The notes: a model not told the origin generated them from the sequence alone. Positions 1 through 64,000 are shown, numbered from the stretch's first letter. The stretch is 64,000 nt of DNA from Candidatus Bathyarchaeota archaeon (GCA_963826715.1 CAWGYA010000008.1:416001-480000); one strand, 5' to 3'. A program made the numbers and translations.

Positions 1-853
1 TGTTGACACCGACCCAGGAATTATCGGCTAGAGGCGAAATTGTTGGGTTTTTGAGAGCTGGTAATTCGGTCAGTAGTGTCTGCAGGTTTTCTTTCTTGAC
101 GTTAACGAATATGTGGATTCTCTTGGAACCGTCCACGACACCTTTGAGCAGGGCAACGATATCGAAGATTTTCTCGCGCTTCTCTGGATCTTCCATCGTC
201 TTTTTGTTAGCAATTAAGACAGCTGCAGACTGAAGTACGGTATCTATGATGCGGAGGTTGTTGGCTTCGATTGTGCTGCCAGTCTCAGTCACGTCCATGA
301 TGCAATCAGAATTTTCTGGTGGTTTAGCTTCTGTTGCGCCAAACGAAAGAAAGATTTTTGCTCGGGAATTATCTCCTTTTTTCCACCACGGAGTAACCAA
401 CATAGGGTCAGCATCTCCGAAGCGTTTCTTGTATTGTGGCTGACTTTTGAGATATTCGGAGGCAATATTGAGGTATTCAGTGCTAACTCTGAAATTCTTA
501 TCTTGTACCCAAATTGATTCCATGAATTCACCAAAGGTGGTACCTTCAGGTACACTATTGGGAACAGCTATAACTAGACGGATTTTGCCGTATTCTAGAT
601 TCTGCAGAATCTCCACATCAGCTCTGTTTTCCCGAACCCAATCTTCGCCCGTGATGCCTATATCCTGAAGACCTTCGTTCACAAACACGGGAATTTCTTG
701 GGGACGTAGAACTTTGAGCTCTATCTGGGGATCGTTTATGTTGGGGCGATATGTTCGATCTGATGCACCGATTTTAAAGCCTGATTTGGAGAAAAATTCG
801 GCTGTTGCTTTTTCCAGGGAGCCTTTTGGGATGGCAAATTTTATTTTATCCAT
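1..853 (-). CDS. hisG: ATP phosphoribosyltransferase (3' end runs off the window; absent from the ORF track)
   Basis: Manual translation from ATG at 853: MDKIKFAIPKGSLEKATAEFF...LKVLRPQEIPVFVNEGLQDIGITGEDWV...LEYGKIRLVIAVP..., later GATEAKPPE and IMDVTETGSTI. All are HisG motifs. Confidence 0.93.
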   Translation of the reverse strand, partial: MDKIKFAIPKGSLEKATAEFFSKSGFKIGASDRTYRPNINDPQIELKVLRPQEIPVFVNEGLQDIGITGEDWVRENRADVEILQNLEYGKIRLVIAVPNSVPEGTTFGEFMESIWVQDKNFRVSTEYLNIASEYLKSQPQYKKRFGDADPMLVTPWWKKGDNSRAKIFLSFGATEAKPPENSDCIMDVTETGSTIEANNLRIIDTVLQSAAVLIANKKTMEDPEKREKIFDIVALLKGVVDGSKRIHIFVNVKKENLQTLLTELPALKNPTISPLADNSWVGVN

Positions 854-1096
854 AAATTTTCACCTAAAGATTTAGAGAGTTGTCTGGGCGATTTTTGTTT
901 TGTACAAACTTTCTGTTGTGACAATGCGTCTAATTTACAATATGTTTTTGTTAAACTTCCAATGAAGGCAATCGCCTTGTATGAACGCAATCCCTCATCA
1001 TATGTCACTAAACGACACCACAACGCCTGTCTCCCATATAAACTATTTCACTAATATTTAACTGTCGAAAAAATCAAGTGCCTAAATAGCAGCGAA

Positions 1097-1657
1097 CTAT
1101 TGAGTTTTTATTTCGAAAACAAGTGGAGGTACCGAATTATGTGTCTCCAAAGCTACCCCAAGTAGCCCTTCCATTATGCCTCTCCAGATTTCGCAATCAG
1201 GAATAAAGGGGGTTTTTAGGAGGAGAAATTTGTCTTTGTGATAGAAATCACCAAAGCCTTGTATCTTAAGCTGATTAAACACGGTTCCCCAGTTCATAGG
1301 TACAGAGGCGTCGACACCAATTGTGGACTGAATTGAAACTTTCAATGCGTTACCCATTCTAGCGCCAACTTCATGCCACTTCTCTTTGGGAATCTGCTGA
1401 GTTAGTATGTTAAGAAGTTCAACGTTGACAAACGCTATACGACTGATTCCGCAGTAGTATTCACCTGGAAACCGCCAATCTTCAATGTTCATGCTGCGAT
1501 AAATGTCAAGCATTTTGGAGATAAGGGGTTTGATACCTGGTTCCTTGCCTTCCGCAATGAGCTTTTCTATAAATTCACGTTCGCTACGCTCCAGAATGAT
1601 GGTAGTACGTTTGATTTCTTCGCACTTTTCTGGAGGCTTGGGCTTACCGTACTGCAT
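1097..1657 (-). CDS. Hypothetical protein, possible ribbon-helix-helix regulator with a V4R-like C-terminal domain
   Basis: 186-aa ORF. N-terminal RTTIILERSEREFIEKL has a strand-helix pattern; the C-terminal G-x-x-M-G...GFGDF pattern resembles V4R/H-NOX-like folds (inference). Confidence 0.5.
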   Translation of the reverse strand: MQYGKPKPPEKCEEIKRTTIILERSEREFIEKLIAEGKEPGIKPLISKMLDIYRSMNIEDWRFPGEYYCGISRIAFVNVELLNILTQQIPKEKWHEVGARMGNALKVSIQSTIGVDASVPMNWGTVFNQLKIQGFGDFYHKDKFLLLKTPFIPDCEIWRGIMEGLLGVALETHNSVPPLVFEIKTQ

Positions 1658-1939
1658 AACATATATTCTTTTAGAAATATGTAATATGTCTTATGTATTC
1701 TGAAAGCATATTCACCATCAAGGTTTCTTCCTTGAAATAATCCATTGCAAAATGCGCCATCCCCCGTATATACACCAATAAAAAACACCAATTACTAGCA
1801 AAACCGAGCAATTTACTCAAATAGTTACAATAAAAAAAATGTTATTTGCCAGGTCTTTTAACTGAGAAATAATTTTTTGGGCGCACATTTCTTGTTAGGA
1901 CAGGAATAGTTAATAAAACAGGGTTTGCCTAATTTGGTC

Positions 1940-1994
1940 GCCGATGAAGAATCTAAAAAGCTGACTTGATGATGCACTCTAGGGTATCTGAGGC
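1940..1994 (+). ncRNA. Candidate box C/D guide sRNA
   Basis: gcc-GATGA (C box, 1943-47), 13 nt, CTGA (D', 1961-64), TGATGA (C', 1967-72), 15 nt, CTGA (D, 1988-91), ggc. It has a terminal stem, is intergenic, and has TTAATA about 30 nt upstream. Confidence 0.65.
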
Positions 1995-2006
1995 AAAATT
2001 TTGGGT

Positions 2007-2267
2007 TTAGGTAATGACTTTTTTGCGAATCAAATAAATAATCATGCCCAAGCCTAATATGAAAAGCACTAAACCGATACCGATGGAAACAAAGTATTCA
2101 AGGTGCAAGATGTTCGCCAGAAGATACGGCACATATGTGGGACCAACAAACACCAAAATCACTGAGAGAAGTGTTAAGGTTATTCTTGTGGATTTAGATT
2201 CCAGTCCACTTACTTCTACATCTTCATTTGTTTGTGTCATAGCGGGCCCCAACTTATTGCTCATCAA
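2007..2267 (-). CDS. Small two-TM membrane protein
   Basis: Two hydrophobic segments and a basic C-terminus; overlaps the end of the PAC2 gene. Confidence 0.6.
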   Translation of the reverse strand: MMSNKLGPAMTQTNEDVEVSGLESKSTRITLTLLSVILVFVGPTYVPYLLANILHLEYFVSIGIGLVLFILGLGMIIYLIRKKVIT

Positions 2268-2958
2268 TTGGATTGTTGTCTACAAAACCTTCTTTTATCT
2301 CTTTTCCTAAAGCCTTCATTAAAAATTTGAAAACCTGAAATCCAGCGCCTCTATCAGCCTTAAAACCCATGGTTGTCCCTAGTAAACTGACGCCGTCAAT
2401 CTTACGTTCCTTCGCTAACGCCAAAGTCAAACCAGTTCCACCGACGATTCTACCTTTGCTGTAGATTACGCCGCCTTTCTCCATGAACTCGGTAGCTAAA
2501 CGCTGAGATGTGGCCGCAATGTAAACCTGCGTTTTATCCTCAGTGATCGGTACCCCACCCATTGTAACTAAGAAGCGGCAGCCTATGGATTCAACAAAAT
2601 CAAGCACTGAATCGCAAACCACATAGTGAGCAACAACATCTTCGAAGGAAGGCTGAATTTCCCCTGTCATAATGATTAAGTTGTTTTTTTCCATTGGAGC
2701 ATAATAGAATTCGTAGCGGGGCAAATTGGAGATTCCCTTAGTGGTTATTGCAATGTAATCGGGGAAGGTCGGTGAATAGAGCTCCGCAAAAGGTTTCGCG
2801 TCACAAAACTTGATGAGTAGGTGAGCCGCAATTCTGCCCACGTTGCCAAATCCGGGTAGCCCCTGAACAAAAATTGGATTATCCAACGGAGGATTTGTAA
2901 GTTTATGCAGATACGGCTTATCCATCGTAACATCCAGCGTTAGAAATATGTTCGACAC
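2254..2958 (-). CDS. PAC2 family (proteasome assembly chaperone-like) protein
   Basis: QGLPGFGNVGRIAAHLL, ELYSPTFP, VTMGG and GRIVGGTGL motifs. Confidence 0.85.
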   Translation of the reverse strand: MSNIFLTLDVTMDKPYLHKLTNPPLDNPIFVQGLPGFGNVGRIAAHLLIKFCDAKPFAELYSPTFPDYIAITTKGISNLPRYEFYYAPMEKNNLIIMTGEIQPSFEDVVAHYVVCDSVLDFVESIGCRFLVTMGGVPITEDKTQVYIAATSQRLATEFMEKGGVIYSKGRIVGGTGLTLALAKERKIDGVSLLGTTMGFKADRGAGFQVFKFLMKALGKEIKEGFVDNNPIDEQ

Positions 2959-3047
2959 TAAAATGCTTTTGCCGCATTGGAAAGTGAAACTATTAATATT
3001 TGACGAGTAAAGTAATAGAATACACCAAAGCGTTTTTTGTGAAACGC

Positions 3048-3123
3048 AGCGGGGTGGGGTAGCCAGGATTAACCCGCTGGGCTCATAACCCAGAGATCAG
3101 TAGTTCAAATCTACTCCCCGCTA
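3048..3123 (+). tRNA. Initiator tRNA-Met (CAT)
   Basis: AGCGGGG...CCCCGCT-A acceptor stem with A1-U72; anticodon arm CTGGG-CTCATAA-CCCAG with three G-C pairs; TTCAAAT T-loop. Confidence 0.96.
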
Positions 3124-3452
3124 CCTATAATTTATCTTATTTCAGACAGTATGCTTTTTCCCCGCTAATGCAAATTTTTTAGAAAATGTCAATCATATTC
3201 CATTAAAATTGTCACATACAAATTGGTTGACACAAATATAGGAGACATAGATCAAACTTGCAGTCGTAGAGTCTAAAAATAGAATGTGATAAGTCAATTG
3301 GCAGCGTCCACGCTCTTTAACAAGAGTTAATTCAAAGGTGGTAAGTGAGTATTCTAACAACTCGAGGTATAGGATTCATTTTCGAAAGGTTATCATTTTT
3401 TTAAACATGAAATTTAAATAGTTTAACCGAATAGAAGAAAACAAGACCCCAA

Positions 3453-4520
3453 ATGGCTACTTTACCCCAGATCTTCCAACAGATTTTCCAAACAAGTCTA
3501 TCTAACGCCGAAATATTAGCGTCTATAGTTATTTTCGCAATCGTAACTTTTGTTGGATGGGGGGTATACGTTGCAATCAGCAAATATTTTTGCAAATGGA
3601 CAAAGAAAACCGAAACAACCCTAGATGACGACATACTCGCCGCCATCAAAATCATCATAATAATCATGGTAGTGATTATAGGCATTGAATATGCTCTTTC
3701 ACCACTTTCGTTCCTCAAACCTTACAACGACACGCTAAACGGAGTCTTCTTAGTCATTCAAATTATGCTGATCGCCTTCGCAATTACCAGGATCTCAAAC
3801 ATCATAATAGACTGGGTTTCTAGGCGAACAACCCACATAGCAGGACAAAACAGCCATCATCTCCTATTTCTGCTTAAGAAAATACTTCAGATAGTGGTTT
3901 TCGTTTTTGCTATCTTGATTATACTTTATGCATTCAAAGTTGACCTAACTGGAGCAATAGTCGGGTTAGGCGTTGGGGGGATTGCAATAGCCTTCGCCCT
4001 ACAAAGCACGCTAAGCGACTTCTTTAGCGCATTCTCCATCTACTTTGATAGACCCTTCGAAATCGGCGATTTTATTGTCGTTGGAGAGTACAGTGGCACT
4101 GTCACTAATATCGGAGTTAAATCCACCCGCGTCAAATTGCTCCAAGGTGAGGAGCTTGTCATTTCAAACCAAGAACTTACAACAGCCAGCGTACGGAACT
4201 TTAGAAAACTAGAAAAAAGACGTGTAACCTTTACCATAGGAGTAACTTACGACACCCCAGTAGAGAAACTCAGAAAAATTCCACCAATCATAAAGAACAT
4301 ATTCGAAAAAGTTGAAGGCGCAAAATTGGATAGGGTTAATTTTACAGAATTCGGCGACTTCAGCCTAAAATTCTTAATAGTCTATTACGTGAACTCAGCT
4401 GATTGGGGAGAATACCTAGAAGTGCAGCAACGCGTTAACTTCTCGATTAAGGAAGCTTTCGAAGTAGAAAACATAGAGATGGCGTTCCCAACAAGTACAA
4501 TCTATGTCAAAAAAGATTAG
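3453..4520 (+). CDS. mscS: Small-conductance mechanosensitive channel (MscS family)
   Basis: GVGGIAIAFALQ, DRPFEIGDFI, GTVTNIGVKST and IEMAFPT motifs. Confidence 0.92.
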   Translation: MATLPQIFQQIFQTSLSNAEILASIVIFAIVTFVGWGVYVAISKYFCKWTKKTETTLDDDILAAIKIIIIIMVVIIGIEYALSPLSFLKPYNDTLNGVFLVIQIMLIAFAITRISNIIIDWVSRRTTHIAGQNSHHLLFLLKKILQIVVFVFAILIILYAFKVDLTGAIVGLGVGGIAIAFALQSTLSDFFSAFSIYFDRPFEIGDFIVVGEYSGTVTNIGVKSTRVKLLQGEELVISNQELTTASVRNFRKLEKRRVTFTIGVTYDTPVEKLRKIPPIIKNIFEKVEGAKLDRVNFTEFGDFSLKFLIVYYVNSADWGEYLEVQQRVNFSIKEAFEVENIEMAFPTSTIYVKKD

Positions 4521-4559
4521 GGAAAAATCCTTTGCGGGGTTTTAACCAAGCATCTATTG

Positions 4560-5723
4560 TCACTTGAAGGCGCCTGCGATTCTTCGACAGGCTTCCACTA
4601 TGCGATCTTTTGGCTGCGTAAAGGTTATTCTTGCGTAACCTTCCCCATGAGTTCCAAACCCAATCCCCGGAGTTATAGCTACTCCTGCATCAAGCAGTTT
4701 AGTGGCGAATTTCATAGAATTACCTTCACAGTTAACCCAAACATAGAATGTGGCTTTGGGCTTATCGCATTTGTAACCTATTTGGTGGAGGGTATCTACG
4801 AGCATATCGCGGCGTTCCTGGAGGATTTGGTTGTTTTTCTTGAGGAATGCCGGGGCTTGGTTATCAGTATAACTATTCAATGCTTTCACAGCGACTTTCT
4901 GTGTGTAAACTGGCGGACCTGAATCAATCTGTGATTTCACCTTAGCTAAACCAGTAATAAGCTGTTTGTTCCCTACGGCAAAACCTATTCGGTCACCAGT
5001 CATGTTAAAGGTCTTGGAGAGCGAATTAAACTCAACTGCCACATCCAAAGCTCCGTCAATTTCCAATATACTAGGGGCACGATAACCATCGTAGGTAATT
5101 TCGGAGTAGGCGTTGTCGTAGCAGAGGATTATTTTATTTTCTTTAGCGAATTCAACTGCTTCTTTTAGGCATTGGTAGTCAACAGTGGCAGCGGTGGGGT
5201 TATTGGGATAATTGATGAACATCATTTTGACATTGTGAGCATCAATGGCTTCAAAGTCAGGGAGGAAATTGTTCTCCTCAAGCAAGGGAAAGGTGACAGG
5301 AGTGCCGTCGCAAAGAATAGCGCTTCCGTTGGCATAGACGGGGTACGCGGGATCAGGTACCAAAACGCGATCGCCGACGTCCACGAAGGCACGGGCGATG
5401 TTCGCGATGCCTTCTTTGGAGCCCAACAGCGCTACCACTTGATCTTGTGCTACGTCTACACCAAAACGGTTCTTGTACCAGGTTGAAACGGCCAAGCGGA
5501 AGTCGGGTTCGCCTTGGCTAAAACTGTAATTGTGGTTTTTTGTATTGGAGGCTTCCTCTTTTAAGGCATCAACTATAAGAGGTGGCGGAGGCAAATCGGG
5601 GTCGCCAATGCTTAATGATATTAGGTCGATGCCTTGAGCTTTCTTTACTTTCTGGATTTTTTCAATTTCAGCAAACAAATACGGTGGTAACCGCTTGATT
5701 CTCTCTGCATACTCAAAAGTCAT
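4560..5723 (-). CDS. dapL: LL-diaminopimelate aminotransferase
   Basis: RLPPYLFAEI, GIDLISLSIGDPD, NYPNNPT, DNAYSE and SLSKTFNMTGDRIG; last gene of the dap operon. Confidence 0.88.
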   Translation of the reverse strand: MTFEYAERIKRLPPYLFAEIEKIQKVKKAQGIDLISLSIGDPDLPPPPLIVDALKEEASNTKNHNYSFSQGEPDFRLAVSTWYKNRFGVDVAQDQVVALLGSKEGIANIARAFVDVGDRVLVPDPAYPVYANGSAILCDGTPVTFPLLEENNFLPDFEAIDAHNVKMMFINYPNNPTAATVDYQCLKEAVEFAKENKIILCYDNAYSEITYDGYRAPSILEIDGALDVAVEFNSLSKTFNMTGDRIGFAVGNKQLITGLAKVKSQIDSGPPVYTQKVAVKALNSYTDNQAPAFLKKNNQILQERRDMLVDTLHQIGYKCDKPKATFYVWVNCEGNSMKFATKLLDAGVAITPGIGFGTHGEGYARITFTQPKDRIVEACRRIAGAFK

Positions 5724-6557
5724 TTATGTCTCCTCGAATAATTCACCTTGATAAACTTTTTCGGCTGCACCATTAAGAAACATGGTTTCGTCAAATTCAA
5801 CCTGTAAATCGCCCCCAAGCACGTGAACAGTGACTTTTCCGTCGACTTTGCCTAACCTATTCGCTGCCGCAACGGCCGCGCATGTTCCCGTACCGCATGC
5901 CAAGGTTTCACCACATCCGCGTTCCCAAACCCTTACCTTAAGCTCACTCAAACCTAGAACCTGGACGAAGACCACGTTAGTTCTTTTGGGGAATGACTCG
6001 TGAATCTCAATCCTTGAACCTACATCATTTACAGGGAATGTTTCTACGTTTTCGACGAAGGTCACGCAATGTGGATTGCCCATTGAGAGGCAAGTAACTT
6101 CGTAAAGTTGACCGTCCACTTTCAAAGACTCGTTTATGGCGGTACCTTCACCCTGCATTGGCAGAGCGCTGCGTTGCCAATTGGGCGCCCCCATTTCAAC
6201 TTTAACGGACGTGACTACCTTGCCATCGAGCGTTAACCTAACAAGCTTAACTCCAGCCAAAGTCTCCACAGAGAATTCAACCTTTGTCACAATGGCGTTT
6301 TCGAAGCAATATTTGCTAAAGCAGCGGATACCGTTGCCGCACATTTCGGCTTCGCTGCCATCTGAGTTAAAAATCTTCATCTTTACATCAGCTATGGCTG
6401 AGTTATAAACTAGAAGCAGCCCGTCAGCTCCAACCGAGAAGCGTCTCTGGCAGAGTTTTTTTGCCAATATCGAAGTCTGGAGATCAGTAATTTTGTAATC
6501 TCTGTTATCAATAACTATATAGTCGTTGCCTAACCCATGCATTTTCCAGAAAAACAT
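5724..6557 (-). CDS. dapF: Diaminopimelate epimerase
   Basis: KMHGLGNDY, EMCGNGIRC, GNPHCV and ERGCGETLACGTG. ATG at 6557 overlaps the lysA stop (TAATG). Confidence 0.96.
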   Translation of the reverse strand: MFFWKMHGLGNDYIVIDNRDYKITDLQTSILAKKLCQRRFSVGADGLLLVYNSAIADVKMKIFNSDGSEAEMCGNGIRCFSKYCFENAIVTKVEFSVETLAGVKLVRLTLDGKVVTSVKVEMGAPNWQRSALPMQGEGTAINESLKVDGQLYEVTCLSMGNPHCVTFVENVETFPVNDVGSRIEIHESFPKRTNVVFVQVLGLSELKVRVWERGCGETLACGTGTCAAVAAANRLGKVDGKVTVHVLGGDLQVEFDETMFLNGAAEKVYQGELFEET

Positions 6558-7846
6558 TAGCACTCACTCTGTATCTTTTGGCTTGCCATCAAATCACCCA
6601 GTTCCTCTCGCTTGCGAACTATTGTGGCTTTACCTTGGCGAATTAATACTTCCGCTGCTCTGGGGCGCGAATTGTATTGGTTACCCATACTGAAACCATA
6701 GGCACCAGCATTTAGAACGGACAGGACATCGCCTTCTTCTATAGTTGGCAACTTACGTTCCTTGGCTAAGGCATCGCCTGACTCGCAGATTGGACCTACT
6801 ACATCGTAAATTTCTTTTTCTGCAGCATTTACCTTGTTTGCAACAAGAATTTGGTGATAGCTATCGTAGATCATCGGACGCGCCAACGTGTTGAAACCTG
6901 CGTCAACGCCAACGAATTTACGACTAGGCGTAACCTTTACAGTGTTAACACTTGTTAAGAGGATGCCTGCATCACCAACGAGGTATCTGCCAGGCTCCAC
7001 GAAAAGAAAAGGCTTACCTAATCCGTACTCTTTGACTTTGCCCTTGAATAGGGAAACAACTTTACTTGAGAATTCAGCTAAATCAAGCTCCTTATCGTCT
7101 GGCTTGTATGGTATACCGAACCCGCCGCCAATGTCAATGAATTCGAAGTCTATCCCGACTTCCTCATGCACCCGCTTCGCAATTTCAAGTAACTTCTCCA
7201 CAGCCAATACATAGGGCGCCGCATCTAAGATACCTGAGCCAATATGCATATGCATGCCGAAGCGTTCAACACGAGCGCGCTGCGCGATGGCATAGGCCTG
7301 AATTACTTCTTCTTCCCAAAGTCCAAACTTAGATTCGGCTCCAGCGGTAATACAGTGACTATGGTGTCCTGCACCGACTTCTGGGTTAACGCGGATTGAG
7401 AGAATATGTGGAACCGAAATTTTTAGAAGACGATCCATTTCGGATTGTGAATCAATGTTTATGGTGATGTTGGCGTCAGCTATCATTTTGAGTTCGTCAT
7501 TACGGACGCTTGTGCCTGTGAAGAGGATACGATCTGGTGTGAAGCCGCTGCTTAACGCCATAAAGACTTCACCAGGGCTTACCGTATCTAGATAGGCCCC
7601 CTGTGAATGAAGTATTCGCAATACTGCGAGGTTGGTGTTTGCCTTGACGGCATAGTAGATGCGCAAATACTTGTAATTGTTGATTAAGGCGGTGTAGAGC
7701 CGATTGTAATTATCGCGAATACGCTTCTCGCTGAGCAAATAAAGGGGTGTATCAAATTTTTTCGCTAATTCGATTGTAGAATACCCATCAAAATAGAGAG
7801 TGCCTTTTCGGTCTTCTAAAGGATCGCGCAATTTTCTCTTAGTCAT
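6557..7846 (-). CDS. lysA: Diaminopimelate decarboxylase
   Basis: YAVKAN, HMHIGS, DIGGG, EPGRY, GPICESGD and GAYG motifs. Start placed at ATG 7846. Confidence 0.96.
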   Translation of the reverse strand: MTKRKLRDPLEDRKGTLYFDGYSTIELAKKFDTPLYLLSEKRIRDNYNRLYTALINNYKYLRIYYAVKANTNLAVLRILHSQGAYLDTVSPGEVFMALSSGFTPDRILFTGTSVRNDELKMIADANITINIDSQSEMDRLLKISVPHILSIRVNPEVGAGHHSHCITAGAESKFGLWEEEVIQAYAIAQRARVERFGMHMHIGSGILDAAPYVLAVEKLLEIAKRVHEEVGIDFEFIDIGGGFGIPYKPDDKELDLAEFSSKVVSLFKGKVKEYGLGKPFLFVEPGRYLVGDAGILLTSVNTVKVTPSRKFVGVDAGFNTLARPMIYDSYHQILVANKVNAAEKEIYDVVGPICESGDALAKERKLPTIEEGDVLSVLNAGAYGFSMGNQYNSRPRAAEVLIRQGKATIVRKREELGDLMASQKIQSEC

Positions 7847-7879
7847 CAGATTCACCAAGTAAATAGATAAGAAAGCTGT

Positions 7880-8938
7880 TTAAGCTAAACCATTAGCTAC
7901 ATACAGCTCTGCGCTGAGGATACCTCCACCTGCAGCGCCCCGTACAGTATTATGTCCAAGGCACATGTACTTGAAAGTCATGATCGGATCTTTACGTATT
8001 CTGCCGACAGTAACGCTCATTCCAAAACCTGCTTCCCTATCGAAACGTGGCTGAGGTCGATTCTTTTCATGACGAATTATTATTGGATTAGCGGGTGCAG
8101 ATGGCAAATTGAGCAGTTGTGGCGGACCCTTGAAGTCTTCGAAAGCAGCCTCAATTTGCTCAAGGGATGGTTCCTGATCCAACTTTACAAATATTGATTC
8201 CAAGTGACCGTCTTTTACGTTAACGCGGTTGCAGCTTGAACTAAGCTTGAAATCAGCTTTCACTATGCCTTTCTCATTGTAAATTCCCAAAATCTTCAGG
8301 GCCTCTGCTTCCATTTTGTCCTCTTCGCCCGAAATAAAGGGAACCACATTATCAATGATGTCAAGCGAAGCAACACCAGGATAACCTGCACCACTTAAAG
8401 CCTGCATTGTAGTGACAATTACTTGTCGAAGACCGAACTGCATGAGCGGCTTCAAGGTAATTGCCATCTGGATAGTGCTGCAATTGGGGTCAGTAGAGAT
8501 AAAGCCTTTCCACCCACGCAATCGCTGCTGAACTTTCACGAGTTCAATGTGATCAGCGTTGATTTCTGGAATAATCAAGGGAACATCTTTTTCCATGCGG
8601 TGAGCGCTAGCTTTGCTGAACACAGGGTACATAGCGCCGAATTCAGCTTCAACTGGACCCGCTAAATCTCCAGGTAATGATGTGAATACTAAGTCAAAGT
8701 CGCCTGTTTTCTCCGCAGAGGTGATATCTATGTTTGCAACTGGCATTTCACCTATTTCTTTAGGCATGTCCGTCTCCATGAGCCAGGTACAGGCATCCTT
8801 GAATTTTTTGCCCGCGCTCCGCTCTGAAGCCGCAAGCACGGATACCTCGAACCAAGGATGACCCTGTAAGAGTTGAATATACCGTTGTCCAACGGCCCCT
8901 GTTGCGCCTAAAATGGCGACTTTACGCTTATTTGACAT
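7880..8938 (-). CDS. asd: Aspartate-semialdehyde dehydrogenase (archaeal type)
   Basis: ILGATGAVGQR, PNCST, QALSGAGYPG and HNTVRGAAGG. Confidence 0.96.
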   Translation of the reverse strand: MSNKRKVAILGATGAVGQRYIQLLQGHPWFEVSVLAASERSAGKKFKDACTWLMETDMPKEIGEMPVANIDITSAEKTGDFDLVFTSLPGDLAGPVEAEFGAMYPVFSKASAHRMEKDVPLIIPEINADHIELVKVQQRLRGWKGFISTDPNCSTIQMAITLKPLMQFGLRQVIVTTMQALSGAGYPGVASLDIIDNVVPFISGEEDKMEAEALKILGIYNEKGIVKADFKLSSSCNRVNVKDGHLESIFVKLDQEPSLEQIEAAFEDFKGPPQLLNLPSAPANPIIIRHEKNRPQPRFDREAGFGMSVTVGRIRKDPIMTFKYMCLGHNTVRGAAGGGILSAELYVANGLA

Positions 8939-9008
8939 TTCACTATTTCTTCCTTTGCAATTTTCTTTTAGTGCTTTCTTAAATAAAAAAGGTAATGGTG
9001 GCTTTCGA

Positions 9009-9824
9009 CTAAGTTAAGCTTAATACATCAACCATATTGTAGATTTTTTGTTCTGTCTGCTTACTAACCCATTCTGCCGCTATAACCGCGCCCTGAGCAA
9101 AAACATCACGTGTGAAGGCAATATGTTCGATTCGCAACATCTCATGAGGTCCAGCCACGATTAAATCATGGATGCCCGCAACACCGCCAGCTCGCATAGT
9201 GGTAACTTCGAGTTCCCCCGGTTGACGAGGACTTGTTCCTTCTCTACCAGAGACAGTTTTGCTGTACCCACGTACAGTGGAGATGATTTCGCTGAGCCTC
9301 TTTGCGGTACCGCTGGGGGCATCTTTTTTGCCTGTGTGGTGGATTTCGCTTATACTGAAATCGAAGCCCATCGGAAAGGCACCAAGGTGCTCCGCGAGTT
9401 TGAAGAGCATGTTAATACCTACGCTATAGTTGGGTGAGAACACCGAGGGTACCTTACCGTCCATTGCGGATATGACTTGATGTTTCTGCTCTGGAGTGAA
9501 ACCTGTAGTGCCTAAAACAATGCGCTTTCCGAGGTTAGCAGCTATAGGAATATTAACCAAATCGGCCTCAGGGGCTGTAAAACTTATGAAGACAGTAGCT
9601 TCCTTAAGTGCATCCTCTAAGTTGTCAGAACTCTGAATCACTGTATCTTGGTTTGTAATACCAAGTTGGCGGAGAGTTTTCCCAATTGCAGGGGTGCCAA
9701 AAGTCGCCATTGACCCCTCCGGAGCTTCAATTGCACCAACTGTTGGTATCCCTTTTGCATTAGCTTCCTGTATTATCGCAACGCCCATTCTGCCTGCTGC
9801 GCCTGCGACGCAGAGCTTAAGCAT
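9009..9824 (-). CDS. dapB: 4-hydroxy-tetrahydrodipicolinate reductase
   Basis: GAAGRMG, GTTGF, PNYSVG and EIHHTGKKDAPSGTA. Confidence 0.96.
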   Translation of the reverse strand: MLKLCVAGAAGRMGVAIIQEANAKGIPTVGAIEAPEGSMATFGTPAIGKTLRQLGITNQDTVIQSSDNLEDALKEATVFISFTAPEADLVNIPIAANLGKRIVLGTTGFTPEQKHQVISAMDGKVPSVFSPNYSVGINMLFKLAEHLGAFPMGFDFSISEIHHTGKKDAPSGTAKRLSEIISTVRGYSKTVSGREGTSPRQPGELEVTTMRAGGVAGIHDLIVAGPHEMLRIEHIAFTRDVFAQGAVIAAEWVSKQTEQKIYNMVDVLSLT

Positions 9825-10854
9825 ACGTTAGGCCCTCTGTGTACTTTGAATTGTACAGACGGTCTTTAAGGTCAACATCAAAGTGCTTCTCAATGGGGTC
9901 AAGCACCTGGGGATTGGCTTCGTAGACTTTACGTGCGTTCACCATAACAACCTTGAGACCAGCCTCTGTCATTCTTCCCAGCGGTTGCCTGCAAGGTCCG
10001 GACGGCATGCCCAAAACGCTCATAAGAGTTTTAACTGCAAGTGGATTTCGCGCCTTACACATGACGGGTCCATAGGGTGTTTGCTCTTGGGTCTTAACCG
10101 TGACTATATCAAAGAGTGGATTTAGCGCTTGGGCGATAATGTTTGCAGCTTCTTCGTTGCCATCTAAACAGTAATGCACCATGTCAGACATGGCCCTGGG
10201 GGCAATGTTGGAAACAACGGATATGACTCCGTTTGCCCGAATGTCAGGTGAAACCATCATAGTAAATGTTTTTTCATCGTCACCACTTAAGATATCAAAG
10301 TTTTCGCCACACAGGGCTCTGGTTAATTCCGCATTCTTGAGATCGCCAGTAGCTTCTTTGACACAACTAACGTTTGGGTATTGGTGATGTAGAACAGCAA
10401 GGTCTGGTGGTAATAGTTGAGTACCCGTTCGCCCAGGTATTATATAGGGTATGATTTGAATTTCTGGGAACTGACGTGCTATGGGCTCGACATATTCACG
10501 CCGAATCTCAAGCGAGCTAGGTCCGTTGTAGTACGGGTCTACAAGCAAAACCGCTTCGATGCCAGCATCATAGGCATGCGCAGTACCTTCAATGGCTTCC
10601 TGGGTTGAGTTACTTCCGGTGCCGGCTATAGTTATGAATCGTTTGCCTGAAGTTTCGTTAACCATTTCTATAACTTTGCTGTGTTCTTCCCAAGACAGCG
10701 TGGGGCTTTCGCCGGTTGTACCGACGGCTAAAAGACCTGCCACACCATTTTTTACTTGGAATTCCACCAGTTGTGATAGTCCGTCGTAATCGACTTGGCG
10801 ATCACTTTTCAATGGAGTAATTAAAGCTGTGTAACAACCGCTGAATGTTGTCAA
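9817..10854 (-). CDS. dapA: 4-hydroxy-tetrahydrodipicolinate synthase
   Basis: GTTGESPTL, GTGSNST, PYYN, KEATGD and LSGDD. Confidence 0.95.
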   Translation of the reverse strand: MTTFSGCYTALITPLKSDRQVDYDGLSQLVEFQVKNGVAGLLAVGTTGESPTLSWEEHSKVIEMVNETSGKRFITIAGTGSNSTQEAIEGTAHAYDAGIEAVLLVDPYYNGPSSLEIRREYVEPIARQFPEIQIIPYIIPGRTGTQLLPPDLAVLHHQYPNVSCVKEATGDLKNAELTRALCGENFDILSGDDEKTFTMMVSPDIRANGVISVVSNIAPRAMSDMVHYCLDGNEEAANIIAQALNPLFDIVTVKTQEQTPYGPVMCKARNPLAVKTLMSVLGMPSGPCRQPLGRMTEAGLKVVMVNARKVYEANPQVLDPIEKHFDVDLKDRLYNSKYTEGLTYA

Positions 10855-11010
10855 TTTTTATTCCTTCTTTGAGTTGAGGAACTGATGAGAGATTAAATAT
10901 TTAAGGTTTACGTTTTACATATTTTTTTTACGAAAAACGGAAAAAATCCTCTTCAACATCAAAACAATCATCGTTAACATATTTTTTCCGCAAATAGAAA
11001 ACAGAAGCGT

Positions 11011-11310
11011 CTATGGCGAAACTGTGTAAGCCGTGAAAACACCATCATAACTCCCATAAATCTCCCGCAAATAATCAAGTGCAGCCTCAAGTGTAACCGC
11101 CGCAGGAATAACCTGCCGAAAATTATCCTCACGTATTACATCAAAAAGCTGTCCAGACTGGATCCCCACTATTTTTAGCTCCAGCATATACGGACCGCAT
11201 ACAAAAACTGCTAACGCTCCTTTCCGAGGACTACCTTTTCGGACATCTACAGTTTTTTTCCCCTGTTTTAGCCAACCGAAGGCTTCTTTCTTTGTCAAAA
11301 ACGTAGGCAA
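11011..11310 (-). CDS. ASCH domain protein
   Basis: GKKTVDVRKG resembles the ASCH GxKxxExR motif; 99 aa. Confidence 0.7.
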   Translation of the reverse strand: MPTFLTKKEAFGWLKQGKKTVDVRKGSPRKGALAVFVCGPYMLELKIVGIQSGQLFDVIREDNFRQVIPAAVTLEAALDYLREIYGSYDGVFTAYTVSP

Positions 11311-11421
11311 CTATAACACCAAAAAGTTCTGGTGTGATACTAGAAGATAAGTATTCAGTAAGAAAACGAATAAGAAAAAATGAAAAAATAATGTTGGAAA
11401 CTAAGAAGAAACGGCTAGTTT

Positions 11422-11619
11422 TTACCCTTTGCCTTTCTCTTCTTTACCGAAGTACTGAGTCCACTTTAGCTTGCGTGCGTCACGTTTGAATAACAGACTG
11501 CTCTTCTTGCATTTACTAGAATCAAACCATAGGATTGAGCCGTCGCTTTTAACGTACATCATGCCTGTGCCAGCTGGGAAATCAGCACCACAGAACGAAC
11601 ATTTTCTCGGTTTTGGCAT
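11422..11619 (-). CDS. rpl24e: 50S ribosomal protein L24e
   Basis: CSFCG...GTGMMYV...SSKCKK...RKLKWT. Confidence 0.96.
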   Translation of the reverse strand: MPKPRKCSFCGADFPAGTGMMYVKSDGSILWFDSSKCKKSSLLFKRDARKLKWTQYFGKEEKGKG

Positions 11620-11635
11620 GACAAATTCTCCTTGT

Positions 11636-11854
11636 TTATCTGGTAAGTTTCTTTGCTTCGCGCTCTGTTTCTCTCAGCATCAAAATATCTTGAACACGGA
11701 CAGGTCCTTTAACGTTGCGTGTAATGATTCTACCTTTATCTTTGCCTTCCATGATACGTACGCGGACCTGTGTGATTTCGCCCGTTACACCTGTGCGACC
11801 GATGATCTGTATGACTTCAGAGGGAATCTGATCCTGGGCGATTTCTTTACTCAT
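11636..11854 (-). CDS. rps28e: 30S ribosomal protein S28e
   Basis: [14 protein letters not shown]...RNVKGPVR...LRETEREAK. Confidence 0.97.
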
Positions 11855-12234
11855 TACTGAGTTCCTCGTTTAACCTGGTCAATACGTGTTACAATTTCTT
11901 TGATTAAACCAGCCGCTTCGCCTTCTCTCAGTATACATGCTGCTGCGCAGGGAACTTCAATGCCAATTGATTTGCCGAGTTGCTCTTTGCTTGGAACGAA
12001 TACATATGGGATTTTGCGTTCGTCACAGAGTAGTGGGAGGTGCGCGATGACTTCTGGGGGGTCAACGTCTTCAGCTATAACGATGAGTTTTGCTTGGCTG
12101 CGTTCAACAGCTTTTGTGGCTTCGTTGGTTCCTTTCCTAACTGATCCTGATTTTGAAGCAATCGTTAGGGCTTCATAGGCTGCATCTACGAGTTCTTTTG
12201 GGACTTCATATTTTACATAAAATGGTTTAGACAT
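11854..12234 (-). CDS. rpl7ae: 50S ribosomal protein L7Ae
   Basis: [21 protein letters not shown] and PYVFVPSK. Start placed at ATG 12234. Confidence 0.97.
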
Positions 12235-12391
12235 ATTTCTTAGCCTCACCCTTTTAAGGCACAGTCTTATCCACAGTTCCCATTTAATAAGCTTTCGACT
12301 ACAAAAAGCCAGACTTGCACTTACTATATATATGGATTCCAGAAAGCTTTAAATTCATAGATACGGTCACGTATATGTTTCGAGAGGGGAA

Positions 12392-12661
12392 TTGCGTTTG
12401 CAAAGATTGGGCAGGATAACAAATGTATCTCCTTCAGGAAACGCTATAGTTAAAGCAGAAAATCCCCCGAAAATCGGCTCCGAAGTTGTCGATGAGAACT
12501 TAGTTGTTGTTGGTAAAGTTTTTGACATAATTGGCCCAGTCTCAGCACCTTATGCAGTGATTAAGCCTACCGTTAAAGAACCCGCCAAACTGGTCAGTAA
12601 ACCAGTATACTTGCTTCTCTCGAAAACTAAACGGAGCAAAAGAGAGAATGATCAGAGATAG
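12392..12661 (+). CDS. gar1: H/ACA RNP Gar1/Naf1 family protein
   Basis: [15 protein letters not shown] motif; conserved gar1-tfb adjacency. Confidence 0.85.
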
Positions 12662-13622
12662 CAAGTTACATGAACCAATAGGTCAAAACGAAACCGCATC
12701 CAAGACGGAGCCCTACAAAGCTAGATCCTGTCCTGAATGCGGAAGTGTCCGCCTCATGCATGATTCTGAAGTCGCCGAAATAGTGTGTATGGACTGCGGC
12801 GTCGTGGTGCAACAAAAGCTTACAGATCGTGGTCCGGAATGGCGAGCATTCGACAACGAGCAGCGTTCTAAACGGACTCGAGTTGGCGCCCCCTTAACCT
12901 ATACCATACATGATAAAGGTTTATCCACAACCATAGACTGGCATGATCGCGACGTCTATGGCAAAAGCCTTTCTCCAGGGCAAAAAGCCCAGGTTTACCG
13001 CCTCAGAAAGTGGCAGCGGCGAATACGGGTTTCAGACGCAACTGAACGAAATTTGGCTTTCGCACTCTCAGAAATCAGCAAGATGTCCAATAACCTCAAT
13101 TTACCTAAAAACATCTTGGAAACTGCTTCAGTAATTTATCGAAAAGCAGTCAAGGAGAAGCTTATCCGCGGCAGGTCCATTCAGGGTGTCACATCAGCAG
13201 CCCTTTACTTAGCCTGTAGACAATGTGGATTACCCCGCACTCTCGATGAAATCTCGCAGGCATCAGCGGCTAGTAAGAAAGAGGTGGGACGAAGCTACCG
13301 CTTTTTAATCCGCGAACTCAACTATGCCATCCCGCCGCTTCGACCCAGCCAATACATAACCAAGTTTTCCAACCAGTTGACTATGCAGGGAAAAGTTGAG
13401 GAAATCGCGCATAAAATTTTAGCGGCAGCCAAAGAGCTCAAATTAACCTCAGGTAGGGGACCCACCGGAATCGCAGCCGCTGCAAGTTATGTGGCATCGG
13501 TATTAACTGGCGAACGAAAGACTCAAAGGGAAATCGCGGAGATAGCTCAGGTTACCGAGGTAACAATTCGTAACCGCTACAAGGAACTTGCTGAATGCTT
13601 AATGTTACAGATAAGCATTTAA
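12648..13622 (+). CDS. tfb: Transcription initiation factor IIB
   Basis: Zn ribbon CPECG...CMDCG, GPEWRAF, two cyclin repeats and [12 protein letters not shown]. Confidence 0.97.
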
Positions 13623-13653
13623 GCTCATTTCTATTTTCAAGCAGGATTCGCTG

Positions 13654-13944
13654 ATGGATAAATCAAAGGCTAAATCTGATGATGTTTCGAAAATTAAAGA
13701 AACTGTTACAAAACTCAGGCAAATCCAAGCTGATTTAAGGCAGATTATAGCGAATCTGCAGCAGAATATTGAACAACTTGATTCTGAGCCAACGTTACAA
13801 AGAGGCATAAAAGATTTTAAGCGGGATTTTGAGGAACGTGCCTTGACCCTTGAAGTTGAAGTAAAAAAGCTACGGGAAGAACTCAAATCAGTCAAAGATC
13901 TTTTAGGTTTTAGCCTGGAAAATACAAAGTCAGCCAATTCTTAA
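13654..13944 (+). CDS. Hypothetical coiled-coil protein
   Basis: 96-aa heptad-rich ORF co-oriented with tfb. Confidence 0.55.
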   Translation: MDKSKAKSDDVSKIKETVTKLRQIQADLRQIIANLQQNIEQLDSEPTLQRGIKDFKRDFEERALTLEVEVKKLREELKSVKDLLGFSLENTKSANS

Positions 13945-13992
13945 GTATTTCACAGGTATTTTTTTAAGTCTCATAGTTCTTTATGCTAATCT

Positions 13993-14607
13993 ATGCCCTA
14001 TAAATTCACTTTTGACTTGTCCACTGTTCCTAGATTTTTCTTCACGGAATTAACTTTGCTTAGCTACCAAAAGGGCATGCATAAAACCTTCCTAAAAACT
14101 GCTAATGACCTCATCGTAAAATTCCGTATTCAAGAGGCGACAGGACTTAACCTCTCTGAAGCGGTGGTTTTACTACAGGACCTCCTGGATTTACAAGCAA
14201 TAAACATTATGGAACGGGACAAGTTTGTTGAAACAAAGCGGAGAGCACTTTTTCTACCACATTGTTCCAGAAAATACATGGATAGTCGTTGCAAAGCAAA
14301 CTTTGACGCAGGCATTCCATCTTATACCTGCTCACATTGCTCAGAAGACTGTTTAGTTAATAATGCTGACCAATATGCCCGAAGCAAAGGTTATGACGTT
14401 TATCTTTTGCCCGGCGGTTCCTGTATCCCTAAGATTCTCAAAAACAACCGTTACGAGGGCATTGTTGGTGTTGCATGCGGAGAGGAAATGAAGATGATGA
14501 GCCACTTGCTAGAAAATATGAACATGCCGGGGCAAGGGATTCCGTTAATTAAAAACGGTTGTGCAAATACCATTTTCACTATGGAGACTCTCAAAAAAGT
14601 CCTTTAA
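13993..14607 (+). CDS. DUF116 family protein
   Basis: LFLPHC...C...CxxC...C...PGGS...GVAC Cys pattern. Confidence 0.8.
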   Translation: MPYKFTFDLSTVPRFFFTELTLLSYQKGMHKTFLKTANDLIVKFRIQEATGLNLSEAVVLLQDLLDLQAINIMERDKFVETKRRALFLPHCSRKYMDSRCKANFDAGIPSYTCSHCSEDCLVNNADQYARSKGYDVYLLPGGSCIPKILKNNRYEGIVGVACGEEMKMMSHLLENMNMPGQGIPLIKNGCANTIFTMETLKKVL

Positions 14608-14812
14608 AATAATCAGTCAATTGAAAACAGGTCAATAAAGAATATAATCAATTAATATCACTAATATTTTCTTAAAATTTAAGAAATAAAGGGTAGAAAA
14701 TATCAATGATAATTAAAGGGAACAATCGATCCAATTTTGCTATAAAGACAACATCTGACACTTTATGTGGTTTAGCGTAAGACTTTAATTGTGAGTCAAC
14801 TCCAAAGTAATT

Positions 14813-15634
14813 ATGCACTACAGCAGGTTCACAGTTTTAATTTTTTTGTTTGCTTTTATAGTTTCAAGCCTGCTGGTAATAGCACCTACGGAGAGTTTAA
14901 GTGCCCAACCCCCTGCGCCTACGTTCTCAATTAATATCCTAAAAATTAGCTACAATATTACTTTAATCAACAGTACCAACTCTAACGGGGATTATTCAAT
15001 AACATTTTACAATCAAGCGGACCTGGAAATTTTATTTAGCACTTCATCCGCCGCTGAATACGCTAATAATGGTTACAGCCTTTTTTACGATCTACGCTAC
15101 AAAAATCACTTGGAGCCAGAATGGCTTACTGGGTGGCATAGCGCCTTCGATGAGAATAACTATCCCAAACAGGGAGGGTCTGTTAGAGCAACCACAGCAA
15201 ACTGTTCTATAACTTATTCTTCTAAAGAACTCAACTTAGACTTTCAAGCGCGTATCATAACAGCTCGACCATTCACGCAGTGGCATTATGAAAGAATTGA
15301 TAATAAATGGGTCCGGGTTAACCAAACTGTTTTGCGAACGGTTGGAACAAGTGATTGGAGTAACGCTCAAACCATAACAGGTTTAAACGGATTTCTGCCA
15401 GTAACGCCTGCACCTTCGAATCAGCCGATTCCAATCCCCTCTTCCACCTCACCCACTCCTTCTGTCACGGTAGTTGATTTGGGAGGGAACCAAGACTTAT
15501 TTGGATGGATACAAGTCATAATTCCCTTTTTGGTTGGCATTTCGGGTTTTTTTATACTACTTGGAGGTCTTTATAAATGGCGAAAGGGCATACCCAAAAC
15601 TCGGGTTTACAACTTCCCGCAAGCACCCCCTTAG
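14813..15634 (+). CDS. Secreted, C-terminally anchored surface protein with a Ser/Thr/Pro linker
   Basis: N-terminal signal peptide, SDWSNAQTIT, PSSTSPTPS linker and a C-terminal TM helix. Confidence 0.7.
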   Translation: MHYSRFTVLIFLFAFIVSSLLVIAPTESLSAQPPAPTFSINILKISYNITLINSTNSNGDYSITFYNQADLEILFSTSSAAEYANNGYSLFYDLRYKNHLEPEWLTGWHSAFDENNYPKQGGSVRATTANCSITYSSKELNLDFQARIITARPFTQWHYERIDNKWVRVNQTVLRTVGTSDWSNAQTITGLNGFLPVTPAPSNQPIPIPSSTSPTPSVTVVDLGGNQDLFGWIQVIIPFLVGISGFFILLGGLYKWRKGIPKTRVYNFPQAPP

Positions 15635-15692
15635 CAAAGAATCTAAAGAGTTATATGCGCGCAAAACCAACTTTTCTATAGTGACATTTTCC

Positions 15693-15977
15693 ATGCAGTA
15701 TTCAAAGGTTTCTGGAAAGAAAAACGACCATAAAGTTACCCTCTACACATTGAGCACCTGTGTTTGGTGTAAACTAACTAAGCAGTTCCTCAGCGACAAT
15801 AGCGTCGCCTACGAATTTGTCGATGTTGATTTACTTGGCGCAGATGATAAAAACAAAGTGCATGAAATCATCCAAAACAAAGGAGGTTCTCTCAGCTACC
15901 CAACCGCAATCATCGACGATAAAACCGTCATAACTGGATTCCGTAAAGATCAATTGAAGGAGGCATTGGGTTTTTGA
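15693..15977 (+). CDS. Glutaredoxin family protein
   Basis: YTLSTCVWC active site and SYPT cis-Pro motif. Start placed at ATG 15693. Confidence 0.88.
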   Translation: MQYSKVSGKKNDHKVTLYTLSTCVWCKLTKQFLSDNSVAYEFVDVDLLGADDKNKVHEIIQNKGGSLSYPTAIIDDKTVITGFRKDQLKEALGF

Positions 15978-16519
15978 CCACAATTACCTTGGAACAGGTT
16001 CGAGCCAGAGCAGAAGCCGATGCTAAAACATATGGATACTACCTGACTCCACAACCTGAACTTCTACAGATGTTTTTAGAAGGCTTAAAAACTAACGAGG
16101 AACGCTATGGCTACCCATCCTGCCCTTGCCGACTAGCCACAGGTAACCTTGAAATTGACCGCGATATCATATGCCCATGCGATTACCGCGACCCAGACGT
16201 AGCCGAATATGGTTCTTGTTATTGTCGCCTTTATGTTAACAAAGCAGTATATGAAAGCAAAAACCTTCCTGATGTACCTGAACGGCGTCCCGCAGAGAAA
16301 CAGGGAAAGGCTTACAGCACACCACAGCAAACATCTCAAGAGAAAAAAGAAAAAATCGAACTTACGCCACCACCATCAGAGAATAAAAAGAAATTATGGT
16401 ATTGCAAACAATGCGGATACGTGATTTACCGTGAAGACCCCCCGTATGTTTGCCCAATATGCAAGGCAAAGAGGGAAATGTTTGCTGATATCAAAGCTGA
16501 ATTAAGGTTTAATGGATAA
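15974..16519 (+). CDS. Ferredoxin:thioredoxin reductase-like catalytic subunit with C-terminal rubredoxin (FDR-like)
   Basis: CPCR, CPCDY and CYCRLY motifs plus CKQCG...CPIC rubredoxin; overlaps the grx stop (TTGA). Confidence 0.88.
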   Translation: MTTITLEQVRARAEADAKTYGYYLTPQPELLQMFLEGLKTNEERYGYPSCPCRLATGNLEIDRDIICPCDYRDPDVAEYGSCYCRLYVNKAVYESKNLPDVPERRPAEKQGKAYSTPQQTSQEKKEKIELTPPPSENKKKLWYCKQCGYVIYREDPPYVCPICKAKREMFADIKAELRFNG

Positions 16520-16520
16520 G

Positions 16521-16670
16521 CTAACGTTGAATCTGGATTTCGATTTTCCCCCAGCTTTCATCTATTCCATGTAATTTAGTGACTGCTCCAACAATGCTAC
16601 CACTTAAGATACTCTCCACAAACTCGTTTAAAGGAATCTCATTGCCATCAACTTTGAGTTTCACACCCAT
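16521..16670 (-). CDS. 49-aa protein resembling the C-terminal domain of archaeal MobB
   Basis: Manual translation MGVKLKVDGNEIPLNEFVESILSGSIVGAVTKLHGIDESWGKIEIQIQR; too short for the ORF track. Confidence 0.6.
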   Translation of the reverse strand: MGVKLKVDGNEIPLNEFVESILSGSIVGAVTKLHGIDESWGKIEIQIQR

Positions 16671-17185
16671 AACATTTCACTAATGGGTAATGAAGACTAC
16701 GAAAGCAAAAAAACTTGTCCCTTTTCAAAGTTTTACTAATGGAGAAAAGGATTAGTGACTCGTAGAAAAACAAAAAATGACATATTCGGCAAAAGACTTA
16801 CTTCCATAATAATTACCTAAAATAGATGTTTGTAGAAAAGGGAGGAGCTAACACAGTTAAGAGTGTAGCAATAGCCCCGACCTGTGATTTTAAATGTTAT
16901 CTCCGACGTGCATTTTTCTTACCACCAAGGGTATATTGGGCATGAGATGTTTTTGATTGGCACCAATTTTTTCCCGGGTTGATTTCGTGGTTAATACGTC
17001 GTTGATTATACGAGGCGGCATTGTTAACGCAATTAAAAATGAACCAACGTATATCGTAAGAATCACTCTTTACAACTTTAGTTACTAAGCTACCATAATC
17101 CAATCAACCAAAAAATATTTAATAAATGTCAAAAAAATTAAAAAAAATAAACACATAGAAGGTAGTCAAGAATATATCTAGATGG

Positions 17186-17749
17186 TCATAATTTACCATT
17201 TGGCTTGAGGGTAACTCGCAGTTTGGTAACGTTTTCTTTAATTTCTACCTTAACCCCCATTGCCGCAAAGTATTCCTCAAGGAAAATGCGTATAAATTCC
17301 TTGGAAACCTCCGATACGAGCACCAATGTATAATCGTTTGGAGCATTTTTTATTAAGCGATAAAAGTTACAGGCTTCCAAACGAGTTAACATATCCTCAG
17401 TGGAGTGAACTTTTGTTTTTAGTTGCGCCCAATGTGCACGTGCAACTTCCCGGTGTTCCTTCCAAAACTGATCACTTTCGGTTGAGGATGCGATGAGTCG
17501 AAGAAACATTAGCCAGTGATCCACATCAAGGATTATGTGTTCGCCGCTCAGGAGCATGTCTTGGTAAAGGCGAGTTTTTACCTTGATCTGCGGATCTTCA
17601 AGAGCTTTATTTTCGCCATAAAATTTTATTGCCCGGCGCATGATTTCGCTTTGAGAAGCTTGCGCTTCTGTACTGATTTTTTCCAGCAAGTTAGCTGTGG
17701 GCTTGTCGAACGCTACAGTTATTCTTGTGGGGTTTGTCACGGCGTTCAC
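17186..17749 (-). CDS. CopG/ribbon-helix-helix family transcriptional regulator
   Basis: N-terminal RITVAFD...LEKIS...SQSEIMRRAIKFY. Confidence 0.75.
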   Translation of the reverse strand: MNAVTNPTRITVAFDKPTANLLEKISTEAQASQSEIMRRAIKFYGENKALEDPQIKVKTRLYQDMLLSGEHIILDVDHWLMFLRLIASSTESDQFWKEHREVARAHWAQLKTKVHSTEDMLTRLEACNFYRLIKNAPNDYTLVLVSEVSKEFIRIFLEEYFAAMGVKVEIKENVTKLRVTLKPNGKL

Positions 17750-17951
17750 TCAACCATATTTGACAAATATGCAATTTATATGAAATTATATAAACATTAC
17801 CTTATAATTTTCAAATATTTTTTTACATCCATAAACCACAACCAAACAATAGTAAACATGTGTTAACCAAAAATTTCAGGAGGAATTCAAAACTCTTTTA
17901 TCTAATCAATAGCTAATTTATTTCACCCAAAACCTACGCGGAGCCCCAACT

Positions 17952-18611
17952 GTGAAAACACCTGAAATATACCTAGATCCTAAACCTCGAGCCAACCAAA
18001 TAATTGAACTACTCGAAAAACAGTATCCCAATGCCAAAACCGCTCTAAATTACAGCAATCCACTCGAATTACTGTTGGCCACCATGCTATCTGCGCAGAC
18101 AACTGATATTCGCGTAAATATAGTCACCAAGAACCTTTTTAGGAAGTATCCAAATGCACAAGCCTACGCCAACACACCCACCAAAGAAATTGAGCAAGAT
18201 ATCCGCTCCACTGGTTTCTATCACAATAAAGCCAAAAACCTAAAAGGGGCTTGCCAAATCCTAGTCGATAAGTATGGGGGACAAGTACCAAAATCAATGA
18301 CGGAATTGTTGGAACTCCCAGGAGTGGCCAGAAAAACTGCAAACATTGTCCTCTATAACGCGTTCGGTATAACTGCGGGGATCGCGGTAGATACACATGT
18401 AAAACGGCTAGCTCAGCGGCTCGGTCTAACTCACCAAAATGACCAGGACAGAATAGAGCGAGACCTCATGGATATTGTGCCGAAAGAGAAGTGGATGCCA
18501 TTCACCGACCTCTTGATTTTCCATGGGCGTCAAGTTTGTATAGCAAAGAAACCTAAATGTCAAGCTTGCGTTTTAAACAAAATCTGCCCATCAGCCTTTA
18601 CCTTCGGATAG
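17952..18611 (+). CDS. nth: Endonuclease III
   Basis: LSAQTTD, LPGVARKTAN, AVDTHV and a C-x6-C-x2-C-x5-C Fe-S motif. Confidence 0.96.
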   Translation: MKTPEIYLDPKPRANQIIELLEKQYPNAKTALNYSNPLELLLATMLSAQTTDIRVNIVTKNLFRKYPNAQAYANTPTKEIEQDIRSTGFYHNKAKNLKGACQILVDKYGGQVPKSMTELLELPGVARKTANIVLYNAFGITAGIAVDTHVKRLAQRLGLTHQNDQDRIERDLMDIVPKEKWMPFTDLLIFHGRQVCIAKKPKCQACVLNKICPSAFTFG

Positions 18612-18669
18612 AAATAAGCAGCATCCATTTATAGAGCCAGAGACTTTTCTTTTTTGAGGATTGTTCTCG

Positions 18670-19146
18670 ATGGTTAATGTTAAAGTTGGAGAGAAAGCTC
18701 CCGATTTCACCTTGCCAGATGTAGATATGAAATCTAGGAGCTTGAAAGAGTTCCTTGGGCAAAAAGTGGTTTTAGCTTTTTTCGTAAGTGCCTTCACCTC
18801 TACGTGCACAATGGAAGTTTGTTCCTTCCGCGACGCTATGGCACGCTTAACCGATTTAGAAGCTCAAGTTATCGGCATCAGCGTTAATGACCCCTTCTCA
18901 AACAAAGAATTCTCCCAAAAAAACCTACTGCCCTACCCAATTCTAAGTGACTACAATCGCGAAGTCATAAAATGTTATGGTTTAGAAATGCCTAATTTTG
19001 CCGGATTAGAAGGTTACGTGGTCGCAAAACGCTCTGTATTAATCCTAGACAAGAACGGCATTATACGCTACGTATGGGTATCGGACGATCCAACAGTTGA
19101 ACCAGACTACAGCATTATCGAAGAGGTCCTAGCCAAAATCACCTAA
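18670..19146 (+). CDS. Peroxiredoxin (AhpC/TSA, BCP-like)
   Basis: [30 protein letters not shown] and KRSVLILD. Confidence 0.88.
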
Positions 19147-19739
19147 ACCCTCTTTTTCATAAGCACTGTATAAAAATACCGAGTAACGCCATCGCCTTCT
19201 AAAGAAGGATAGTGGTGGAATTCCTCGAGTCTAAAATGTCCACTGAAAAGGTCAATTAGCTGCATTCGTGTGAAGTGGTTCCAACCTGCACCATTCTGAT
19301 CGCTAAAGCAGGTCAGCAAGAATACACCACTTGAATTGAGAACTCGGTGCACACCAGAAATGAATTTTCCACGATCTGGGATAGAGACATGATGGAAACA
19401 TCCCATGTCAAAAACTAAATCAAACATGTCACTTCTGAAAGGAAAATCGATAAAACTTGCAAGCACAAATCTGATTTTTAAGGTTGTGGCTTGTTCGTTA
19501 CTTTTTGCGAATTCTATTGCTGTTTTAGAAATGTCCAAAGCTATTGTAAGGTTGCTGTTTTTTGCAAGATAAAATGTGTTGGTTCCTGCACCGCAGCAGA
19601 GGTCTAGAGTTTTGCCCTTGGGTAAAAGGTGTTTTTGCGTATACTGTAAAAGTATTGGGCGGGGTTTGCCAAGTTCCCAGCCTAACTCTTTGAGCGGATA
19701 ACTGCGATAGTACTTATCCCAAACGCCGTATTCAGACAT
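19143..19739 (-). CDS. Class I SAM-dependent methyltransferase
   Basis: LDLCCGAG motif I and [12 protein letters not shown]. Confidence 0.85.
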
Positions 19740-19895
19740 AACAATACCACTAAACTGAGCTAATCTTTAAGTTTTAACTTATTCTAAATGTAAACGTTTC
19801 AACATTTTTTAGCTGGTAAAAAAATTTAAGAGATGTTTGACTAATAAAAGGGAAGCTCTCTCGTGGCAGAGAGAATCATTTTTTGCCAGAAGGGT

Positions 19896-20075
19896 TTACT
19901 CGATTACCTGAATGGCACCTTCAGGACATTGTGATTCACATGCTCTACACACCAAGCATTCGCTTTCTTTGGTGGGTACAGACTTGCCGTCTTTCATTTC
20001 ATAGACGCCAACAGGGCATGTGTTGACACAAGTTTCGCATCCAGTGCATTTGGCATCGACAACAATTTTTACCAT
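19896..20075 (-). CDS. 2[4Fe-4S] ferredoxin
   Basis: Two CxxCxxCxxxCP motifs. Confidence 0.92.
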   Translation of the reverse strand: MVKIVVDAKCTGCETCVNTCPVGVYEMKDGKSVPTKESECLVCRACESQCPEGAIQVIE

Positions 20076-20140
20076 TTTTGTCAACCTCTTGGAATATTTC
20101 CATGAAAAGCTGTTGTGTAAAATAAAAGGGTTTAGGTGAA

Positions 20141-21952
20141 CTATCGAATTTTTTCACGTAGCCTCATCAAAATTCCATCTATAGCCGCTTCAGCATTGCC
20201 GCGGAGCTTCTGATAATAGCGGATACTCTTCTTGTAGGATTCTAAAGAAATTTCACCCTTGCTACGCTGACGCTCAAGGGTTTTAATGTTCTTGTTCGCC
20301 GCAAATAGATCAGCTTCTGCCAAATCCAACTGCCGAATCAAGTCAGGATATGTTCCACCTGAACCTCTAAACAGTGCCTTTGTACGGTCTATGCTTCGAG
20401 TTAAACCTTCAGCGCGGACTTCAATTGTGTTTTTCTGCGCTTTAAATTGACGTCTGGGAATCTTGCCCTTCTGAGCTCGTGTTTCAAGTGTATACAATTC
20501 ACCATAAAGTTGTGTTAGTTCATCGTAAGTTGCTAAAAAGGAGCGAATGTTGTCAGTGGTTATCTGCTTTCCAGTTTTAATTTCGAAGATGGATGCTTCT
20601 TGCTGTGGTGTCGGCTCTTGGGTTGAGAGTTCCTCGGCTCGAACTCTGTACGTATCTTTTTTTGATATGCGCATTTTGTAAAAAACAGCCCCGATGCATG
20701 CGATAGCTGCTACAAAAACAGCATAGAATGTGGGTCTAAAAGAAACCCATACTGGATTATAATCATAAGATAAGTCTATGTTGTTGGTTTGCGGCGTTAA
20801 GTAATCCACATAGCTTATTCCGTTTTGGGTTACAGTAAGAGTGTCTTGGTAAGTATTACGCATCAAGGTAGAGGAGATATCGAGATTTGACGGTTGGGGG
20901 GAAGTTATGGTTGCGCCTTCAGGGGTGTTAAAGGTCATTGTTGCATGCTCTACGAAGTAATGAAAACTAGGAAACAGCTTGAAATCGAGCCCATAGTTTG
21001 ACCCCCGTAGAGCTGCACCAGGTAAGTTATACTTGGCTGTCAAGATTGTTGTCTGATCTTTGGTTATCAATGATACAAAAGTGATGTTAGCAAGCAATAC
21101 ATCACCTTGTATTGATTTAGAGAAACTGTTTTTGAGGTCTGCACCATATTGGTCTGTTATCAATATGTTTGTTGCCATCTCCGGTAGATTGAGGACAAAA
21201 GAAGTCAATGGAGATGTAGAGTTGCTGATAATTTGATAAGTGTCAATTGCTGACAGTACGCCATTTGTGTCGATAGTTATTTTTCGATCCAAGTCAGGTA
21301 TAGTGCATAGCTGCATTGTTCCGGATGGCATGTTGAAGGTCGCAAGGGCAATGTGGTGGGCATATGCAGGCAAGTTTGTTGTGAGATAGCTTTGGTCATT
21401 AGTGTTTCCGTCATCTTTTGTTATAGATAAATCTGTTGGAGCACTAGGGAAGGTTATGCTGACGCTGCACACCTTTGCATCTTGGATTAAACTGGGGTAG
21501 GCTGGGTACTCTAGAAGGTATGAACCATTGGCTAATTCGGTGATGATACGGTTTGAGAGGATAAAAGCAACGGTGAATTCATGTGGGTTGTTACCATTGA
21601 AGTTGATCTCTGCGCCGTAAAAGCCGCTTGAGCGATTGCCAAGTTTCATGCCTATGTTCATTTGATAGATGTTATTGTTGTCGTATGCTATACTTTTGAG
21701 GAGATAAGCACTGTATTGGTATGGTAATCCAATCATAAAGCCATCACTTACTGGGTCGGAGAGGGATATTGTGTCTAAGACAACGACTTGCCCTGAATAC
21801 ATAACTTGAATTTTACTTTCGATGTTGTTTATTGTATAGCTGTTTGATTGAGCTTTCACCGTGTCGGCTGGCAAAGAAATTGATAAGATAATCAGTAAAG
21901 AGAACACAACATTAAATATGTATGCAAGGGTCCGCTTCACAGAACTCACCAA
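20141..21952 (-). CDS. Type I membrane protein (signal peptide, large beta-rich ectodomain, TM, helical cytosolic tail); ribophorin-I-like architecture
   Basis: 603 aa; YDYNPVWVSFRPTF precedes the TM, and the C-terminus is coiled-coil-like. The family assignment is inference. Confidence 0.6.
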   Translation of the reverse strand: MVSSVKRTLAYIFNVVFSLLIILSISLPADTVKAQSNSYTINNIESKIQVMYSGQVVVLDTISLSDPVSDGFMIGLPYQYSAYLLKSIAYDNNNIYQMNIGMKLGNRSSGFYGAEINFNGNNPHEFTVAFILSNRIITELANGSYLLEYPAYPSLIQDAKVCSVSITFPSAPTDLSITKDDGNTNDQSYLTTNLPAYAHHIALATFNMPSGTMQLCTIPDLDRKITIDTNGVLSAIDTYQIISNSTSPLTSFVLNLPEMATNILITDQYGADLKNSFSKSIQGDVLLANITFVSLITKDQTTILTAKYNLPGAALRGSNYGLDFKLFPSFHYFVEHATMTFNTPEGATITSPQPSNLDISSTLMRNTYQDTLTVTQNGISYVDYLTPQTNNIDLSYDYNPVWVSFRPTFYAVFVAAIACIGAVFYKMRISKKDTYRVRAEELSTQEPTPQQEASIFEIKTGKQITTDNIRSFLATYDELTQLYGELYTLETRAQKGKIPRRQFKAQKNTIEVRAEGLTRSIDRTKALFRGSGGTYPDLIRQLDLAEADLFAANKNIKTLERQRSKGEISLESYKKSIRYYQKLRGNAEAAIDGILMRLREKIR

Positions 21953-22220
21953 ATACAGCTTGTTTATTGTTAGGTCGGCAGATTTATTTACTTTTACCGG
22001 AAAAAACTTATTTAGGAATAAAGACGGACTGGATCCAAAGTTAAATACGGATTTTGCAAAGTCAAAATTAGATGTCCAACTTATTTGGTGGATAGATCGT
22101 GCTTACGTAAGTTTGCGACTTGATTTCATTCTTGTTTTGGAGGAAGGTAATAGATTAAGTATAAACTATTGCCGGCGCGGTAACCATAAATTCTAATGGT
22201 TTCACAATAGTATGTAGAGG

Positions 22221-22928
22221 TTGATTACTTTGAAGTTTGAAATTAAATACAAGCCATCATACGCCATGCTGGTTACAAATCTTGAGCAGGGCGAAACTAT
22301 TACCGCTGAATCAGGCGCATTGACTTACATGACACCCAACATCGAAGTGCACACCCGCAAAAGAGAAAAAAGCATCTGGGGTAGTTTGGGCTTGAGCCTC
22401 ATTGGGGGACAATCGTTTTGGGTTAACGATTACATTTCGCAAAACAGTGCAGGCGAGGCAGCGTTTGTTGCAGCTCCCGTTGGGGACATTAAACAACTCG
22501 ATATTGTTCAGGGTAAAGGTTATGTTATCCAAAAATCTGCATATATAGCCTCCACCGCAGGAGTAGATCTTGACGTGAAGTGGGAAGGCTTCACCAAAGG
22601 TCTATTTGGGCAAGGGCTTTTCATGCTTAGAGCCACAGGCAATGGACAGATGTTTATTAACACATTTGGAGCCATCGATACCCACATGTTGGCAACTGGG
22701 CAAACTTTAATCGTAGATAATTTCCATCTTGTGGGCTTTAGCGAATCATGTAGCTACAAAGTCACTCGGCTTGGCGGTCTCAAAGAAACCCTGCTTAGTG
22801 GTGAGGGCTTAGTTACTCAAATCACTGGACCCGGCGAAGTGCATATCCAAACCAAGAATCTCCAAGAGTTTACAGAGTGGATCTGGACGCTACTTGCCCC
22901 GAAAGTTCGCAGTGAACGCGCGCGGTAA
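22221..22928 (+). CDS. TIGR00266/AIM24 family protein
   Basis: AESGAL, GQGLFML, VDNFHLV and SGEGLV...GPGEVHIQT. Confidence 0.88.
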   Translation: MITLKFEIKYKPSYAMLVTNLEQGETITAESGALTYMTPNIEVHTRKREKSIWGSLGLSLIGGQSFWVNDYISQNSAGEAAFVAAPVGDIKQLDIVQGKGYVIQKSAYIASTAGVDLDVKWEGFTKGLFGQGLFMLRATGNGQMFINTFGAIDTHMLATGQTLIVDNFHLVGFSESCSYKVTRLGGLKETLLSGEGLVTQITGPGEVHIQTKNLQEFTEWIWTLLAPKVRSERAR

Positions 22929-23002
22929 TCGATATTTTTTTTTCTTACATCTTCGGATAATCGGTCATACTTTTGCTCTTAAAACTTTTTTTGTTCACTA
23001 TT

Positions 23003-24547
23003 TTATCGGTCTAGCATAAAGGATTTTTCATGTGTAGCTCTTTCAGGAATCGTATCCAGCACCATTTTTTCCTTGGGTTTCTTGGACAACACAATGGGTG
23101 AGAGTTGATTAGCGAGCTCCAGCGCCGCGGACAATTTGCTTTCCCGTTCCGCATAGACCTCAAGTAAAACACTGTCTTTATGTACGGTTTCACCTAGTTT
23201 GGCATGCAACATTACGCCTGCGCCTTTCTCTTTTGGAGCACCTGCCAAACGGGCTATCCGCACTATATCATCGGTACTTAGCCATAGCACTTTACCAGCC
23301 TCCTGAGATTGCACCATCGCCTTGTAGGGTCCAACAGACAAATCTTCAGTCTTCACGTCAGGATTACCTCCTTGGGCCTCAATGATTTGGCGCAGTTTCA
23401 TCAATGCTTTGCCTGAATCAATCATATCCTCCGCCATGCTACGTGGATTCTCAACGCCCACCATTTCAAAAAGAATAGCGGAAAGACTCACAGCTTTCTC
23501 TCTCAGGTCAGGCGGACCCTGACCCATAAGTGTCAAAAGTGCCTCACGTGCTTCCAGCGCTGGTCCGATACCGCAACCAAGAGGTTGGTCTCCGAATGTA
23601 AGAGCACATTGTATGCTTAATCCTAGCCGTTTTCCAAGGTCCACAAAATCAGACGCCAAACTGTAGGCTTCTTGACGGGTTCTGATTTTTGCACCCATCC
23701 CTGTTGGGATGTCGATAACTACGTGTGTAGCACCGATAGCTTTCTTTTTGCTAAGAATCGAAGGCAGTAGCATAGGGTCAATTCCCAAGGGATATTCAAC
23801 TTGAATGAAGAGGTCATCGGCTGGTGCAAGCTCTAACGAGCCTCCCCAGACAAGGCAAGCTCCAGTTTTTTCTACGGTTGCCTTAATTTCTTTTATTGAC
23901 AGATTAACGGGACATAAAGTCTCGACGCGGTCTGCGGTTCCTGCAGGGGAAGTGATTGCGCGCGACGATGTTTTGGGTATGGTGAATCCTGCCGCCGCCA
24001 CTATTGGGACCACCAGCATGCTGGTTTTGTCCCCCGGGATACCGCCTACGCTGTGTTTGTCAAGGATCGGCGCGGTGCCAAAGCTTAGTGTTTTTCCTGT
24101 ACTTATCATAGCCCTAGAAAGAGCCTCAGTTTCAGCAGTGCTCAAACCGTGGATGCTAAGAGCAGTGAGGAAAGCGGCGATTTCTACCTGGCTCAGATGC
24201 CGTTCCACCACGTCTTTGACGATGGCAACTATGTCTTTTTCGCGAAGGCGCTCGCCGTGGAGTTTAGCGCGAATATTAAAGAGCGATTCGGGTAAAGGGG
24301 CCAATTTCACATCCACCACATCATCGTCCTTGACATTTAGTGCAGCTTCGGTTTCTTCAAAAAAGCCGATGTGATTTTGGGGGAAGTGCTCTGCGATGTT
24401 GGATATTGCAATCATTTCTTTTCTGCCATAGGAGATTTTGATTCTGTCTGAACTATGTACACCTAAAAGGTTGGCGGTTTGTTCGCTGATTACCGCTATG
24501 CGGTTGCCACCGGTGGTTATGTTTAAGAGTTCAACGATTAGCTCCAT
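23003..24547 (-). CDS. AMP phosphorylase
   Basis: N-terminal double-psi barrel-like domain, DKHSVGGIPG, PKTSSRAITSPAGTAD and GPALEAREAL. Confidence 0.93.
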   Translation of the reverse strand: MELIVELLNITTGGNRIAVISEQTANLLGVHSSDRIKISYGRKEMIAISNIAEHFPQNHIGFFEETEAALNVKDDDVVDVKLAPLPESLFNIRAKLHGERLREKDIVAIVKDVVERHLSQVEIAAFLTALSIHGLSTAETEALSRAMISTGKTLSFGTAPILDKHSVGGIPGDKTSMLVVPIVAAAGFTIPKTSSRAITSPAGTADRVETLCPVNLSIKEIKATVEKTGACLVWGGSLELAPADDLFIQVEYPLGIDPMLLPSILSKKKAIGATHVVIDIPTGMGAKIRTRQEAYSLASDFVDLGKRLGLSIQCALTFGDQPLGCGIGPALEAREALLTLMGQGPPDLREKAVSLSAILFEMVGVENPRSMAEDMIDSGKALMKLRQIIEAQGGNPDVKTEDLSVGPYKAMVQSQEAGKVLWLSTDDIVRIARLAGAPKEKGAGVMLHAKLGETVHKDSVLLEVYAERESKLSAALELANQLSPIVLSKKPKEKMVLDTIPERATHEKSFMLDR

Positions 24548-24629
24548 AATAGACCCTGCTTACTATGTGTGTTGGAAATAGTTAAAGATTTTAAGGGACC
24601 CAAGACTTTGATTGAGGTGAGGAATCCCA

Positions 24630-25853
24630 CTGAAGTACCTTGACTTTATTGATTTAAACTATCACCCCAAGGAAACAGATTTGATTTGCACTTTTGCATT
24701 GGAGCCTGAAGGCATCAGTTTTGAAGAAGCTGCGGGTGGCGTTGCTGCGGAGAGCAGCGTAGGCACATGGACCGAACTCAAAACCGATAAACCCTACGTA
24801 AAAAAAATAGCAGCACACGTTTTCAGCAGTATTGGAGACACCATAAAAATTGCATACCCCATCGAGCTTTTTGAAGGTTCAAACATGCCAAATATACTCA
24901 GCAGTGTGGCAGGCAATGTTTTTGGACTCAAAGCCCTAAAAAACCTGCGGTTACTCGAAATCGAATTTCCAAAGGCACTTCTCAGCAGTTTTAAGGGTCC
25001 CGGTTTTGGCATTGAAGGAGTTCGAAGGTTGCTTAAAGTTCCCGAACGCCCATTGGTGGGTACAATCATCAAACCAAAGCTTGGCCTAATTACAGTTGAT
25101 CATGCTAAAGTTGCTTACGACGCATGGCAGGGTGGATGTGATGTAGTCAAAGACGACGAAAATCTCAGCAGCCAGAAATTCAACCCTTTTCCAGAGCGGC
25201 TTGCTGCAACTCTTGAAGCACGTGACAGAGCACAATCTGAGACAGGTGAACGCAAAGTCTACATGGTCAATATCACCGCCGAAACGGATCTTATGTTAAA
25301 ACGTGCAAAAGCTGTATTGGATCAAGGTGGTGAGTATGTCATGGTTGACATTCTTACATGTGGTTGGGCGGCGTTGCAGACATTACGTGAACAGAATTTC
25401 AAGTTGGTTATCCATGCACATCGCGCTGGGCATGCGGCCTTTACTAAGAACCCATTGCATGGCATTGCAATGAAACCCATTGCGTCGGTTGCTCGAATCA
25501 TTGGTGTAGATCAGCTCCACGTAGGCACCGTAGTGGGAAAGATGTCTGAGACCAAAGCCGAAGTGTTAGAGAATATAACGGCATGCAAAATACAGATGGA
25601 TGAAATGAAACCTGTACTACCGGTTGCAAGTGGAGGGTTACATCCAGGATTGGTTCCTGCGTTATTAGAGACTTTCGGTAACGATGTTGTATTACAGGCT
25701 GGTGGGGGTATCCATGGACACCCGGAAGGTACTGTGGCAGGAGCAAAAGCGATGCGCCAAGCTGTCGAAGCTGTATTAGAAGGCAAAAAACTTGAGGAAT
25801 ATGCCCAAAACCACAAGGAACTCGCCCTAGCATTGAAACAATGGAAAACCTAA
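24630..25853 (+). CDS. rbcL: RuBisCO form III large subunit
   Basis: AAESSVGTWT, KPKLGL, VVKDDE, HAHRA, SGGLHP and GGGIHGHP. The frame extends 5' to CTG 24630 (LKYLDFIDLNY), with SD GAGGTGA 9 nt upstream. Confidence 0.95.
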   Translation: MKYLDFIDLNYHPKETDLICTFALEPEGISFEEAAGGVAAESSVGTWTELKTDKPYVKKIAAHVFSSIGDTIKIAYPIELFEGSNMPNILSSVAGNVFGLKALKNLRLLEIEFPKALLSSFKGPGFGIEGVRRLLKVPERPLVGTIIKPKLGLITVDHAKVAYDAWQGGCDVVKDDENLSSQKFNPFPERLAATLEARDRAQSETGERKVYMVNITAETDLMLKRAKAVLDQGGEYVMVDILTCGWAALQTLREQNFKLVIHAHRAGHAAFTKNPLHGIAMKPIASVARIIGVDQLHVGTVVGKMSETKAEVLENITACKIQMDEMKPVLPVASGGLHPGLVPALLETFGNDVVLQAGGGIHGHPEGTVAGAKAMRQAVEAVLEGKKLEEYAQNHKELALALKQWKT

Positions 25854-26021
25854 TTGATTTCACTAACGCTCTAATCCTTATCTGCTTGACAAATGCACAC
25901 GTTAAAGGACAGAATATTAGCATTCATTCAGCCCTAAGCCATACTTCAACTGCATCTTACTTGGTTATGTTTTGGAAGATAGAAATTTGCATAATCAGAT
26001 TAGAATATCTAAACTTAGAAA

Positions 26022-26939
26022 TTAGAAAACCCATTGATACTTTAGTCGCATAACTTCAACAATCGACTGAGGAGCTATAATGCCTGCTTCGCAGATTATT
26101 CCATTGATATAGCGGTTGGGCGTAACATCAAAAGCTGGGTTCCGCACTATCAGCTTCGCTGGCGCTTCAGACCAAACTTCCGCGGGATTGCGTTGCTCGA
26201 TTTTCTCGCAGTCACCTTTAAGCGTTTCTGGATCAAATTTAAGCAGCTCCGAAACAACATAAAACGGCTTGCGAGCTTCATGAGCCATCAACGAGAGTCC
26301 AGATGTACCAATTTTGTTTACCACATCACCCTCAGAAGTGATGGCGTCTGCGCCAACAACTACAAGATCAACTTCGCCCATAAAAGTACGGGCAGCTGAA
26401 TCCACAATTAAAGTGGTCGGGATATCCAAATCTACAAGCTCCTTGGCTGTTATTCTCCCTTGATGAGCGGGACGCGTTTCGGTACAAATCACTTTGAAGT
26501 TTTTGCCTTCCGATTTGGCTTTGGCAAGGAGTCGCGTGACAGTGGAGCTGTGGCAATGCGTGAATACAACTGTTTCGTTGCGGATGCGCTTGGCACCTAT
26601 CTCAGCAGTTTGCTCCCTTGATATTTCGAGTTCTTTGAGGAATTTACTAGCGTTTTTTATAACCTCCGTCTTAAGTACTGAAATGTCGGTTGCTGAGGAG
26701 TTTTTAGTCTGGGTTATTATGTAGTGGATGGCATTTCGCATAAGAGGCTCGGTTTCTCGGGTGGCATAAAATATCCTTTGGGCTTCTTTGAGCGCTGTGA
26801 GGAGTTGGGGTTTGGTTTGGGCTTCGGTTTGCTCAGCTAGAGTTTGGAATGCTTCGATTGCAGCTATGGCGACATTTCTTGCTCCTTGAACCTGGAGTCT
26901 ACGAATTTTTTCTGCGGTAATCAGAACTGTAGTTGCCAA
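26022..26939 (-). CDS. Ribose-1,5-bisphosphate isomerase (eIF-2B-like)
   Basis: VQGARNVA, FTHCHSSTV, ETRP, VVVGADAI, NKIGT and NPAFDVTP; adjacent to rbcL and AMP phosphorylase. Confidence 0.88.
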   Translation of the reverse strand: MATTVLITAEKIRRLQVQGARNVAIAAIEAFQTLAEQTEAQTKPQLLTALKEAQRIFYATRETEPLMRNAIHYIITQTKNSSATDISVLKTEVIKNASKFLKELEISREQTAEIGAKRIRNETVVFTHCHSSTVTRLLAKAKSEGKNFKVICTETRPAHQGRITAKELVDLDIPTTLIVDSAARTFMGEVDLVVVGADAITSEGDVVNKIGTSGLSLMAHEARKPFYVVSELLKFDPETLKGDCEKIEQRNPAEVWSEAPAKLIVRNPAFDVTPNRYINGIICEAGIIAPQSIVEVMRLKYQWVF

Positions 26940-27029
26940 ACTAATGCACCCAAAGCATAATCGTATATGTTATGTTAGTATTTTGTGGAGAAACATATAA
27001 GGAAATTCATAGCAATACTTGTGAGCTTA

Positions 27030-28184
27030 ATGTTGCCTAATGAAGACACCGTAAAAAGTATTCTTTCACCTTATGTGCAGCCATGGTATAACTCGATCGC
27101 TGATCCAAAGAAGGCGCAAGAGCAAGTGCTTGGTGAGCTTTTGCAAAAATACTCGCAAAGCGAGTACGGAGCAGGTTATAATGCGGATAAAATTGCTAAA
27201 ATTTCCGACTACCAAGCCAATTTTCCCATAATCAATTACTCAGAATTATCGCCTTATCTCGCCCGGTTACGTGAAGGACATTTTAAGGCGTTTCTTTCTG
27301 AGCCGCCTCAATGTTGGGTTATGACCCGGGGTTCCACAGGTCATAGCAAACTCATCCCAGCAACCGAGACTCACCTGAAACAAATTTTTAGTTGTGGCGC
27401 TAGAGCTATAATTAATTATGCCCTTCAAAAAAAGAATTACGAGGTCTTCTTGGGCGTCATTTTAAACCTCAATTTTCCTTCAAGCGTTTATACTATGAAC
27501 ATCGAGGGCAAAGAAATCAGCTACGGATACAGCAGCGGCACCTATGCCAGATTAAACCCTATGTTCGACCGAGTGAGCTTGCTTCCAAAGCAAGAGGATA
27601 TTGACAAATTAGGTAGTGGCATCGGACCGGAAGACTGGCAAAGACGTTTTGACTTGGTCTACGAGATGGCAAAAGATCAGAATGTGACCGCTACTATGGG
27701 AGTAACCCCAGTAATCCTCTCTTTTGCAAGATACATTAAAAATAGATATGGCAAACTACCCAGAGAGATCTGGAAACCCAAGGCTCTCTTCTGCACTAGC
27801 GTTCGCAAAATTCAATATAAATATGGCCCGATCCTCAAAAAATACTTCGGTGAAGTCCCAATTGTAGAGATGTATACGGCAACAGAAGGAGTGTTTGGGC
27901 AGCAACTTGATGACTTCCCCTATATCACTCCCAATTATGATTCTTACCTCTTTGAAGTCGCCACCGGAAGGGGTGTAAAAATGCTTCATGATCTAAAAAG
28001 AGGCGAATGGGGCAGTCTTATCATTTCTACATGTATGCTACCACGCTATGAAATCGGTGACTTGGTCGAAGCCGCAGGCAAAAACTACTATCGAATCTTT
28101 GGAAGAAAAAGTAACTTAACGCTTTTTGAGCATCGAGTATATCATGCTTTTCTGGGATGGTTGCTTTACCCAGGCACTGGATGA
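27030..28184 (+). CDS. GH3 (auxin-responsive-like) acyl-adenylate-forming family protein
   Basis: MTRGSTGHSKLIP, EMYTATEG and LPRYEIGDLV motifs. Confidence 0.8.
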   Translation: MLPNEDTVKSILSPYVQPWYNSIADPKKAQEQVLGELLQKYSQSEYGAGYNADKIAKISDYQANFPIINYSELSPYLARLREGHFKAFLSEPPQCWVMTRGSTGHSKLIPATETHLKQIFSCGARAIINYALQKKNYEVFLGVILNLNFPSSVYTMNIEGKEISYGYSSGTYARLNPMFDRVSLLPKQEDIDKLGSGIGPEDWQRRFDLVYEMAKDQNVTATMGVTPVILSFARYIKNRYGKLPREIWKPKALFCTSVRKIQYKYGPILKKYFGEVPIVEMYTATEGVFGQQLDDFPYITPNYDSYLFEVATGRGVKMLHDLKRGEWGSLIISTCMLPRYEIGDLVEAAGKNYYRIFGRKSNLTLFEHRVYHAFLGWLLYPGTG

Positions 28185-28561
28185 CGACGACGGGCAATTA
28201 TTGCCATGTAAACTGCACCCACTATTATAATTATGCCAATAACCAAAAGTATGATTGCCCAGTTTTGCCCTGTATCAACTATATAGCCGCTTAGTTGCAA
28301 AACTGAAAACAGACCAAAAATAATCAAAATCAAACCGCCAATGAGATAGCCCATAAATCCACGTTCGCTCTTCTCCTGTTTTTCGCGATTTTCGTTTTTT
28401 TCTTGTTTCTCGTTCTTTTCAGATTTCTCGTTTTTTCTTTGATAGGTTGAAGGCGATTGAGTCTGTTGCTCTGCTGTTGGATTTTTCAGAGATGCGCCAC
28501 AGCGAGGGCAAAACACCATCTGATCGTCGATTGGATTGCCACATTTGGGACAGTATGACAT
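28166..28561 (-). CDS. Zinc-ribbon, two-TM membrane protein
   Basis: CPKCG...CPRCG, a charged linker and two TM helices. Confidence 0.8.
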   Translation of the reverse strand: MSYCPKCGNPIDDQMVFCPRCGASLKNPTAEQQTQSPSTYQRKNEKSEKNEKQEKNENREKQEKSERGFMGYLIGGLILIIFGLFSVLQLSGYIVDTGQNWAIILLVIGIIIIVGAVYMAIIARRRHPVPG

Positions 28562-28673
28562 GAGACGTTCCTCGATACAGTTTACTGCTAAGAGTATTTA
28601 AAACATGTACCTAGCGACATTAAGAGAAACATATATTTGCTAATTAACATATTTTGACGAAGGTGAAAAAAGG

Positions 28674-29174
28674 TTGAGTACCGCCCAAATCAGTCATGCT
28701 TTAACAGAAAAAAGAAAAGAAAACCTTTTTTCCGCCATTTATATAGGCGGTCTTCTTATCTCTGCAGCGGTTATTTACAGCAGTCATCTACCAAGCAGCC
28801 TCTGGAATAAACTCGTCGATTTTTTCCTATCTCTTACATTAGCCCCAGTTCCAAACACAGGTATCTCTCTCCCTGCACCCATTGATCCAGCCGTTCACAC
28901 AGAACTATATACTGCGGGTTTCCAGATAGCTATAGCCATAGGCATAATAGAAATAATCATTTTGTTTCTACGTGTCTTTCTGCATTCCCCCGTGTCACGG
29001 GTGGCAGAAACCATCGAAAACATCGTATTCTGGCTTGGAGCAAGTTACCTAGCAAATACATACCTAATTAACATGACAATCTCCAGTGAATGGTTCGTGT
29101 TCTGGGCTGGCGTAATCTTAATCTTCGGAATTGCTCTCCTTGCTCGAGGATTTGTCCTGCTTTCTAAACGATAG
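28674..29174 (+). CDS. Hypothetical four-TM membrane protein
   Basis: Hydrophobic segments; SD GGTGA upstream of the TTG start. Confidence 0.65.
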   Translation: MSTAQISHALTEKRKENLFSAIYIGGLLISAAVIYSSHLPSSLWNKLVDFFLSLTLAPVPNTGISLPAPIDPAVHTELYTAGFQIAIAIGIIEIIILFLRVFLHSPVSRVAETIENIVFWLGASYLANTYLINMTISSEWFVFWAGVILIFGIALLARGFVLLSKR

Positions 29175-29177
29175 AAA

Positions 29178-29918
29178 CTATTTTTTCATAACTTTAAGCG
29201 TCCACCATAAAGACACTATCTGGCAAAACATACTCCAGGAATCTTTTGCAAGATTCACTTTTGTGTTTTTTCCGCTATGCCATTCAACAGCGATCTCCTT
29301 AATTTTGTAACCATGCGCATATCCGCGAACCATAACTTCGGTGTCCCAAAACCAATGAGTCGCTGCCACTTCATCAAGTAGCCCCAAAAGCCGCTCCTTT
29401 TTAAACGCTTTAAAGCCGCATTGATGGTCTTTGAGTTTTGAACCCAATAAATGGCGGACAAGGAAGTTGTAACTTTTGCTGCTAAATCCTCTGCTGAAAG
29501 TGCGCTCAGCTCTGCTCTCGGGAAGCATACGCGAACCTGTTGTGAAATCATAGCCCTCAATAGATATGGCCTCAACCAACGGTTTCAGATACTTCAAATC
29601 CGTAGCTAAATCCAAATCCATATAAACCAAAACCTGTCCGTTGCAGTGCCGAAAAGCATTATTGAGAGCTTTGCCCCGTCCCAGCCGGACATCGCGATGA
29701 ATGTGTCTAACGCTATTGTACCTTCGGGCTAACTTCTCCGAACACTCAGCAGTACCGTCTGTGCTACCATCCTCGGCAATCACAACTTCATAAGATTCAG
29801 CGAATTGGTTGAGAGTTTGCAGGGTTTTCTCAACAGCGTTTGCAAGATAAGTCACTTCGTTGTAAGCTGGTAGAACCAACGAAACCGTAACTGATTCATT
29901 TGGCCTTAGCGAAGTCAT
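29178..29918 (-). CDS. GT2 polyprenyl/dolichol-phosphate glycosyltransferase (DPM1-like)
   Basis: LPAYNE, EDGSTDGT, MDLDL, GSR, DHQCGFKAF and WFWDTE. Confidence 0.9.
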   Translation of the reverse strand: MTSLRPNESVTVSLVLPAYNEVTYLANAVEKTLQTLNQFAESYEVVIAEDGSTDGTAECSEKLARRYNSVRHIHRDVRLGRGKALNNAFRHCNGQVLVYMDLDLATDLKYLKPLVEAISIEGYDFTTGSRMLPESRAERTFSRGFSSKSYNFLVRHLLGSKLKDHQCGFKAFKKERLLGLLDEVAATHWFWDTEVMVRGYAHGYKIKEIAVEWHSGKNTKVNLAKDSWSMFCQIVSLWWTLKVMKK

Positions 29919-31774
29919 CCTAGAAAGCTCCAACTATGGAACCAAATCAGATTTCTAATAAATTCTGTTGTTGCTGGAGCTCCTGAAATCACAGGGTAAA
30001 ATACGAAGAACAGCACAACCGCAGCGGCAAATACTGCTATGGCAGCAGCTTTTCCAAACGGTTTATTCCAATTCTTATTGATAAAGTAAGTTATGGCTAA
30101 ACAGAGCAGGGGCACGCTCAAGTAATAATGGTAGATATAGGTAGCTCGCCCAATCAAAACATAGGGCAGCCAGGAAAATAGGAACACAACCACAATAAAA
30201 ATTGCTGTAACATCCCAACCTTGCCCCCGAATACTCAGTCTTTCCTGCAAGTCTGATTTTTTGATTCGGGACCATAGATTAGATAGGAGCGCTTCCACAT
30301 GGAACGCTTCAACGATTAGAAAAACCATGGCTGCGAACCCAACCCACCATACTGCAGGGTTGCCGAAGGCTGAAATTGTCGATACGGTATTGTTGGGCAA
30401 CCCGTAACTTATGTCAAACCATTTCGAGACACTACCACCATCAAAACGGAACATTAAAGGCCAAGACCACCAAGGTGCGGATGAAGAGTCTGTCACGGAG
30501 CCGCTGTGGAAGCTAAACATCGCATTCTGCAGATTATAAATGGTCACAGGTGAATCCCCCATAAGCATCTCGGGGATGTAAGTGGCAATGTAGATTGCGG
30601 CAAATACTCCGATGAACGCCATTAGCAGCAGAAAGGGGTGATCAAAGAAAGCCACATATCTTTCACGTAAGCCAGCTTTAAGGTTAGCTACATCTTTTAG
30701 GCGTAGCATCACAAGCAACACAAGCATGCCCAAAACACCAAAGAGCGAAAACCATTTTGTGGAAAACGCTAAAGCTGCGGTTACTACCGCAAAAAACAGG
30801 GGTAGCACCGAAGTTTTCCAGCCGTTCTTAAGCACATTGGCAAAGTAGATTAGAAATAATAGTTGTGTCAATAATGAAAAGAAAACGACATATGTGTCGA
30901 CGGTGCCAATGCGAGCCATAGTGAAATGCATAAAGTCGAAAGTCATTAGAAACGCTGCTGAGAACCCGCCGATCCAGGTTCCGAACAGTTTCTTGCCCAG
31001 CAGATACATCAGCGGTACCATCAACATCGCAAATATTACGCCCATAATGCGCCAACCAAACGGGGTTTCACCCACAAGAGCAACTCCCACCGCTTGGATG
31101 AGTTTACCCAGCGGTGGATGTGTTCGCTCATTCGGAATCATATGGTTAACATAATTTTCTGCGGACCGTGCAAAATAGACCTCGTCAAAATACATCTTGG
31201 ACATGTATGTGGGAGGTATCTCAAGCGAAGATTGCTCGTCAATCAGGGCGGATAAGCTTGAGTCTGTACTGTTTATAGCTGTTATTTCCACAATTGGGAT
31301 TTGCTGAAAGTCAGTGTTGTCCAAACCGATTTCAGAGACCTCCGCATACTTTGATGGTGCCTTGTCAGATGGGTTTGTTATCCCCCAATTCGCAAACATC
31401 GGCTGAGAATCGTAAGTGACGGGGGAAACGAGGAATTCAAGATAACGGGTGTTCAGATTGAGGCTCATAGATTTCTGAATAGAATAATCTGTGCCTCTAT
31501 CGATTAACGAAAAATTTCCAACATAGCTCCAGTTGTCCGGAGTTCCCTGGTAAATTGTGACGGAGGCGTTACCTGATTTTACCCAGAAAAATGCGGTTTG
31601 GACCTGCTGGCTGGAGCCTAAATCTACGTAGAAACTCTGCGGTGACGTGCACTGCCAGTTCGTCACGGGTGAATTAGCTTGCCCAACATTCCATGCTGCC
31701 ATACTGAAGAAAACAAGCGACAGCAAAACCATAGTTAAGATGTCTTTTTTGGTGATTTTCAGATTGAAGTTCAC
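29915..31774 (-). CDS. Dolichyl-phosphate-mannose-protein mannosyltransferase (PMT/GT39)
   Basis: YFDEVYF, THPPLGKL, FGWR, RIGTVD, KW, SAPWWSWPL, GNPAVWW and YIYHYY. Confidence 0.88.
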   Translation of the reverse strand: MNFNLKITKKDILTMVLLSLVFFSMAAWNVGQANSPVTNWQCTSPQSFYVDLGSSQQVQTAFFWVKSGNASVTIYQGTPDNWSYVGNFSLIDRGTDYSIQKSMSLNLNTRYLEFLVSPVTYDSQPMFANWGITNPSDKAPSKYAEVSEIGLDNTDFQQIPIVEITAINSTDSSLSALIDEQSSLEIPPTYMSKMYFDEVYFARSAENYVNHMIPNERTHPPLGKLIQAVGVALVGETPFGWRIMGVIFAMLMVPLMYLLGKKLFGTWIGGFSAAFLMTFDFMHFTMARIGTVDTYVVFFSLLTQLLFLIYFANVLKNGWKTSVLPLFFAVVTAALAFSTKWFSLFGVLGMLVLLVMLRLKDVANLKAGLRERYVAFFDHPFLLLMAFIGVFAAIYIATYIPEMLMGDSPVTIYNLQNAMFSFHSGSVTDSSSAPWWSWPLMFRFDGGSVSKWFDISYGLPNNTVSTISAFGNPAVWWVGFAAMVFLIVEAFHVEALLSNLWSRIKKSDLQERLSIRGQGWDVTAIFIVVVFLFSWLPYVLIGRATYIYHYYLSVPLLCLAITYFINKNWNKPFGKAAAIAVFAAAVVLFFVFYPVISGAPATTEFIRNLIWFHSWSFLG

Positions 31775-33018
31775 TTCGGAGTTTCACCACTCTTTTCGCT
31801 TTCACTTGGTTCGGTTGGCTGTGGATTTAACCAATGACGTCCTTTTAGCCCATCCAACATTATTACTGTGGCATAGATGAACATGGCTAAATTAATAACG
31901 CTTACCGCTAGAACTACCAAATCACCTTGTGGAATGAATGGGTCAGGTTTATTCAAAAAAGAAAGAACGTACGCCTGATTAACAAACAAAGTTCCAGTTA
32001 AAATAATGTAGATTGGACGGATTTTCTTTACAAAAGGCAACATTAAAACCAGCATTGCTATGGCTGGAAACAAGTAGCGTTCATGAATACGTGTGGGTAA
32101 CATAAAGAAACTAAAGATGAGCATAAACGCACAAAAAATAACCAACATATAATCTGAAATTTTGTAGCGTTTGTGCAGAACATATATCGTTAATGTGGCA
32201 AACCCTGCAAATAGTGCCCAGCCTAAAATGTTTAGTCCGCCGCCGTCGGGCATCCATAGCCCAAACATCCCCCACAAGTTGAAAGCGTTTATTGACGTGT
32301 ATGCATAGCCACCGTAAGCACCAAAGTAGATGTCACTTAGAAAAGTCACAGGGTTACTCCATTGGAAAGGCAAAATTACTATGAATATCGTGGCAGCAAA
32401 TGTAACTACCGAAGTTGCTAACCTCTTTAAACCGTCTTTCTTAATAATTAGAAAGGCGATGAGGGGCAACAACGCTATACTTTGTGGTTTAGTTAGCAGT
32501 CCAATAGCAAAAACTGCAGCTGATGCTTCAGGTTTGTTTTTTAGGGCAAATATCAAAGAGAGAACCAAGAAGAAGGTGTAAATCGCGTCGAATTGTCCCC
32601 ATACCGCCACATTAAACAGTATGGCAGGATTAAAAGCGTAGAATGAAGTGGCAAGTAGACTCTGGTTTATGTTTAGGTGTTTGCGGATGAAAAAGTAAAT
32701 CAACCCAATAGTTGCTATGTCAAAGAGGGTTGGCGCCAGCTTTACGATATAAGCCGTATTGACAGCGGGAACTGCATGGGCTATGGAACCGAACGTCCAG
32801 AAAATGTAAACATTGAATGGCGGGTAATCTGACCAGCTTACCACATCATAGAATGGTCGTATGCCATATTGGCTGGCGGTGCTAAACCATGAGATGAACG
32901 TGTTGGTGTCGTTTTGGTATCCTTGTAGAGGAAACAGCAGAAGTCTAACTAGGAAGGCTATGAGAAGCAAAACAGCTAAGCCTACGACTTCACGTTGCTT
33001 AACCGGGAAACTAACCAT
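31771..33018 (-). CDS. GT-C fold polyprenyl-phosphate-sugar-dependent glycosyltransferase
   Basis: DYPP, NPAILFNVAVWGQFDAI, KPQ, SINAFNLW and HERYLFP; multiple TM helices. Confidence 0.82.
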   Translation of the reverse strand: MVSFPVKQREVVGLAVLLLIAFLVRLLLFPLQGYQNDTNTFISWFSTASQYGIRPFYDVVSWSDYPPFNVYIFWTFGSIAHAVPAVNTAYIVKLAPTLFDIATIGLIYFFIRKHLNINQSLLATSFYAFNPAILFNVAVWGQFDAIYTFFLVLSLIFALKNKPEASAAVFAIGLLTKPQSIALLPLIAFLIIKKDGLKRLATSVVTFAATIFIVILPFQWSNPVTFLSDIYFGAYGGYAYTSINAFNLWGMFGLWMPDGGGLNILGWALFAGFATLTIYVLHKRYKISDYMLVIFCAFMLIFSFFMLPTRIHERYLFPAIAMLVLMLPFVKKIRPIYIILTGTLFVNQAYVLSFLNKPDPFIPQGDLVVLAVSVINLAMFIYATVIMLDGLKGRHWLNPQPTEPSESEKSGETPK

Positions 33019-33125
33019 TGTCCCCTCTCAGAAAGATACTTTGTATCCTAAACATAAGAAGGTTTTTGCAAAAACATTAGGTGCCTTGTTTTTAGAAAAT
33101 AAATCTGGAAAAGTCTTTGTTAGTT

Positions 33126-33440
33126 TTATGTTTCCTTGATGGCAGATATCTCTTGGGTGAGTTCTTGGAAATGCTTCATCACCGTAATGCCTCGTTGAGT
33201 AACTGCAAAAACAGAGTGTCTTTTGTTAGTTATTCGTTCTTCTACTAAACCCTTCTTTCTTAGAAAGCATAGATACTCTTTGAGTATACTACCGTTGAAG
33301 TTTGATTTGTACATGATGTGTGTCATCTTCAATTGACCTGTTTGCGCCAACACTTTGAGAATATTAATGTATCTTTCCATTTTTGATCGTCTAATCAGTC
33401 GCACCCCACAATTCTCCAGTTTCAAAAGTGGTCTTTCCAT
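33126..33440 (-). CDS. Winged-helix (archaeal ArsR-like) DNA-binding protein
   Basis: RRSKME...THIMYKSNFN...YLCFL...FAVTQRG. Confidence 0.8.
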   Translation of the reverse strand: MERPLLKLENCGVRLIRRSKMERYINILKVLAQTGQLKMTHIMYKSNFNGSILKEYLCFLRKKGLVEERITNKRHSVFAVTQRGITVMKHFQELTQEISAIKET

Positions 33441-33528
33441 TGCATAATCGGATGTTTTTTAATAACTTTTGCTATCACATGGAAATGCTTAAAATGATTT
33501 TAACCGTATTCTGAAAAGGGGCAAAAAC

Positions 33529-33783
33529 ATGACCTTAGGCAGACTTTATGAAGAATTAATTCCAATCGATCAATTATCCTATAAAGGATATAATACTCCT
33601 GAACTTGCAAATGCTAAAATAAAACAAATTTTAGATGAGGCAAAAAAAGACATGCCGCCTTTCATCGAAAAATGGGTTAATACAGAAAACGAACCTGATT
33701 GGAAAGCGACATGTGAAGCAATGGACAAAAGAAATATGGAAAGGGAAAAATGGTTCATTAAATGGTTTGGTGAACAGAAATAA
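33529..33783 (+). CDS. Hypothetical protein
   Basis: 84-aa ORF with ATG start and TATA-like upstream sequence; no recognised motif. Confidence 0.5.
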   Translation: MTLGRLYEELIPIDQLSYKGYNTPELANAKIKQILDEAKKDMPPFIEKWVNTENEPDWKATCEAMDKRNMEREKWFIKWFGEQK

Positions 33784-34178
33784 ATCGAGACATCATTTTT
33801 ACGCCTACCTTAAGTCTAAATCAGTTTTTCTAAGCGCCTCTCTTCAACTTTACCAGCTTTCTTATACTATGTTATTCAAGACTCCGATACCCTTCTTCAA
33901 CTCCTCAGGACTCCCATTCATTTGAGCTTCAACAGACACAGCCACTTTATAATTAATCATAAATTTCATCAAAATACACAATTAAGAATTAATGGTCATA
34001 AAGAGTAACAAACTAACAAAAAGCGTTTATGACTACTTTTAAACTTCAACAATACCAAGCTAAGTTTGTATCTCTATAGCGGGGTTAAATTATTATCTAT
34101 CGTCAAAAACAGTGACGTATCCTAATTCGGATAGATTTATAATAGCCTGAACCCCAATTTTGATTGAGGTAACATGTA

Positions 34179-34604
34179 TTGTATGAAAAAATATTGGTGC
34201 CTGTTGATGGTTCAGATAACTGCAATACTGCTTTAAGAGAAGCTATTAAGTTAGCTAAATTGACAGGGGGCAAGATCACAGTTATACATGTATATTTAAA
34301 GTGGTCTCCAGCAATTATGGATGATAAGGAAGGTTGGCTTGAGGCGTTAAAAGATGCAGCTAAAACTATTTTGGATGACTCCAAGAAAATAGCTGCAGTA
34401 GAGGGTTTTAAAGTTGAAACCTTATTAGTTGATGGTGATGCAGTGCAAGAGATAACTAAAACAGCCCATGACAAGAATTTCGATTTGATTGTTATGGGTG
34501 CAAAAGGCAAGAGTAATCTATCAAAGCTTTTCCTTGGGAGCGTCAGCAGCGGAGTACTAAAAAATTCAGCCTGCCCTGTACTAATCACAAAGTGCTTTGG
34601 ATAG
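34179..34604 (+). CDS. Universal stress protein
   Basis: KILVPVDGS, DLIVMGAKG, FLGSVS and CPVLI. Confidence 0.92.
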   Translation: MYEKILVPVDGSDNCNTALREAIKLAKLTGGKITVIHVYLKWSPAIMDDKEGWLEALKDAAKTILDDSKKIAAVEGFKVETLLVDGDAVQEITKTAHDKNFDLIVMGAKGKSNLSKLFLGSVSSGVLKNSACPVLITKCFG

Positions 34605-34976
34605 CAATCCAATAACCAATTTTTTAAAAAATAACGAACTCAACAAATACTCTTTTTTTATCTCTTGACCATCGCGTGTTTAGTGAGGAAGTCTTTAGAA
34701 GTTCTTACCCGGAACTAGAAAACATATTTTCTTTAGCTACGCATCAGCTCTTGAATCTTTAATAACTTAATGCTCACAGGAGCTCGCAATGTCTAAACGG
34801 AAAATTACTATCAACAAGTATTGAGACGTAAAACCATTATTCCCTGAATTGCAAATGCAACAGTTATTGTTGCTTTTCAAGAAAATAATTCCAATGTAGT
34901 TTGTACACGAGATCGCATTCCAAAGACTTTTAAACTAAATGGGTTAAATTAGAGATTAAGTGTGGAGTTGCCTAAA

Positions 34977-35362
34977 ATGACCCAAACTAATCCTCTATAC
35001 CCAAATGGCACAAATTTTGTGTTAATTGCTGAGCTATGATTTATGCAAGAGCTGAAATTTGCCCTAAATGTGGCGTTAGAGTTTCTCCCCCTCCAGCTCC
35101 ACCAATGCCTTCACAGTATACTAACATTGAAAGAAAAAGCGAAGGATTAGCAGCAGTTGCCTCATTCATATTTGTGGGTTTAGGACAGATATATAATGGT
35201 CAAATTGGGAAAGGAATAATGTTCATAATACTTGGCGTATTTTTCGTGTTCACAATGATATTTCTGATTGGCTTTCCGTTATACCCACTTTTCTGGATTT
35301 ACAATGTCTACGATGCCTACAACACTGATAAGCAAATAAATGCTGGTTTAATTAAAACGTAG
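34977..35362 (+). pseudogene. Zinc-ribbon plus TM2-like membrane protein, disrupted at the 5' end
   Basis: MTQTNPLYPNGT/(fs)FCVNC*AMIYARAEICPKCG...GLGQIYNGQIGKG; one frameshift and one TGA. Confidence 0.65.
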
Positions 35363-35412
35363 GCAACAATACAGTTACTAATACTTAAGACTTAAATTTA
35401 GACATATATAGA

Positions 35413-35748
35413 TTACTTGTGTTTTTTCCAAACAAGCTTTAGTAATTCTACAATTTTATCCTCATCAATTTGTTCCAGAGAGCTAATTTCAAAATGTTTC
35501 ATTGTTTTTCCTGATCCTTCAAGCAGCATCTGTTCTTCTTTTGAAAGACCTTTTAACGATAAACCCAAATTAACATGGTTTTCCAATGCAACAATATAGT
35601 AAATACCTTTAGCATACGTTGGAACACCCCACTTCATTTCTTCTTCAATGCCTGTAAAAGACTCAACAACAATTCTTCTAAGTTCCAAACAGATTTTTTT
35701 CTGTGAAGAGCTCTGCTTTTCAAAATACTCATCAACTTTATTGCTCAT
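35413..35748 (-). CDS. DUF1801/YdhG-like protein
   Basis: VDEYF...EEMKWGVPTY...HVNLG...LEGSGKTMKH. Confidence 0.85.
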   Translation of the reverse strand: MSNKVDEYFEKQSSSQKKICLELRRIVVESFTGIEEEMKWGVPTYAKGIYYIVALENHVNLGLSLKGLSKEEQMLLEGSGKTMKHFEISSLEQIDEDKIVELLKLVWKKHK

Positions 35749-36157
35749 TTACATTCCCTGGGTATTTCATTAAAAATTATAGCACTTAAAAGCTTAAGCC
35801 AAACTCAATAGGTAAAAGTTATTTTTTGCAATCCATCAGTTCTAGCCATTTGATATTTACATTGGAGTATCTTTCTTATTTTTCGATAATATGACCTAAC
35901 CAGGACATTCTTAATTTTGGGATGGAGCGTCTTCAAATTTAGTTAAATCTTTGATGAAATAATATTCACAATTACAGAAAACAAGGGTGTAGGCTCTAAA
36001 ATTCTGATATTTTAAACCTAAAGAGTTTCTTATTGTCTTTTCTCCACGTATTCAATGAATTTTCTACTGTTATTTACAACTTACTTCAATTCAATCACAC
36101 ATAATAGCTCGTTTCCAGACTTATCCTTATTCCTTGACCTTGCTACTGAGATTTCGC

Positions 36158-36500
36158 CAGTCTGGGGACCAAATTAGAATTTGATCAAGTATGTCAAGAA
36201 TAAAAGGCTATAATTTGAATGTGAAAAATGCCAAGTTAAAACGTCAATAGAAGTATTTTATCGCAAAGATGGACAAGTGGGTTATTCTATGGCAAGACAT
36301 CTTGGATCAAATAAAAAATACTACTACCAATCAACAAAGCATAGAATATACCAATAAAAAACTCAGAAAACTATCTATTATTGATCCCTGTCAAGGTTTT
36401 GAAGGTAAATCCATTGAGCGTTCAAATGATGAATCAAAGTTTTTTAATAAGAATGGAGCCTTCGGCGGGATTTGGACCCGCGACCATTACCTTACCAAGG
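36158..36500 (+). repeat. Diverged copy (about 340 bp) of 38371-38712: integrase N-terminal relic plus att
   Basis: Both copies start cagtctggggacc, share gaatgtgaaaaatgccaagttaaaacgtcaata and tcaaggttttgaaggtaaatccattgagc, and end in an identical 47-bp tRNA-Thr fragment. Confidence 0.9.
36454..36500 (-). repeat. att direct repeat: 3' 47 nt of tRNA-Thr(GGT)
   Basis: Identical to 38666-38712. Confidence 0.95.
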
Positions 36501-36843
36501 CTGGACAGTAACAGGATAGCGAAACTTTTGATTTGGAAGGCTTTGGCCAAATTATTATTTGCTAAATATTCACGAAGGTATGCAAAAGTAAGGTCACATC
36601 CTGTGCGTTTTGTTTCTTCATCTTATTCAACAAAGTAGGGATATTCAGAAACTTTATGATGAATTGTAACCTCGAGTTAATTTGAATAAATATCGCAGTA
36701 TCCACACTTTCATCGAAGATTATCCTTAACAAATTGCATCAAAACATAAAGTGGAAAAAAAGAGTTCTTGTCTTAATGTGGCGGTAGATTTAATGCTCTC
36801 AAATTTATAGTTTAAATTCTGAAATATTGGAGGAGTCGTAAAA

Positions 36844-37590
36844 ATGAAAAGAGTTCTTAATTGGCAAATAGTTCTTGCTTTAATTTTAGTGGCTCTTTCA
36901 ATTAGTTTCTATTTGCTTCATTATTTAATATTCCAAGATATACACCATATTTTCATTTATCTCATAGGTGACATAGCTTTTCTATTCATAGATGTCATGA
37001 TAGTAACCCTAGTCTTGAACCGCTTGCTTGTATTTAGGGAAAAACAGTCCAATATGAAAAAACTCAATGTTGTGATTGATACCTTTTTTAGCGAAGTGGG
37101 TGCGGATTTATTGAAAATATGTTTAAAGTTTGATTCCAATTTGGATGATTCTAGAAAAAAGCTTCTAATAGCAAGAGATTGGTCAGATAGAGATTTTTTT
37201 ATTACAAAACAAAACATACAACAGAGTGGAATAATCAACAGCAAGAGATACGACCTTGATGAAGTAAAGATTTTTTTAATAAACAAAAGACAGTTTTTAC
37301 TTAATTTACTGGAGAACCCACATTTAGTTGAACATGAGTCTTTCACCAATTTACTTTTAGCTATTTTACATTTGACCGATGAATTAGCAAATAGAAAGAA
37401 CCTCAAAAAATTACCTGAATCTGACTATAACCACCTCTCGGAAGACATGAAAAGAGTCTATAACCAGCTAATTTTGCAGTGGCTGGAGTATATGAGACAA
37501 CTAAAAAAAGATTATCCGTATCTATTCTCTTTAGCTTTAAGGATTAATCCATTTGATGAAAATGCTTCAGTAGAAATTAACGATCCTTAA
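36844..37590 (+). CDS. Hypothetical membrane protein (two N-terminal TM, helical cytosolic domain)
   Basis: 248-aa ORF with SD GGAGG; FFSEVG, LLENPHLVEHE and YPYLFSLALRINPF; cargo of the element. Confidence 0.8.
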   Translation: MKRVLNWQIVLALILVALSISFYLLHYLIFQDIHHIFIYLIGDIAFLFIDVMIVTLVLNRLLVFREKQSNMKKLNVVIDTFFSEVGADLLKICLKFDSNLDDSRKKLLIARDWSDRDFFITKQNIQQSGIINSKRYDLDEVKIFLINKRQFLLNLLENPHLVEHESFTNLLLAILHLTDELANRKNLKKLPESDYNHLSEDMKRVYNQLILQWLEYMRQLKKDYPYLFSLALRINPFDENASVEINDP

Positions 37591-38051
37591 ACTGATGGTT
37601 TCGTTGAGGAATCCACCTATTACGTTTCTTTGATCAAACGGTAGGTTCCTTAAACAGCCGGTCGCCATATATTTCATCTAAAATCAGGTTTGATGGTTCG
37701 GCGTCTGATCAATTGAATATTTAGCGCATGCCGAATAATTTAGGTGCCTTTTTCAAAGAGTAAATAGTGTGCAACTCCTCGTCCATTGTATGTTGCTTGA
37801 TATGAGTAAAGCATCCACCCCTTTTCTTGTCATGCCAATATGGTTTTGTTAATATCTTTGTGGTGATTTACTTCTTCACAGGCCCATTCGTTCAAAACAA
37901 AAAACCTCTAAGAAAGGTATACTCAGAAAAATATAAAGTCTCTGAATGTTCCAAAAGGGCACCAAAGTTCTTAAACAAAAACAAACATAACAAGTCAACA
38001 ATAGGAACACTGAAGAACGTATGTTTGCTTTATCCTTTCATTAGTCCCCCA

Positions 38052-38347
38052 ATGTGGATTTATGTATACATTTTCACATTAACAACGGGCATAGTTATTT
38101 TTGCAGGGCTAATAGCACTGTTGATTTTTCCTTCTCACTACAAAAAGACAGCAGTACTATTAGGAATAACTGGGTTAATTCAAATAATAATTTCAAGCTT
38201 GGTATACTAACTTATCACATTTTCATTGTTTTTCCATTACAGTTCGTTGTTGTTGGAATAGTTGCTCTAACAATAGGAGTAGTTATTGCCATATACGGCA
38301 CAGTTAAAAAGAAAAACAATAGAAGGGCACTCCAAAATAGTTCTTAG
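38052..38347 (+). pseudogene. Small membrane protein, frameshifted
   Basis: Hydrophobic frame from ATG 38052 switches near 38200 into the hydrophobic frame ending at 38347. Confidence 0.45.
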
Positions 38348-38403
38348 AAGAACCTTATAAGTTACATTGACAGTCTGGGGACCCACTTTAGGATTGGTCA
38401 AGT

Positions 38404-38715
38404 ATGTCAAGAATCAAGGTCACAGGGTTTGAATGTGAAAAATGCCAAGTTAAAACGTCAATATAAGTTTTTTATCGTAAGGATGGACAAGTTGGATACT
38501 CTAGAGCCAGGCATCTTGGGGAAAATAAAAAGTACTACTATCATCAGCAAAGCCTAGAGTATGTTAATAGAAAACTTAGAGAAATATCAAATATTGATCA
38601 TGGTCAAGGTTTTGAAGGTAAATCCATTGAGCATGCCAATGATAAATCAAGGTTAAATTGTGATGTGGAGCCTTCGGCGGGATTTGGACCCGCGACCATT
38701 ACCTTACCAAGGTAA
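38404..38715 (+). pseudogene. N-terminal fragment of an att-split (SSV-type) integrase with a CxxC motif
   Basis: MSRIKVTGFECEKCQVKTSI*VFYRKDG...RARH...YYYHQQ...EPSAGFGPATITLPR*; reads in frame antisense into tRNA-Thr; one internal stop. Confidence 0.55.
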
Positions 38716-38742
38716 CGCCCCACCGGGCTAGGCTACGAAGGC
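38666..38742 (-). tRNA. tRNA-Thr (GGT), CCA encoded
   Basis: GCCTTCG...CGAAGGC-TCCA; anticodon arm TTACC-TTGGTAA-GGTAA. Confidence 0.95.
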
Positions 38743-38909
38743 AAATTTTTACTCTTCCCCTCAAACAACATACGATAGTAAATAAAATGCTTACGGTTAC
38801 ACTGCTCCTTATCAACGGCAAACCTCATGCAAACAAGACTTAAACCCCAGATTCCTGGGGGCAAATAAATATTAAAGGAGGCAGAAATATCTCAGTACAC
38901 TCAGAGCAT

Positions 38910-38994
38910 GCAGGGGTCTCCAAGCCAGGTCAACGGAGTAGGGCTTAGGACCCTATCGCGTAGGCGTTCGTGGGTTCGAATCCCACCCCCTGCA
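38910..38994 (+). tRNA. tRNA-Leu (TAG)
   Basis: GCAGGGG...CCCCTGC-A; anticodon arm TAGGG-CTTAGGA-CCCTA; long variable arm; GTTCGAATC. Confidence 0.96.
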
Positions 38995-39052
38995 CCTTTA
39001 TAAGTAAAACTATAGGGGGTCCCGCCGTGGAGACACTTTGGGTTTTTGCCTG

Positions 39053-40369
39053 CTAAAGTTTGCGTTTTCGGAAAATCTTTGCTCCTTGAAACTCGGTGAC
39101 GTATTCAAAGCCTGAGTCAACTAAGCTTAAGATTTCTTTCTCAGTTCTAGCGACTTTGGAGATGTAGTTTGTTTCGCCTTGAAATAGCGCTTCTTCAAGC
39201 TGAACGTACAAAAGCGTATTTTTGATGTTTTTGTGTCCTAATCGCATCATAACATAATACATGTCTTTGGTTTCGTGGTATAGTATTGTTCCTTTCCAGT
39301 ACCGGAAAGTGTGGAAGTGGATTTTTAGCAATCGTTGGTTGTTGACCTTGTGAGATAGGCGTCTTCTTTGCTGGCAAAGTAGAGTTCCGAAGTGGTCAAC
39401 TGGCATGTGTGGATGTGAGAAGATTCTATCTCCGTAAATTCTTGGCTGTTTCTGAAGCATTTCTAAGAGTTTGTTGCTAAGATGCACGACTCTTGGATTG
39501 CTGTGTTTTTCAGCGGTTATGTTTACGACTTTGCTTTCGAAGTCTATATCGTCCAATTTTAGTGTCCATATTTCGCCGCATCTTGCGCCTGTTTCTTTTA
39601 GCATTTGTAGAAATGTTGCCATGCGACTTGTGCAGCCTGCGATGAGTTGGTCGATTTCAGTTTCTTTGGGGATGAATGGTAGTTTGCGGATTGTTTGGTA
39701 TAACGGTGGGTTCCATGTGCCGCCCGCCATCTTTAGATAGGATGAGTAGGTGTCTACTGCGTTGTTTTTTCTTCCGTTGCACCATGTTTGCTTTGCGATT
39801 ACTTCTTTGATTGTTTCAGGATCATAGAGGTTAGCGCCGCGTTTGGTGAGGACTTTTAGAAGTTTTACTCTGCCTTCTATAGTTGCTTCGCTTTTGCCGT
39901 CTTTTTTTAGCCACCAAGCATATTCTATAATTTTTCCTGTAGCATCAGCAGTTTGCGTTGCGCCCTCCCGCTGGGCGTTTTCTTGTCGGGTTTGACTTGT
40001 GACCAAGGTTAATCCCCCTTGCCGGAGGGTCGATGCTCGTCCCTGACGGGATTCACTGCGTTCTTGGCAGTTAAAAGAATAAGCAGTAGGTGTATTTATT
40101 TTCAATTCTAAACATGTTTGTAGTGGTTTGTGTTCACTGAAGCGGTGTTTGCAGTCTTTACACTTCCATCGTTGTACTCGCTCACCATTTGTTAGTGGTC
40201 TTGTTCCTGCTTGAACTAAAACTATAGAGCCGCATAATGGACAGTATAGGTTAGGCTGTTTAGGGGGTTGGTGCAAGCGGTTTTCCACCGACTTCCTATC
40301 GGAATCTTGCCTTCTGCCAAGAACGCCAAAATCAGAATCAATTTGGAAGCCAACCTCTCCCTCAGTCAA
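39053..40369 (-). CDS. Tyrosine recombinase/integrase with N-terminal zinc ribbon
   Basis: Catalytic set intact: TGARCGE (R), EKHS (K), HTFR, LGHKNI and LLYV (Y). N-terminal CPLCG...WKCKDC. Start uncertain. Confidence 0.93.
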   Translation of the reverse strand: MTEGEVGFQIDSDFGVLGRRQDSDRKSVENRLHQPPKQPNLYCPLCGSIVLVQAGTRPLTNGERVQRWKCKDCKHRFSEHKPLQTCLELKINTPTAYSFNCQERSESRQGRASTLRQGGLTLVTSQTRQENAQREGATQTADATGKIIEYAWWLKKDGKSEATIEGRVKLLKVLTKRGANLYDPETIKEVIAKQTWCNGRKNNAVDTYSSYLKMAGGTWNPPLYQTIRKLPFIPKETEIDQLIAGCTSRMATFLQMLKETGARCGEIWTLKLDDIDFESKVVNITAEKHSNPRVVHLSNKLLEMLQKQPRIYGDRIFSHPHMPVDHFGTLLCQQRRRLSHKVNNQRLLKIHFHTFRYWKGTILYHETKDMYYVMMRLGHKNIKNTLLYVQLEEALFQGETNYISKVARTEKEILSLVDSGFEYVTEFQGAKIFRKRKL

Positions 40370-40372
40370 CCA

Positions 40373-40585
40373 TTATCTCCCCTTGCTCACCTGATCAGGA
40401 TTACCCTTCTCAACCGCTTCATAGATTGCAACAAAGACTCCAAGTTCAGCGATGAAATGCAGAGCACGAATGGGTGGGTTCATCTGTACCTCTTCTCGTC
40501 TTCTGGCTGCATCTCTGGCAATTGCCAACAAAGAGCCTACTTCAGAGGTTTTGGCGTTTGGGATAATAACGAGAGCCTTAAGCAT
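40373..40585 (-). CDS. Hypothetical protein coupled to the integrase gene
   Basis: 70 aa; TAATG overlap with the upstream ORF and 3 nt from the integrase start. Confidence 0.5.
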   Translation of the reverse strand: MLKALVIIPNAKTSEVGSLLAIARDAARRREEVQMNPPIRALHFIAELGVFVAIYEAVEKGNPDQVSKGR

Positions 40586-41499
40586 TACAGAGTCACCTGA
40601 ACATCTTTATAGCTGGTCGAATCTTCAGCGGTCATTTTTTCGGCAAAAGCATTTGGGAGCGGTTTTCTGGGTTGTTCAATGACTTCTTTTCTGGCTCTAA
40701 ATTTATCCCCGTTTTTCTTAAGGTAAACCCGTATTAACGCACCTGTCCAGTTCCTGTAAGTAACATGGTAAGACTTTCCGCTAATCTCCTTCTTGCCATC
40801 CCGTCCAAAATGCCACTGCATAACAATCCAATTAGAGACATTTGGAACCACGCTTCGCTTAAACACAAAAGAAGAAGATTCAGCCGACGTCTCAAGAATT
40901 GCCGCAACCTTACCTAAAATAGCAGTGAAATCAACCAATCCCTCTGGAGTAACCTCGATAGGATGCATACTACACTTAACATAACAAGTAACCATCCCAG
41001 TCCGATGCAAAAACACGGTTATCCGTAAATTTCCAGGAATAGCAACATCAAGAAACTTGATGTCTTTAGATTGCTTATTACTTGGCATACCTTTAACCCG
41101 CATTTTCCAATAAAGTCCATCAACCCTAAAACAAAGACAAACATCATGAACCCTCCAAATCTCCTCCCAACCAAACGACTCAATATAACTCAAATAACTA
41201 AGCTGCATGATCTTCCGATTATGACGACCCCCCATATGGGTAATCGTCACTTTTCCTCCATCGCCGAGTTTCTCATTACTAGGTAAAATATAGTAAGCAT
41301 TTGAGCTTCGACAGCAGCGGTCAAGCAACTTTAGCTTAACTAAATGGGAAAAAGCGTTTCTGATAGTATTGTTATTGTATTTTGAGGCAAATTCAAGCCA
41401 GCAAAAGCATTCATATGGGTGTGTCTTTGCGTAGAGAAGGATAGTCTTCTCCACTGGCCTCAAATGGCAATGTAAACTGTCAGCGTCATTTTTTTCCAA
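40585..41499 (-). CDS. Hypothetical element core protein (N-terminal wHTH-like)
   Basis: 304 aa; NTIRNAFSHLVKLKLL helix-wing pattern; VHDVCLCF and WHFGRD motifs. Confidence 0.7.
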   Translation of the reverse strand: MEKNDADSLHCHLRPVEKTILLYAKTHPYECFCWLEFASKYNNNTIRNAFSHLVKLKLLDRCCRSSNAYYILPSNEKLGDGGKVTITHMGGRHNRKIMQLSYLSYIESFGWEEIWRVHDVCLCFRVDGLYWKMRVKGMPSNKQSKDIKFLDVAIPGNLRITVFLHRTGMVTCYVKCSMHPIEVTPEGLVDFTAILGKVAAILETSAESSSFVFKRSVVPNVSNWIVMQWHFGRDGKKEISGKSYHVTYRNWTGALIRVYLKKNGDKFRARKEVIEQPRKPLPNAFAEKMTAEDSTSYKDVQVTL

Positions 41500-41576
41500 G
41501 AGACTGTCACCAAGCTTTTATTATGTATCTACCTATAGTTGCAAAGTGAATTTCAGACTAACCTATGCGTGATTGA

Positions 41577-42215
41577 ATGGTCAACAACAAAGAAGTATGC
41601 GAACCTGCAAACTCTCAATATTACAAAGCAAGTGATACAAAGAGCTTAGGAGCAGACGCCAAAATAATCATCGCCTTACTGAAGCAACAACCCTTAAAGA
41701 GAGTAGAAATTTGCCAGAGAGCTAACATTAATGAGTCAACATTCAGTCGCTATAAACGCTTGTTGGTAAACCAAAAAATAATAAAAGAGTCAAATCAAGG
41801 GTTTAGCTTGTGGTTCTATATTGAATCGCCTACTTTATGGGATACAATGTATAGTGCACTTCAAAAGGAAGGGGGGAACCTCACTAGAGTAAAGTTAGAA
41901 AGGCTATTGAAAGACAGAAAAGCCTACGGAGCACACTTAGATGATGACTATGGTGAACACATTTCGATTGAGGGGGTAATTATTTTTAAAGGTGCGTCAA
42001 AACTAGAACAAGCTTTGTGTTCATGTCTTCCAAACAATTTTAGTTTTTATGGAATTAATACTTCAGGCGGATACTTTGTAACAACAGAATTAGTTAAGAA
42101 AGGCGACCGTTTAACGTTTAAGGATAGAATAGTTGAGGCAGATTGTGTTTCACAGTTTTTTGATGTAGAAACATTAAGCTTTTCTCTTGTGTTCCTCAAA
42201 AGACCTGATAATTAG
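41577..42215 (+). CDS. Winged-helix DNA-binding protein (putative element regulator)
   Basis: LKRVEICQRANINESTFSRYKRLLVNQKII HTH; divergent from the core operon. Confidence 0.7.
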   Translation: MVNNKEVCEPANSQYYKASDTKSLGADAKIIIALLKQQPLKRVEICQRANINESTFSRYKRLLVNQKIIKESNQGFSLWFYIESPTLWDTMYSALQKEGGNLTRVKLERLLKDRKAYGAHLDDDYGEHISIEGVIIFKGASKLEQALCSCLPNNFSFYGINTSGGYFVTTELVKKGDRLTFKDRIVEADCVSQFFDVETLSFSLVFLKRPDN

Positions 42216-42319
42216 GTCCTAGTTTGCTTAAACTCAAACTTTTTTCAAACCTGCTTCCATTATATCCATGAAGCTGTACAAGAGCTTTTGTAGGACGAAT
42301 GTAAAAGAAGCGACTGAAG

Positions 42320-43843
42320 CTATTCTTTTTTGAATAGCTCTTCAGTATTTATTTCCTGTAGCGTTTCTATTATTTTATTCTCAAGCTTCAGTATCTTCTG
42401 TTTGATAATCTCGGGCTCTTCATAGATTACTTCTTTGTACTCAAACTCACGATACTTTGAAATGCTAAGGTCAAAGTTGTTATCTTCAATCTCTTTAATT
42501 GGTACAAAGAAGCATTTGGCTTTTCTATCTTCAAATTTTTCCAAGTCCCTGCGGTCGAATTTGGTTATGATGTCTGTTATGTCGCCTTTGCCGTCGATGA
42601 ATGTTCTTTTATCATCTAGGCTGTAGCCATCTGAGGTCATGCCGTAGAACCAGACTTTCTTTGTTGGTTCGCCTTTAGTGAAGACTAACACCGCTGTGGA
42701 GACGCCTGCATACGGTTTAAAGACGCCTGAAGGCATAGAGACAACAGCGTCAAGCCGGCACTCTTTGAGCAGCTTTTGCCTGATCTGCTTATGAGCATTT
42801 GAATTGCCAAATAATACACCGTCTGGAACAATTACAGCACAAGTTCCGCCGTTAGCCATAATATTGAACATCAATTCCAAAAACAATATCTCAGTTTTAG
42901 TTGTAGTAATCGAGAACTCTCTGCTGATGTCTGATTTGTTTATGCTACCTTTAAAGGGTGGATTAGCTAGGACAATGTCGTAATGGTTCTTTTCTTGGTT
43001 GTACCGAGTTGACAGAGTGTTAAGTTGTTTTATGTTTGGTCGTTTAACGCCGTGCATCATCAAATTCATTAATGAAATTCTAACCATCGTAGAGTCAAAA
43101 TCGTACCCATGAAGCATTAGCTCTCTTAATTGGTTCCACTGCTTTTCATTGAGCTTGTCTCCGACAAAATTGTACTCGTTTCCTTGCTCGTCTACTTTGA
43201 TTAAGTCCTTTGAAGTATTAGTTTTAAGAATATGCTCATAGGCGTTAACCAGAAAGCCAGCCGTGCCGGAGGCGGGGTCACAGATTAAATCGCCAATTTT
43301 CGGGTTAGCCATGGCAACCATCATCTTAATAATATGCCGCGGTGTCCTGAATTGCCCGTTCTTTCCAGCAGTCTTTAGTTCTGAGAGCAGATACTCATAG
43401 AGGTCACCTTTGGCATCCCTATTCTGCTCTTTAATGTGCATTTCATCGATAATTTTGACAGCTTCGATGAGTAATGAGGGTGTTGGGATAGTGAAAACTG
43501 CATCTTTCATATACTGAGCATACAAAGAATCTTCACCGCCCAAGGTCCTAAGGAAAGGAAACACCTTGTCCCTAACATGCTCTAAAATCTGGTCGGCAGG
43601 AAGATTAGTCCACTTAGACCACTTATATTCAGGATGCTCCTCAAAGATTGAGGAATAACCATTACCGTTTAGTTGTGACTCTTGCTCCTGCTGAATGTCC
43701 TCATCTTCAAGTCTCTTCATAAAAATAAGATAAGACATCTGAGTAATGGCTACTAAAGGGTCAGAAATACCTCCGCTCCAAAACTTGTTCCAAAGTTGAT
43801 TTATTTTCGATTTAAGTTCTAAATCTAGCAAACTAATCACCAT
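42320..43843 (-). CDS. hsdM: Type I R-M methyltransferase subunit (N6-adenine)
   Basis: GQFRTPRHI, DPASGTAGFL, LANPPF, VPDGVLFG and GVFKPYAGVST. Confidence 0.96.
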   Translation of the reverse strand: MVISLLDLELKSKINQLWNKFWSGGISDPLVAITQMSYLIFMKRLEDEDIQQEQESQLNGNGYSSIFEEHPEYKWSKWTNLPADQILEHVRDKVFPFLRTLGGEDSLYAQYMKDAVFTIPTPSLLIEAVKIIDEMHIKEQNRDAKGDLYEYLLSELKTAGKNGQFRTPRHIIKMMVAMANPKIGDLICDPASGTAGFLVNAYEHILKTNTSKDLIKVDEQGNEYNFVGDKLNEKQWNQLRELMLHGYDFDSTMVRISLMNLMMHGVKRPNIKQLNTLSTRYNQEKNHYDIVLANPPFKGSINKSDISREFSITTTKTEILFLELMFNIMANGGTCAVIVPDGVLFGNSNAHKQIRQKLLKECRLDAVVSMPSGVFKPYAGVSTAVLVFTKGEPTKKVWFYGMTSDGYSLDDKRTFIDGKGDITDIITKFDRRDLEKFEDRKAKCFFVPIKEIEDNNFDLSISKYREFEYKEVIYEEPEIIKQKILKLENKIIETLQEINTEELFKKE

Positions 43844-45056
43844 TAAACGCTTTTTCGGTTAAAATGCTTGATAACTTGACAATCTCCAAGTTAGTGTCCA
43901 GTTGCATCTGCCGTAATTCTTTAATTTGGCGATAAATTTCTACGAATTTTTTCTGAAGGTTTATTGGTGGAATTGGTATCTCAAGCGTTTCCAGCACTTT
44001 CGTATTCATAAATGTATATGCCCCATCTGCACCAGTTTTTAATCGCCCTATTTTTCCTTTAAAGTACTCCATTAAACAAACAAAATATACTGGACTAAGG
44101 ATGGTTTTGTCCAGGGATAAACGAATAAGATTTGAACTTATTATTGACTCCTTAGCGGAAGTCTCAACTACGCACATTTTACCAACTGTTCCAGCGCGTG
44201 ATATTATAACGTCACCATTTTCTATTGCATAAGATTTTAAAGCGTTAAATTTTTGCTCTGTTACAAACAAGCATTTTCGTTCTAAGAAAGCCCCATTATG
44301 TATATTGTCCATGGTCCAAACTGGAATGCCTGATTTGACGTATTCAAATTTTTTGAGGGCGCTCCCGAATGGTCCGCACTTTAAACCGGATCTATTTTTC
44401 GAAAAAGCGGTTTTTAGCTTTGCAAAGTCAAAATTGTATGGGTTTTTTTTAGGTTCTCCAAACATTTTAATGAAAACATTTTGTAAATATTCTTCTGTTA
44501 ACTTATCCGCTTGTTTTCGCCGTTCCCTTAATTGCTCGACATTGTCAAGCATTGAAACAATTTTTTCTTGAGTGCTAATAGAAGGCAAAGGTACTTTTAA
44601 TTTTTGAAGATTTTTTTTACTAATTCGTTCTCTGGTAGTTCCAACTGAAAATTTTTTGGCTTGATTTTGAAGGGCTTCTGTATTTAGAAAGTAATTTAGG
44701 TATTTTACCTTTGCAAGGGTTGGGTCAGGCTTAATTATTGTTACATCTACAGCTGTAACGGTATCAAAATTAAGTTTTGGTAATATGCAAGACCTGCAGA
44801 TAGGCTCGGCCATTCGTGAAACTAGTAAATCTCCTTCCTCTAACCTAGTGCATTTAAGTTTTTTACATGTTTTTTCAGAGATAAACTTGAAATCTTTGTG
44901 TAAGAATTTTCCCTTACCGATATGCTTGAGTTGCACCACACCTATTTTGCCATTATCGGACATGTCCCGAGAGAGTATCCAATCGCCATCAAGAAAACCT
45001 ATGGTAGACTTGCCCATAACCTCGATAAAGGATCTGCAAGAATCTTTTATTTTCAT
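43833..45056 (-). CDS. hsdS: Type I R-M specificity subunit
   Basis: Two TRDs with conserved VPLPSISTQEKIV and IPIPPINLQKKF; GPFGS; FIKMFGEP. Confidence 0.93.
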   Translation of the reverse strand: MKIKDSCRSFIEVMGKSTIGFLDGDWILSRDMSDNGKIGVVQLKHIGKGKFLHKDFKFISEKTCKKLKCTRLEEGDLLVSRMAEPICRSCILPKLNFDTVTAVDVTIIKPDPTLAKVKYLNYFLNTEALQNQAKKFSVGTTRERISKKNLQKLKVPLPSISTQEKIVSMLDNVEQLRERRKQADKLTEEYLQNVFIKMFGEPKKNPYNFDFAKLKTAFSKNRSGLKCGPFGSALKKFEYVKSGIPVWTMDNIHNGAFLERKCLFVTEQKFNALKSYAIENGDVIISRAGTVGKMCVVETSAKESIISSNLIRLSLDKTILSPVYFVCLMEYFKGKIGRLKTGADGAYTFMNTKVLETLEIPIPPINLQKKFVEIYRQIKELRQMQLDTNLEIVKLSSILTEKAFNGD

Positions 45057-45451
45057 TTGCTTTCACCCTTTAGCAAGTAAGCGGGAATTGGAACTGAATC
45101 TTTTTTTTTGCTTTGGATATAGCTTGCCCTTTCTTCTAACACTGTGACAAGCGCTTTTTTTAGGTCTTCAAGATAGAGGGGAGAAATATTTTTCATGATA
45201 GTAGCGGTTGCACCTGAATCTATTTTAACTAACCAAGTAAAAGAATCCTGATCTTTATTATAATGAACAATGTTTTTTCCAGCGACATTAGTTGGTAAGT
45301 GGATTTTTGTCTCTTTGAGAATTAATTCTCTAAGAAGATTTGCAGGGCTAACACCTTTCTTTTCGCAATGAGTCCTAAACATCGTTAACTCGTCAACTGG
45401 CATTTTTGTGGACACAGTTCTATATTCCATGGCTAACTTGTATGCCGGCAA
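45053..45451 (-). CDS. Hypothetical protein with RHH-like N-terminus inside the hsd operon
   Basis: RTVSTKMP...FRTHCEKKGVSPANLLRELI; ATGA overlap with hsdS. Confidence 0.6.
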   Translation of the reverse strand: MPAYKLAMEYRTVSTKMPVDELTMFRTHCEKKGVSPANLLRELILKETKIHLPTNVAGKNIVHYNKDQDSFTWLVKIDSGATATIMKNISPLYLEDLKKALVTVLEERASYIQSKKKDSVPIPAYLLKGESK

Positions 45452-45489
45452 GGCTTAATAAGTATTTATGTAAACCTCAGTTTACCTTA

Positions 45490-48229
45490 TTATTTCATCT
45501 TTAATTGGTTGCATTTCTGAATGACAAGCTTAAGTTCGTCTATCTTGAATAAGTCAAGTGGGCGTTCATTGGACAAGGGTGGTTTTGCTAGATCAGCCAA
45601 CTCTATTCTCTTTCTTTCAGAGAAAACCTTCTTTAAAATTAATAGAAATTCGAGTTGTCTTGAATTATAACTGTTCTGTTTGACTATGTATTGGTCAAAT
45701 TCGTATTCGATTAGCTCCTTTGGGTCTTGTTTCTCGGTTAAGCCCATTATTCTGTGCAGGAAGGATATGAAGTCGGTTTTTTGGTATTTCTGCACGTTTT
45801 CAATAGTCAACTCTGGTTTTAGGGAGGACAACTCTAGTTCCAATTCACCTAGTTCGCTGGCGGTTATGCCTTCTCTACTTTGGATTTTTTGGGCAAGTGT
45901 ATTTGAATCAAGTAATTTCTTGATCGCTGGGTCCTCTTTTACTTCTTTAGCGTAGGTTTCTCTTAGTATCACAAAGTCTGGTTGGTCAACCTGAACCACT
46001 TTTTTTGGGGTAGGTTCGTAATACTTCATTAAAGGTGCTATCTGTACAACTAAAAACTCAACATCACTAAATGTTAGGTCTTCCCAAAAAGAATCGGCGA
46101 AGACTCGCAGGATATTGGGCAGGTTATTTTTTATTTCGGTGAGGGTGTCTCTTCTGCGTATGTTATCGGACATACCTTGAACGTAATCTCTGAGTTCAAA
46201 AATCAGGTCTTTTTTGCCTTCTAAGACATACCCGAACAGCTTTTCAACCCGCAAGATGAATGAAGCTACATTGGGGTTTTTGCCTTGGCTGAAAATCATG
46301 AGGGGGGCAATTTCTTTTTTTAACTCAGCGATGTATGTATCTAAATTGAAGACTTCACCTTTGATCTTTTCTAGGTACAGACAGTTTTTCTCGTAGAATA
46401 AAAGAGTCTTTGTCTAAATCATCAATGGAAGCGATAATTTTGCCAGCGATAATGGTTTTTTGTTCTTGATTGAGGGGTTGTTCTAAGAGTTTTACTCGGT
46501 TTTCAAAAATTCTGGTGATGACATCTTTGGTTGGTAAATGCTCTTTGGCTTGGCTGAATTGGTGGTAGATAACATTTGAGTGCCCACCTATTTTGAAGTC
46601 AAGAATTAAGAAGTTGCTTTTTTCTTGGTTTGGTAGCCATAGCGGATGTTTGCATGCTTCTCGGTTTCTTGTGCCGCGCCCCACCATTTGCCAGAATCGG
46701 ATATGTGAGAAAACGGGTTTAACAAAAACCAAGTTACAGACTTCGGGGACATCAACACCTGTATCGAGCATGCCAACGGATAGGGCGATTCTTGGCTCTG
46801 ATTGAAGACCAAACCGCTTAACCTCATCATCTGAGCGATACATCTCTGAAGTGATAACCTGTACATCGTTACTTAGAGTGGGAACAACTATTCCAAAAAT
46901 TCTTTTCAAGTGTTTTGCATGTCTTTGGCTGGCACAGAAAAAGATAGACTTGCAGGGTTTCCCATCATCAGAACGGTAACAACTCCGCAGAAACTCGCGG
47001 ACTATTACCTCATTGGTTTTGTCATCCATGAATACCCTGTCGAACTCTGAACCGGCAAACTCTGCCGTTTCAGGATTGACTTCTTGGCGTCGAAGTTGGT
47101 CTTTTAGCGCATCAGTTAGGGTTGAGCCTTTAATCCCTAAAGATAGCCGTTCTGTGTCAATTATTTCTGCCCTGTAAGGCACAAGAATAGTATCAACAAT
47201 AGCCTCGTCGTAAGAGTAATCTACCGTTGGCTTACCATGCTCGCAGTCGAATAAATCAAACGTATTCTTGGTTTCACATTCTCTAGGGGTTGCTGTTAGG
47301 CCTATCTTTATTGCATCAAAGAATCTATCGACAAAATGGTTCCTGTCGTAATATGACCTGTGGGCTTCATCAAAGACTATTAAGTCAAAAAAGCCTGGGC
47401 TAAACTTTTCTGCAAGCCGGGGTTTGCCGCTCATTAAAGTTTGAACAGTAGAAACATACAGCCGACCTGTCGTTGAAAAGCCATCACGCAAGTCAACTAC
47501 GGGCTCAGTGAAGAACTGCTCAAACCCACTAGACTTAACCTGATTAACAAGGGCTGTCCGGTCAGCAATAAACAAAGCATTTCTAACAATATTGGCGTTT
47601 ATCAAAACATCAATTATTGCCATGGCAACTCTGGTTTTCCCTGTACCGGTAGCCATTTGAACAAGCGCTTTTCGATGACCCTTAGAAAAATGCTCGCTTA
47701 GTTGCCGGACAATCTGAATACTTCTTGGTCGGCTGACTATATTTGAGTTAATTTTAACCTCGCAAGGGTTTCGTCTCTTACTGTAATTGTCGCCTCTTCT
47801 TTTGAGATCCTCTTGACTAAAGGGACCGCTAACTTTACGCTCTATACCATCCTCATCGACTAAGCACCAAACTTTGCCGTTGGTAAGAAAGAAAGGAATC
47901 CTTCTGCCGGTCTGGCGTTCAATATCTTTTGCGTAGCTGCGCGCTTGGATGCGCCCTTTTTCTTCATCTTTGGAGAATTTTTTTGCCTCAATAAGAGCTA
48001 AAACCGAATAGTCCTCATCAAGCAATAGATAATCAATAAAACGATCAACCCCTTTTTCAGGGTGCTTATCATAAAATACTAATCGTTTATTTACAAAATC
48101 CGACTTAACCGAATTGACCTCTGTCTTAACGTACTTTTCAATCCAGCCTCTTTTCTTTAGGGCGGGGTCAATGTATTTGGTTCTGGTTAATTTCTCATCG
48201 GAGGAATCAAACGCTTCTTCTTCTGTCAT
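45490..48229 (-). pseudogene. hsdR: Type I R-M restriction subunit (EcoEI-like), one frameshift near 46375
   Basis: D-x-IEAK nuclease, MATGTGKT, DEAHRS, GLTATP, MLDTGVDVP and QMVGRGTR. Removing one base near 46375 joins it to LEKIKGEVFNLDTYIAELKKEIAPLMIFSQG and the 45490-46299 ORF. Confidence 0.9.
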
Positions 48230-48357
48230 GTTGATAATTAATGCAGCGTAGTTTGCTTATAAAATCTACCAATCTGAATTACAAACAAGTTAGGCTTAAA
48301 TGGAATTAACTACAAGAAAGCCTTGCCAAAAATGGTTCTCTATTGACAGGTGAAATT

Positions 48358-48698
48358 ATGAGAGGGCTAAAAATCCAGAATGTGTGGATAAGAAAAATAT
48401 TATCCGGAGAAAAGTCTATGGAGGTTAGAAGTAGGCGCTATTATGTTCTGGGTCAGAAGATTGCGTTGGGGAACTCTGGAAATGGGTTAGTTGAAGGATA
48501 CGCCACTGTTAAGAAATAATTGAAATACCCTTCGAAAGAATTTCAAAGTATGAGAGTGAACATCTTGCGACTAAGTGGTTGTTAAAGCAATACCGTAATA
48601 AAGAAACTCTTTATGGTTATTGTTTAAGTTGTGTCAAAAAAAACTACAGGGTTTTTCCTTATCCAAAATCGGCGAGCATTTAGTTTACTTTAGAATAA
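48358..48698 (+). pseudogene. ASCH domain protein, disrupted
   Basis: MRGLKIQNVWIRKILSGEKSMEVRSR (GxKxxExR); frameshift near 48515 and a TAG at 48681. Confidence 0.7.
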
Positions 48699-48780
48699 GA
48701 GAAGGGTGAAGAAGAGCAGTTTTAAAGAATTAGGATCCAGTATACGTATCTGCTTTTTTCTAATTTTCTTTTATTCTGTT

Positions 48781-49840
48781 TTAAGCTGGTAACTCATGGA
48801 AAAATTGATCAAGTGTGGGTTGTTCTTTGCGAACTGGTTGCACAACATCTTTCAATCTCTCGACTAAAACATGATATTGTTGACTCCAAATTAGATCAAC
48901 AAAGAGCTGTATCATCTTTGCATATTTTCGTTCATTTCCCAGTTTTAGCGAGCTAAGATAGGTATCTCTGTCGACTCCGAGAAAGAGTAATCGAGGATAC
49001 CGCACTTCTTTAACATATAATTGAAAATTTCTCGGCCGACTCGTCCATTTCCATCGGTAAAAGGATGAACCATCTCAAAACCATAATGGAATAATACAGC
49101 CGCCTCAAAAGGATGAACGCCTTTGTCCAATCGATTGTAATATTCCGTAATTAGTTTTTGAAGCTCAGATTTGATTAGGATTGCAGGTGTTACAGGGAGG
49201 TCACATCCAGCTACCATAATGCTATCAATTCGTCTAAAAACTCCTGATGATTCATTGTCAATATTATTCATGATTAATGAATGAAGCGTCTTCAAGAAAT
49301 CCAAGGTTACCTTAGCTTTGCTGCTTTCTCTAAATTTGATGACTTTTTTAAAATTTTGAACCTCGTTAATCTCTCTCAGAGATTTCCCGGCAGGTGTAAT
49401 GTTGTTAACTCGAAGGTCAAACGCTTGATGGGACGAAATAGTGTTGCCTTCAATATTAGTTGTTCCCTGAATATAATTTATTTCAAAGGCTTGCTCATAA
49501 ACAGCTACTTCGCTTAATGTCAACAAGCTTATGAAAGTTCTGTAATAATGGCGTACTTTTTCAACGCTCCTTATGCCATCGCGACTAAGGTATTTTGACT
49601 TGTAAAAGCTACTGCTTAATTCAGCTCGCTTCTCACTGCCATTGCTTCGAGGTCATAGGCATATTTAATTCCTAATTGTATTTTTTCTTCTGCTGATGTT
49701 GGGGGAGCGCGACCAACGTAAATTCTAACTTTTGTTCGTCTGTTTTTGTATTTTACATCTTTTACTATGTAACTAATAGGTTTGTTATTGCGATAGGTAG
49801 TTTCTATCCTGTACTTTTTTTGTTTCCTTGCCGCTTGCAT
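48781..49840 (-). pseudogene. Fic family protein, split by two frameshifts
   Basis: HPFTDGNGRVGR and TTNIEGNTIS; three consecutive ORF pieces (49616-49840, 48945-49526, 48781-49005). Confidence 0.85.
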
Positions 49841-49974
49841 TGTGATTATGTATTGTTGACGCCCTATTTTAAGAATTATACAAAATGGGCGTCAACACGA
49901 GATTGTGAATAATAAATTATTTTCTTGAGAGCTTAACTTAATCCACCGTAAGATGACACGGCATCGTTTTGAAA

Positions 49975-50135
49975 ATGTACTGCATCGAAAGGTAATTTGT
50001 TTACGGCTTAGGCTACTTCTCAATTCATTTTTAATTCGTGTATTTCTCATCCTTTGCTTGCGTGTCCAAAGCGGGTTATTTTCCAGTTTTCCATGTTTCC
50101 ACAATGAAGCGGGCGTTGCTGGTTATTTGAAAAAT
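49975..50135 (-). pseudogene. Relic of the C-terminus of a second ABC-GNAT gene
   Basis: ITSN...GNMENWKITRFGHASKG/NTRIKNELRSSLSRKQIT matches LTSN...GNMKNWKVKRFGHASKG/NTRINNEIRSSLSRQRIT at 54219-54400. Confidence 0.8.
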
Positions 50136-50200
50136 TTAGCTATCTTTTGGGCGTAGCTAAAGCTTAAGAATACATTTACAGTTCCAATAACTAGGATAAT

Positions 50201-50536
50201 TTGAAGATTCCTGAGCTCTCCTCAATTAAAAGCATACCTGAGAAAACACTTGCAACTATCTGGAAGACTATTTCTGATAAGTCCCTGCCAGAAGCACACG
50301 CTTTTACCTTAAACGACAAAGACTTTGACTACATGCTAAATATTGTTCAGAAAAACCCCGGCGTTAAAGACTCAAGAGTCAGAGAATATGGGGTAGATTT
50401 TGATAATTCCTTAATTGAAGCCTTCTCGTTTAAGGCAGAAAACTATTTTGTAATTTTAATCAAGCAGTCTGCCCCGCTGCAAGAATTGTTAGAACACGAA
50501 TTAAAACACATTCTAGACGACGACTACAGCACATAG
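50201..50536 (+). CDS. Hypothetical protein with C-terminal HExxH motif
   Basis: LLEHELKHIL; 111 aa. Confidence 0.55.
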   Translation: MKIPELSSIKSIPEKTLATIWKTISDKSLPEAHAFTLNDKDFDYMLNIVQKNPGVKDSRVREYGVDFDNSLIEAFSFKAENYFVILIKQSAPLQELLEHELKHILDDDYST

Positions 50537-50549
50537 CACATTTCGGCTT

Positions 50550-50801
50550 TTATGGTGCTATTAGTTTTCTGGAGCACATAGGGCACTTTACAATGAGGTT
50601 GTTGAGGTCTTTTTCAGATTGTAAAATCATCAATTCGTTATAGCAGCTAAAACAGAAGTATATTTGGCATTTTGGACAATAATAGACGCCCCCACCCACC
50701 ATATGTCCGCAAACATCACAAAGTCTGGACGAAAAGAAAATCCATAAGACAACTTTAGACGACAATTCACAGATAAAGAAATCGGCTAAAATACAGCCCA
50801 T
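50550..50801 (-). CDS. Small 8-Cys RING-like zinc-finger protein (start uncertain)
   Basis: CDVC...CPKC...CFSC...CPMC. Confidence 0.6.
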   Translation of the reverse strand: MGCILADFFICELSSKVVLWIFFSSRLCDVCGHMVGGGVYYCPKCQIYFCFSCYNELMILQSEKDLNNLIVKCPMCSRKLIAP

Positions 50802-50821
50802 AGTAGCAGAGTATTAGCTAT

Positions 50822-52368
50822 TTATAAAAATAAATTAACAGATCCAATATTACCTCTGCGTATAGTAACATAAGCTATTATCCCCAATATAGCGCCCAAA
50901 AATACTATAATTGCTGCCAACACAACCTCGCTACCCAAAGGCTGAGCTGTTAACGTGCCTTTTACTATATGCATACTTATCAGGTGTGTGCTATGGTGAT
51001 ACTTAAAGCAGTAAATCCATGAGTCACCAGCAGAAATAACAGTATAATTGAGTTGTTTGCCATCCAGAGTTGCCTGAAGGTCTTCCCCGTTTTCAACCAT
51101 ATTTTTGGCGATGGTTGCTTGGCGTAACTGTGGTTCCTGTCGGTCCAGTCACGTTAAAGCTTAAAGTAGAGGTGGCATTGTCAAATGCTAAGGCGTAAAC
51201 TGTGCTGTTTGATTCAATAACAAAAGTACTTCTCTCGCTGGGCAGAAAACTCAAGGTTGTAGTGTTGCTAACAGGCGCGTTTTCTGCATCTCCACTCCAC
51301 GCAGCTTTAAACGTGAATGTTCCAGAAGCGCTATTTATCCACTGAATGTTGTAGTTGCCTTCTATGTCAGTTTGGGCTGAACTAATTGGAATCCAAGAAT
51401 CAATTCCCAAAAAATTGTATGATAAAACAACAGTTTTGTTTTGCAATGGGATGTTCGTAGAATTCGCCAAGTTGCCGAAAATGTTAACTGCTGAACCAGC
51501 AACATTTGACAAAGATTGTGCGCTCGCCAAGATTGACAGGCCCCGTTAAGCGAGGGTTGTTTTCTATAAATAGGGGAAACGTAGAAATCATCAAAACAAT
51601 CAGTTCCCCAATAATGTCCCCATTTGCTAAGTGTAGATATATACATAGCATTCGCTTGCGTTGATAGCGTAGGGTTCGGAATAGCGAAATAGACCGTTTT
51701 CATAGAATGAAACTGTTCCATTTGAAATCTCAATTTCAAGTTTGCCAGTCGGCGATAACCATGGGACCTCAACTCTCCACGAGATATTTCCATCAATTCG
51801 GCTTACAACACGAGTTAAGTTCATATGATAATATTTTGTATCAAGTACTTTGTTTAGCATATACCAGTTCGTCGCATTGACTGGGTCTCGGTCTGTTATT
51901 TTCTGGTCACTTATAAGAAGAACCATTTCGGAAACATTGTCGAGTTCTACAACATTAACAGATGTTTCAAATCCTGAGGTGGAGTTTGTACTAATTGGGT
52001 ATTTTGTTACATAGCCTGCTTGGCTCCAATACCAATCTTCCCAGCTTCTGTTGCTGTCTGGCACAGTAACCTGTAATTTTCCGTCCTTCTCTGCGGTTAA
52101 TCCTCCATTTATTTCAATTTTATCCCAAATACCTAGAGTTGAAGGTGTTATCGTCAAAGTTATCTTGCATTTGCGATTGTGGATTTCGTTGAGTTAAGTC
52201 AGATGGGATTGTTGTGCTGCTTAAGTCTTGGATGAATTCTGAGGTACTTGTGAGGGTAGCCTGAGAGGAAGCTTTCGTTGTGGGGGTATCTGAGCAAATT
52301 ACTGTTAATGATAGAATACAGAACAATAAAATACTGATTAATCCAGCTTTGCTGTTTTGGAACAACAT
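50822..52368 (-). pseudogene. Secreted, C-terminally anchored surface protein (Ig-like and lectin-like parts), fragmented
   Basis: Signal peptide in 52120-52368; contiguous pieces 51627-52157, 51362-51796, 51093-51530 and 50822-51100; LSFNVTGPTGT...YHHSTH plus a TM helix. Confidence 0.75.
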
Positions 52369-52412
52369 TGTTTCCCTAATTACCTTTTTTTATTTCTGTA
52401 TTAAAGTGTTTC

Positions 52413-52430
52413 AGTCAAGGTTTTTTGACT
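52413..52430. promoter_or_regulatory. Palindrome AGTCAA-N6-TTGACT directly upstream of a TATA box
   Basis: agtcaaggttttttgact next to CTTTAATA (minus strand) of the 52368 gene; the same motif occurs at 62084-62101. Confidence 0.5.
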
Positions 52431-52859
52431 AACAGAAAGTTGAAGCGTTACGGTTCTCGGAATCTACCTTCCGTTCTTTTCTAGCTATTTAGCAAACAAA
52501 AACCTCTTCACTAATAAGCGTATCAAACGGTTTGCTTATTTCCAATCCGATTTTTACAGACCCTAGCAAAGTAGTCAAAAAATAGGAACAAAAAAGAGAG
52601 GTTGTTTATCTTGCCCAGCAGGGACCATCAGCATACCCGTAGCCATAGCCGCCTTGATATGGAGCTTTCTGGAACAGAGCCGTCAGTTGGTGCCTGAGGC
52701 CCTACATACTGACATTCATAGACTTGGTTTGCTCCATAGCCAAAACAGTTACCTATCCAGACCCAAAACCCTTAGAAGTCGCCGCGTTCAGGGTGACCCG
52801 GGAACTAATTGTGTTTGGTTTTATAGAACTATTTGGGCGGCTGCAATCATAGCTTAGCT

Positions 52860-53084
52860 TCAAGTCTTTGTGACTTTGATAGCGCTCACAGGACAAGCGC
52901 TTTCCGCATCTTGTGCAACGATTATTTTGTCATCGTCAAAACTGCCAGTTGATTTCCCGTTACTTATTCCGCCTTTCACTTTCGACTTACCCTCATCATC
53001 TCTTTCGAAATGGTAAGAATCCCTCGTGTAACAGGCTGCGCACGCTATGCAATCGTCCCTGTTAACTTCAATTTCGAATTTCAA
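52860..53084 (-). CDS. Single-cluster ferredoxin
   Basis: CIACAAC...ACPVSAI. Confidence 0.85.
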   Translation of the reverse strand: MKFEIEVNRDDCIACAACYTRDSYHFERDDEGKSKVKGGISNGKSTGSFDDDKIIVAQDAESACPVSAIKVTKT

Positions 53085-53203
53085 TAAATAACCCTCAACT
53101 TTAACTTTAACTTGGTATGCTAATTTAAATTTATTCTTTTAGATTTTTCTTATTGCTGAAGCTTAATAAAGGCTCTCAGATGAGATAATTACGAAGACCA
53201 ACA

Positions 53204-53333
53204 TTAATTTTTGAACGCATAAAGTCCGAAGGTTTAGCTCACTTCGCGTATTTTTAAGGCTCTAACAAGGAAGCCGTAATTATTGAACCACACCGTGACT
53301 GCCAAAGTTACATTGACCTTGCCAGAAAGAAGA
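53204..53333 (+). pseudogene. N-terminal relic of an MBL-fold hydrolase (rhodanese-fused type)
   Basis: IFERIKSEGLAHFAYF*GSNKEAVIIEPHRDCQSYIDLARKK, then abrupt truncation. Confidence 0.6.
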
Positions 53334-53631
53334 GCCAACTACATTTTAGGTACATCCAGGCGCGGCCTTCTTTGGTTACTCCATGGGGACTAAATAAATC
53401 GGTTAAAAAAGATATTTCAAATTCGTTACCGCATCTTGGACAGTGGTACGCGGTGGCTTTTTTGCGCCACAAGACAAGCATTAACAATCCCCCTGTAAGA
53501 ACCGCCAGCCAAACATACCAATACGTGACAAGCAAAATAAAGGCGGTAATTGAGATGACTAAAACGTAGATGCCTATTAAAAGAAGTGATTTTGTCCAGT
53601 CGCTTCTTTTAGGCTTACGATAAGCTGACAT
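53308..53631 (-). CDS. Two-TM membrane protein with zinc ribbon, probably truncated at the C-terminus
   Basis: YHCPRCGNEF...YLKC, then runs into the antisense MBL relic. Confidence 0.6.
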   Translation of the reverse strand: MSAYRKPKRSDWTKSLLLIGIYVLVISITAFILLVTYWYVWLAVLTGGLLMLVLWRKKATAYHCPRCGNEFEISFLTDLFSPHGVTKEGRAWMYLKCSWLFFLARSM

Positions 53632-54113
53632 TAATGCGCCTTAACGCGGTTTACAGCTTCACAGACTTTATCGGGCTTTTTTGAGGAGAAAACAAACACT
53701 CTCCCCTCTTTGGGACCTACCTCAACTGCGTCCCCAAACGATGTTGTAAACGCAACTGAGCCATCTCTGCCATAGCGGATACCTACCCCGAAATATCGCC
53801 CAAGATTAGATTTAGTTCTCTTACAGTAAGCAACCTCGTCTAAAAGGAACGATTTTTTGTTGAACAAACCATAATCTACGGTAAGTCTACCGTTGCTAAT
53901 TTCTATGGATATTCCTCGGTAATTCCAAATTAAGAAACCAATTAAGGCTAGTATGCTCCAGGCTAATGCAACTCCAATTAAACTCTCAACTGTGAGTCCG
54001 CCAAAATATAGGATTGTAGTACTTATGATAATCTCCAAGGAAACAAACATTGTCACCAAACCTTTGACTAGTTTCCCCATTGGGACCCATTCGGTATAAT
54101 CTGCACTTAGCAT
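53631..54113 (-). CDS. Two-TM membrane protein with bacterial PH-like domain
   Basis: Two TM helices, then FGVGIRY...DAVEV...FVFSSKKPDKV. Confidence 0.65.
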   Translation of the reverse strand: MLSADYTEWVPMGKLVKGLVTMFVSLEIIISTTILYFGGLTVESLIGVALAWSILALIGFLIWNYRGISIEISNGRLTVDYGLFNKKSFLLDEVAYCKRTKSNLGRYFGVGIRYGRDGSVAFTTSFGDAVEVGPKEGRVFVFSSKKPDKVCEAVNRVKAH

Positions 54114-54218
54114 ATTCTAAAAAAATAAGCAGCCAACAATTTATTTTTTCTTATCAACATTTGCTGTTTTTGACATTCAATCGTTATAAAGTCATTAAAG
54201 GTGTGGGCTTTGCCTGTT

Positions 54219-55296
54219 TTAGCTATCAATTGGTGGATTTCCCATATATTGCAACGAAACGGTTATGCGTTGTCTGCTTAGGCTGCTTCTGATTTCGTTA
54301 TTTATTCTAGTATTACCCGTCCCTTGCTTGCATGTCCAAATCGCTTAACCTTCCAGTTCTTCATGTTGCCTTTTATGATTTGGGGATTGCTTGTCAGGAT
54401 GTAGAAGGGCATTTTTGTTTGGGAAGTGTAGAGTTCAGCGATAAAGTTTAGAAGTCGTTTGCCGACTCCGATTCCTTGATAGTCAGGTAGCACCACTAAT
54501 CGGCTAACTCGATAATATTTTGCCTTCATCTTAATGCAGGCAACTGCTATGAAGGCTATGGGTTTATCTTGGTAGAGGGCAACATAACATCGGACTCCTG
54601 CACCTAGAGAGCCGTTTAGATAGTGATATTGCCGAAACATCTTCCAAAGGTTTGTGCCGCACCGATAGATTTTGAGGTCAACGGGCGGCCTGCTTCTTTT
54701 TTTCGACTAAACTCCATCGTATCCGTGCAGAATACCCAGTCGGGTTCCAGCCAATCGACAACGTCATAGTGGCAGGTAACAGCTATGAATTTCTTTTTTG
54801 AACTTCTGCGAACTGCTTTACTTATGGCAAAGGCACTGACTTTAGCAATTTCTCTATCTACAACAGTGTAAACTCGTCAAAGACAACAAAGGTTGATTAA
54901 ACAAAGCGCCCTCGCAATGTCAACACGCATTTTTTCACCTTGACTTAGACAATCATAGCTCTTAAGCCAGTCCGGAGGAGAAGCAAAACCGACACTGCAA
55001 AGCATCCGCGTTATCTCTGAGGTTTCAAGCCATGTGGGGAAATCATCCAAGACGCATTTGCTATTGTATTCAAAACCTTGAATGTAGGCGTCTGGGAAAA
55101 GCTGTTTAGCTATACTGGTTTTACCAGAGCCGCTTCGCCCAACGATAACACCGATTTGCCAATCGAAATCCTCAAGCGGCAAACGGCCCTTAAACCGCTT
55201 CTCCAGTTTCACATCGCTTAAAGTGTAGCTGCCGACAACGCTTTGGGCTCGGAAACTGTCGGATTCTTCCCATCCTTTTACAATGTCAAAATCCGT
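54219..55296 (-). pseudogene. ABC-type ATPase-GNAT acetyltransferase fusion (phage-type), frameshifted
   Basis: Walker A GRSGSGKT, LSQGEKMRV, AVTCHYDV; GNAT FRQYHYL...RVSRLVVLPDYQGIGVG; at least three frame changes; no ATG at the expected start (TDFDIVK). Confidence 0.8.
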
Positions 55297-55847
55297 AACT
55301 TATAACCCTCCGACTTTAGCTTCTCAAAATTTCCTTTTGGTCTGCTTCATCTTTACATTCAATAATGAACTCGTAGGTTTCAGGAACCGAAAAAGAAACC
55401 TCACGCTCATCCACCTCAATGGGGATCTCTCGCCGACAGATTGAAGAAACAACTTTAAATCCTCTTTTTCGCCTCATCAATTATGCGCAGGTACTCGGCG
55501 CTATCCAATTCTTTGTTGTGTTTGCCTTTTAGCTTGTTCAGCACCTGCCGTAGAAGTCGGCGGTCAACATCCTTAATTGGCAAGCGGATGACACTGCACT
55601 CAGTCATGCCAAGCTCCTTCATAGCCGTAACACGCTGCTGCCCATCAGCCACCAAAAGCTCACTATTAGTAACAACAGGAACGATGTCGCCCCATCTTTT
55701 AATTGAAGCTTTCAGGCGATCAAGTTGCGCAAAGCTCATTCGGTTAGGGTTGTCTTGGTCAAACTTGAGCTCGCTGATTTTCACTCGTTCCGACATTGGA
55801 ATCGGAATTTCTTGGTCTCGCTCGGTTTCGACTTGTTGGTCGCTCAT
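55278..55847 (-). pseudogene. ParB/Srx N-terminal domain protein, frameshifted
   Basis: DNPNRM...LKASIKRWG..PVV...VADGQQRV; a shifted C-terminus YEFIIECKDEADQ...EGYKLRILTL overlaps the ABC gene start. Confidence 0.8.
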
Positions 55848-55889
55848 ATTTTCGGATTCTCCATTATGTTTTCTGCAGTCGGTAATTGG

Positions 55890-56630
55890 TCAATTTGTGG
55901 CATTTTTCTTAAACCAGTCGCACTGCTTTGCACAAGTGGGACATTTCTCTTTGAGATAACGTGCGTTTCTTTCAGCAGTTGCTTTTTCCTCAATTTCTTC
56001 TTGCTGTTCTTCTAACTCGTCTTGCCTAGCCTGCTCGGGGGTTCTATTAGCGATAAACTGCTGTATGTCCTGGGTTGTTTTGAAAACATGATGTTGGTAA
56101 CAGTAGCGCTCAAAACTCTCAGGAGTAAATAAGTCATGGTTCCAAGCTGCATAAACGGGAGCTAAACGCCTTTCCTGTTCGCCCTCGCATAGTTCCCAAT
56201 AGCCAAGCGATTCAAAGATTGCTTGTTCCGCGTCGAATTGCTTTTTAAACTTGCGGGTTTCTTCAATGAGCCAATAAAATCGCGTGTAGAACACCCAATT
56301 AGCCATAGGATCTTTATACGTTACAAAAGCATCTGTGTAGGTTTGGAAAATCTCAAATATCCTAGCCATAAAGCGATGGTTCGCTGCATCCACGACTGCT
56401 TGGTCGCTTGCCGACAGCGGAGTATAAGCGGTTTCTCCCCGCGATGATGCTTCCTGCATTTCTTTCATGTGAGCTTCCAAGATTTGAGTCGCTCGCCTAT
56501 GTAATTCGCTTTCAGCTCGATCTAACTCTATGTCACCGTTTTCCCAGGTTATTCTTGTTGTGCCTTCTTCGGGAAGTTCAGGTAACACGTTTTTCTCTAA
56601 TTCACGCAGTTTCCTACTTAAAATGTTCAT
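55890..56630 (-). CDS. Hypothetical protein with C-terminal CxxCxxxC
   Basis: 246-aa helical ORF; ATGA overlap with the upstream ORF. Confidence 0.65.
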   Translation of the reverse strand: MNILSRKLRELEKNVLPELPEEGTTRITWENGDIELDRAESELHRRATQILEAHMKEMQEASSRGETAYTPLSASDQAVVDAANHRFMARIFEIFQTYTDAFVTYKDPMANWVFYTRFYWLIEETRKFKKQFDAEQAIFESLGYWELCEGEQERRLAPVYAAWNHDLFTPESFERYCYQHHVFKTTQDIQQFIANRTPEQARQDELEEQQEEIEEKATAERNARYLKEKCPTCAKQCDWFKKNATN

Positions 56631-57007
56631 TTCCGCTTATCCTCCGGTTTCGGTATTAGTATGCTGTTCTTGAGCTTCTCCTCTAAAGTTAACACCCGAA
56701 GCTCCAACTCCTCATCTTTTAACAAGGGGCCGTAGGTTGAGACGGCTGAGACTAGAACTCTCGCCCAACCCTGCTTTGCTTTGTCGCTGTTTCCTTCGGA
56801 ATGAATTTTTTTGTGGGACAGGCTTAATACACTGTCTAATACGTGAAATAACGTGTTTCTACGCTCCTTTGTGGAACGGTTTAATGATGGTTTCTTAACG
56901 GTTTCAGATTCAACTTTGCCCAAGCTGCACTTTGCCTTCCTTAGGTTAACTCCAACACCTGGAGAAAGACAACAAAGCGAGTTAACACTCAAGACAACAC
57001 AAAACAA
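56627..57007 (-). CDS. Hypothetical helical protein (start probably downstream)
   Basis: WARVLVSAVSTYGPLLKDEELELRVLTLEEKL; first gene of the operon leading to parB. Confidence 0.55.
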   Translation of the reverse strand: MFCVVLSVNSLCCLSPGVGVNLRKAKCSLGKVESETVKKPSLNRSTKERRNTLFHVLDSVLSLSHKKIHSEGNSDKAKQGWARVLVSAVSTYGPLLKDEELELRVLTLEEKLKNSILIPKPEDKRK

Positions 57008-57107
57008 GACAACAATAGCTATATCGACTATTTGTTGATAAAAAACTTTGGGTTTAGTGTATTAAAAATATTTCAATTGAAAAGCAATAAGAAACAAAAA
57101 TGAACTT

Positions 57108-57890
57108 TCAAGAGGAGAACTTAGTTATGGCAATATTTCTTAGTTGCTCTTGAATTTTAGGGTCCTGATATTTTTGTTCATCCTTCAGGTAATCAATCAG
57201 GATTTCATACTCTGTAGGTGCCATTAGCTCTTTTAGCCAGAGGACTCCTTTAGACTTAAACGGGATTAACGATTTAAGAACCATACCTTTAGACTGTGCT
57301 TTTTCCTTCGCACCTTGCTCTCTATCCAGTATTACAACCACGTCATTGCAAATGACGTTTACATTTTTGTCCTTTGCTGCTTCCAATATTTGTTCCCCTC
57401 GCAACTAATTTCGTATCGAATTTGGTTGCTAGGTCGTCAATTATGGCTATATGGTCACCTTCACAAAAATCCCCTTCCACCAAAGAATGGTGACCATGAG
57501 CGTTAACCTTACCCTTTATTTTGGCGAGATGCTCGTTAAATGCTGCTTTTGTCTTAATATCTTCCAAGTTTCTGCCGTAACATGAAGGAATCCCTGAAGC
57601 TATCGTTACGGAGCAAGCAATTGGTATTCCTGCAAGATAAACTCCGACAATTCGGTTAACTTGCGGCATTTCAGTTTTAATCAGCTCTCCAATAGCGGAG
57701 CCTATTTTGTTCAATATTTCTTGACCGTGTTTCTTACTTCCTATTGGACAATATTAATGTAAAAAGGACTCCATAAACCTGAAAACAACCTGTATCCATT
57801 CGGGTTATTCTTGTACCATGTTTCAATCATTCCTTCTTTATAGAGTAATTCTACTATGTCTTTGCAGATCTGTTCTCGATTGAAAGTCAT
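57108..57890 (-). pseudogene. Orotate phosphoribosyltransferase-like protein, two frameshifts
   Basis: MTFNREQ...YRLFSGLWSPFYIN/...GVYLAGIP...HGHHSLVEG...IAIIDDLAT/...VVILDREQG. Confidence 0.8.
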
Positions 57891-57892
57891 TC

Positions 57893-58810
57893 TCAGTTGA
57901 TTCTCCTATACATAACGACGAAATCAGCATATCCACTGATTGAGAAATCATGCCTCTTCCTAAACCCGAGTTTCTCTTTATAGAAGGTTTCTTTGGTTTT
58001 AAAGGCATCTAATGTAATCGTTCGAATACCTTTGAACCGACAATACTCTATAAAGAATAGCATCAGGTCGGTTCCAATGCCCTGTTCACTATAATTAACA
58101 TCGACTGCAAGTGTATCAATACGAGCGGTAGTTGATTTAATATTAAAATGCAACGCTGCTATAATTTTGCTTTCCTTTTCTACGACGAAAACTTTTCCAC
58201 TCTTATTGCATCTCAAAAAATACAAATATTCTCCGATCCCCGTCTTATCGATACGTTCATCGCCACATTTGAACCATTGAGAAGAAACATCGTTTTCATC
58301 TAATTCTCGAACGAAATCGCCTGGTGGAGTCAACACTTGTGGATAAGGCCATTCTATGTCTGGAGGATAACCTTCGAGTAATAGGTAAAGATTGTCCTCA
58401 GCATTAATAATTGAAGAAAAGAAATGGGGAAAACAAGAAGCATTGTTTCTTGCTGCAATACTCATAGTTTTAACATCAATGGCTCCACAAGCAGTAGCCT
58501 GTTTGGCGACTGCTCGAAGCGTGTTTCCTGTATCCACTCTCACGTATGTTATCAGTACTTTTTTGCCCTTTACTTCCGTTTCGGGAAAATTGGTAATTTC
58601 TGTAACATTAGTGCCTTTTCGTACCACATCGCAGGCATAAACTTCAATCTTCTCATTGTTCAAAATTTCAGCTAATCGAGTAACAATTTCAATGCCTGAT
58701 ATTCCGACTGCAATTAATACGGGCAAATCATTTGCATAATACTTTTTTATCTCAATAGAAAGGGAGCTTAGAAGATGAGAAAAAATATCTTCTGTGAGAT
58801 AGACATCCAC
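57893..58810 (-). CDS. Type I PRTase-like domain fused to a GNAT acetyltransferase
   Basis: N-terminal VLIAVGISG...VKGKKVLITYVRVDTGNTL (PRPP loop with DD replaced by YV); C-terminal FKCGDERID...IDTLAVDVNYSEQGIGTDLM...LDA...FYKEKLGF. Confidence 0.85.
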   Translation of the reverse strand: MDVYLTEDIFSHLLSSLSIEIKKYYANDLPVLIAVGISGIEIVTRLAEILNNEKIEVYACDVVRKGTNVTEITNFPETEVKGKKVLITYVRVDTGNTLRAVAKQATACGAIDVKTMSIAARNNASCFPHFFSSIINAEDNLYLLLEGYPPDIEWPYPQVLTPPGDFVRELDENDVSSQWFKCGDERIDKTGIGEYLYFLRCNKSGKVFVVEKESKIIAALHFNIKSTTARIDTLAVDVNYSEQGIGTDLMLFFIEYCRFKGIRTITLDAFKTKETFYKEKLGFRKRHDFSISGYADFVVMYRRIN

Positions 58811-58826
58811 TATTCAAGCCACGGAT

Positions 58827-59069
58827 TTAAGCAATGTTTTCTGGAGAAAGTGATCTTATGGGTGTAGTTTCTATTTCTTTTCCAAGAATCTTGGCAAAGC
58901 ATCTGCGGCATAAGGCACCTTCTTGAGTCTCATATTTCCCTGTAATAGCCTCGTGAATATGAACACCACAATTTGAGCAAATCAAAGCTGGCTTTTCGCG
59001 CAACTGGTCCCTTAAACTTTCAATTCTTTTCTTGGTCTGAGCGTTCATTTTCGATTCACTTTTTGCCAA
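58827..59069 (-). CDS. Small zinc-finger protein
   Basis: CSNC...CRRC; SD GGAGG upstream; 16 nt ahead of the PRTase-GNAT gene. Confidence 0.7.
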   Translation of the reverse strand: MAKSESKMNAQTKKRIESLRDQLREKPALICSNCGVHIHEAITGKYETQEGALCRRCFAKILGKEIETTPIRSLSPENIA

Positions 59070-59547
59070 TAGAATCCCTCCTTTAATAATAAAAACTTAC
59101 CTATACTTCGCGTTAACTTTGTTGGTCTATGCGAACAGTTATTTGCTTTTTTAGGTGCACACGTGGTGCACTCCATTTTGCGCTCGCTAAAATCAGTCTC
59201 CATACTTGATAGCGTGGTGCACCAGTGCTCATCGATTCCATGTTTATGCTCGCTAATAATAATGGATTTAAGCACAAACTTATTATCAGCTATACAGATT
59301 TAAGTTTTTCCAAACTTAGCCATTATTAATCAAAGCTCGTTGCAGTACAAATTAGCTTAATTACGTCAGTTATCGAGACTTAATTTAAAAAAGGCCTGAA
59401 ATTAATTTTTCAGGCTTAAAGTTGTAAGTTGGTTATCAAGGACCATCAAAAGCCGATTAAAAAAGGGAATTAGCGGGAGATTTTGCCACTTTAACCTTAT
59501 AGAAGCCATAAAAGACCACTATATTACGACTATTTTTTGCAGACGAC

Positions 59548-60027
59548 TTATTGAAATGGCAACCAAGTTGTGTTAATATAAACGAGAATAAGTATCCAGG
59601 CGACAAAGAATATCAAGGGCATGACTTGCGTTAAGTATGATGGGCTTTTTATTTTCTTTTTAGTTAGTTCACTTTCGATAGATGCGAAGCAGTGAAACCT
59701 ATCTATTTCATTGCTTAGTTTTATCATTTCTTGCCGCCATTTATCAATCCAGTGAAGAGACCCCTTCAGAACTAGAAACCATAAAAGAGCTATAGAAAGT
59801 CCAATTATGGGGACGAGTGAAACTAGGAAAGAATAACCATCTAGGAGGGTTGGATAAATTAATATGAATGCAGAAAAGAGGCCAGTATTTGTTATTAGAT
59901 AAAAGTTTGCTCTATTCCAAAATTCCCTTAGATCCTGATTAAAATGGTCGGCAACAATTTTATAGGTTTCAATATCAATTTTATTTATCTGATCCTTAAG
60001 TGAATTTGAAGCGTCGCTTGTTGTCAT
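59548..60027 (-). CDS. Three-TM membrane protein (RipA/octameric membrane protein-like; inference)
   Basis: YKIV...WNRANFYLITNTGL-TM-TM...W...IE...TM layout; ATGA overlap with the upstream gene. Confidence 0.65.
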   Translation of the reverse strand: MTTSDASNSLKDQINKIDIETYKIVADHFNQDLREFWNRANFYLITNTGLFSAFILIYPTLLDGYSFLVSLVPIIGLSIALLWFLVLKGSLHWIDKWRQEMIKLSNEIDRFHCFASIESELTKKKIKSPSYLTQVMPLIFFVAWILILVYINTTWLPFQ

Positions 60028-60449
60028 ATATAATCTCTCTTTTTGCTTTTCCTTCGCTTTTTTGGAATAATTGAAGTGCTATTAGGGATTTTTCTGGTGC
60101 AATCAAATAACAAATGACCAAGTGGGTTACGATTTGGATCTTGTGAGTCTATGTGTCGTTTTATTTTAAAGCCCTTGTTTGAATTGTGAACATCACCGTG
60201 CAATCGCCGTCCATCAGGAAGAGGTTTTTCAAATGTAATTTTTGCCCCAGGTTTATTTCCTTGCAGTGAAGGACCTATTTTATAGCGTTTGTTACGGAGA
60301 TGAGTTTCGATCCCTTCCAAGGTTGTTGGGGGTAACACAAATTTTTTAGGACCTTTGTTTTTTAATCCAGTTGATTTTCTCGCTCTATTACCATAAGAAC
60401 TATTTGATTTCCTTGCTCTGTAACTCAATGTATTGTTTCCACCTAGCAA
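60024..60449 (-). CDS. Highly basic hypothetical protein
   Basis: 141 aa; RRLHGDVH...RHIDSQDPNRNPLGHLLFD. Confidence 0.55.
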   Translation of the reverse strand: MLGGNNTLSYRARKSNSSYGNRARKSTGLKNKGPKKFVLPPTTLEGIETHLRNKRYKIGPSLQGNKPGAKITFEKPLPDGRRLHGDVHNSNKGFKIKRHIDSQDPNRNPLGHLLFDCTRKIPNSTSIIPKKRRKSKKRDYI

Positions 60450-60937
60450 GAGTTGACTAAAGGATACAAATTACATGGTTAGCGCTAATTGGTATTGAAT
60501 CTTTCGTTATAGTCAAAAAAAGAGAATTATGCTGAGAATGGAGACGTCGCCTATGAAAGCCTTAATATAGATTAAAGTTATGTTTTTCCGGATAAGGGTA
60601 TCATCATTTTCATTTTTCGTCAAATTACAAAGTTTTTAAAAACAGATTAATTTTCTCTCAAGAAATCTTTGTAGGGCTTTATGCTTACAAGAAGATGGTG
60701 AGCCAGTTTGCTATGAATTTAAATTACAAAGCTAAATTAATTGGTAATATGGACACTAAGAAAACAAAAAACGAGAATATTCAAAAGATTTTGAGAGAAC
60801 AATGGCTTGTTATTGACGCGAGTCATGAAGCTATAATTGCTGATATAAAGAAACTTGTAGAAGAAAGAACTAAAATTTGAAGTTAGACGGATTATATAAA
60901 AAAAGAGATTAGTCGGGTTATGTATCCACTGGATAGA

Positions 60938-60962
60938 GGGTTCGAATCCCACCCCCTGCACC
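60938..60962 (+). repeat. att repeat 2 (3' end of tRNA-Leu)
   Basis: Identical to 38972-38996. Confidence 0.95.
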
Positions 60963-61012
60963 ATATATAAATAAACTCTAGGGGGTTTGTCCAGGCGATA
61001 CTTTTAGGTTCT

Positions 61013-61080
61013 TTAGCTGAGTTTGCGTTTTCTAAAGATTTTAGAGCCTTGAAACTCAGTAACGTACTCAAAGCCTGCTT
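61013..61080 (-). pseudogene. Integrase C-terminal relic
   Basis: AGFEYVTEFQGSKIFRKRKLS* versus SGFEYVTEFQGAKIFRKRKL* of 39053-40369. Confidence 0.85.
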
Positions 61081-61162
61081 GCTGTTTATAAAAATTATTA
61101 AAAGTATGTATTAAGATACCATAATTTTAGAAAAAAGTGGCAATTAGCACACCCAGCTAACG

Positions 61163-62044
61163 CTAACTTTTTTCTTTATGTCTTTTACGAGCTATAAGGA
61201 GCACTGAAAAAACTAAAACAACTACAACCACTCCCAGTATCAGAAGTATTGGATTTAACCAGAAGTCAGAACCCGCTGGCGAAGAGACTGGTACACTAGG
61301 TGTCGTAGTTGGAGAAGGGGTTGGTGAAGCAACAGGCAATATGTTGTTTTCCAGGACTGTATCTGGCGCACCTGAAATGTCAATATACTCATCCGTAATG
61401 TCTAGGAACGTATTGTTTATTGCGGCGTTGTGGTCACCATAATTGAACTCAATACCACAACATACATTAGAAATATCGTTTCCAATAACATCATTGTAAG
61501 ACCCGAAAACTCTAATTCCATTGCCGCTGTCCAGACCTATTAGGGAGTTATAAGCAATTTTGTTATTTGTTGCTGAATAGCCAATATTTATACCCGAAAC
61601 AGTGTTCTTAATTGAATTTCCAGTGATTGTGCAGTCAGAAATTTTATCTGCAACAATACCGTGGACGAAATTATCTATATTAAAATTTCGAACTTCCACA
61701 TTTTTTGATGAACTTAAATCTATTGCAGTATCTTGTATTGGACCATGGCCTCTACCTAGAAGGGTGTGATATTTGCCATCCAGCACTATGTTATCACATT
61801 TGATTATTAATTTGTATTCTGTAATATCCCCTGTTAAGCTGTAAGTTTTTGCGTTTCTTGCAATAGGGGCCGTATTTGGGTCAATGCTGCCATCCCCCAA
61901 TATGTAAATTTCAGGCATATTTTCCATAAGACCTGGGTTAGCGACTAGATTGGCTGCGCTAGTAACTTCAAACCCACAGCTAAACAGTAATGCAACAAAT
62001 AGAATAAACACGCCAATTTTCTTATGCAAATACGGTTGCCTCAA
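61163..62044 (-). CDS. Secreted right-handed beta-helix (NosD/CASH-like) surface protein with C-terminal TM
   Basis: Signal peptide, IYILGDGSIDP, NIVLDG, Asn-ladder repeats, SPTPSPTTTPS linker, TM helix and basic tail. Confidence 0.85.
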   Translation of the reverse strand: MRQPYLHKKIGVFILFVALLFSCGFEVTSAANLVANPGLMENMPEIYILGDGSIDPNTAPIARNAKTYSLTGDITEYKLIIKCDNIVLDGKYHTLLGRGHGPIQDTAIDLSSSKNVEVRNFNIDNFVHGIVADKISDCTITGNSIKNTVSGINIGYSATNNKIAYNSLIGLDSGNGIRVFGSYNDVIGNDISNVCCGIEFNYGDHNAAINNTFLDITDEYIDISGAPDTVLENNILPVASPTPSPTTTPSVPVSSPAGSDFWLNPILLILGVVVVVLVFSVLLIARKRHKEKS

Positions 62045-62083
62045 CCATATTGTTTGAAGAAATCAAGAGTATAAAAGGTTTTT

Positions 62084-62101
62084 AGTCAAGGTTTATTGAC
62101 T
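62084..62101. promoter_or_regulatory. Palindrome AGTCAA-N6-TTGACT directly upstream of a TATA box
   Basis: agtcaaggtttattgact next to CTTTTATA (minus strand) of the 62044 gene. Confidence 0.5.
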
Positions 62102-62655
62102 ATCAGACTATTGATAGGATGATGTAGTAAGTCAAGTGAAAAGGTTATTACGGTATTTAATATAAATTAAAAGGCAATCAGAAACACCACCCTTGGTTTT
62201 CCGTGAATATGACAAACAGTCACTAAGTACAGTTCAATGGTGAATAGCGGCTAACCCGGTTCGCAATGTTGAATTAAGCATGGATACATCACTTTTCACC
62301 CAAAAAGCACCGATAATAACCCAAGAACCCAAAAAACAGCGAAAACCACTATATGAAAAAACCCGCAGTAGCCTTTTTTTCCATGCTGTTTTTATTAAAA
62401 AAGAGGTTAGTGCTTAATGCGGGGTTTTTGCGGCTCGTTGCGAAGTATTATTGCGGTTTTCCCCATACTTTTAGGGACTTAATAACATTTCCAGAATAGA
62501 CGATAAGCTAAATTATAGACGAAGATTGAAAAGTGTTTTAACTTACAGGGAAGAGCGGGGGATTTTGCCACTCAGCTGCATGGAAGCCAAAAAATACTAA
62601 ATCAAGTGAGTTATCTAAAAAAAGAGATTGGCGGGATATGTCTCCACTGCTTTGA

Positions 62656-62679
62656 GGGTTCGAATCCCACCCCCTGCAC
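62656..62679 (+). repeat. att repeat 3 (3' end of tRNA-Leu)
   Basis: 24-bp match gggttcgaatcccaccccctgcac. Confidence 0.92.
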
Positions 62680-63564
62680 TTCAATCGGACTCAATCGCAT
62701 TAGTTTTGCCTGTTGTTTTGAAGTTGAAGAGTGAAGGTAGAAAGGATTCTACGTTAGCTCCGATGCTTAAGCGATTGAAGTTTTTGGGAAGAAACGTAAA
62801 CTTAGAAGACCCTGAGAAGGTCAAAGAATTTATCGCCTCTAAAAACTATACCGATGGATACAAAGATAACCTGATTGATGCATACAGTCATTTCTGTCGA
62901 TTCTATTCGGTTCAATGGACTAAGCCAATCTATATGCGTGAGGAAAGAATTACAAAAGCACCTAGAGAGGAAGATATAAACAAAATAATTAGTCATGGCA
63001 AATTCAAGTTCTGTTGCTTTTTCGGTTCTTAGAGATTCAGGGATGCGACCCGTTGAAGTTGGAATGTTGAGAGTTAAGGACTTTGACTAGATAGCGGTGA
63101 TGTGTATCCTACAACTGCAAAAAATGGTTCAGGTAGAATTCTTAGAATTAGGAAAGAAACATTGGCGATGCTCAAGAGGTATATTAGCGAAAACAATCTT
63201 AACTCCAATGGATGTTCTTTGGGAATGATAAAAGAGTCAAGCAAAACTGGTCTAGATTGAAAACCTCTGTTGCAATCAAACTATGCGAACCAAAATTACT
63301 TCAAATAAGACTTTATGACTTAAGGCATTTCGCTGGTTCTATGACCTACTATAGAACTAAGGAGACATCATCTATACAATGCGATTTCTAGGGCATAAGA
63401 ACATTAAGAATACTTTGCGTTACGTTCACTTGATTGATTTCAATAAGGATGACTATCATGTTTCTGTAGCCAAAACCGTTGATGACGCTTGTAAACTAAT
63501 AGAGCACGGCTTTGAGTATGTCACATCAATCGATGAGGTTAAGCTATTCAAAAAGAGGAAGTAG
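62656..63564 (+). pseudogene. Tyrosine integrase, C-terminal part read through att3, multiply frameshifted
   Basis: RVRIPPPA is encoded across att; RDSGMRPVE, YDLRHF, LGHKNIKNTLRYV and GFEYV lie in shifting frames. Confidence 0.85.
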
Positions 63565-63570
63565 CATCAT

Positions 63571-63789
63571 ATGATTGACTGTATAGCCTTCATCATATCC
63601 TTTTTTCTCATACCTTTTCTAATTCTAATAATATTGATTGGCGTTAAATTCTTCTATAGCCTAGTCACGATTGGACAATCAAACAATAACTGTAATGAAG
63701 AAACCAATAAGCAACTTATAGAGAATTCAAAGGAAGACAGTCAAGCTGACTTATACATGAGTGAAGAGAATCCCGATGATAATTCGTAA
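63571..63789 (+). CDS. Small single-TM protein with acidic tail
   Basis: 72-aa ORF directly after the integrase. Confidence 0.4.
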   Translation: MIDCIAFIISFFLIPFLILIILIGVKFFYSLVTIGQSNNNCNEETNKQLIENSKEDSQADLYMSEENPDDNS

Positions 63790-64000
63790 TGTTCCCTGAA
63801 GAGACAGATGATGAAGATTACTAACTACCTTTTCCTATGAGAGAGGGTATACCCCCCATACCCCCCATGTCAGGAAAAAGTTCTAATTATGTTTTTTGGG
63901 TAAATAGATACCGATGGATTAAGAAATTAACCATCTCTTGTAACTGTCCTGTAATATTAGCGATGATGGGATTAGTTATTTCCACCCATTTTTAGAATTC

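Follow-up and report, generated by a model that had tools for sequence, protein, structure and literature searches.

A rare accessory cassette of Bathyarchaeia joins a degenerate phosphoribosyltransferase-GNAT fusion to a Zn-ribbon protein and an orotate phosphoribosyltransferase-like protein

Introduction

The phosphoribosyltransferase (PRTase) fold is reused for the binding of phosphoribosyl ligands in PyrR, in Bacillus PurR and in the haloarchaeal GfcR. In these regulators the fold is paired with RNA or DNA binding. In the cassette described here, we propose that the same fold again serves as a ligand binder, but it is paired with an acetyltransferase of the GNAT type.

The architecture of that fusion protein is the one found in the type III GNATs, which an extract of their description portrays as an N-terminal ligand domain followed by a GNAT domain, with the ligand activating the enzyme (PMC8556138). 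Examples are MtPat/MsPat with a cAMP domain, the ACT-GNAT and the NADP-GNAT enzymes. The cassette differs from them in three ways. Its putative sensor is a type I PRTase fold devoid of the acidic pair, a kind of ligand domain that the extract does not name (PMC8556138); its GNAT domain resembles alpha-amine rather than lysine acetyltransferases; and it is borne on islands together with dedicated partner genes.

GNAT domains are also found as toxins of type II toxin-antitoxin systems, where a conserved tyrosine is used as the general acid (PMC7367177). The GNAT domain of the cassette (residues 163-305) superposes on the toxins ItaT, AtaT, KacT, TacT and GmvT with Z-scores of 17.3-15.5 and an rmsd of 2.1-2.5 Å over 132-138 residues. 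The cassette shares with the GNAT/RHH systems an acetyl-CoA loop, the conserved tyrosine and a mobile-island setting, and the small upstream protein of its relatives begins with a strand-helix pattern. However, the cassette has four or five genes instead of two, its GNAT is fused to an apparently dead PRTase, and no DUF1778/RHH antitoxin gene lies directly upstream in the window (the whole stretch of 64,000 nucleotides analyzed here).

PRTase-domain toxins are also known from defence, as components of ShosTA, PsyrTA and retron systems, so that this fold is already seen in conflict systems on defence islands, with PRPP binding as the central feature (PMC12961424). In the same source, ShosT is described as a monomeric, pyrophosphatase-fused protein that needs D331/D332 and has a DprA-like antitoxin partner (PMC12961424); the cassette proteins, in contrast, were scanned without a PADLOC match. 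The remaining comparison is with the PyrE and PyrF pair of pyrimidine synthesis. Here the likeness lies in the orotate phosphoribosyltransferase (OPRT) fold and in the decarboxylase of the relatives, which keeps its catalytic motifs, and the adjacent placement of the two genes is like that of pyrF and pyrE in some Bathyarchaeia. The cassette genes are nevertheless extra paralogues, which score 41-73 bits against a pyrE cut-off of 106.8 bits. In a full-text literature search, we found no description of a dead PRTase-GNAT protein with a Zn-ribbon, an OPRT and an OMP decarboxylase. The single domains are familiar, and their combination appears to be undescribed in the literature searched.

Results and Discussion

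The three genes in the window belong to a rare and conserved accessory cassette, here partly degraded, that Bathyarchaeia carry on integrated islands or on islands of the defence type. All three lie on the minus strand and are separated by spacers of 16 nt (58811-58826) and 2 nt (57891-57892). These coordinates reproduce the first-pass annotation, which had described three close, co-oriented genes inside a tRNA-Leu element. Only the Zn-ribbon and the fusion genes are intact in the window. The Zn-ribbon, fusion and OPRT-like genes adjoin in the same order in 7/7 distinct loci examined, namely the window, G320/L028, L002 (= L005), L003, L004, L006 and L007; in L004, the OPRT-like gene is truncated by the end of the contig. 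The recurrence in other genomes, which the first-pass annotation had named as a check, is thus seen, and the trio keeps one order at every locus, which argues for a layout beyond chance. Contigs of the same size (26627, 2334, 2051, 24120, 2938 and 4043) tie together further members of all three families, and the family sizes agree, with 13 clusters for the fusion and 14 for the close Zn-ribbon proteins. No such link through same-size contigs was found for the distant groups (the wider PRTase-GNAT, the wider OPRT-like and the bacterial Zn-ribbon proteins).

In the relatives, the full cassette consists of a small upstream protein, the Zn-ribbon, the pseudo-PRTase::GNAT fusion, the divergent OPRT-like protein and, in most cases, a paralogue of OMP decarboxylase. 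Neighbouring genes are closely spaced, with 2-nt gaps or overlaps. The window cassette is without two of them, the small upstream protein and the OMP decarboxylase paralogue. The full-length fusion occurs in only 2/401 Bathyarchaeia genomes, and a related fusion protein, standing alone, is on record from a Methanoperedens MAG.

The island that carries the cassette measures approximately 22 kb. Its integration target is a tRNA-Leu(TAG) gene identified by ARAGORN on the plus strand (38910-38996), and its distal border is a direct repeat of the 3' end of this gene (60938-60986, plus strand; 82% identity over 49 nt, the first 25 nt being identical). A second repeat of the tRNA-Leu 3' end is present at 62656-62704. 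An integrase, a type I restriction-modification system and a Fic protein are encoded within the island. Among six contexts, four place the cassette near tRNA genes, an integrase remnant or a gene common to the island of the window; in G320 a tRNA gene is 154 nt from the cassette, and in L007 a tRNA-Ile gene and an integrase remnant are close by. Three of the six contexts, a small sample, contain neighbours of the kind catalogued by PADLOC: a CARF protein (204.8 bits), E1-E2 and PDC-M14B in L002, an LmuA-like MBL protein (53 bits) in G320, and SoFic/PDC-S04 in the window. Both counts bear out the mobile or defence setting proposed earlier. The cassette proteins gave no match in PADLOC-DB 2.0, with 0 families for the Zn-ribbon and the fusion of the window and 0 for the OPRT-like protein (L002:6885-7688), the OMP decarboxylase and the upstream protein of L002. 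By tblastn, the fusion had no match among 50,697 phage and 72,556 plasmid records, and viral contigs scanned with the fusion and OPRT-like alignments yielded no relative. The fused form was not found in a fold search of BFVD, where the matches were single-domain GNAT or HGPRT proteins only. Among sequencing runs, one DNA run was listed, with a share of words of 0.07, and none of RNA. As a rough look at assembly quality, 40 ORFs of at least 120 amino acids were counted over the leading 38.5 kb of the window, with no obvious splitting by eye; genome completeness is rated at 96%.

The small Zn-ribbon protein (80 aa; 58827-59069, minus strand) carries a CxxC-x19-CxxC arrangement. Cys31, Cys34, Cys54 and Cys57 are invariant in an alignment of 7 homologues with a mean column identity of 69%, as are the motifs IHE..TGKY.T and G.E.E..P. 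The family comprises the 14 close clusters and about 19 more distant ones from bacteria. Searches of Pfam, NCBIfam and PDB gave no match over threshold. LIM, PHD and uS14 zinc modules were considered and set aside, all matches being sub-threshold. The predicted complex between the Zn-ribbon and the fusion lends weak support to their binding, with a score of 0.47 (runs of 0.03, 0.47 and 0.81), compared with 0.01 for the best of 3 controls. The mark used for such predictions is reached by 116/157 solved complexes and 2/215 mismatched pairs, and scores of up to 0.60 account for only 18/157 of the solved complexes yet for both of the mismatches that passed. The three runs disagree, with a contact agreement of at least 0% and a partner pLDDT of at least 49.

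The small upstream protein is present in 6/6 relatives, where the Zn-ribbon gene stands between it and the GNAT gene. It is missing from the genome of the window, in a search backed by a positive control. Its absence from a genome with an intact fusion is awkward for an antitoxin role. The protein gave no match to Pfam (DUF1778 included), NCBIfam, PADLOC or PDB profiles. A ribbon-helix-helix assignment was rejected for want of a profile match, and the label "RHH-like" hence refers just to a strand-helix pattern read in the alignment.

The fusion protein (305 aa; 57893-58810, minus strand) comprises a degenerate type I PRTase domain, a conserved linker/hood and a GNAT domain. The stretch of residues 120-164 is conserved but of low confidence. 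Its homologues form 13 clusters at 42-66% identity, all of them full length. The PRTase-like domain (residues 1-133; 58412-58810, minus strand) was recognized by the match of the family profile to the purine PRTase of PDB 1vdm (E 5.6e-10, residues 3-133). The Pfam Pribosyltran match (residues 16-122, E 4.2e-5) reaches 23.4 bits, under the cut-off of 26.3, while relatives such as P0016 score 34.6 bits on PF00156. At the PRPP loop, VLITYVRVDTGNT (nt 58520-58558), the acidic pair is absent. In the family, Tyr-Val aligns with the Asp-Asp of the 1vdm loop, and DTGKT is retained, in agreement with the earlier claim that the PRPP-binding acidic pair is replaced. The pattern Y[VAMI]R[VA]DTG.T describes the loop in P0001-P0015, and the wider fusion family has one Asp at most left of the pair. 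R91, D93, T94, G95 and T97 are invariant in the 13 fusion sequences, and the DTGxT phosphate loop and the GISG loop are likewise invariant. By these alignments, the domain has lost its catalytic acidic pair and has kept its 5'-phosphate loop.

The GNAT domain (residues 165-305; 57896-58318, minus strand) begins with W-F-x-C-G-D and contains the QGIG acetyl-CoA loop and Tyr277; the FKCGDERID and QGIG motifs of the first-pass annotation were both found. The Pfam match covers residues 204-284 with E 5.5e-10, and the scores exceed the cut-offs for Acetyltransf_7 (39.9 bits against 27), Acetyltransf_1 (37.4 against 20.7) and Acetyltransf_10 (35.7 against 23.6). G246 is invariant, and Tyr277, part of a conserved FY, is invariant or nearly so even with the wider family included. 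When the domain was compared with known structures by VIA-align, tRNA-acetylating toxins (ItaT, AtaT, AtaT2, KacT, TacT1-3 and GmvT) made up 18 of the best 26 entries, which span Z-scores of 17.3 to 15.5, with RimI (17.0) and Ard1 (16.1) interleaved among them. The top ranks in Foldseek were HP0935, Ard1 and RimI. Structural comparison thus places the domain with GNATs of the alpha-amine-acetylating type, the group that holds the tRNA-acetylating toxins, RimI and Ard1. Given this tie, a harmless protein N-acetyltransferase fits as well as a toxin. None of the NCBIfam or PDB profiles puts the domain among the TacT/AtaT toxins. The top NCBIfam match is RimI (27.7 bits, cut-off 86.4), KacT and AtaT are matched only weakly among the PDB profiles (E 0.0026-0.008), and the top PDB sequence matches are sugar-phosphate amine acetyltransferases (the GlcN6P acetyltransferase 3t90 with E 3e-8; also 4ag7 and 1i12). 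The earlier assignment to a toxin-type GNAT therefore holds to the extent that the domain is structurally as near to these toxins as to RimI, and is not supported by the sequence models.

We tentatively read the cassette as a ligand-gated, toxin-like acetyltransferase conflict module, a plausible explanation that falls somewhat short of an even chance. The dead PRTase domain would bind a ribose-5-phosphate ligand (OMP, UMP, PRPP or a purine NMP) and gate the GNAT domain, a mode of control that we modelled on the type III ligand-domain-GNAT enzymes. The GNAT would acetylate the alpha-amino group of an essential target, either an aminoacyl-tRNA or a protein N-terminus, and growth would be arrested. 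The OPRT-like protein and the OMP decarboxylase could set the level of the ligand, the Zn-ribbon may bind the fusion as an inhibitor or adaptor, and the upstream protein may regulate the operon. A bolder form of this proposal, which we regard as rather unlikely, is an archaeal immune or addiction module, possibly also bacterial through the wider fusion and Zn-ribbon families. In it, the UMP-synthase-like enzyme pair would write or erase a pyrimidine-nucleotide signal, the dead PRTase would read it and switch on the fused toxin, an acetyltransferase of tRNA or protein alpha-amines, and the Zn-ribbon would restrain the toxin.

The OPRT-like gene (57108-57890, minus strand) is spread over three frames by two 1-nt shifts. 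The first piece (49 aa; 57741-57890) starts with the ATG at 57890 and runs to a stop after the shift near 57750. The second piece (136 aa; 57343-57753) is in another frame, contains the IIDD acidic pair and matches the pyrE model TIGR00336. The third piece (98 aa; 57108-57404) returns to the original frame after the shift at the GGGG run at 57395-57398. Between them, the three pieces span residues 9-267 of a 267-aa relative that is intact. An independent metagenome contig has one base fewer at 57395, a G4/G3 difference between samples, and omission of this base gives a single open frame of 214 aa. The three-frame reading marks it as a disrupted gene or a misassembly and not as an intact gene whose indels stay in frame. 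Of the earlier description as a PyrE-like protein with an intact IIDD loop and two indels, the acidic pair was thus confirmed, while the frame proved to be broken by two shifts. Programmed frameshifting was also considered and rejected, as the gene is in a single frame in all five full-length relatives (L002/L005, L003, L006, L007 and G320); the partial gene of L004 is likewise in one frame up to the contig end.

The second piece scores 43.4 bits (E 2.9e-11) on TIGR00336, and the intact relatives score 49.6-73.2 bits, all under the cut-off of 106.8. The structural model has a pLDDT of 95.3, and its best Foldseek matches are OPRTases (2wns with E 3.3e-13; also 3qw4, 4ohc and 2aee), so the protein is predicted to have the OPRT fold. 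D138, D139 and the DREQG motif (D175-G179) are invariant in 34 sequences, and the (I/V)EG loop is conserved. The phosphate loop, on the other hand, reads T-K-F-(D/N)-(T/S) and has lost the glycine of the canonical T-T-G-x-(S/T). By alignment, the lysines matching K26 and K103, which are important lysines of Salmonella OPRTase, are lost as well. The family, which counts about 40 clusters, further has a TWYRD insertion, an insertion of 10-17 aa before the HG loop and a C-terminal extension. The L007 protein has a weak NCBIfam match to GfcR (E 9.8e-5), which brings the GfcR-type regulators, as relatives of PyrE, into the comparison.

An OMP decarboxylase gene adjoins the cassette in 4/5 relatives with enough flanking sequence and is absent beside the G320 cassette. 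The subtype varies, being pyrF_sub2-like in L002, L003 and L007 and PRK13813-like in L006, and the recruitment of two different subtypes suggests that the decarboxylase activity itself is needed. The paralogues retain DxKxxD, PG.GAQGG and VGR and score 62-82 bits on Pfam OMPdecase. The OPRT fold, the acidic pair, DREQG and a decarboxylase with intact motifs resemble real metabolism and are unusual for a toxin-antitoxin system, which speaks against a conflict module. A canonical pyrE is present elsewhere in each of the three genomes tested, G000, G320 and G401 (130.7, 131.4 and 136.1 bits, respectively), together with a separate OMP decarboxylase. The cassette is thus accessory, and the housekeeping pyrimidine locus, by which the first-pass annotation would have been overturned, lies elsewhere in these genomes.

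Somewhat unlikely, though the main rival, is an accessory pyrimidine-nucleotide pathway in which the OPRT-like protein and the OMP decarboxylase supply the element or the host with UMP, or with an analogue derived from an orotate-like base. The phosphoribosyl product, or an amino derivative of it, would be bound by the PRTase-like domain of the fusion and N-acetylated; alternatively, the fusion would acetylate and regulate both enzymes. The small proteins would be regulators. The match of the OPRT-like model to OPRTases, its conserved DD pair, (I/V)EG loop and DREQG, the retained motifs and two subtypes of the decarboxylase, the tight packing of the genes and the sugar-phosphate amine acetyltransferases at the top of the GNAT sequence matches are all consistent with such a pathway. 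It is harder to reconcile with the canonical pyrE and pyrF already in all three genomes, with the loss of the phosphate-loop glycine (T-K-F-D-T against T-T-G-x-T) and of the two lysines, and with a rare, island-borne cassette that decays readily. The UMP pathway also offers no evident free-amine acceptor.

Distinctly unlikely, in our view, is a drain on PRPP, in which the OPRT-like protein, made irreversible by the OMP decarboxylase, would itself arrest growth, as the ShosT/PsyrT and retron PRTase effectors do, and would have the fusion and the small proteins as its sensors or regulators. The PRTase-domain toxin of ShosTA needs its acidic pair (PMC12961424), and the OPRT-like protein retains one. 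In the window, the OPRT-like gene is disrupted and the upstream, regulator-like gene is lost, which is the order of decay expected of a toxic part, but the shift at 57395 may stem from misassembly or from polymorphism. Orotate supply would limit an orotate-dependent reaction, the intact OPRT-like protein of L002 has no PADLOC match, and the G320 cassette has no decarboxylase beside it.

Acetylation of an alpha-amino group is also a mode of resistance, as in MccE/RimL, which act on processed microcin C, and in puromycin acetyltransferase. Immunity to an aminoacyl- or peptidyl-nucleotide antibiotic, with the PRTase-like domain binding the nucleotide part and the GNAT acetylating the alpha-amino group, would suit the structural grouping of the GNAT with alpha-amine acetylators, the fusion of a nucleotide-monophosphate-binding domain to it and the island-borne locus. 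We consider this highly improbable, as there are no producer genes nearby and the OPRT-like and OMP decarboxylase genes are left unexplained. A housekeeping or chance adjacency of the organism's RimI-like acetyltransferase and PyrE, functionally unlinked, is scarcely credible: RimI and pyrE are indeed the top NCBIfam matches of the GNAT and of the third gene, but both score far under their cut-offs (86.4 and 106.8), a canonical pyrE lies elsewhere in the genome, and the trio is syntenic in every locus while occurring in so few genomes.

If gating by the dead PRTase domain holds true, the PRTase fold would become one of the few ligand domains by which GNAT enzymes are controlled, GNAT toxins would be linked to nucleotide metabolism, and a new, testable module would be added for the archaea, whose defence repertoire is poorly charted. 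The accessory pathway, if it proves correct, would instead imply an acetylated phosphoribosyl metabolite that is new to science. The wider PRTase-GNAT family, likewise uncharacterised, has 128 representatives at E <= 1e-10, and both domains were detected in 20/24 of those scanned. The protein Atlas holds a cluster of 56 members from Bacteroidota with PRTase and GNAT domains.

Gene layout and conservation of the cassette

On the minus strand of the window, ORFs for a Zn-ribbon protein (58827–59069; 80 aa, CxxC-x19-CxxC) and a fusion protein (57893–58810; 305 aa) are followed by an OPRT-like gene. The first two genes are 16 nt apart, and 2 nt separate the fusion gene from the OPRT-like ATG at 57890. 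This reproduces the three co-oriented genes and the spacing of the first-pass annotation, which had also given the OPRT-like gene two indels. Two changes are indeed present, but both are 1-nt frame shifts and the gene is not intact. Its first piece (57741–57890) stops after 49 codons, the second (57343–57753) lies in a different frame, and the third (57108–57404) is back in the first frame. The two shifts follow from intact relatives of 242–267 aa, with which the three pieces align end to end; jointly they span residues 9–267 of one 267-aa relative. One shift sits in a GGGG run at 57395–57398. A soil-metagenome contig of 240 nt (unrelated sequencing run; 99+% alike, depth 2.3) has one base fewer exactly at this G run, and dropping the extra base fuses the second and third pieces into a single 214-aa frame. 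This shift is therefore due to misassembly or to a polymorphism that arose very recently. The comparison bears on the GGGG shift only; the second shift is near 57750.

The fusion is rare, with just 13 clusters of homologues in 5.8 billion proteins. Six more distinct loci yielded DNA: L002 (identical in sequence to L005), L003, L004, L006, L007, and L028 in genome G320. The order Zn-ribbon, fusion, OPRT-like is kept in 7/7 loci, window included, with small gaps or overlaps (the L004 contig stops within the OPRT-like gene). The trio, first read here as one operon, thus recurs elsewhere. Across 401 genomes of Bathyarchaeia, full-length fusions and strong OPRT-like matches are both confined to G320 and the window's own genome, G000; the remaining 12 fusion and 24 OPRT-like hits represent lone domains or ordinary PyrE. 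Family sizes and contigs of equal size link the three families beyond the loci read.

Further genes belong to the cassette in relatives. A protein of 58–78 aa directly precedes it in 6/6 of them; a whole-genome search that recovers this protein in G320 and G401 (the genome of L002) did not find it in G000. An OMP decarboxylase paralogue adjoins the cassette in four of the five relatives with enough flank. It is pyrF_sub2-like in L002/L005, L003 and L007, and of a different, PRK13813-like type in L006. These paralogues retain the catalytic DxKxxD motif, and none was found at the cassette locus in G320 or G000. Because G000, G320 and G401 each have, at other sites in the genome, a canonical pyrE that clears the equivalog cut-off as well as an ordinary OMP decarboxylase, the cassette OPRT-like and decarboxylase genes are extra paralogues, not the housekeeping pathway.

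Domains of the encoded proteins

Pfam GNAT models cover residues 204–284 of the fusion (E 5.5e-10), and a PRTase match at residues 16–122 is sub-threshold. The profile of the 13 clusters matches the minimal purine PRTase 1vdm over residues 3–133 (E 5.6e-10). In the profile alignment, a family Tyr-Val occupies the position of the Asp-Asp in the 1vdm PRPP loop, in agreement with the replaced acidic pair noted at first pass, and the next D-T-G-K-T is identical. Arg91, Asp93, Thr94, Gly95, Thr97 and a G-I-S-G loop are invariant in the fusion homologues. The domain has thus lost its catalytic acidic pair and kept the ribose-5-phosphate-binding elements. Residues 120–164 (EDN..LL.GYPPD..PYP.V) show strong conservation but a model pLDDT below 50; they share partial homology with the base-side segment at the C-terminus of 1vdm.

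Searched against 1.84 billion representatives, the fusion profile gave 3714 matches at E ≤ 1e-3, 128 at E ≤ 1e-10 and 12 at E ≤ 1e-30. Both PRTase-type and GNAT matches were present in 20 of the 24 wider-family proteins scanned with Pfam, so that such fusions, which the first-pass annotation had proposed to search for, do exist elsewhere. The members with a named source belong to Methanoperedens and Chitinispirillaceae MAGs, where their annotation goes no further than 'GNAT family N-acetyltransferase'. The PRPP loop of the wider family holds one Asp at most, and the cassette clade lacks both; weakened catalysis is accordingly a predicted trait of the whole family. A Bacteroidota cluster of 56 members in the protein Atlas has the same two domains (score 0.83), and is a lead only.

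The GNAT domain comprises residues 163–305. Its top Foldseek matches are HP0935, Ard1 and RimI. The top VIA-align match is 7byy (Z 17.3), taken as ItaT on the ground that its code occurs in two papers, one being the ItaT structure paper (PMC7367177). Among the best 26 VIA-align entries, 18 are tRNA-acetylating toxins, mixed with RimI (Z 17.0) and Ard1 (Z 16.1), and these rows count as ties. By sequence, the toxins are weak matches (E 0.0026–0.008) and sugar-phosphate amine acetyltransferases score better. The likeness to TacT/AtaT toxins proposed at first pass is thus structural, shared equally with RimI and Ard1 and weak in sequence, and the domain may be toxin-like. Assignment to the alpha-amine-acetylating kind is defensible.

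The OPRT-like model, built from a 34-sequence alignment, has a pLDDT of 95.3, and each of its best matches in the PDB is an OPRTase. The Asp-Asp pair, the (I/V)EG loop and DREQG are retained in the family. Unlike PyrE, it falls below the equivalog cut-off, and it differs from canonical PyrE (including G000's own) by a TWYRD insertion, a 10–17-residue insertion ahead of the HG loop, a loop reading T-K-F-D-T where PyrE has T-T-G-x-T, and a C-terminal extension. Some Bathyarchaeia have an ordinary pyrF-pyrE pair (L030 718–2199 in G011; L032 1474–3047 in G181), whose PyrE of 252–253 aa has an insertion of ~35 aa where the cassette enzyme has its own insertion, and a phosphate loop T-T-A-(E/Q)-S with no Gly. 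Scored with the OPRT-like profile, these rank first among ordinary PyrE proteins (145 and 132 bits), and they may represent the source lineage of the cassette enzyme.

The Zn-ribbon protein has a mean column identity of 69% over 7 sequences, and searches of Pfam, NCBIfam and PDB gave no family assignment. Distant relatives (ETITGKR...LGEEIE.HP) occur in Verrucomicrobia and Opitutales. Five metagenome proteins of this type (P0233, P0235, P0239, P0240 and P0247; 70–73 aa) carry its ETITGK and LGxEIExHP motifs at E 1e-9 to 1e-6, and the protein therefore has bacterial relatives.

Genomic context

The cassette lies within a ~22-kb island bordered by tRNA-Leu and a copy of the tRNA-Leu 3′ end, as its earlier placement in a tRNA-Leu element had it. 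The island includes a tyrosine integrase, and GC is 0.37–0.38 at 57–59 kb versus 0.42–0.48 over most of the first 32 kb. The tRNA-Leu 3′ end occurs in three copies (38972–39020, 60938–60986 and 62656–62704), and a 58-nt piece of the integrase gene's end occurs twice (39057–39114 and 61020–61077). These repeats therefore suggest tandem insertions at one tRNA: the ~22-kb island, a ~1.7-kb remnant and a third element. The integrase-like ORFs of the latter (62628–63564) are fragments by eye, two without a Pfam match. GC is also low (0.32–0.35, surroundings ~0.42–0.48) at 33001–38000, just before the tRNA-Thr/tRNA-Leu pair.

The island also contains a type I restriction-modification system, a Fic protein and a fragmented ParB-ABC ATPase-GNAT gene. 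The restriction-modification system (42320–48229) has intact HsdM (507 aa) and HsdS (407 aa), with HsdR split into two ORFs, 46355–48229 (ResIII/helicase domains) and 45490–46299 (EcoEI_R_C). A Fic-domain protein of 193 aa (48945–49526, minus) matches PADLOC SoFic and PDC-S04 (E 1e-23 to 1e-24) and is shorter than the SoFic model (361 positions). Just upstream of the cassette is an 8xMP family octameric membrane protein (59548–60027, minus; PF24838, 79.7 bits). Consecutive ORFs of ParB_N-like, ABC-ATPase and GNAT type (55455–55847, 54877–55212 and 54302–54640, minus) look like pieces, at least three, of one ParB-ABC ATPase-GNAT gene. Its product is intact in L003 (6052–7959, 635 aa), a few genes from the cassette; tblastn between the two aligned the ParB part only.

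In G320, a tRNA gene lies 154 nt from the cassette end, and an MBL-fold protein matching LmuA and other defence effectors flank the cassette. The L007 cassette is beside tRNA-Ile and an integrase remnant (read by eye). The L002 cassette is beside a CARF protein, an E1/E2/ubiquitin-like set and a PDC-M14B-like protein. There, the minus-strand genes at 930–4981 encode a CARF/Csa3-like protein, a ThiF-type E1, a prokaryotic E2 and the PDC-M14B-like protein, and a multiubiquitin-like match there is weak and below threshold (Pfam E 0.009, 16.6 bits; cut-off 24.5); the set looks like an archaeal ubiquitin-like conjugation defence cluster. Mobile hallmarks were present in 4/6 contexts (window, G320, L007 and L003, the last counted for the ParB-ABC-GNAT gene common with the window) and recognised defence-type neighbours in 3/6 (window, G320 and L002). 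PADLOC matched none of the cassette proteins scanned, and nothing similar to the cassette was found in phage, plasmid and viral-contig collections.

Proposed mechanism

These comparisons show the gene set and its accessory, mobile nature, a dead PRTase domain predicted to be ligand-competent, a GNAT of the alpha-amine type, an OPRT fold and a decarboxylase with intact motifs. We tentatively favour a ligand-gated, growth-arresting acetyltransferase. The PRTase-like domain would bind a phosphoribosyl ligand and gate the GNAT domain, by the logic of type III GNATs, in which the enzyme is switched on by an N-terminal cAMP, NADP or ACT domain (PMC8556138, excerpt). The acetyltransferase would arrest growth by acetylating aminoacyl-tRNA or protein N-termini, the ligand level would be set by the private OPRT-like/OMP decarboxylase pair, and the Zn-ribbon protein would bind the fusion. 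For this last partnership, the predicted complex scored 0.47, above the best control (0.01), but the score is weak and three runs disagree.

In its working, the cassette would be most like a ligand-gated GNAT, and it possibly resembles a GNAT toxin system. Unlike the GNAT/RHH toxin-antitoxin family, it has no DUF1778 partner, is not a two-gene module, and has a GNAT without a specific sequence relationship to that family. A conflict role is plausible because PRTase folds act as toxins in defence systems, for example ShosTA (PMC12961424, excerpt); the parallel lends plausibility and is not evidence.

The main rival, which we consider less probable than the gated acetyltransferase, is that the cassette serves a real accessory pathway of pyrimidine nucleotides, with the fusion either acetylating a phosphoribosyl amine or regulating the pathway enzymes. 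A ShosT-like drain of PRPP by the OPRT-like enzyme, whose family keeps the Asp-Asp pair and whose gene is shifted here, is improbable, and immunity to aminoacyl-nucleotide antibiotics, for a GNAT that may acetylate alpha-amines, is more improbable still. Housekeeping genes or chance adjacency are contradicted by the invariant synteny, the rarity and the separate canonical pyrE.

Full-text literature searches found no description of such a PRTase-GNAT fusion or cassette. Two papers mention both domains, and one of them (PMC7824862) reportedly treats each separately. The other likewise handles them apart in its excerpted text (PMC5512222). The cassette is apparently undescribed; its synteny is clean, its occurrence rare and its domain logic testable, in a copy that is worn. 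In the window, the Zn-ribbon and fusion genes are intact, the upstream gene is lost, the OPRT-like gene is shifted and the decarboxylase is absent. This state fits an addictive pair outliving its accessories; random decay fits equally well.
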